A stretch of 25,080 nt of DNA from Chlamydiota bacterium (lineage in GTDB: Bacteria; Auribacterota; Tritonobacteria; UBA1439). Positions 1 through 25,080 of this stretch are shown one piece after another. How positions within the stretch are numbered: the stretch's first letter is position 1; each line of letters starts with the position of its first letter. The position numbers were made by a program, and so were the translations under genes. Below the pieces are notes generated by a model. It ran no database searches, was not told where the DNA came from, and saw nothing but the letters and a program-made list of their open reading frames with translations. The stretch lies in NCBI GenBank assembly GCA_037133055.1, contig JBAXOY010000040.1, positions 1 to 25,080 of the forward strand, given 5' to 3'.

Positions 1-1528
1 CCACGACCAGGCCGAAGGCGATGCGGTTGCTGGACCGGTCCATCTCCATGATGAACGTGTCGAGCCCGCGGTGCTGAAACTCGAGCTTGAGCTTCCCCTT
101 CGTCGCCTTCCGGAATATGAGCTGGAGGTCGCCGGGGAGCTCCCGCAGGAGATAGACGAGGTCGCTCGCCATGTCCTCGACCCGCTCCCTGACCCGCCTG
201 GGGCTGAAGCGCGAGAGCGCGTACTTCCGCGCGTACTCGCGGGCGACGGCGACCATGTCGAACTCCGGGTCCAGGAGCCGCCCCACGCTCTCCATCGTGA
301 CGATCGCCTTTCCGAGCAGCACGAAATCCGGCGGTACCCTGATCTGGTAGCGGGCCGCGATGTAGATCGTCTCGTTGAGGACCTGCCCAAGGTTGATGTC
401 CTTCAGCGGGCGCCCGGCGTAGCTCTCGATCATGTAGGCGAGGTCCGATCTGAACGCATCCTCGTCGATCTCCTCGTCGATGACGCGGAGCCGGAGGAGG
501 TGGCGCGCCGCACGGGCCGCGTCGAACTCCGACACCGCGAGCACCACGTGCGCGAGCTCCTCGAGGAGCTCGTCGTCCAGCCGCCCCACCATGCCGAAGT
601 CGAGCAGCGCGATCCGCCCGCCGGGGAGGATGGAGAAGTTCCCCGGGTGCGGGTCGCCGTGGAAAAAGCGGTCCTCGAACACCTGCTTGAGGAACGCCCG
701 CGCCCCCTTCAGCGCGACGCCCCGTCGGTCGACCCCAAGCTCGTCGAGCCTCTTCTCGTCGTCGATCCGCACGCCCTCGATGTCCTCCATGACGAGCACG
801 CGTCCGGTCGTGAGGGGCCAGTGGACTTCCGGGATGCGGATGTCGGGGTCATCGGCGAAGTTGCGGCGGAACCGCGCGGCGTTCCGCCCCTCCACCACAA
901 AGTCGAGCTCCCGCCCGACCGTTTTGCGGAAGAATTTCACGAGCTCGACCGGCGCGAAGGCGCGGCTCTCGGGAATGTAGCGCTCGAGGCCGTGCGCGAG
1001 CGTTTGGAGGATGTTCAGGTCGACGGCCGTCTGTTTCTGTATGCCGGGCCGCTGCACCTTGACCACGACCCGCGCGCCCGAATGCAGGACGGCTTTGTGG
1101 ACCTGCGCGATGGAGGCCGCGGCCATGGGCGACGGGTCGAACTCCTTGAACAGGTCCTGCGGGAGCCGGTGCAGCTCCTCGACGACGGTCTCCCGGACCT
1201 GGTCGAAGGGGAAGGGGGGGGCGTGGTCCTGGAGACGCGTCAGCTCCTTCACTACGTCGGGGGGAACGATGTCCGCGCGGTTGCTCAGGAGCTGGCCGAA
1301 CTTGATGAAGGTCGGCCCGAGCTCCTCGAGGGTGAGGCGCAGGCGCTCGCCGAACGTGAGCGGGCGATCCACCTGGTCCCGCTTCAGGTAGCGGCTGACG
1401 AACGGCACGTGCTCGCCGAGCCTGAGCGCGTACACGACGTAGCCGAAGCCGTGGCGGAAGAGGACCGCCATCACCTGCCGCAGGCGGGCCAGCTCGTCGC
1501 GCCGCCTGATGAGCGAATAGTATCTCAT
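1..1528 (-). CDS. ubiB: UbiB/AarF/ABC1 family atypical protein kinase (3' end outside the window)
   Basis: Not in the ORF track; translated by hand. MRYYSLIRRRDELARLRQVMAVLFRHGFG...LEELGPTFIKFGQLLS...LQD...AAASIAQVHKA...VVVKVQRPGI...ELDF...FFHGDPHPGN...LLDFGMVG are hallmark ABC1 motifs. GGGGAG lies just upstream of GTG/ATG, and the frame stays open to base 1. Confidence 0.93.
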   Translation of the reverse strand, partial: MRYYSLIRRRDELARLRQVMAVLFRHGFGYVVYALRLGEHVPFVSRYLKRDQVDRPLTFGERLRLTLEELGPTFIKFGQLLSNRADIVPPDVVKELTRLQDHAPPFPFDQVRETVVEELHRLPQDLFKEFDPSPMAAASIAQVHKAVLHSGARVVVKVQRPGIQKQTAVDLNILQTLAHGLERYIPESRAFAPVELVKFFRKTVGRELDFVVEGRNAARFRRNFADDPDIRIPEVHWPLTTGRVLVMEDIEGVRIDDEKRLDELGVDRRGVALKGARAFLKQVFEDRFFHGDPHPGNFSILPGGRIALLDFGMVGRLDDELLEELAHVVLAVSEFDAARAARHLLRLRVIDEEIDEDAFRSDLAYMIESYAGRPLKDINLGQVLNETIYIAARYQIRVPPDFVLLGKAIVTMESVGRLLDPEFDMVAVAREYARKYALSRFSPRRVRERVEDMASDLVYLLRELPGDLQLIFRKATKGKLKLEFQHRGLDTFIMEMDRSSNRIAFGLVV

Positions 1529-1555
1529 CACTCCCCGCAGGGTGCCGCGTGGACG

Positions 1556-1858
1556 CTACTTTTTCGTCTTGAGCTTCCTCTCAATGGACCGCAGGCGCTT
1601 CTCGAGCTCCTCCACCCTGTCGGTGGTGGCGAGGTGCATTGTGCCGAGCAGCGACTCGACCCCGCGCTCCACTCCCTCCTGGAGCTCCCGGCGGCGGTCC
1701 TGGGCGGTCTTCGCGAAGGACTTCATGACCTTCTCCACCTCCGCGCGGCTCATCTCGCCGCGCTTCTCAAGCTCGCCGACGGCCCGGGCAAGCGTTTCCC
1801 GGGTGAACTCCGCCGCCCCCATCCCGATGAGCAGCCCCTTCTTGAACAGCTCTTTCAT
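1556..1858 (-). CDS. Phasin-like (PHA granule-associated) small helical protein
   Basis: MKELFKKGLLIGMGAAEFTRE...ELEKRGEMS...LATTDRVEELEKRL. Strong AAGGAGG RBS before the ATG at 1858. This family is commonly found directly upstream of ubiB-like genes. Confidence 0.8.
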   Translation of the reverse strand: MKELFKKGLLIGMGAAEFTRETLARAVGELEKRGEMSRAEVEKVMKSFAKTAQDRRRELQEGVERGVESLLGTMHLATTDRVEELEKRLRSIERKLKTKK

Positions 1859-1885
1859 GCCCTGCCTCCTTCCTTTTCCATTCAA

Positions 1886-1914
1886 ATTATACTCCCTTGG
1901 AGCGCAACAGACAA
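1886..1914 (-). promoter_or_regulatory. sigma70-type promoter for phasin-ubiB
   Basis: Minus strand TTGTCT-17 nt-TATAAT. Confidence 0.7.
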
Positions 1915-1961
1915 ACCCCAAATCCAGCCCGCCCCAGGCCTTTGTCCGAAATTAGGGGTTA

Positions 1962-2107
1962 TGGGGTCAAATCTTTAATCTTGAATTTGCAGCACGACGT
2001 TTTTTCAACGAGACGGTAAATCCTGACCTATGGGCGGAGACGGAACGGGCAGATCGCAACGACATCCACTCCACTCTTGAAAATTCAAGATTAAAGATTT
2101 GACCCCA
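1962..2107. mobile_element. 146-bp MITE/REPIN-like element with perfect 27-bp terminal inverted repeats
   Basis: TGGGGTCAAATCTTTAATCTTGAATTT (1962-1988) is the exact reverse complement of AAATTCAAGATTAAAGATTTGACCCCA (2081-2107). The 92-bp interior has no convincing coding capacity. Confidence 0.8.
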
Positions 2108-2576
2108 ATTTCCCGCGCCCGAGAAGGCGGTCCATGGAGAGGGGGCAGTCGCGCGACAGGAGGACCCAGAGGGCCAGCGCCAGGAACCCGACATCCCGGA
2201 GCAGGAGGTCCAGGGCCGCGCCCGGTTTGGAGCGCGCGAAGGAGAGGCAGCCGCAGTCGAAGTCGAGCCCGCGCGCGAGGTTGAAGCCGAGGGCGACGAT
2301 GAAGACGACGAGGCTCAGCGCGATGGTCAGCGCCGCGCCCCTCCTCAGGAGCCCCGCGATCAGGAGCGCCCCCGAGACCAGCTCGACCCCGGGGAGGACG
2401 ACGGCCATGAGGTTGATCGCCCATCCCGGGAGTATCCGGTAGCCGTAGATGATCCGGCTGAACGCGACCGGGTCCTGGAGCTTGTGGATGCTCGCGTAGA
2501 CGAACAGCCCCCCGAGGAAGAGGCGGGCGGCGGTGACGCCCGCGCGGCCGATGAGGCGCCCCGTGCGGCCGCTCAT
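2091..2576 (-). CDS. MauE/DoxX family redox-associated membrane protein
   Basis: RLFLGGLFVYASIHKLQDP, LPGVEL, RGLDFDCGC motifs. ATG at 2576 overlaps the rhodanese TGA (ATGA coupling). Confidence 0.88.
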   Translation of the reverse strand: MSGRTGRLIGRAGVTAARLFLGGLFVYASIHKLQDPVAFSRIIYGYRILPGWAINLMAVVLPGVELVSGALLIAGLLRRGAALTIALSLVVFIVALGFNLARGLDFDCGCLSFARSKPGAALDLLLRDVGFLALALWVLLSRDCPLSMDRLLGRGKLGSNL

Positions 2577-3091
2577 GGGCGCCCTCCCCGCGTCACCGGG
2601 CGTCCCGCCGCCCGCCACTCGTCGATGCCGCCCGCGAAGACGCGCACCCCCTCGACCCCCGACTCGCGCAGCGCCCGGGCGAGGAGGTGGGACTCGTCGC
2701 AGTCAAGGCCCCGGCAGTAGACCACCACCGGGGCGCGCCCCTCGCACAGTTCGAGAGCCGCCTCCAGCCGCGCGGATGCCGCCTCGGCGGGAATCGAAAT
2801 CGCGCCGGGGATGTGCCCCTCCGCGTACAGCTCGGGGGGGCGGGCGTCGACCAGGAGGGCCCCGCCGGCGATCAGGCGCGCCGCGTCGCCGAGCCCGATC
2901 TCGGTGTTGCCGTAGGTCGGTGAGTGCGCGCCGCCCGCGGACGGGACCCCGTACGCCCTGGACCAGTCCCCCGCGAGCGGGATGCGCTTTGCCGAGGCGG
3001 CGTTGCTGAGAAGCCCCGCGAGGGCGCCGGCGGCGACGACCAGGGCAAGCTCCCGGACGGCGCGGCGCGCATTTTCAGCGTGTGTGCCCAT
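2573..3091 (-). CDS. Rhodanese-like domain protein with N-terminal membrane anchor
   Basis: LLVDARPPELYAEGHIPGAISIP, VVVYCRGLDCDES and FAGGIDEWRAAG are rhodanese motifs; hydrophobic N-terminus. Confidence 0.9.
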   Translation of the reverse strand: MGTHAENARRAVRELALVVAAGALAGLLSNAASAKRIPLAGDWSRAYGVPSAGGAHSPTYGNTEIGLGDAARLIAGGALLVDARPPELYAEGHIPGAISIPAEAASARLEAALELCEGRAPVVVYCRGLDCDESHLLARALRESGVEGVRVFAGGIDEWRAAGRPVTRGGRP

Positions 3092-3097
3092 GCGATA

Positions 3098-3127
3098 AGT
3101 GTATCCTCAGCCCGTCGCTCCGGACAA
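3098..3127 (-). promoter_or_regulatory. Promoter of a probably leaderless rhodanese-doxX transcript
   Basis: TTGTCC-18 nt-TACACT, then 6 nt to the ATG at 3091; no SD sequence. Confidence 0.55.
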
Positions 3128-3191
3128 GCATTTCTGTTGCCCCCCGCGCGGGCACTGTGTTACCCTCGCCGCACCATAGGAGTGCGGCGCC

Positions 3192-3326
3192 ATGAGAATC
3201 CGAAGATCCCTGTCCCTCGCCCTCGCCCTCCTCGAGTGCCTCGCCGTCCTCGGGGGATGCGCCTCCGCCAAGAGAAGGTGGGAGGATTTCACCCAGTACA
3301 TGCACGACGAGGTCGTCCGCTGGTAG
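3192..3326 (+). CDS. Small (44 aa) putative lipoprotein
   Basis: Translated by hand: MRIRRSLSLALALLECLAVLGGCASAKRRWEDFTQYMHDEVVRW*. Basic n-region, hydrophobic h-region, lipobox LGG-C, AGGAG RBS at 3178-3182, and a candidate promoter TTGCCC-18-TACCCT with extended TG (3137-3166). Confidence 0.7.
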   Translation: MRIRRSLSLALALLECLAVLGGCASAKRRWEDFTQYMHDEVVRW

Positions 3327-3337
3327 GCCCCACGTGC

Positions 3338-4378
3338 CTACCACGGGCGCGGCAGCGCCACCCAGAGGATCATCAGCACATAGACCAGCGGCACGAACCA
3401 CCGCGCGAACTTGTTCCAGCGGCTGAGATGCGGGTGGCTGAGGTTGTGAAAGGCGTTCTCGATGACGCTCACCCCCACGCCGAGCGCGATGCACCCGTAG
3501 GTGATGAGGAACACCCTGTCCACGACCGTCAGGTAGGCTATCTTGGGCATGTTGAAGCTGATGGCGAACTGCGTGGCGATGCAGGCGAGCAGGCACGAAA
3601 GGCTCACCGCCACCCGGTCGTGGAGATCGGGGATTTTGATGAAATAGATTGTGCACGACATCGTCATGATGAGGATGGTCGGGAAGAACACCCGCCAGAT
3701 GTAGAAGGCGCAGTTGCGTTCCGCGGCGATGCAGGCGTCGAACTCCGAGTAGCTTTCGTCCCACCCGGCAAGGCGCACCGGGCTGGAAGAGGCGCGCACC
3801 CCGGTCACACGGAGGTCGTCGCAGGTGTCCCCCCCCGTGAACCCGCACATCCCGCGGTCGGGGACGAACACCACCGTGTCCTTGTCATAGAGGAACGACT
3901 GGAGCCTCACCTCCATCGTCTGGCGGTCGAACGGGAACCGCGTGTAGTCGAAGCGGCTGCGGAACTGGCCGGACACCCCGAGGAAATATTCCACGACGCC
4001 GTCGGAATGGATGCTGAGCGACCGGTTCCTCATCTGCGGGCTGGCCGCGTTGAGGAACTCCACTTCGGGCCACCAGATCCCCTTCAGCGCATCCTCGGCG
4101 GCCTTTTCGATGAACACATGCTTGCGGTCCCCCTTCTTCTTCGGGGTGAACGCGAGGCGCGGGTCGCGCCACGTGAACCTGAGGTAGATGTCCGCCTCGA
4201 ACGACTCGTTCCGCTCGTTCACCGAGGCGAGGTTGAGGAGGTGAAACCCCGTGCTGATCCTGATCGGGAGCGGTTCCGGGGGCGAGAGAAGGCTGCTCGC
4301 CTCGGTCGGCGCGGCGGATGCGGCGCGGGAGAGGGCCGCGAGCGCGATGAGCGCGATCGGGATGCGGGGAGACAGCAT
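3338..4378 (-). CDS. Prokaryotic pentameric ligand-gated ion channel (GLIC/ELIC-like)
   Basis: Signal peptide, WRDPRL, IWWPEVEFLN, Pro-loop FPFDRQ, pre-M1 ERN, four hydrophobic helices, M2-M3 PKIAYLT..D. GGAGG RBS before the ATG at 4378. Confidence 0.92.
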   Translation of the reverse strand: MLSPRIPIALIALAALSRAASAAPTEASSLLSPPEPLPIRISTGFHLLNLASVNERNESFEADIYLRFTWRDPRLAFTPKKKGDRKHVFIEKAAEDALKGIWWPEVEFLNAASPQMRNRSLSIHSDGVVEYFLGVSGQFRSRFDYTRFPFDRQTMEVRLQSFLYDKDTVVFVPDRGMCGFTGGDTCDDLRVTGVRASSSPVRLAGWDESYSEFDACIAAERNCAFYIWRVFFPTILIMTMSCTIYFIKIPDLHDRVAVSLSCLLACIATQFAISFNMPKIAYLTVVDRVFLITYGCIALGVGVSVIENAFHNLSHPHLSRWNKFARWFVPLVYVLMILWVALPRPW

Positions 4379-4458
4379 GGTTTCCGGGCCTCCATTCAGG
4401 CGGCGCCGCGGCCGCGCCACTATTATTCTCATATCCGGTTGAAACACAAGCCTAAAAT

Positions 4459-5430
4459 ATGACGCTCGCCATCGGAAATCTTGCGCTGCCGTCGCGGCTC
4501 ATCCTCTCACCCCTCGCCGGGGTGAGCGATCTCCCGTTCCGCACGATCGCCCGCGAGCTCGGGTGCCGCTTCGCCTTCGCCGAGATGATAAGCGCGGGGG
4601 CCCTCGCCCGCGACAGCGACCGGACCCTCCGGATGCTCAGGACGGACCCCGCGGACACGCCGCTCGGCGTGCAACTCCTCGGGGCCGACCCCGGACACAT
4701 TGCCCGCGCGACGGAGGCGCTATGCGCGCGGGGACCCGCCCTCCTCGACTTCAACGCCGCGTGCCCGGTGCGGAAGGTCGTCCGGCGCGGCGAGGGGGCG
4801 AGCCTGCTCAAGGACCCTCCCGCGCTCGCCGCGCTGCTCCGCGCCATGGCCGCCCGCGCGACCGTCCCCGTCACGGTAAAAATCCGCGCGGGGTGGGATG
4901 CGAACTCCCCCCCGGCGCGCGAGATCGCGCTTCGGGCGCGCGACGCGGGCGTGAAGGCGGTATTCATCCACGGCAGGACGATGCGCCAGGGGTACTCCGG
5001 GACGGTGGACTACCGGGCGATCCGCGAGGTCAAGGAGGCGCTCGACATACCGGTCATCGCGAGCGGGGACGCGCTCACCCCGGCGCTCGTGAAGAGGCTG
5101 TTCGACGAGACGGGCTGCGACGGGGTCGTGATCGCCCGCGGGGCGCTGGGCAACCCGTGGATATTCAGGGAGACGGAGGAGTTTCTCGCGGGCCGGGCGG
5201 CGCCGCCGCGGCCCGGGATCGACGGTGTCGCGGACGTCATGGGACGCCACCTGGCCCTCTGCTGCGCGCACTACGGGGAGCCGCGCGGGACGACGGTGTT
5301 CAGGAAACAGTTCGCCTGGTACACCCGGGGGGTCGCGGGGACAAAGCCGCTCAGGGAGCGCGCCTTCAGGGCGGAAACCCCCGGGACGATGCGCGGGCTC
5401 ATCGGGGAGCTGCGGGCGCTTCTCGGGTAA
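4459..5430 (+). CDS. dusB: tRNA-dihydrouridine synthase, DusB/NifR3 type
   Basis: LSPLAGVSDLPFR, GVQLLG, DFNAACPVRKV, PVTVKIRAGWD, IHGRT, IARGALGNPWIF. Confidence 0.92.
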   Translation: MTLAIGNLALPSRLILSPLAGVSDLPFRTIARELGCRFAFAEMISAGALARDSDRTLRMLRTDPADTPLGVQLLGADPGHIARATEALCARGPALLDFNAACPVRKVVRRGEGASLLKDPPALAALLRAMAARATVPVTVKIRAGWDANSPPAREIALRARDAGVKAVFIHGRTMRQGYSGTVDYRAIREVKEALDIPVIASGDALTPALVKRLFDETGCDGVVIARGALGNPWIFRETEEFLAGRAAPPRPGIDGVADVMGRHLALCCAHYGEPRGTTVFRKQFAWYTRGVAGTKPLRERAFRAETPGTMRGLIGELRALLG

Positions 5431-5535
5431 CGGGTTCACCACGAAGGACACAGGAAAAACATCCGTGAGGGCGTGCGGGCGTGTCGGCGTACAATGCTTT
5501 GGCGTCCGACACGGATGAACGCGGATTTTCTTTTA

Positions 5536-5560
5536 TCCCTCCCCCTCAGGGGGGAGGGGA
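5536..5560. repeat. REP-like GC-rich hairpin, copy 1 (between convergent genes)
   Basis: TCCCTCCCCCTCAGGGGGGAGGGGA. Its reverse complement closely matches the hairpin at 17889-17911. Confidence 0.65.
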
Positions 5561-5605
5561 TTCTGCGAGCCTCTTGTCGCTTGGCCGGGACCCAGGCGGC
5601 CCGCT

Positions 5606-7225
5606 TCATTCCCCGGCGCGCCGTCCGAGCTTCGCCCTGCACCCCGCGATCCGGGCCCTGAGCATCGAGTCGTCGAGATAGGCGGGGTTGAGCCGCGACG
5701 CCTTCTCGAAGGCCTCGAGCGCCCGGGCGCAGTCGCCCTTCTTCTCCCACGCGATGCCCATGGTGATGTACCCGTTCGCGGCGTAGACGATATCCCTCGT
5801 GAGGCCCGTGGCCTTCTCGAGCTCCCGGAGCGCGTCGTCGTATCTTCCCGTGAGGAGGTAGACGTTCGCGAGGTTGTTGCGCGCCGAGGGAAAGTCCGGG
5901 CGCAGGCTGAGGGCGCGCCCGAGCTCAGCCGCGGCATCGTCATAGCGGCGCGCGCGGGCGTAGGCTATGCCGAGGTTGTTCCGGGCGTCGGGGTTTGACG
6001 GGTTTTGCGCGACGGACGACTCCCAGAGCGCGGCGCTGTCCCTCCACACGGCGCACCGCTCGAACGTGAGCGCGAAGAGGAGCGCGACGACGGCGGCGAG
6101 GCCCGCGATCCAGGCGCCCGTCCTCGGGCCGCGCGCCGCGCGCGCCCACGCGGCCCCGCAGAGGGCGCAAAGCGCCGCGCTCGGGAGGTAGAGGTAGCGG
6201 TCGGCCTTGATCACGTTCGAGGGGATGAGCTGCATGACGGGCAGGAGGCTCACGACCCCCCAGCCGACACAGAACGAGAAGAGCGGGGTGCTCCGCGCCC
6301 CCTTAACGGCAAGCGCGACGAGGAGCGCCCACGCGGCGAGCGGCAGCAGGCACCGGACGTCGAGGAACCGCGGCGGGATCATTACGAGGTAGAGGGCGTT
6401 CAGGTCGACGGGAAAGACGAGCATCCTGAGGTAGTCCCCCATCACCCGGAGCACGACGCGCGCCGTCGCCCACGGGCTTCCGCCATGCCAGGGGAGACGG
6501 GTCTCGTTCTGCGGATCGATGAAGACCGCCGCGAGGACGGTGAGCGCGATGGGGACCGCGAACGGGAGCAGGCGCCTGAGCGCGCGCGGGAGGGGTTTCC
6601 GGCAGAGCAGCGACTCGTACAGGATCAGGGCGAGCGGGAGCGTGATCATGAGCGGCTTCGCCCAGACAGCGCCGAGGTAGAGGAGCGCGCTCAGCCAGAC
6701 AAAACCCCGACCCTCATCCTCTCCGTCCTGCGCGGGGCCGGAGGGCGCATTTACATGCGCCCTCCGGGGGCGGATATACGCGAGAAACGCGGCGAGGTAG
6801 CAGGCCATCGCCGCGCCGTCTTTCCGGCTCGAGAGCCACGCGACCGATTCGACGTGCAGCGGGTGCGCGGCGAAGAGCGCGGCGGCGGCGCACGCGGCCC
6901 GCGCATCCCCCGTGATCCGCTCCGCGAGGAGGAAGAAGGTCGCGACGATGAGCGCGTAGAGGAGCAGGTCGGTCACGTGGTAGCCGACCGGGTTCAGGCC
7001 CCAGAAAAAATAGTCCACGCAGTGCGTGAAGACCGTGAGCGGCGGATAGCTCAGGTGAAAGGAGCGCAGGAGCGGCAGCGGGCCGAGGGAGCGGATCGCG
7101 GTGTTTTTGACGATCAGGTGCTCGTCGTCCCAGTTCGTGAACCGGTTCCCGGGGACGCCCGCGTAGGCGGCCAGGGAAAGGAGGATGAGGCCGGCGACGA
7201 TGAGGCGACGCGCGCGGGGGGTCAT
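5606..7225 (-). CDS. TMTC-like GT-C fold membrane glycosyltransferase with C-terminal TPR repeats
   Basis: First-loop WDD, HPLHVESVAWLSSRKD, ADRYLYLPS, many TM helices, then TPRs (ARNNLGIAY, ARNNLANVY). Start taken as the ATG at 7225. Confidence 0.88.
   Translation of the reverse strand: MTPRARRLIVAGLILLSLAAYAGVPGNRFTNWDDEHLIVKNTAIRSLGPLPLLRSFHLSYPPLTVFTHCVDYFFWGLNPVGYHVTDLLLYALIVATFFLLAERITGDARAACAAAALFAAHPLHVESVAWLSSRKDGAAMACYLAAFLAYIRPRRAHVNAPSGPAQDGEDEGRGFVWLSALLYLGAVWAKPLMITLPLALILYESLLCRKPLPRALRRLLPFAVPIALTVLAAVFIDPQNETRLPWHGGSPWATARVVLRVMGDYLRMLVFPVDLNALYLVMIPPRFLDVRCLLPLAAWALLVALAVKGARSTPLFSFCVGWGVVSLLPVMQLIPSNVIKADRYLYLPSAALCALCGAAWARAARGPRTGAWIAGLAAVVALLFALTFERCAVWRDSAALWESSVAQNPSNPDARNNLGIAYARARRYDDAAAELGRALSLRPDFPSARNNLANVYLLTGRYDDALRELEKATGLTRDIVYAANGYITMGIAWEKKGDCARALEAFEKASRLNPAYLDDSMLRARIAGCRAKLGRRAGE
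6738..6767. repeat. Perfect 13-bp palindrome (REP-like) inside the GT-C gene
   Basis: CCGGAGGGCGCAT-TTAC-ATGCGCCCTCCGG. Confidence 0.75.
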
Positions 7226-7272
7226 AGCGAGCTCACTGTACAAGAATTATGGCCGGATGTGCAAATGGTATA

Positions 7273-8511
7273 TCACCCCCCGATCCCCTCCCCCCAGAAG
7301 AGGGCCTCGAACGGCACCCCGGCGCCCTCGAGGATTTCGCAGGCGGCGGCGATCCCCGTCCTCCCCTCGCGCACCGGGTGCCCCACCTCGAGGAGGTGCC
7401 CGGGAAGCACGCGCGCGGGCCGCACCGCCTCGATGCACCGCCGCATCGCCTCGCGGTCGTCCTCGTCGGGGGAGACGCCGCCGCACTTCGGGATGAGGAG
7501 ATCGACCGGGCCGGCGTGCGCGACCGGCCCCGCGTAATCGTGGTCCGCGAGGTGGAGGACGCGGGGGCCCCCGGTGAACTCCGCCTCGTAGTATCGCATC
7601 GGGAGCGCGCCACCCCCGCCGTAGACATGTCGCCCCTCGTGCGCGCGGACGCGCACGCCGCCGGGGAGGTCGAGGACGTCCCCCGGGGACGCGTGGCGCA
7701 CCCCCCGCGCAAACAGGCACGAGAGCTCGGCCGGAACGACCGCCGCCTTCCCGGCCCCCCGCATTCTCGCGACGAGCTCGACGTCGAGGTGGTCGAGATG
7801 CCGGTGGGAGACGAGGAGGATGTCGAGGCACGAAACGAGCCCCTCAACGAGCTGCGCGGGGATGTCCCACCAGACGTTCAGGCTCCCGCGCGCGCTCACG
7901 ACGTCGAACCCGACCACCGCGCCGGGCGTCTCGATGATGAAGCCGTGGTTGTAGACAAGCCAGGCGCGCCACCCGTCGCCCCCCCGCCCGCCGCGGAGCC
8001 GCTCGACGAGACGGGCGAGCCGCCGCCTGAACAGTTCTTGGACGGCCGGTTTCCCCGAGGCCCCCTCCCTGAGGAGCACCGAATCGAGCGCGCCGAGGGC
8101 CGCGCGTCTGCCGGCGTGACGGTTCCACCGCGGCGGATGTTTCGCGAGGGCGGCCTCCGCCGCGGCGATAAACCGCCCGTCCGCGGCCGACCGGGCGATG
8201 GCGAAGACGCTGTTGGTCCAGCCGGATGCGTCCGCCTCGACGCGGGGGTTGCCCGGGTCCACGATCCAGCGCCCCCCGTCGATCACGTATTTGTAGCGGT
8301 GCGTTCCCGAAAGGAGACCCCGCTTCTCGAACCGCCACGACTCGTCGCGCCGCCTCGCCATCGGATCAGCGATGGGGTTCCAGGAGTTGAAATCACCGGC
8401 CACGCAGACGGACCGGTATCTCTCGTCCCTCAGGACGAACACCGCCCGCCCCTCCCGGCCGGAGACGATGACGCCCGGGCAGGCGGATTCGGCGTCCTGT
8501 CTTTTCTTCAT
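7273..8511 (-). CDS. CBM48/AMPK-beta-type glycogen-binding domain fused to an MBL-fold metallo-hydrolase
   Basis: N-terminal VCVAGDFNSW...GTHRYKYVIDGGRWIVDPGNP...NSVF (CBM48-like). C-terminal YNHGFIIET, SHRHLDHLD (HxHxDH), HLAD, LPGH (MBL fold). Confidence 0.85.
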   Translation of the reverse strand: MKKRQDAESACPGVIVSGREGRAVFVLRDERYRSVCVAGDFNSWNPIADPMARRRDESWRFEKRGLLSGTHRYKYVIDGGRWIVDPGNPRVEADASGWTNSVFAIARSAADGRFIAAAEAALAKHPPRWNRHAGRRAALGALDSVLLREGASGKPAVQELFRRRLARLVERLRGGRGGDGWRAWLVYNHGFIIETPGAVVGFDVVSARGSLNVWWDIPAQLVEGLVSCLDILLVSHRHLDHLDVELVARMRGAGKAAVVPAELSCLFARGVRHASPGDVLDLPGGVRVRAHEGRHVYGGGGALPMRYYEAEFTGGPRVLHLADHDYAGPVAHAGPVDLLIPKCGGVSPDEDDREAMRRCIEAVRPARVLPGHLLEVGHPVREGRTGIAAACEILEGAGVPFEALFWGEGIGG

Positions 8512-8521
8512 CTGGGATGCT

Positions 8522-8529
8522 ATTATAAT
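8522..8529. promoter_or_regulatory. Palindromic ATTATAAT giving a perfect -10 box on both strands
   Basis: TATAAT on + (8524-8529) and on - (8522-8527), inside the 47-bp gap between divergent genes. Confidence 0.6.
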
Positions 8530-8558
8530 CCATCGATCCTGCGAGGAGGAGCATTTCC

Positions 8559-11120
8559 ATGAAAAAAGTCGTGCGCTACACGGTGGTCCCTCACCTTCCC
8601 GAGCGGCTGAAGCCGCTCCTCGACATCGCCTACAATCTCTGGTGGTGCTGGAACCCGGATGCCGCCGAGCTGTTCCGCGGCCTCGATCCCGCCCTCTGGA
8701 GGGCGAACGGACACAACCCGGTGAAGATGCTGGGGTCGCTCGGCGCCGAGGATATCGACCGGCTCCTCAAGAACGACGCCCACCTCGCGCGGATGGACCG
8801 CGTGGCGGAGGAGCTGAAGGGCTACCTCGAGCACGGCACCTGGTACCAGAAGGAGCACGGCGACCACCTGGGCAGGACCATCGCCTACCTCTCGGCCGAG
8901 TTCGGCGTCCACGAGTGCCTGCCCCTGTACTCGGGGGGCCTCGGGGTCCTCGCCGGCGATTACCTCAAGTCCGCGAGCGAGATCGGCCTCCCGCTCATCG
9001 GGGTGGGGCTCGCATACCGGTTCGGCTACTTCCGCCAGTACCTGAACCTCGACGGCTGGCAGCAGGAGACCTACCCGGAGAACGACTTCTACAACATGCC
9101 GATGGCGCTCGTGAAGAACGCGAAGGGCGCCCCGATCGAGGTGGACGTACCGTTCCCGGGGAGGTCGGTGTACGTCCACATCTGGAAGGTCCAGGTAGGC
9201 AGGGTGCCGCTCTACCTCCTGGACACGAACCTCGACAGGAACTCCGGCGAGGACTCCAACATCACCTCCCACCTCTACGGCGGGGGCCCCGAGATGCGGA
9301 TCAAGCAGGAGATCGTCCTGGGGATCGGGGGGATCAGGGCCCTCGCGGCCATGGGCTGCCCCCCCACCGTGACGCACATGAACGAGGGGCACTCGGCGTT
9401 CATGGCGCTCGAGCGGACCCGGCACCTGATGGAGAAGCACTCCCTCTCCTTCGAGGAGGCGCGCGGGCTCGTCACCTCGACGAGCGTCTTCACCACGCAC
9501 ACGGCGGTCCCCGCCGGCATCGACCGGTTCGACGCCGACCTGATCAAGAAATATTTCGCGCACTACTGCAAGAAGCTCGATATCACCGTCGATACCCTCC
9601 TCGACCTCGGCCGCGAGAAACCCGGCGACGGCGGCGAGCCATTTTCGATGGCGGTGCTCGCCTGCCGGCTCGCCTCCTCCATCAACGGCGTGAGCAAGCT
9701 GCACGGGGAGATTTCCCGGGCCATGTGGCAGCGCCTCTGGCCGGAGGTCCCCCTGGACGAGGTTCCCATCGGGCATGTCAAGAACGGCATCCACACCCCC
9801 ACCTGGCTCTCCGACGAGATGGTCCGCCTCTACGACCGCTACATGGGGACGCGGTGGCGCTACGAGCCGGAGAACAAAAGCGTCTGGGAGCAGATCGAAA
9901 AAATCCCCGACGCCGAGCTCTGGGGCAGCCACCAGCGGCTGAAGGAGCGGCTCGTGGGGTACGTCCGCGCGAGGCTCCAGGAGCAGCTGAAGGGCATGGG
10001 GGCGCACAGCTCCCGCATCGCGGAGGCGGGCGAGGCGCTCGACCCCGGGGCGCTCACGATAGGGTTCGCGCGCCGGTTCGCCACCTACAAGCGGGCGACC
10101 CTCCTCATGCGCGACCCGGAGCGGCTGGCGCGGCTCATCGCCGGCGCGGGCAGGCCCGTGCAGTTCATCTTTGCCGGCAAGTCGCACCCCGCGGACGAGG
10201 GGGGCAAGAAGCTCATCAGGGAGATCGTCCACCTCTCGGAGAAGGAGCCGTTCAGGAACAGGGTCATGTTCCTCGAGAACTACGACATGGGCCTCGCCCG
10301 GCACCTGGTCGCGGGGGTCGACGTCTGGCTCAACACCCCGCGGCGGCCCCTCGAGGCGAGCGGGACGAGCGGGATGAAGGTGGTCCCCAACGGCGGCCTG
10401 ACGGTGAGCTCCCTCGACGGCTGGTGGCCCGAGGGGTACAACGGCGAGAACGGATGGGCGATCGGGAGCGGCGAAGAGTACGACGACGACGCGTACCAGG
10501 ACCAGGTGGAGAGCCTGGCGCTCTACGAGCTCCTCGAGAAGGAGATCATCCCGCTCTACTACAAGCGCGGCAAGGACGGCCTGCCGCGCGAGTGGGTCGA
10601 GATCATGAAGAACTCCATACGCACCCTCTGCCCGGTGTTCAACACCAACCGGATGGCCGGCGAGTACACCGAGATGATGTACCTTCCGGCGCTCGCCCAC
10701 TGGAAGCGGGTCGCCGCTGGCGGCATGGCGGAGGCGAGGGAGCTCGCCGCGTGGAAGGCCGCGCTCCGGGCGCAGTGGAGCGGCATCGCGATCAAGGACG
10801 TGAAGATCTCAAGCATCTCGGAGCTGCATGTCGGCGCCGAGCTCCCGGTGGAGGTCCAGGTGGAGCTCGGGAAGGCGGCCCCGGAGGACGTGACCGTCGA
10901 GCTCTTCCACGGTCCGCTCAGCGCAGACGGCGAGATCGTGTCCGGGAAGTCGACGCCGCTCAAGCACAGGCGGTCCGACAAGAACCGTTTCCACTCCTAT
11001 ACGGGCGCGATCCCCTCGACGGCGAGCGGGCAGTTCGGCTTTTCCGTGCGGGTCCTCCCCGCGCACGCGGGTCTCACCCACCGTTTCGAGACGGGGCTGA
11101 TCCACTGGTGGCGCGACTGA
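8559..11120 (+). CDS. glgP: Alpha-glucan (glycogen/maltodextrin) phosphorylase, GT35
   Basis: YSGGLGVLAGD, HMNEGH, FTTHT, GFARRFATYKRA, PLP-lysine motif EASGTSGMK; GAGGAGG RBS. Confidence 0.97.
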   Translation: MKKVVRYTVVPHLPERLKPLLDIAYNLWWCWNPDAAELFRGLDPALWRANGHNPVKMLGSLGAEDIDRLLKNDAHLARMDRVAEELKGYLEHGTWYQKEHGDHLGRTIAYLSAEFGVHECLPLYSGGLGVLAGDYLKSASEIGLPLIGVGLAYRFGYFRQYLNLDGWQQETYPENDFYNMPMALVKNAKGAPIEVDVPFPGRSVYVHIWKVQVGRVPLYLLDTNLDRNSGEDSNITSHLYGGGPEMRIKQEIVLGIGGIRALAAMGCPPTVTHMNEGHSAFMALERTRHLMEKHSLSFEEARGLVTSTSVFTTHTAVPAGIDRFDADLIKKYFAHYCKKLDITVDTLLDLGREKPGDGGEPFSMAVLACRLASSINGVSKLHGEISRAMWQRLWPEVPLDEVPIGHVKNGIHTPTWLSDEMVRLYDRYMGTRWRYEPENKSVWEQIEKIPDAELWGSHQRLKERLVGYVRARLQEQLKGMGAHSSRIAEAGEALDPGALTIGFARRFATYKRATLLMRDPERLARLIAGAGRPVQFIFAGKSHPADEGGKKLIREIVHLSEKEPFRNRVMFLENYDMGLARHLVAGVDVWLNTPRRPLEASGTSGMKVVPNGGLTVSSLDGWWPEGYNGENGWAIGSGEEYDDDAYQDQVESLALYELLEKEIIPLYYKRGKDGLPREWVEIMKNSIRTLCPVFNTNRMAGEYTEMMYLPALAHWKRVAAGGMAEARELAAWKAALRAQWSGIAIKDVKISSISELHVGAELPVEVQVELGKAAPEDVTVELFHGPLSADGEIVSGKSTPLKHRRSDKNRFHSYTGAIPSTASGQFGFSVRVLPAHAGLTHRFETGLIHWWRD

Positions 11121-11151
11121 GCGGGCGGCGCAAGGGACGAACCATCCCCCA

Positions 11152-12114
11152 TTATAGTGCGGAGGAAACCCTCCCGCGCCACCAGTCGAGGATCTCACGG
11201 AGCGTCTCCTCGATCGGATGCTCCGGCCTCCACCCGGTCGCCCGCGCGAACTTCGCGCAGTCGCCGTAGAAGACCGGGACATCGGATTCTCTGAGGCGCG
11301 CCGTGTCCTGCCGCACCTCGATCCGGACGGAGGAGAGGGCGAGGAGTATCCCGAGCACCTCCCCGATCCGGCGCGGGCGCCCCATGCAGATATTGTAGGT
11401 CTCGCCGGGCGCGCACTTCTCCGCGGCGAGCGCGTACGCCCGCACCATGTCGCGGACATCCGTGAAATCCCGCTCCGCGTCGAGGTTCCCCACATCGATG
11501 ACCGGCTTCTTCTTCCCCGCCTCGATCTCGGCGATCTGGCGGGCAAACGTGGAGGTGACGAACGCGGGGCTCTGCCGCGGACCGATGTGGTTGAACGGCC
11601 TCACGATCACGGCGGGGACGGCGTGCGCCCTCCCGTAGCAGCGGGCGGCCTCCTCGGCGCAGAGCTTGGAGAGGGCGTAGATGTTCCCGGGGGCGGGGCC
11701 GCGGAGTTCCGCGATGGGCATCTCCCCCGGCGGGACCTTCCCATAGACCTCCGAAGAGCTCACGACGACGACCCGGGCCGCGGGGGCGTGCCGCCGGCAC
11801 GCCTCGAGCAGGTTGAGCGTGCCCCCGGCATTCACGTCGAGGGCCTCGCGCGGCGCCTTTTCCGCGGCGGGGACAAACGACACCGCAGCGAGGTGAAAGA
11901 CCGCCCCGGGGGAGGCCGATGCGACGGCGCCCGCCATCGCGCCGGAGTCGAGGATGTCTGCGTCCTCGACGCGCAGGACGCCGATCCCCGCCAGGTTATC
12001 GCGCGGCACGCCCGGGCGCTCGAGGCCCACGACCTCCCAGCCGTGCGCGCAGAGGTGCTCGGCGAGGTGGCTCCCCGCGAAACCGGCGATTCCGGTGATA
12101 AGCGCTTTTTTCAT
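11152..12114 (-). CDS. rmd: GDP-4-dehydro-6-deoxy-D-mannose reductase (Rmd-like extended SDR)
   Basis: ITGIAGFAG, SSSEVYG, YALSK, RPFNHIGPRQ, GNLDAERDFTDVRD; directly downstream of gmd. The SDR family is secure; the exact product is inferred from context. Confidence 0.75.
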   Translation of the reverse strand: MKKALITGIAGFAGSHLAEHLCAHGWEVVGLERPGVPRDNLAGIGVLRVEDADILDSGAMAGAVASASPGAVFHLAAVSFVPAAEKAPREALDVNAGGTLNLLEACRRHAPAARVVVVSSSEVYGKVPPGEMPIAELRGPAPGNIYALSKLCAEEAARCYGRAHAVPAVIVRPFNHIGPRQSPAFVTSTFARQIAEIEAGKKKPVIDVGNLDAERDFTDVRDMVRAYALAAEKCAPGETYNICMGRPRRIGEVLGILLALSSVRIEVRQDTARLRESDVPVFYGDCAKFARATGWRPEHPIEETLREILDWWRGRVSSAL

Positions 12115-12139
12115 GCGTATGCTTCGTGATCGTGAAAAG

Positions 12140-13156
<1,017 letters not shown>

Positions 13157-13181
13157 TTAATCAGTGCTGCTGCACGGGAGT

Positions 13182-13209
13182 AGTATAGCGCGTATCGCGT
13201 TATTGTCCA
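13182..13209 (-). promoter_or_regulatory. Candidate promoter for gmd-rmd
   Basis: Minus strand TGGACA-16 nt-TATACT. Confidence 0.45.
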
Positions 13210-13275
13210 CCCCCCCGAAAGCCCCCACTTTAATCTGCATCACCCGGCTTCCTATTGGGATTTTCTGTTGGGATC

Positions 13276-13422
13276 TGGGATTTGGGATTTGGGATTTCCC
13301 TTGTACCATGGCTTGCTGTTGGGATGTGCGGTTGGGATTTGGGATTTGGGATTTCCCTTGTACCATGGCTTGCTGTTGGGATGTGCGGTTGGGATTTGGG
13401 ATTTGGGATTTGGGATTTCCCT
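13276..13422. repeat. 57-bp tandem duplication built from GGGATTT heptamer clusters
   Basis: Identical units at 13276-13332 and 13333-13389, followed by (GGGATTT)4-CCCT. Degenerate heptamers extend left to about 13256. Confidence 0.92.
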
Positions 13423-13423
13423 G

Positions 13424-13432
13424 TGGTATCAT
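13424..13432 (+). promoter_or_regulatory. Extended -10 promoter of a probably leaderless metX operon
   Basis: TG-G-TATCAT, 8 nt before the ATG at 13441; no SD sequence. Confidence 0.55.
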
Positions 13433-13440
13433 CTATCGCC

Positions 13441-14598
13441 ATGCAGAAGGATCCGGTCGGCATCGTCGAGACGAAGTCTTTCACCTTCGCCGCCCCTCCC
13501 GGGGGTCTCGCGCTCGAGTGCGGCGTCACCCTCGGACCGGTGACGCTCGCCTACGAGACCTACGGCACACTCGACGCCGAACGCTCCAACGCCGTCCTCA
13601 TCCTCCACGCCCTCTCCGGCGACGCCCACGCCGCAGGCTGCCACGCGGACGACACCCGCGCCGGCTGGTGGGACATCATGATCGGGCCCGGAAAGGCGTT
13701 CGACACGGACCGCTATTTCGTCATCTGCGCCAACTGCCTCGGCGGCTGCATGGGCTCGACCGGCCCCTCCTCGACGAACCCCGTGACGGGGAGGCCCTAC
13801 GCCATGGACTTCCCGGTCATCACCATCGGCGACATGGTGAAGGCGCAGAAGGCGCTCGTCGAGCACCTGGGGATCGGGAAGCTCCTCGCGGTGGCGGGCG
13901 GGTCGATGGGCGGAATGGAGGCCCTCGAGTGGGTCACCGCCTACCCCGACGCCGTCCGCGCGGCCATCCCCATCGCCACGACGAGCCACCTCTCCGCCCA
14001 AGGGATCGCCTTCAACGAGGTGGGGCGCCAGGCGATCATGGCCGACCCGAACTGGAAGGGAGGCGCCTACTACGACGGGGAGCCCCCCAACCGCGGGCTC
14101 GCGATCGCGCGCATGATCGGCCACATCACCTACCTGAGCGACGAGTCGATGCGCAAGAAGTTCGGCCGGAGGCTCCAGAACCGGGTGGAGCTCTCCTTCG
14201 ACTTCCTGACCGACTTCCAGGTCGAGAGCTACCTCCACCACCAGGGCGACATCTTCACCCAGCGCTTCGACGCCAACTCCTACCTCTACATCACGAAGGC
14301 GATCGACTATTTCGATCTCGCGGAGAAGGGGGGCGGCTCTCTCGAGAAGGCGCTCGCGAACGTCACGGCCTCGTTCCTCATCATCGCCTTCTCCTCCGAC
14401 TGGCTCTACCCGGCGTACCAGAACAAGGAGATCGCCGACGCGCTCCGCGCGCACAACCTCGAGGTGAGCTACTGCGTCCTCGACTCGAGCTATGGCCACG
14501 ACGCATTCCTCCTCGAGTCCACGCACCAGACGCACCTCATCTCGCACTTCCTCCGCCACATCTACGACGAGCACGTGCACGGGAGCCACTGCCGATGA
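13441..14598 (+). CDS. metX: Homoserine O-acyl(acetyl)transferase
   Basis: [25 protein letters not shown], nucleophile GGSMGG, RFDANSY, SDWLYP, GHDAFL. Start set at 13441 because the upstream extension is only the repeat. Confidence 0.95.
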
Positions 14599-15215
14599 GC
14601 CCGGAGATGAACGCCCTGCGCCTCAGGCCCGACCTCCTGAAGATCTACGAGATCATCCGGCCCGGGAGCCGGGTCCTCGACCTCGGCGCCGGAAGCGGCG
14701 ACCTGCTGAAGGCCCTCGAGCGGCACAAGGGGGCCACGGTCCGCGGGGTCGAGATCTCCGAGGAGGGGATCATGGAGTGCATCGCCAAGGGCATCCCCAT
14801 CTACCAGAGCAACCTCGACGAGGGGCTCGCCGACTACGGGGAGCAGTCGTTCGACTACGTCATTCTCAGCCAGACGCTCCAGCAGGTGCACAAGCCGAAG
14901 CTCATCCTCCAGGAGGTCGTCAGGGTGGGGAGGAGCGGCATCGTGAGCATCCCGAACTTCGGCCACTGGTTCGTCCGCTTCCAGCTCCTCTTCCGCGGGA
15001 CGATGCCGAAGACGACCTACATCCCCTACGCCTGGTACGAGTCCCCGAACATCCACCTCCTGAGCATCAGGGACTTCCGCGAGCTCTGCGCCGGGGTCGG
15101 CATCCGCATCCTGAACGAGTGGACGGTCGGGTCCGGGAGGGGGCTGCCCGGCGGGCTGATGCGCGCCTGGCCGAACATGCTCGCGCCGCTGGGGGTGTTC
15201 GAGATAAGCAGATAA
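14595..15215 (+). CDS. metW: Methionine biosynthesis protein MetW
   Basis: [42 protein letters not shown] overlap with the metX stop. Confidence 0.93.
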
Positions 15216-15229
15216 AGGAGGTTCCCCGC

Positions 15230-16282
15230 ATGAACCCGCACGATTATTTCGAGAGCCAGATAGGGCAGATCCTCTGCCCGGTTTCAGATTTCAAGAAGGG
15301 GGTCCTCGACACGACTTACCTGATGCGCCACGACGGGAGCTTCGTCTACGTCGAGGGATACTACCACCCCCCGGGGAAGGTGATCGGAAAGATCATCTAC
15401 TGCCCGAAGGAGGGCGGGAAGATCGACATCCACGGGCGCGCCTACGCGAGCATGGTGAAGGGGGAGAAAGACGGGCAGACGACCTACACCCCCCACGACG
15501 AGCAGATACGGCAGCACTACCTCATCGATCCCACGCTGGAGAAAGAGGACCTGATCGTCACGAAGTTCCACGTGGTCTTCCCCATGTCCGGGTTCCGCGG
15601 ATACTTCAACGATCGCCTCTCCCTCTTCTACGCGATGGGCAAGTTTCCCCTCGTGGGCAAGGCGGTCGAGAACGTGAGCCGCTTCCTCGAGATCCCGATC
15701 AGCAGGCTCGGAATCACCGGCTCGACCGCCCTCGGACGCCGGGGCGAGCACTCCGACGTGGACCTGGTCATCTTCGGGACCGTCGCGCAGAACCGGGAGA
15801 CGGCGGCCCGGATCGCCGACCACATCCACCGCACCCCCGAGGCGCGGGTGGTGGAGTTCGGCAAGTTCTGGCCGCTCCGGTTCAACTACCAGGGGATCGA
15901 GATGTGCCCCGCGTACGTCTACATGGATCTCGACGAGGTCCCCTTGAGGAACTGCACGGTGGAGCTCGTGAAGGACAACGTGGAGGCGTTCGGGACCGTC
16001 AGCGACGACACCCACGCGATCTACAACCCGCCGGTGGTGACCCTCTCCGAGGTATGGATCGACGGAAAGCGCGCCGACGACATCACCTTCATTGTCTACG
16101 ACGGGTCTCTGCGCGGAGAGTTCTATCCCAGGGAGCGCCTGGGGGTGCGGGGACGGCTCGTCCGCGTGAAGAAGGACGGGAAGGAGTTCCTCGCCCTCTT
16201 TGCGTTCGACGCGGGCGACATCACGCGCCAGCAGTTCGTGAAGGGCGTGCCCACGCTCGCCCCCCCTCCGCCCAAGGCATGA
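15230..16282 (+). CDS. Pol-beta superfamily nucleotidyltransferase-domain protein, resembling an uncharacterised mostly archaeal family
   Basis: GITGSTALG...SDVDLVIFG (hG[GS]-DxD motif), N-terminal V.GY.HP...Y.P, beta-rich C-terminus. AAAGGAGG RBS overlaps the metW stop. Confidence 0.78.
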   Translation: MNPHDYFESQIGQILCPVSDFKKGVLDTTYLMRHDGSFVYVEGYYHPPGKVIGKIIYCPKEGGKIDIHGRAYASMVKGEKDGQTTYTPHDEQIRQHYLIDPTLEKEDLIVTKFHVVFPMSGFRGYFNDRLSLFYAMGKFPLVGKAVENVSRFLEIPISRLGITGSTALGRRGEHSDVDLVIFGTVAQNRETAARIADHIHRTPEARVVEFGKFWPLRFNYQGIEMCPAYVYMDLDEVPLRNCTVELVKDNVEAFGTVSDDTHAIYNPPVVTLSEVWIDGKRADDITFIVYDGSLRGEFYPRERLGVRGRLVRVKKDGKEFLALFAFDAGDITRQQFVKGVPTLAPPPPKA

Positions 16283-16400
16283 CGGCTTTGCCCGTCCCGG
16301 GAAGTATCGACGCGACGGGGTGTCGGCGACACAGAAGCGTAGAAGCCGCCCATTCGCCGCTTCGCCCTTCCGCCATGTCGGCTTTCACGGGATTTGGGAT

Positions 16401-17864
16401 TTATTGATGCGCCCCGGTCCCCCTGACCTTCGGCGCGGTGCGCGCGTACTCCGCGAAGAGCTCCGAGAGGCGCTGGATATCCGCAAGGACCCCGGGCGCG
16501 TCCACCCGCGTGAACCGGTAGTCGTCGAGGAGCATCTCCCCCCCCGCGGCGACGTAGCGCGCCTCGCTTCCGTTCGCCGCCCAGATGAGGTTCTCCGCCA
16601 CGTTGTCGAGCCTTGTCGGCGTGAGGTTCGCGCCCCGCAGGTCGATGAGCACGAATTCCGCGTCGCGCCCCGGCTCGAGCGACCCCACGTTCAGACCCAG
16701 CATCCGCGCCGGCTCGACGGTGATGAGCTCGAGCATTTTCTGCGCGGGGAGGAGCGTCGCGTCCGCATGCAGCGCCTTCTGGTACTGGGAGGCGCAGCGG
16801 GCGGCGCTCAGGATGTTCTGGTTATCGGCGCTCCCCGACCCGTCGGTCGAGACGGCGACGGGGATCCCCATCTCCATCATCCGGACGATCGGCGGCATCC
16901 CCGAGCCGAGGATGGTGTTCGCGAGAGGGTTGTGGACGACCCTCGCGCCGGTGTCGCGCAGGATCTCGAGGTCGCGGTCGGTGCAGTTCACCTGGTGCGC
17001 GAGAATGGTGTCCTTGTCGAGGAAGTCGATGCTCTTCGCGTACTCCACCTCGGTCATCCCGTAGGTCTCCGTGAACCACCGCGTCGTCTTCGGCTCCTCC
17101 GAGGAGTGGATGTGGATGAGCGTGCCATGGTCGCGCGACCATTTCTTCAGCCCCTTGAGGATCTCGGGCCCGTTCGAAAAGAACTGGTCCGGCCCGGGGA
17201 TGATCCGCACGCGCGGCACCGCGGCGAACTCCCGCGCGTACCCGTCCACGCGCGCGACCGCCCCCTCCGGCGCGTCGAGGATGCGGGCGTCGTAGTGCCG
17301 GTCCTGGCTCCCGACCGCGATGGTGAGCCGGGTGCCCGCCTCGCGGTTCGCCTCGACGAGGTCCCGGACGTTGTACTTGCTGAAGTTGCAGTGGTGCGTG
17401 AGGGCGGAGGTGATGCCGTAGGAGACGTCGTCGAGGCGCGCCTTCCGGTATGCGACCGCGTTCGGCGAGCGGCCGAACTCCTTCGCGAGCCCCTCCGCAT
17501 TCTCCGCCAGGAACCCGGTGAACGGGTTCACCGCGTTGTCGAGCCACGCGGTGAGCGGCTGATCCTTGGCGACGCCGATGATGGCGGATTCGTGGTCGTG
17601 CCCGTGCGCCTTCACGAAGCCGGGGAGAAGGACGCCGTTCAGGCAGGGGATCTTTTCCCCCGGGGCCTCCCCCACCACTCGTAGATCCCCCTTGTAGCAG
17701 GCGAGGATCCGCTCCCCGATCTCGGGCGTGTACCGCCCCGTCTCGATGATCCGGTCCCCTTCCGTGAGGACGTATCCGTCCTCGATGCGCGTATCCCTCC
17801 CCGCCGCGTCGCTCATCGGGAGCATGAACCGCGCGCGGATGAGAATATGACCCGGCCTTTTCAT
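16401..17864 (-). CDS. Amidohydrolase family deaminase (MTA/SAH- or guanine-deaminase-like)
   Basis: LLPGFVKAHGH (HxH), HIHSSE, LAHQV, HNPLAN..LGSG, STDGSGS, GSLEPG. Confidence 0.88.
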   Translation of the reverse strand: MKRPGHILIRARFMLPMSDAAGRDTRIEDGYVLTEGDRIIETGRYTPEIGERILACYKGDLRVVGEAPGEKIPCLNGVLLPGFVKAHGHDHESAIIGVAKDQPLTAWLDNAVNPFTGFLAENAEGLAKEFGRSPNAVAYRKARLDDVSYGITSALTHHCNFSKYNVRDLVEANREAGTRLTIAVGSQDRHYDARILDAPEGAVARVDGYAREFAAVPRVRIIPGPDQFFSNGPEILKGLKKWSRDHGTLIHIHSSEEPKTTRWFTETYGMTEVEYAKSIDFLDKDTILAHQVNCTDRDLEILRDTGARVVHNPLANTILGSGMPPIVRMMEMGIPVAVSTDGSGSADNQNILSAARCASQYQKALHADATLLPAQKMLELITVEPARMLGLNVGSLEPGRDAEFVLIDLRGANLTPTRLDNVAENLIWAANGSEARYVAAGGEMLLDDYRFTRVDAPGVLADIQRLSELFAEYARTAPKVRGTGAHQ

Positions 17865-17888
17865 GGTCGCTCCATTTCCCGCCTTATT

Positions 17889-17926
17889 CCCTCCCCCCTT
17901 GAGGGGGAGGGTCAGGGTAGGGGGTG
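17889..17926. repeat. REP-like GC-rich hairpin, copy 2, with GGGTCAGGGTAGGGGGTG tail
   Basis: CCCTCCCCCC-TTGA-GGGGGAGGG followed by a G-rich tail. Confidence 0.7.
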
Positions 17927-17971
17927 AAAACGCCCCCTCATTAAGACACGTGACAGTCTACAACAATCTCC

Positions 17972-18000
17972 TTGCCGGATAAAGCCCGTTGCCCTATGAT
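17972..18000 (+). promoter_or_regulatory. sigma70-type promoter
   Basis: TTGCCG-17 nt-TATGAT, 30 nt before the ATG at 18031. Confidence 0.7.
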
Positions 18001-18030
18001 GTCCCGCTTTCCAAGGGAGACCTCATCGGA

Positions 18031-18879
18031 ATGATTCTTCTCTCGATCGGCTCGCTGCGCTTCTTCGGCCTGGACCGCGTGTTCCTGATCGCGAAGGACC
18101 TCGGCTTCGACGGCGTCGAGGTCATCGTGGACGACCGCTGGGACACCGCCGATCCCGGCTACCTCCGCACGCTCTCGACGCGGTACGGCCTCCCCATCTC
18201 GAGCCTCCACTCCCCCTTCAGTTTCATCGAGACCCCCGCGTGGGGGACCGACCCGGTGGAACGGATGCGTATGTCGGTCAGGCTCGCGGAGGAGCTCGGA
18301 AGCGAGATCCTCGTCATCCACCTCTCATTCTTCGCCGAAGACCGCTACGCCCGGTGGGTGCGGGACGAGCTGCCCCTGTGGCAGGAGAATACAGGCGTGA
18401 AGCTCGCGGTCGAGAACATGCCGCACGCCTACAAGGTGTTCGGGAAGTTGGGGATCCGCCTCGGGATGGGGACATTCTATGCCGTGGACCGCGGAAAATG
18501 GCGCAACCGGCTGCTGCGGCCCTTCAGCCGGGACTGTCACATCGACAACACCTTCAGGAACCTGCTGCGCTACCGGTACCACGTGCTCGACACCACGCAC
18601 CTCGCAACCGCGGGGCTCGACCCGATCGAGGCGTACGAGAAGATGAAGCGCGGCCTCGCCCTCATCCACGTGTCGAACTACGACGGGCGCGAGCACCAGC
18701 CGCTCTCTGCGGGGCGGATCGACATGCGCGGCTTTCTCACGCACATCGCGCGCGACGGGTACAGGGGGCACGTGACGCTCGAGCTCATGCCCGACAACTT
18801 CCCCGACCGGTCCGAATCCGTCGCCCGCACAATACTCGCCGAGGACCTCGCCCTCCTCCGCTCCTGCCTCGCGCACTGA
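18031..18879 (+). CDS. Sugar phosphate isomerase/epimerase (xylose isomerase-like/AP endonuclease 2 TIM barrel)
   Basis: GFDGVEV, SLHSP, LAVENMP, LDTTH, IHVSN, EH.P...G, VTLEL; AAGGGAG RBS. Confidence 0.85.
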   Translation: MILLSIGSLRFFGLDRVFLIAKDLGFDGVEVIVDDRWDTADPGYLRTLSTRYGLPISSLHSPFSFIETPAWGTDPVERMRMSVRLAEELGSEILVIHLSFFAEDRYARWVRDELPLWQENTGVKLAVENMPHAYKVFGKLGIRLGMGTFYAVDRGKWRNRLLRPFSRDCHIDNTFRNLLRYRYHVLDTTHLATAGLDPIEAYEKMKRGLALIHVSNYDGREHQPLSAGRIDMRGFLTHIARDGYRGHVTLELMPDNFPDRSESVARTILAEDLALLRSCLAH

Positions 18880-18931
18880 TCCGCTCGCAAGCGGCAGGCG
18901 GCGCGCCGTCGCCCATTACTCGGACAGGCTC

Positions 18932-20587
18932 CTAGCGGACACGGAGGACCTCGGTGTCCTCCGCGTTGGCGATCCAGTTGATGTCGCCGTTCAGGAACGG
19001 CGTCTGCGCGTTCACCGCCCCCCCTTGGAGAACGTAGTTGCCGGCCGGGATATTCCTGAAGGATGCGCTGAACAACTGCAGGTTGCTTTCCGCGCCCGGA
19101 ACGGTGATCTGCACCGGCACATACTTCTTCCTCCGCTTCCGCTGCAGGTATGCGCTGGCGGTGGGGGTGAGACGGTTGCCCTCCGTGAGATACAGCCTCT
19201 GCCCCGAGGGAAGGGTGAGGTAAAATCCGGGGTAGAACGGCGTGGGTATCGCCTGCGTCACGTCCACCAGGATGACGATGGTGTCCGTGGTGGAGAACTG
19301 GGTCTTGTTCGGCTTGATATCCACCGTGTGGACCACGGGCTGGTCGCTCATCGCCTGAATGGTGATGACCGCCTCGGCCGCGTTGCCCTGCACGCCGGTG
19401 CTGAAGCCCCCCACGTCGTCGAAGGAGAAGCCGTAGCAGAAACCCTGGTACGCGGCCTCGTGCAGGACCTTCGAATAGGAGTTCGTCGGCGACTGCGCGT
19501 AAAACAGGCTGGGGTCGTTCCACCAGGCGGCGGTGTCCGGTATGCCGCTCTGACCGTCGTACAGGACCCCCCTGTTCAGCGCCGCGCCCATCGTCGTGAT
19601 GATCCCCTGTTTCCCGATACTGTCTGACCCCGTGGTGAACAGATAGCCCGGGCCGTCGCATCCGAAGATGTGCGCGCTTTGCCCGGCGAGGTTGTTGATG
19701 GTGACCGTCTCACCGGTGCCGCCAACGGTGAATGTGAATACCCCCGCGACGACCTGGCCGGTCGCACTCCATGCGGGTGAATTCGGGAGGCTCGTGAGCG
19801 TCAGCAGGTTCGTCGTGTAATAGTTCCAGCACGTGTTGACATACGAGTCGAAGTAACCCGCAAACGGGCTGGTATCCGCCAGCTTGTTCGGCGCGACGAA
19901 CCTGACGGCCGTGGAGCCGTTCTGCACCATCCCGTACTGCCACGGGGCGGGGAGGGCCTGCAGATTGCCCATGATCGCGCCCCTCGGCAGAGTGAAGCCG
20001 CGCGACATGGAGGTCCCGTCGAGGAGATTCAGGTCGAGCATGAACGAGATGCTGAAGAAGTCCACCGTGGTGGTGTTCAGGAACGGATCCTGTCCGTTCT
20101 GCCAGTCCAGTTCAATCTTGTCGAAGATGAGGGGGTAGTTCGGAAGGGTCGGGTCCACGGCGGACGGCTCCTCCAAAGCGGGGCCGGGGTTCACGTGGAA
20201 ATATGCCGGCTGTTCGAAGGACACGTAGATCCTCCCGCTGATGATGTGGGGCATGTTGAAACTGTACGTGTGGAGCCCCTCCGGGGTCAGTTCGGAGAGT
20301 TTCAATGCGTAGCCGGTGTACGTCGGGTGCGACCACGGCCCGCCGGGCGGCACGACGGTGTTGTCGCTCTCGGATATCGCGACCCACGTCGAGGTCGCCA
20401 GGTCCACGTGCCCGTTATTTCCCGTGCCGGAAGGGTCCAGGCCCAGCATCTGGACATAGACCTGGTTGTCGGAATAGGCGTCCGAATCGTTCAGGATCGT
20501 CACCTTCAGCAGATTGGCCGACTGGCCGAGCGCCGCTGACGTCGTGACGAGCATGACCGCGCACAGATATGAAGATGTCCTTCTCAT
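18932..20587 (-). CDS. Secreted GH64 family beta-1,3-glucanase with an extra C-terminal beta-rich domain
   Basis: Signal peptide, SGRIYVS, FDKIE and NTTTVDFFSI (positions of the catalytic Glu/Asp pair), NSYSKVLH, YGFSFDDV; AAAGGAGG RBS. Confidence 0.88.
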   Translation of the reverse strand: MRRTSSYLCAVMLVTTSAALGQSANLLKVTILNDSDAYSDNQVYVQMLGLDPSGTGNNGHVDLATSTWVAISESDNTVVPPGGPWSHPTYTGYALKLSELTPEGLHTYSFNMPHIISGRIYVSFEQPAYFHVNPGPALEEPSAVDPTLPNYPLIFDKIELDWQNGQDPFLNTTTVDFFSISFMLDLNLLDGTSMSRGFTLPRGAIMGNLQALPAPWQYGMVQNGSTAVRFVAPNKLADTSPFAGYFDSYVNTCWNYYTTNLLTLTSLPNSPAWSATGQVVAGVFTFTVGGTGETVTINNLAGQSAHIFGCDGPGYLFTTGSDSIGKQGIITTMGAALNRGVLYDGQSGIPDTAAWWNDPSLFYAQSPTNSYSKVLHEAAYQGFCYGFSFDDVGGFSTGVQGNAAEAVITIQAMSDQPVVHTVDIKPNKTQFSTTDTIVILVDVTQAIPTPFYPGFYLTLPSGQRLYLTEGNRLTPTASAYLQRKRRKKYVPVQITVPGAESNLQLFSASFRNIPAGNYVLQGGAVNAQTPFLNGDINWIANAEDTEVLRVR

Positions 20588-20708
20588 GCCGCCTCCTTTG
20601 TCTTGTCACCATATCAACTTACACTATCCACCTGAGATATGCCAGACTTGAACACATTTTCTCGGCATGGACAAGCTGTTACCGATTGATATCGCCGTCG
20701 CACCCGCC

Positions 20709-20783
20709 TCACGTCTTTGAACTCTCCACGACCTTGTAGAGCGCGCTCTTCGCGATGCCGCTCAACTGCGCGGCGAGCTTGAC
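20709..20783 (-). pseudogene. Orphan 3' gene fragment resembling the RsmI C-terminal helix-turn-helix
   Basis: Translated by hand: VKLAAQLSGIAKSALYKVVESSKT*. Host-like codons, no convincing start with RBS, and it sits at the compositional boundary. Confidence 0.5.
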
Positions 20784-20832
20784 GCGACGCACGTGTTTTC
20801 TTCTCGTCTCAAGTGGCGAAGCCGCTTGTCCG

Positions 20833-23800
20833 CTAAACGAAGGCTTCGCTGCAGATGATTCGGGGTATTACCCGATCTTCCATGGCCAGACTTCGCTGGG
20901 CCGAAACATCTTTAAGACTATGCTGGCTGTAGATTATGGCCAGGTTCTTGAGGAGCCCTTCACCCGTTACGCTATTGCGGCGCAGTTGATTCAGTTCTCG
21001 TTTCACCGCGCCTGTCAGAGGTCCACGGAACGCTTTTTCCAGAACATTAACGTTCTGCTTGATGTCCTCGTCTTGAGTGGCTTCAAACAGGATTCGCAGT
21101 TCCCGTAAAACGTAAAGCTGGCCGTGGGTCAGGTTGGCCGTGTAGGTTCGCTCGGCCTCGCGGTGCCGAACCTCCTCCGCGAACTTGCGTTGAATCGCCA
21201 TGACTGCCTTGTTGTATCCGTCCGGCAACGGCGCGGCTTTGGCATCCGGCGCGCATTTGACCGCGCCGACAACTTTGGGAATATCCCGGGAAACAACCTC
21301 GCTTTCCTCGTCGAGTAGAAACAACTGCTGAAAACGCCCGGCCTGGCAGAAGACATACAGCCCGCGTTGCAGTGATGGCCGCGCTGTTCTGATACCGTCC
21401 CGCAGATTGGCAATCCGTTCGTATTCGCCGGGATTATCCTTTCGCAATTGCCGCAGGATTTCCTCGGCTTCGTTCAGATCGAGAAACTCGTCATCAGCGC
21501 CGCCCCACAGGTCCAACTGCCCGGGGGTGTTGCCGCGCGTCTCATAGATCGCGTACATGGCTTCCGGGTTAAGCTTCTCGGTCCGGTCCAGAATCTCGGA
21601 ATCCTCTCCGATGGTGTCGTGAATCTCCTGAACGCGATTGTGGAGCTTTTCCCTCAGACCGAGATTCTTATCCAGCGTGGTCTCGGGCAGGAAGTTAAAG
21701 CCGAATATCCGCTCGTGCTCCGAGCCGATACGATCAATACGCCCGAAACGCTGAATAAGGCGGACCGGGTTCCAGTGCAGGTCGTAATTGATGATGTTGT
21801 CGCAGTCTTGAAGGTTCAAACCTTCGGCGAGGACGTCGGTCGCAATCACCATCATCAGTTCCGCCTCGTCCCTGGCAAAACGATATTCCGGGTTGGCTTT
21901 CGGCGCAAAGCGGCCGACGACCTTTTCCTTGCTCTTGTCGCCGCTGAAAATGACCTCGATGTCGGGGTGTTTTCCATCGGGATTCAGGTTGGAAAATAAA
22001 TACTTCGCCGTGTCCGCGTACTGCGTGAAGATCAGGCGTTTCGAGCCCTTCAACGGTTTTTGGGCAAGCCGTTTTTTTAGGGTCTGGAGCTTCGCGTCCT
22101 TCTCGGGGGTGATGGGTAACACCAGTTTCAGAATCCTCTGAAGCAGTTCGATGTCATGCTCGATATGCGCGCGGAGAGACTTCAGATCGAAATCGTTTAC
22201 ATCGTACCGCTTGGACACCTCCCGGAGAGCGTCAATAAGGTCGCCTTCCTCCAGGATATCGCTTCCGTAAAGGATGTACTGCGCGTCCTCCCCCGCCGGG
22301 ACAACACCCTTCGCCAGTGAAGCGACAAAGGATTGATGAATTTTTAAGAGTCGTTTGACGGTCTCGCGGAAGGCGAAGACGCTGGATTCAAACCGTTTGA
22401 AGAGCAGGACTCGCATCAGCCCCCGAAGGTTCGCCCCGGCCCGTTGAAGGCTGGCGTATGGTTCTTTCTTCTGCTTTTCCGCGTTGACATAATTCCAGAG
22501 ACCATATCGCGCATAGGTAAGTTCGCCATCCTGGATAGCCTTTGCCGGTTTACCCTTCCGTGGTTTGCCGAGGTAGCCGCGTAATTCCTGATAAAGTCCC
22601 TGATAGGTATCTTCGATGCTGTACTCGATGGTTTCCAGCTCGCGTTTGGGAAAAAACTGGTGTTTTCCGCCGACCAGCACGTAAGCCTTCCGTGTGCCCT
22701 GCACGTAGTCATAAAACCGGTTCGGGTCCACGGGCTCATGGGTTTCAGCATCAAAACCATACCAGCGCAGAATATGCTGGCGGGTCCGGCGAACGAGGAT
22801 ATTTGCCAGCAAGTCAGGGAGTTTGCGTTCGGCCTTGTCAATCAGCTTGAAGTATTCCTTCAGGTTCGGCGGATCAATGGGCAAGTCCGTGCGGTCATCC
22901 TGGTGAAACAGCTTGATCTGGTAGTACACGTCCCAGGCGCTCTTGTTCCGGGGCGTCGCCGTCAAGAAACAGCAGCGCCGACCGGTGGAAAGAAACGTCT
23001 GAACGACCTTGTATCTTTGTGTATCCGGGTGTCTTAGATTGTGGCTTTCATCCACCAGCACGAAATCCCGATCCTTGAAATGGAAGTCATTGAGTAGCCG
23101 GGTGATGCCCTCTTCCTCGTCTTCGCGCAGGAATCCCATCGAAAGCACGCGGGCATTGAGTTGGTAAACCTCGTTGTAGCGCTCCCACATCTCCACAAGC
23201 GGAGCCGGGCAGATGATCAAAGGACGCGCGTGGTCGGTGCGCTCAAAGTGCTTCACGATCGCCGCGCCGATGTAACTCTTTCCCAAGCCCACCACGTCGG
23301 ACACAAACGCGCCGCCATAGTCCCTGACAATTTGAACCGCCTGCCGGACCGCCACCTTCTGAAAGCTCGCCAGCTTATGGAAGATATCGTCGTCCCAAAG
23401 CAATTCCTGTTCGTCTTCACTCTCCAGCCGGTCGCGCACGAGGGCGTAGAGCGTTTTCATGTAGATATCATACGGCCTGACCTGCGCCGCCGCCCATGAT
23501 TCCTTGAGTTCGGTCATCAGCGTTTCGTCGAACTCCCGCGCCTCTTTCCAGAGGCCATCAAACCAGCGGGCAAGTTCGGCGTGATTCTGGTTGCCCTGCA
23601 CGACCACATTCAACTCCGTGTTGTGTGTTAGCCCGGCAAGGGTCAGGTTGGAGGAACCTACAACCGCAATGCCTATCTCGTGCCGCTCCACTTCCTGGCC
23701 CACCAGATCGAACACCTTGCCGTAGTCACAGATATACGCCTTCGCATGGAGTCGGCCCTTTGTATAGACGCGCACTTTCAGGTGCTTTTCTTCGATCATC

Positions 23801-24180
23801 CGGATCAGCCCGGCGATCAATTCCTCTGCCTCATCCGTCTGGTCCATCCACTCAACGGCGTTACGGAGATTCCCGGCCGTTTCCTCAACCATCTTTCCGG
23901 CCTCGGTACGCTTCGGGTAAACCTGCTTCTCGATTTCCTCGGCGGCCAGGTCCAGCCGCTTGTATCCCTCCGCCAACATTTCAACGGTTTCTTTGTTAGT
24001 CGTGTTGCCGATCAGCAACCGGAGCTCTTTCAAGTTCAGGAGCCGCTTGGCAACACTGGTCAGACCGGACAGGAAAAGGTAGCCCACCGCGAACCGGGCC
24101 CGCTCGCTGGAACCAAGCATCTGATTGAGGTGGTCAACCAGTTTCTCCGATCTATTGTCGATAATGTCGTGAGTAGGCAT
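20833..24180 (-). CDS. PLD-family nuclease fused to a SNF2-like superfamily 2 helicase
   Basis: AVGYLFLSG, LHAKAYICD (HxKxxxxD), GSSNLT, Walker A DVVGLGKS, VDESH, LTATP, IFTQYADTA, TDVLAEGLNLQ, NYDLHWNPVRLIQRFGRIDRIG. Confidence 0.93.
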   Translation of the reverse strand: MPTHDIIDNRSEKLVDHLNQMLGSSERARFAVGYLFLSGLTSVAKRLLNLKELRLLIGNTTNKETVEMLAEGYKRLDLAAEEIEKQVYPKRTEAGKMVEETAGNLRNAVEWMDQTDEAEELIAGLIRMIEEKHLKVRVYTKGRLHAKAYICDYGKVFDLVGQEVERHEIGIAVVGSSNLTLAGLTHNTELNVVVQGNQNHAELARWFDGLWKEAREFDETLMTELKESWAAAQVRPYDIYMKTLYALVRDRLESEDEQELLWDDDIFHKLASFQKVAVRQAVQIVRDYGGAFVSDVVGLGKSYIGAAIVKHFERTDHARPLIICPAPLVEMWERYNEVYQLNARVLSMGFLREDEEEGITRLLNDFHFKDRDFVLVDESHNLRHPDTQRYKVVQTFLSTGRRCCFLTATPRNKSAWDVYYQIKLFHQDDRTDLPIDPPNLKEYFKLIDKAERKLPDLLANILVRRTRQHILRWYGFDAETHEPVDPNRFYDYVQGTRKAYVLVGGKHQFFPKRELETIEYSIEDTYQGLYQELRGYLGKPRKGKPAKAIQDGELTYARYGLWNYVNAEKQKKEPYASLQRAGANLRGLMRVLLFKRFESSVFAFRETVKRLLKIHQSFVASLAKGVVPAGEDAQYILYGSDILEEGDLIDALREVSKRYDVNDFDLKSLRAHIEHDIELLQRILKLVLPITPEKDAKLQTLKKRLAQKPLKGSKRLIFTQYADTAKYLFSNLNPDGKHPDIEVIFSGDKSKEKVVGRFAPKANPEYRFARDEAELMMVIATDVLAEGLNLQDCDNIINYDLHWNPVRLIQRFGRIDRIGSEHERIFGFNFLPETTLDKNLGLREKLHNRVQEIHDTIGEDSEILDRTEKLNPEAMYAIYETRGNTPGQLDLWGGADDEFLDLNEAEEILRQLRKDNPGEYERIANLRDGIRTARPSLQRGLYVFCQAGRFQQLFLLDEESEVVSRDIPKVVGAVKCAPDAKAAPLPDGYNKAVMAIQRKFAEEVRHREAERTYTANLTHGQLYVLRELRILFEATQDEDIKQNVNVLEKAFRGPLTGAVKRELNQLRRNSVTGEGLLKNLAIIYSQHSLKDVSAQRSLAMEDRVIPRIICSEAFV

Positions 24181-24196
24181 GTCTATTCTTTCTGCT

Positions 24197-24228
24197 TCAT
24201 TGTATCAGTCTCGTGGCTCATTGTATCA
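24197..24228 (-). promoter_or_regulatory. Two TGATACAATGA direct repeats 21 bp apart, each containing an extended -10 (TGnTACAAT)
   Basis: TCATTGTATCA on + at 24197-24207 and 24218-24228, upstream of the helicase start. Confidence 0.65.
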
Positions 24229-24311
24229 CCCTCACGCTTTTCTGCGCGAGTTTGAGCATGAAACAATGGACGAGAACCGGGCGCGTTCGCTGAAAATTCG
24301 CCTAACTTTCC

Positions 24312-25080
24312 CTATCCGAGGCAATTGCAGCGCAATCCGTTTCCATCCAAACCAACGGCCTTCCAGATTTCCACACTCTCCTTGCAAAGAGCAATATCAA
24401 TCCTCGGGCTGTGCCGACGGATCTCCTTTGCGATGGCTGAAAACATCTCAAGCCGGCATTCCCTGGGATACCTACGTTTGCCTGCCTCCGGCACCAGAGA
24501 ACCGTTGACCTTGATCAACGGAGATTCCGGGAACCGGGCGCGAATGTGGTTTGTCAGCCCCTCCGCCGGTCGGTATTCCCCGAGCGTAATACGCGTAGGC
24601 CGAACCTGCGAAAATACCTGTTCCACCAGCGCTTCATAGTCCGTTTTCCACGTGGAATACCGGATCACCGGATCAATCCGAAGACGCACTTCATACCCGG
24701 CCTCCTGGACTTTCCTTGCGGCTTTGAGACGCGCCACGGGCGACGGCGTTCGGTGCTCCAAATACCGCCAAACCTTTTCCGTGTTGATGCTGAATGACAC
24801 AATGGTTTGCCCCCCATGTTCGACGCCGAGCAAAGTCTTCACGGAGTCGCTCTTGGTCAGGAAGAGCAGCCGTGTTCTTGGCGCATGTGCCGGCATGAAC
24901 GGCACAATCTGCTCCGCGAAGCCCGTTATCTCGTCCACCGCCAGCGGATCGCCCAGTTCGCCAAGGTTCAGAACCCGCAGCGGACCAGCAATGTTCTCAC
25001 AGTCAAACGCCTCGATCTCCCCGAACATCTTGTCGTAGTTCACGAAGTGCGTAGACATAGGGTTGTTGCGGAAGGTGAGG
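24312..25080 (-). CDS. Spore photoproduct lyase-like radical SAM protein (5' end outside the window)
   Basis: FVNY, GELGDPL, LTKS, SFSIN, LEHRTPS...RLKAA, RIDPVI, LCKE...W match SPL-family motifs. The frame is open to the window edge (LTFRNNPMSTH). The CxxxCxxC motif is expected just outside and was not seen. Confidence 0.8.
   Translation of the reverse strand, partial: LTFRNNPMSTHFVNYDKMFGEIEAFDCENIAGPLRVLNLGELGDPLAVDEITGFAEQIVPFMPAHAPRTRLLFLTKSDSVKTLLGVEHGGQTIVSFSINTEKVWRYLEHRTPSPVARLKAARKVQEAGYEVRLRIDPVIRYSTWKTDYEALVEQVFSQVRPTRITLGEYRPAEGLTNHIRARFPESPLIKVNGSLVPEAGKRRYPRECRLEMFSAIAKEIRRHSPRIDIALCKESVEIWKAVGLDGNGLRCNCLG

Follow-up and report, generated by a model that had tools for sequence, protein, structure and literature searches.

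Restriction genes can enter genomes as insertions with long target duplications, which the accessible text of Furuta, Abe, Kobayashi 2010 (PMC2853133) describes as shorter than 20 kb, bounded by a duplication of more than 30 bp and free of an integrase. Table 3 of PMC9881135 lists a type II enzyme (Cj0031-like, IIG) with an adjacent gene for a PLD plus SNF helicase, and Type-2 BREX-related/Hma systems, as outlined in the available part of PMC12839542, combine an N6-methylase with an HKD-SNF2 helicase effector and embedded back-ups. In the available text of Payne et al. (bioRxiv 10.1101/2024.01.29.577857), the systems mined are Hma, BREX, DISARM and type I, and embedded BrxU and PrrC serve as back-ups. 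The main text of that preprint does not name PDC-M41 and PDC-M30, two PADLOC candidate systems that consist of TcmP and DUF5131. DUF5131 and SPL form neighbouring subgroups of Megacluster 5 in the accessible part of PMC9477430, and the SPL fold binds a damaged dinucleotide, going by the titles of PDB entries.

A five-gene island broken by an assembly gap

The window, i.e. the whole 25,080-nucleotide stretch of contig C40 that was analyzed, ends in two co-directional minus-strand genes separated by a 131-bp spacer (24181..24311). The first, at 24312-25079, encodes an SPL-like radical-SAM enzyme (Pfam SPL E 3e-23) and runs off the contig end, so that only its 3' 255 codons, for residues 123-377, are present; the second (20833..24180) encodes a 1115-aa PLD(HKD)-SNF2 helicase (Pfam PLDc_2, SNF2 and Helicase_C). 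The original prediction described this arrangement correctly, including the lower GC content of the segment (0.55-0.57, compared with 0.67 for window positions 1-18900 and 0.644 genome-wide) and the lack of a methylase between the helicase and the right edge of the island. It also took the two genes to be a system by themselves; instead, they stand at the end of an 11.7-kb, five-gene island that continues on contig C38. The gene order across its 11,706 bp is Eco57I-type N6-methylase (1306 aa), AlbA/ATPase, TcmP, SPL-like radical SAM and PLD-SNF2 helicase, with the methylase and TcmP upstream on C38.

Three lines of evidence join the contigs. The break of C40 falls within the radical-SAM gene, the start of which forms the end of C38; residues 1-114 of the encoded protein (P0001, 377 aa in full) match this end at 99% (C38 coordinates 25368-25709). 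In each of two sequencing runs from two studies, a read-contig of matching length and depth was placed on both ends, leaving 21 nt between them. Finally, an empty site was found in a genome of the same genus (G002), where rsmI adjoins a GH64 gene with no insertion between them. The 21 unassembled bases encode two of the three cluster cysteines. The CxxxCxxC motif (C112, C116 and C119, invariant in 40/40 aligned sequences), which the original prediction implied to be part of the window, is in fact encoded outside it, since the motif spans residues 112-119 and the window begins at residue 123.

The right boundary is a 51-nt direct repeat of the rsmI 3' end (20732..20782, minus strand) that is 50/51 identical to C38:18325-18375, so that a target duplication of 51 bp of rsmI bounds the island. 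With this repeat, its length, the empty site in G002 and no mobility gene, the island has the features of an insertion that duplicated a long stretch of its target, and it resembles the cases in the available text of PMC2853133 in size (<20 kb), duplication (>30 bp) and empty site in a relative. In two further genomes, G001 and G005, rsmI is followed by different genes and none of the island genes is present, and rsmI did not recur as a target site among the other loci examined.

The island differs from those published cases in that the same signature is seen again inside it, where remnants of methylase tails and of helicase heads separate the cargo genes. A diverged copy (14 mismatches) of the 114 nt that open the helicase gene (24067..24180, minus strand) lies on C38 just before TcmP, joined to the relic 3' tail of a methylase; the composite is a recombination scar. 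The locus thus preserves a record of cassette stacking, with the joints marked by relic gene ends. In relatives the spacer before the helicase gene is usually longer (93 to 4792 nt) and holds further cargo genes. A literature search covering few subscription journals found no studies on scars of this kind.

The methylase and helicase as a probable restriction-like pair

The helicase has intact HKD and SF2 motifs (HxK(x4)D at 145, Walker A at 295-302, DExH at 377 and motif VI at 810), which are kept in 115-119 of 119 homologues. The methylase on C38 matches Eco57I (E 1e-36) and the PADLOC IIG model (E 4.5e-105) and carries a TaqI_C specificity domain, DPACGSG (motif I) and NPPY (motif IV); no conserved PD-(D/E)xK-like triad was seen when 15 aligned methylase N-termini were judged by eye. 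We then sampled loci around the helicase, blind to the SPL-like gene. Among orthologue loci that extend 5 kb or more upstream, a IIG gene was present in 9/11, the radical enzyme in 2/11 and TcmP in 1/11; in the whole sample, the radical enzyme was present in 3/18. The methylase therefore accounts for the helicase, and from sequence the two are likely an ordinary DNA methylase and its partner in a restriction-like defence pair. Very probably, the methylase would place a self mark on adenine N6 and the helicase would translocate on unmarked DNA and cleave it through its HKD domain. A search of the literature, again with few subscription journals covered, found no biochemistry for this methylase-helicase clade.

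These results bear directly on the proposal of a new stand-alone system in which a radical-SAM writer works with a PLD-helicase effector and no methylase. The original prediction named a standard methylase upstream as one finding that would overturn it, and a type IIG-like methylase does lie upstream in the same island, as it does in 11/11 enzyme-helicase loci with 5 kb upstream. An orthologous helicase follows the enzyme in 13/59 loci with 5 kb downstream, which together with the 3/18 blind-sampled loci speaks for the proposal, but it lies within 400 nt in only 2/59 and most helicases occur without the radical enzyme. A stand-alone pair is therefore extremely unlikely, and the radical-SAM/helicase pairing becomes ordinary once C38 is joined. 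What stood of the claim is a genuine SPL fold in a defence context, for which base chemistry is plausible; the role of the helicase as effector to a radical-SAM writer did not.

Among described systems, the IIG type of PMC9881135 in the accessible text likewise has an Eco57I-type N6-methylase and an HKD-SNF2 helicase in one operon; in the island, cargo genes separate the two. A PADLOC counterpart is model C3a139 (HKD+Snf2). Type-2 BREX-related/Hma systems, as described in the available part of PMC12839542, also join an N6-methylase and an HKD-SNF2 helicase with embedded genes, but this assignment was rejected because the helicase scores far below the family cut-off and Pfam found neither the DUF499 ATPase nor DUF3780 among the five genes. 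DISARM was rejected because DrmD scores 145 bits where the cut-off is 610 and the island contains no further drm gene, as was BREX (below cut-off, core genes absent). Phage origin was also rejected: six pattern matches to the radical enzyme in viral contigs yielded 0 confirmed relatives, and the helicase occurred in two viral-contig loci, neither with the radical enzyme. Plasmid matches were all below 60%.

TcmP is the steady partner of the radical enzyme

A survey centred on the radical-SAM enzyme revealed TcmP directly upstream in 98/132 loci (50/65 groups), and one natural TcmP-radical-SAM fusion was identified (P0244, 71% identical to P0001). By gene order, the steady partner of the enzyme is TcmP, beyond the contig end. 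IIG or type III genes were present in 20/28 radical-SAM loci flanked by 7 kb on each side and neither in 8/28, and the enzyme also occurs in type III operons. Judged by these neighbourhoods, the enzyme and TcmP form an optional cassette embedded in a restriction locus.

On sequence evidence the cassette is a variant of PDC-M41/M30 with an SPL-type partner. TcmP matches TIGR04474 at 172 bits (cut-off 53) and PDC-M41A at E 3.7e-43, and both arrangements have TcmP followed by an adjacent, co-directional three-cysteine radical-SAM-type gene inside a DNA-modification locus. The partner is SPL-type (PF20903) and not DUF5131; a control DUF5131 protein matched M30B and M41B at E 1e-114, while P0001 matched neither, nor any PADLOC model at E 0.01, so the SPL-type partner goes unscored by PADLOC. 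The chassis also differs, being IIG plus PLD-SNF2 or type III, which are not among the systems mined in the available text of Payne et al. Defence loci often contain TcmP pairs, for which the literature searched gave no function; a search covering few subscription journals found no functional study of TcmP with an SPL-type module. Of these pairs, the SPL-type one is the most tractable: its radical enzyme has a solved relative acting on DNA bases, from which substrate and residues can be guessed.

Predicted structures and a two-step reading of the cassette

The predicted structure of P0001 (pLDDT 82.7) has the SPL fold, with Foldseek TM scores of 0.72-0.75 to SPL and a next best of 0.45; an ESM Atlas search returned SPL-family clusters only. 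Compared with SPL (TIGR04070; PDB 4FHC series), P0001 has the common fold (TM 0.74), the CxxxCxxC motif and both tyrosines around the third cluster cysteine. It is only ~21-23% identical, scores 128 bits against the curated TIGR04070 cut-off of 400, has four extra invariant cysteines (100, 354, 373 and 375) and carries an invariant Glu163 that aligns to the H-donor Cys140 of solved SPL. The family also differs from SPL in its mobile defence context and its non-spore-forming lineages.

A DNA-repair lyase that hitch-hikes in restriction islands would fit the best sequence and fold match and the retained cysteines and tyrosines. The replaced H-donor, the low TIGR04070 score, the tight coupling and fusion to TcmP, and a separate SPL-like paralogue in the genome make it improbable. 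This unlinked paralogue (contig C65, 28% identical) has the same Cys-to-Glu change, which gives no sign of defence specialization.

TcmP is predicted to fold like the amine methyltransferases Trm1 (Z 14.3, rmsd 4.0, 209 aligned) and RlmJ (Z 14.2, rmsd 4.0, 208 aligned), with a slight lead over other families: spermidine synthase (Z 13.3) is within 1 of the top and small-molecule methyltransferases are also close below. A sequence search against PDB gave chance matches only. The motifs D41-x-F-x-G-x-G and DPYG are invariant in TcmP, and the Trm1 'DPFG' motif resembles the latter (a search of papers gave no confirmation). Both top fold matches act on RNA.

We put at about 50% the probability that the island is a restriction-like methylase-helicase pair with an optional TcmP/radical-SAM cassette whose two steps yield a new modified base. 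TcmP would move a SAM-derived group onto the exocyclic amine of a purine, with DNA, RNA or a nucleotide as candidate substrate; the SPL-fold enzyme would bind the flipped base and a 5'-deoxyadenosyl radical would abstract hydrogen. Since Glu replaces the H-donor cysteine, the return of the radical that takes place in SPL repair would not occur here, and we propose that net modification results. The modified host or invading nucleic acid would back up the methylase-helicase pair, and the helicase would not require the cassette mark. That the cassette acts by amine transfer followed by a radical step, giving a net modification that backs up restriction, is a tentative proposal with somewhat less than even odds. 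If the cassette does write a new base, radical chemistry would be added to bacterial DNA marking.

Signs of a loose partnership with TcmP

TcmP was absent directly upstream in 34/132 loci, and the radical enzyme was intact in 26/29 such loci. Pairwise dN/dS was 0.06-0.17 in the 17/18 pairs giving a value, which at first sight would suggest selection without TcmP. The cassette that replaces TcmP, however, shows 95-97% identity across genomes in which the radical enzymes share 74-87%; TcmP may therefore have been lost through recent swaps, and the low dN/dS could date from an earlier time.

Intact enzymes without TcmP also bear on a back-up effector, in which the radical enzyme attacks nucleic acid of the invader or infected cell, with modified phage bases or nucleotides as targets and breaks or cell arrest as the result, and TcmP is a sensor or brake. 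Viperins act on nucleotides. Other effectors occupy the same slot, where known defences elsewhere include Avs3a-like, HEC-03, DRT UG21 and TrlF/Ppl-like genes, the embedded BrxU and PrrC provide a precedent, and binding of a damaged dinucleotide by the SPL fold is consistent with such a target. We nevertheless regard this reading as doubtful, given that the TcmP-less loci argue against a needed antitoxin and that TcmP retains invariant, catalytic-looking motifs.

We also mapped locus types on a quick tree of the radical enzyme, on which kin are not independent. Chassis type (IIG versus type III) required 3 changes against a shuffled mean of 13.7, and TcmP type required 17 against 21.4, with the three TcmP types exchanging freely. 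TcmP-less tips with a called context were 13/13 in IIG loci and 0/16 in type III loci, and a search of five incomplete draft genomes found no TcmP in 4/5 and a broken copy in the fifth. These patterns favor a three-part upgrade of restriction in which the radical enzyme converts the methyl mark of the restriction methylase (or of TcmP where present) into a further modified base, altering recognition by the helicase-nuclease or a phage counter-measure. The enzyme is absent from 9/11 helicase orthologue loci, however, and the possibly recent TcmP losses, related tips and incomplete genomes weaken the pattern, leaving this explanation quite unlikely. A DNA-hypermodifying plug-in on two restriction types, in which TcmP or the restriction methylase would methylate and the SPL-fold enzyme would build a new base that rewrites the self mark read by the helicase-nuclease and by phage counter-defences, is likewise unlikely.

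For the two-step reading, intact loci without TcmP and free exchange of TcmP types point to a loose partnership, which a fixed two-step pathway explains poorly. The TcmP forms themselves are diverse: short and long forms are ~20% identical, and one long form bears a wHTH.

The flagged gene pair lies at a contig break

The original prediction proposed a two-gene system (20833..25080) comprising two co-directional genes 131 bp apart in a lower-GC segment, an SPL-like (spore photoproduct lyase-like) radical-SAM gene and a PLD-SNF2 helicase gene. This arrangement was confirmed, with both genes on the minus strand and a GC of 0.55-0.57 compared with 0.67 for window positions 1-18900. The radical-SAM frame (24312-25079, minus strand; Pfam SPL, E 3e-23) comprises 255 codons and is open at the contig end. 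The 1115-aa helicase, encoded 131 bp beyond it on the same strand, carries HxK(x4)D, Walker A, DExH and motif VI, which 115 to 119 of the 119 homologues retain.

The complete 377-aa protein (P0001, hereafter the radical enzyme) is identical to the window frame across its 255 residues; its residues 1-114 are encoded at the extreme end of C38, a further contig of the same genome, and its radical-SAM cluster cysteines (112, 116 and 119) fall outside the window. Two sequencing records bridge C38 and C40, the contig that makes up the entire window: an 882-nt record from run X4 (bases 1-130, C40 end; 152-882, C38 end) and a 418-nt record from run X2 (bases 1-151, C40 end; 173-418, C38 end). Records on the two contig ends were equated via length and depth; X2 is from the same study as a possible source run and X4 from a different study. 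The gap is 21 bases in both records and fits in-frame residues 115-122. In the same-genus genome G002, mnmG-parA-parB-rsmI runs straight into the GH64 gene and then the two genes that come next in the window, so the join is fixed by synteny too. This GH64 beta-1,3-glucanase gene (18932-20587, minus strand; product secreted-looking, with an extra C-terminal domain) is a host gene beside the island and is kept in G002 (67%).

The joined island spans 11,706 bp and encodes, in order, an Eco57I-type N6-methylase with a TaqI_C domain (1306 aa), an AlbA2/RecG-type ATPase (588 aa), the methyltransferase-like protein TcmP (271 aa, TIGR04474 above cut-off), the radical enzyme and the helicase. A 51-nt repeat of the rsmI 3' end (50 identical) lies at C38:18325-18375 and window 20782-20732. 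None of the five genes is an integrase, and the island has the features that the accessible part of PMC2853133 describes for insertion with long target duplication. With the methylase upstream on C38, the radical-SAM and helicase genes do not form a system of their own; their apparent pairing is an artefact of where the assembly splits the island.

The helicase partners the methylase

We fetched 159 loci around radical-enzyme relatives (79 genomic, 80 metagenomic) and retained 147 at >=50% identity (71 groups at 90%). Profiles derived from these loci served to call the neighbours, their representatives named by Pfam, NCBIfam and PADLOC. Where 5 kb downstream of the radical enzyme was available (59 loci, 34 groups), an orthologous helicase lay there in 13 loci (4 groups), and within 400 nt in 2/59, one with a small intervening gene. 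Extension past 25080 recovered the methylase, and homologue neighbourhoods did not bear out the proposed pair. An IIG (Eco57I-type methylase) gene was present in 11/11 loci with radical enzyme, helicase and 5 kb upstream.

In the reverse test, the helicase was searched in three phylum samples (401 genomes), leaving out two centre genomes and matches <60%, and 18 loci were read. The radical enzyme was present in 3/18; in the 11 that reach 5 kb upstream, an IIG gene was seen in 9, the radical enzyme in 2 and TcmP in 1. The helicase's partner is therefore the methylase, and the radical enzyme is optional. An IIG enzyme adjoining a PLD-SNF gene is already listed in the accessible part of PMC9881135. 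In relatives, the methylase-helicase slot holds other defences (Avs3a-like, HEC-03, UG21 reverse transcriptase, TrlF/Ppl-like ATPase, HNH); the available text of Payne et al. describes defences embedded within modification systems.

TcmP and the radical enzyme resemble a catalogued candidate family

TcmP lay immediately upstream of the radical enzyme in 98/132 loci with 500 nt available (50/65 groups). Among 28 loci with 7 kb each side, 16 had IIG genes nearby and 4 had type III genes. A natural TcmP-radical enzyme fusion is 71% identical to P0001; a second, distant TcmP fusion carries a wHTH domain. TcmP carries a SAM-binding motif of class I, together with an invariant DPYG. The nearest Foldseek match to its model was RlmJ; VIA-align gave Trm1 (Z 14.3) and RlmJ (Z 14.2), with spermidine synthase less than 1 Z unit behind.

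TcmP matched PADLOC model PDC-M41A, and the radical enzyme matched no PADLOC model; as a control, the DUF5131 protein of locus L080 matched M30B and M41B. PDC-M41 shares the TcmP component, whereas the second component here is an SPL-type enzyme rather than DUF5131. SPL and DUF5131 are neighbouring subgroups in the accessible part of PMC9477430. The module is therefore, as judged from profile matches, an SPL-type variant of a catalogued candidate defence family. What is new is this variant in a chassis outside those mined in the embedding study, as far as the available text of Payne et al. describes them. No functional study of the module was found in the literature searched; subscription papers and supplements could contain one. 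Separately, L080 and L116 have two TcmP cassettes, or DUF5131 close to an SPL-type enzyme, and in L020, L072 and L099 the same chassis has a UG21-type reverse transcriptase immediately upstream of TcmP.

Motifs and co-occurrence suggest that the methylase and helicase would most likely restrict as a pair; the methylase's own N-terminal domain has no clear nuclease triad. TcmP and the radical enzyme would most likely produce a modified base by a two-step route, forming a layer of their own. A less likely alternative is that the radical enzyme acts on a mark made by the restriction methylase. The radical enzyme is intact in 26/29 TcmP-less loci compared with 90/94 with TcmP, and a quick 49-tip tree (tips <95% identity with called context, 49/99) has 17 changes of TcmP type versus 3 of chassis type, and every tip without TcmP falls in an IIG locus, all three arguing against a fixed TcmP pair and in keeping with this alternative. 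However, in the three genomes where another cassette replaces TcmP, the cassettes are 95-97% identical and the radical enzymes 74-87% identical; TcmP losses may thus be recent, so dN/dS (0.06-0.17, with and without TcmP) is unable to decide. L046, L047 and L059 share a cassette of a TrlF/Ppl-like ATPase with AlbA that is 95-97% identical across the genomes, whereas the methylases flanking it reach only about 60% identity, the sequence signature of a recent cassette sweep.

Structure of the radical enzyme

The P0001 model matched SPL (TM 0.72-0.75; next family 0.45), upholding the SPL-like assignment, and both tyrosines, 118 and 120, are conserved. Where SPL has Cys140, the H-donor, whose mutants are listed in PDB titles, the radical enzyme has an invariant Glu163. 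An unlinked SPL-like paralogue on contig C65 of the same genome (11961-12974; 28% identical, N-terminal extension), whose relatives occur in roughly half of the 41 related genomes, has the same Glu, so this residue characterises the wider group. Four further cysteines (100, 354, 373 and 375) are invariant in 40/40 aligned sequences and might be second-metal ligands.

Probable recombination scars between cargo genes

A 52-codon head-tail chimera (L173:16397-16555, on C38) lies just before TcmP and overlaps its start. It fuses a diverged 114-nt helicase start, with 14 mismatches, to the final codons of an IIG tail of a type absent from the resident methylase. A profile search identified relic helicase heads or methylase tails in 8/19 other non-duplicate IIG-to-helicase arrays, several copies sharing one ancestral event at the radical enzyme's 3' end and not being independent; 101/101 matches, true ends counted, were on the coding strand, with 0 in reversed controls. 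Relic methylase 3' tails and helicase 5' heads lie between cargo genes in L016, L017, L021, L023, L025, L072, L099, L101, L106, L191 and L194. The tails contain purine-rich stretches that may serve as ribosome-binding sites for the next gene. In L016, L021, L103, L106, L107 and L108, the 3' end of the radical-SAM gene overlaps a relic methylase tail that lies in a different frame; the C-terminus of the radical enzyme in this clade thus derives from a recombination joint. Recombination of differently loaded alleles at their conserved ends would be the most parsimonious explanation. The accessible part of the Furuta paper (PMC2853133) supports such scars being of a known kind.

Elsewhere in the window, a pentameric ligand-gated ion channel-like gene (3338-4447, minus strand; Neur_chan_LBD, E 1e-21) adjoins MauE and rhodanese genes. 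A homoserine acetyltransferase-like hydrolase and MetW are encoded at 13255-15215 (plus strand); the 683-codon MetW-containing frame overlaps the hydrolase and probably exceeds the true gene length.
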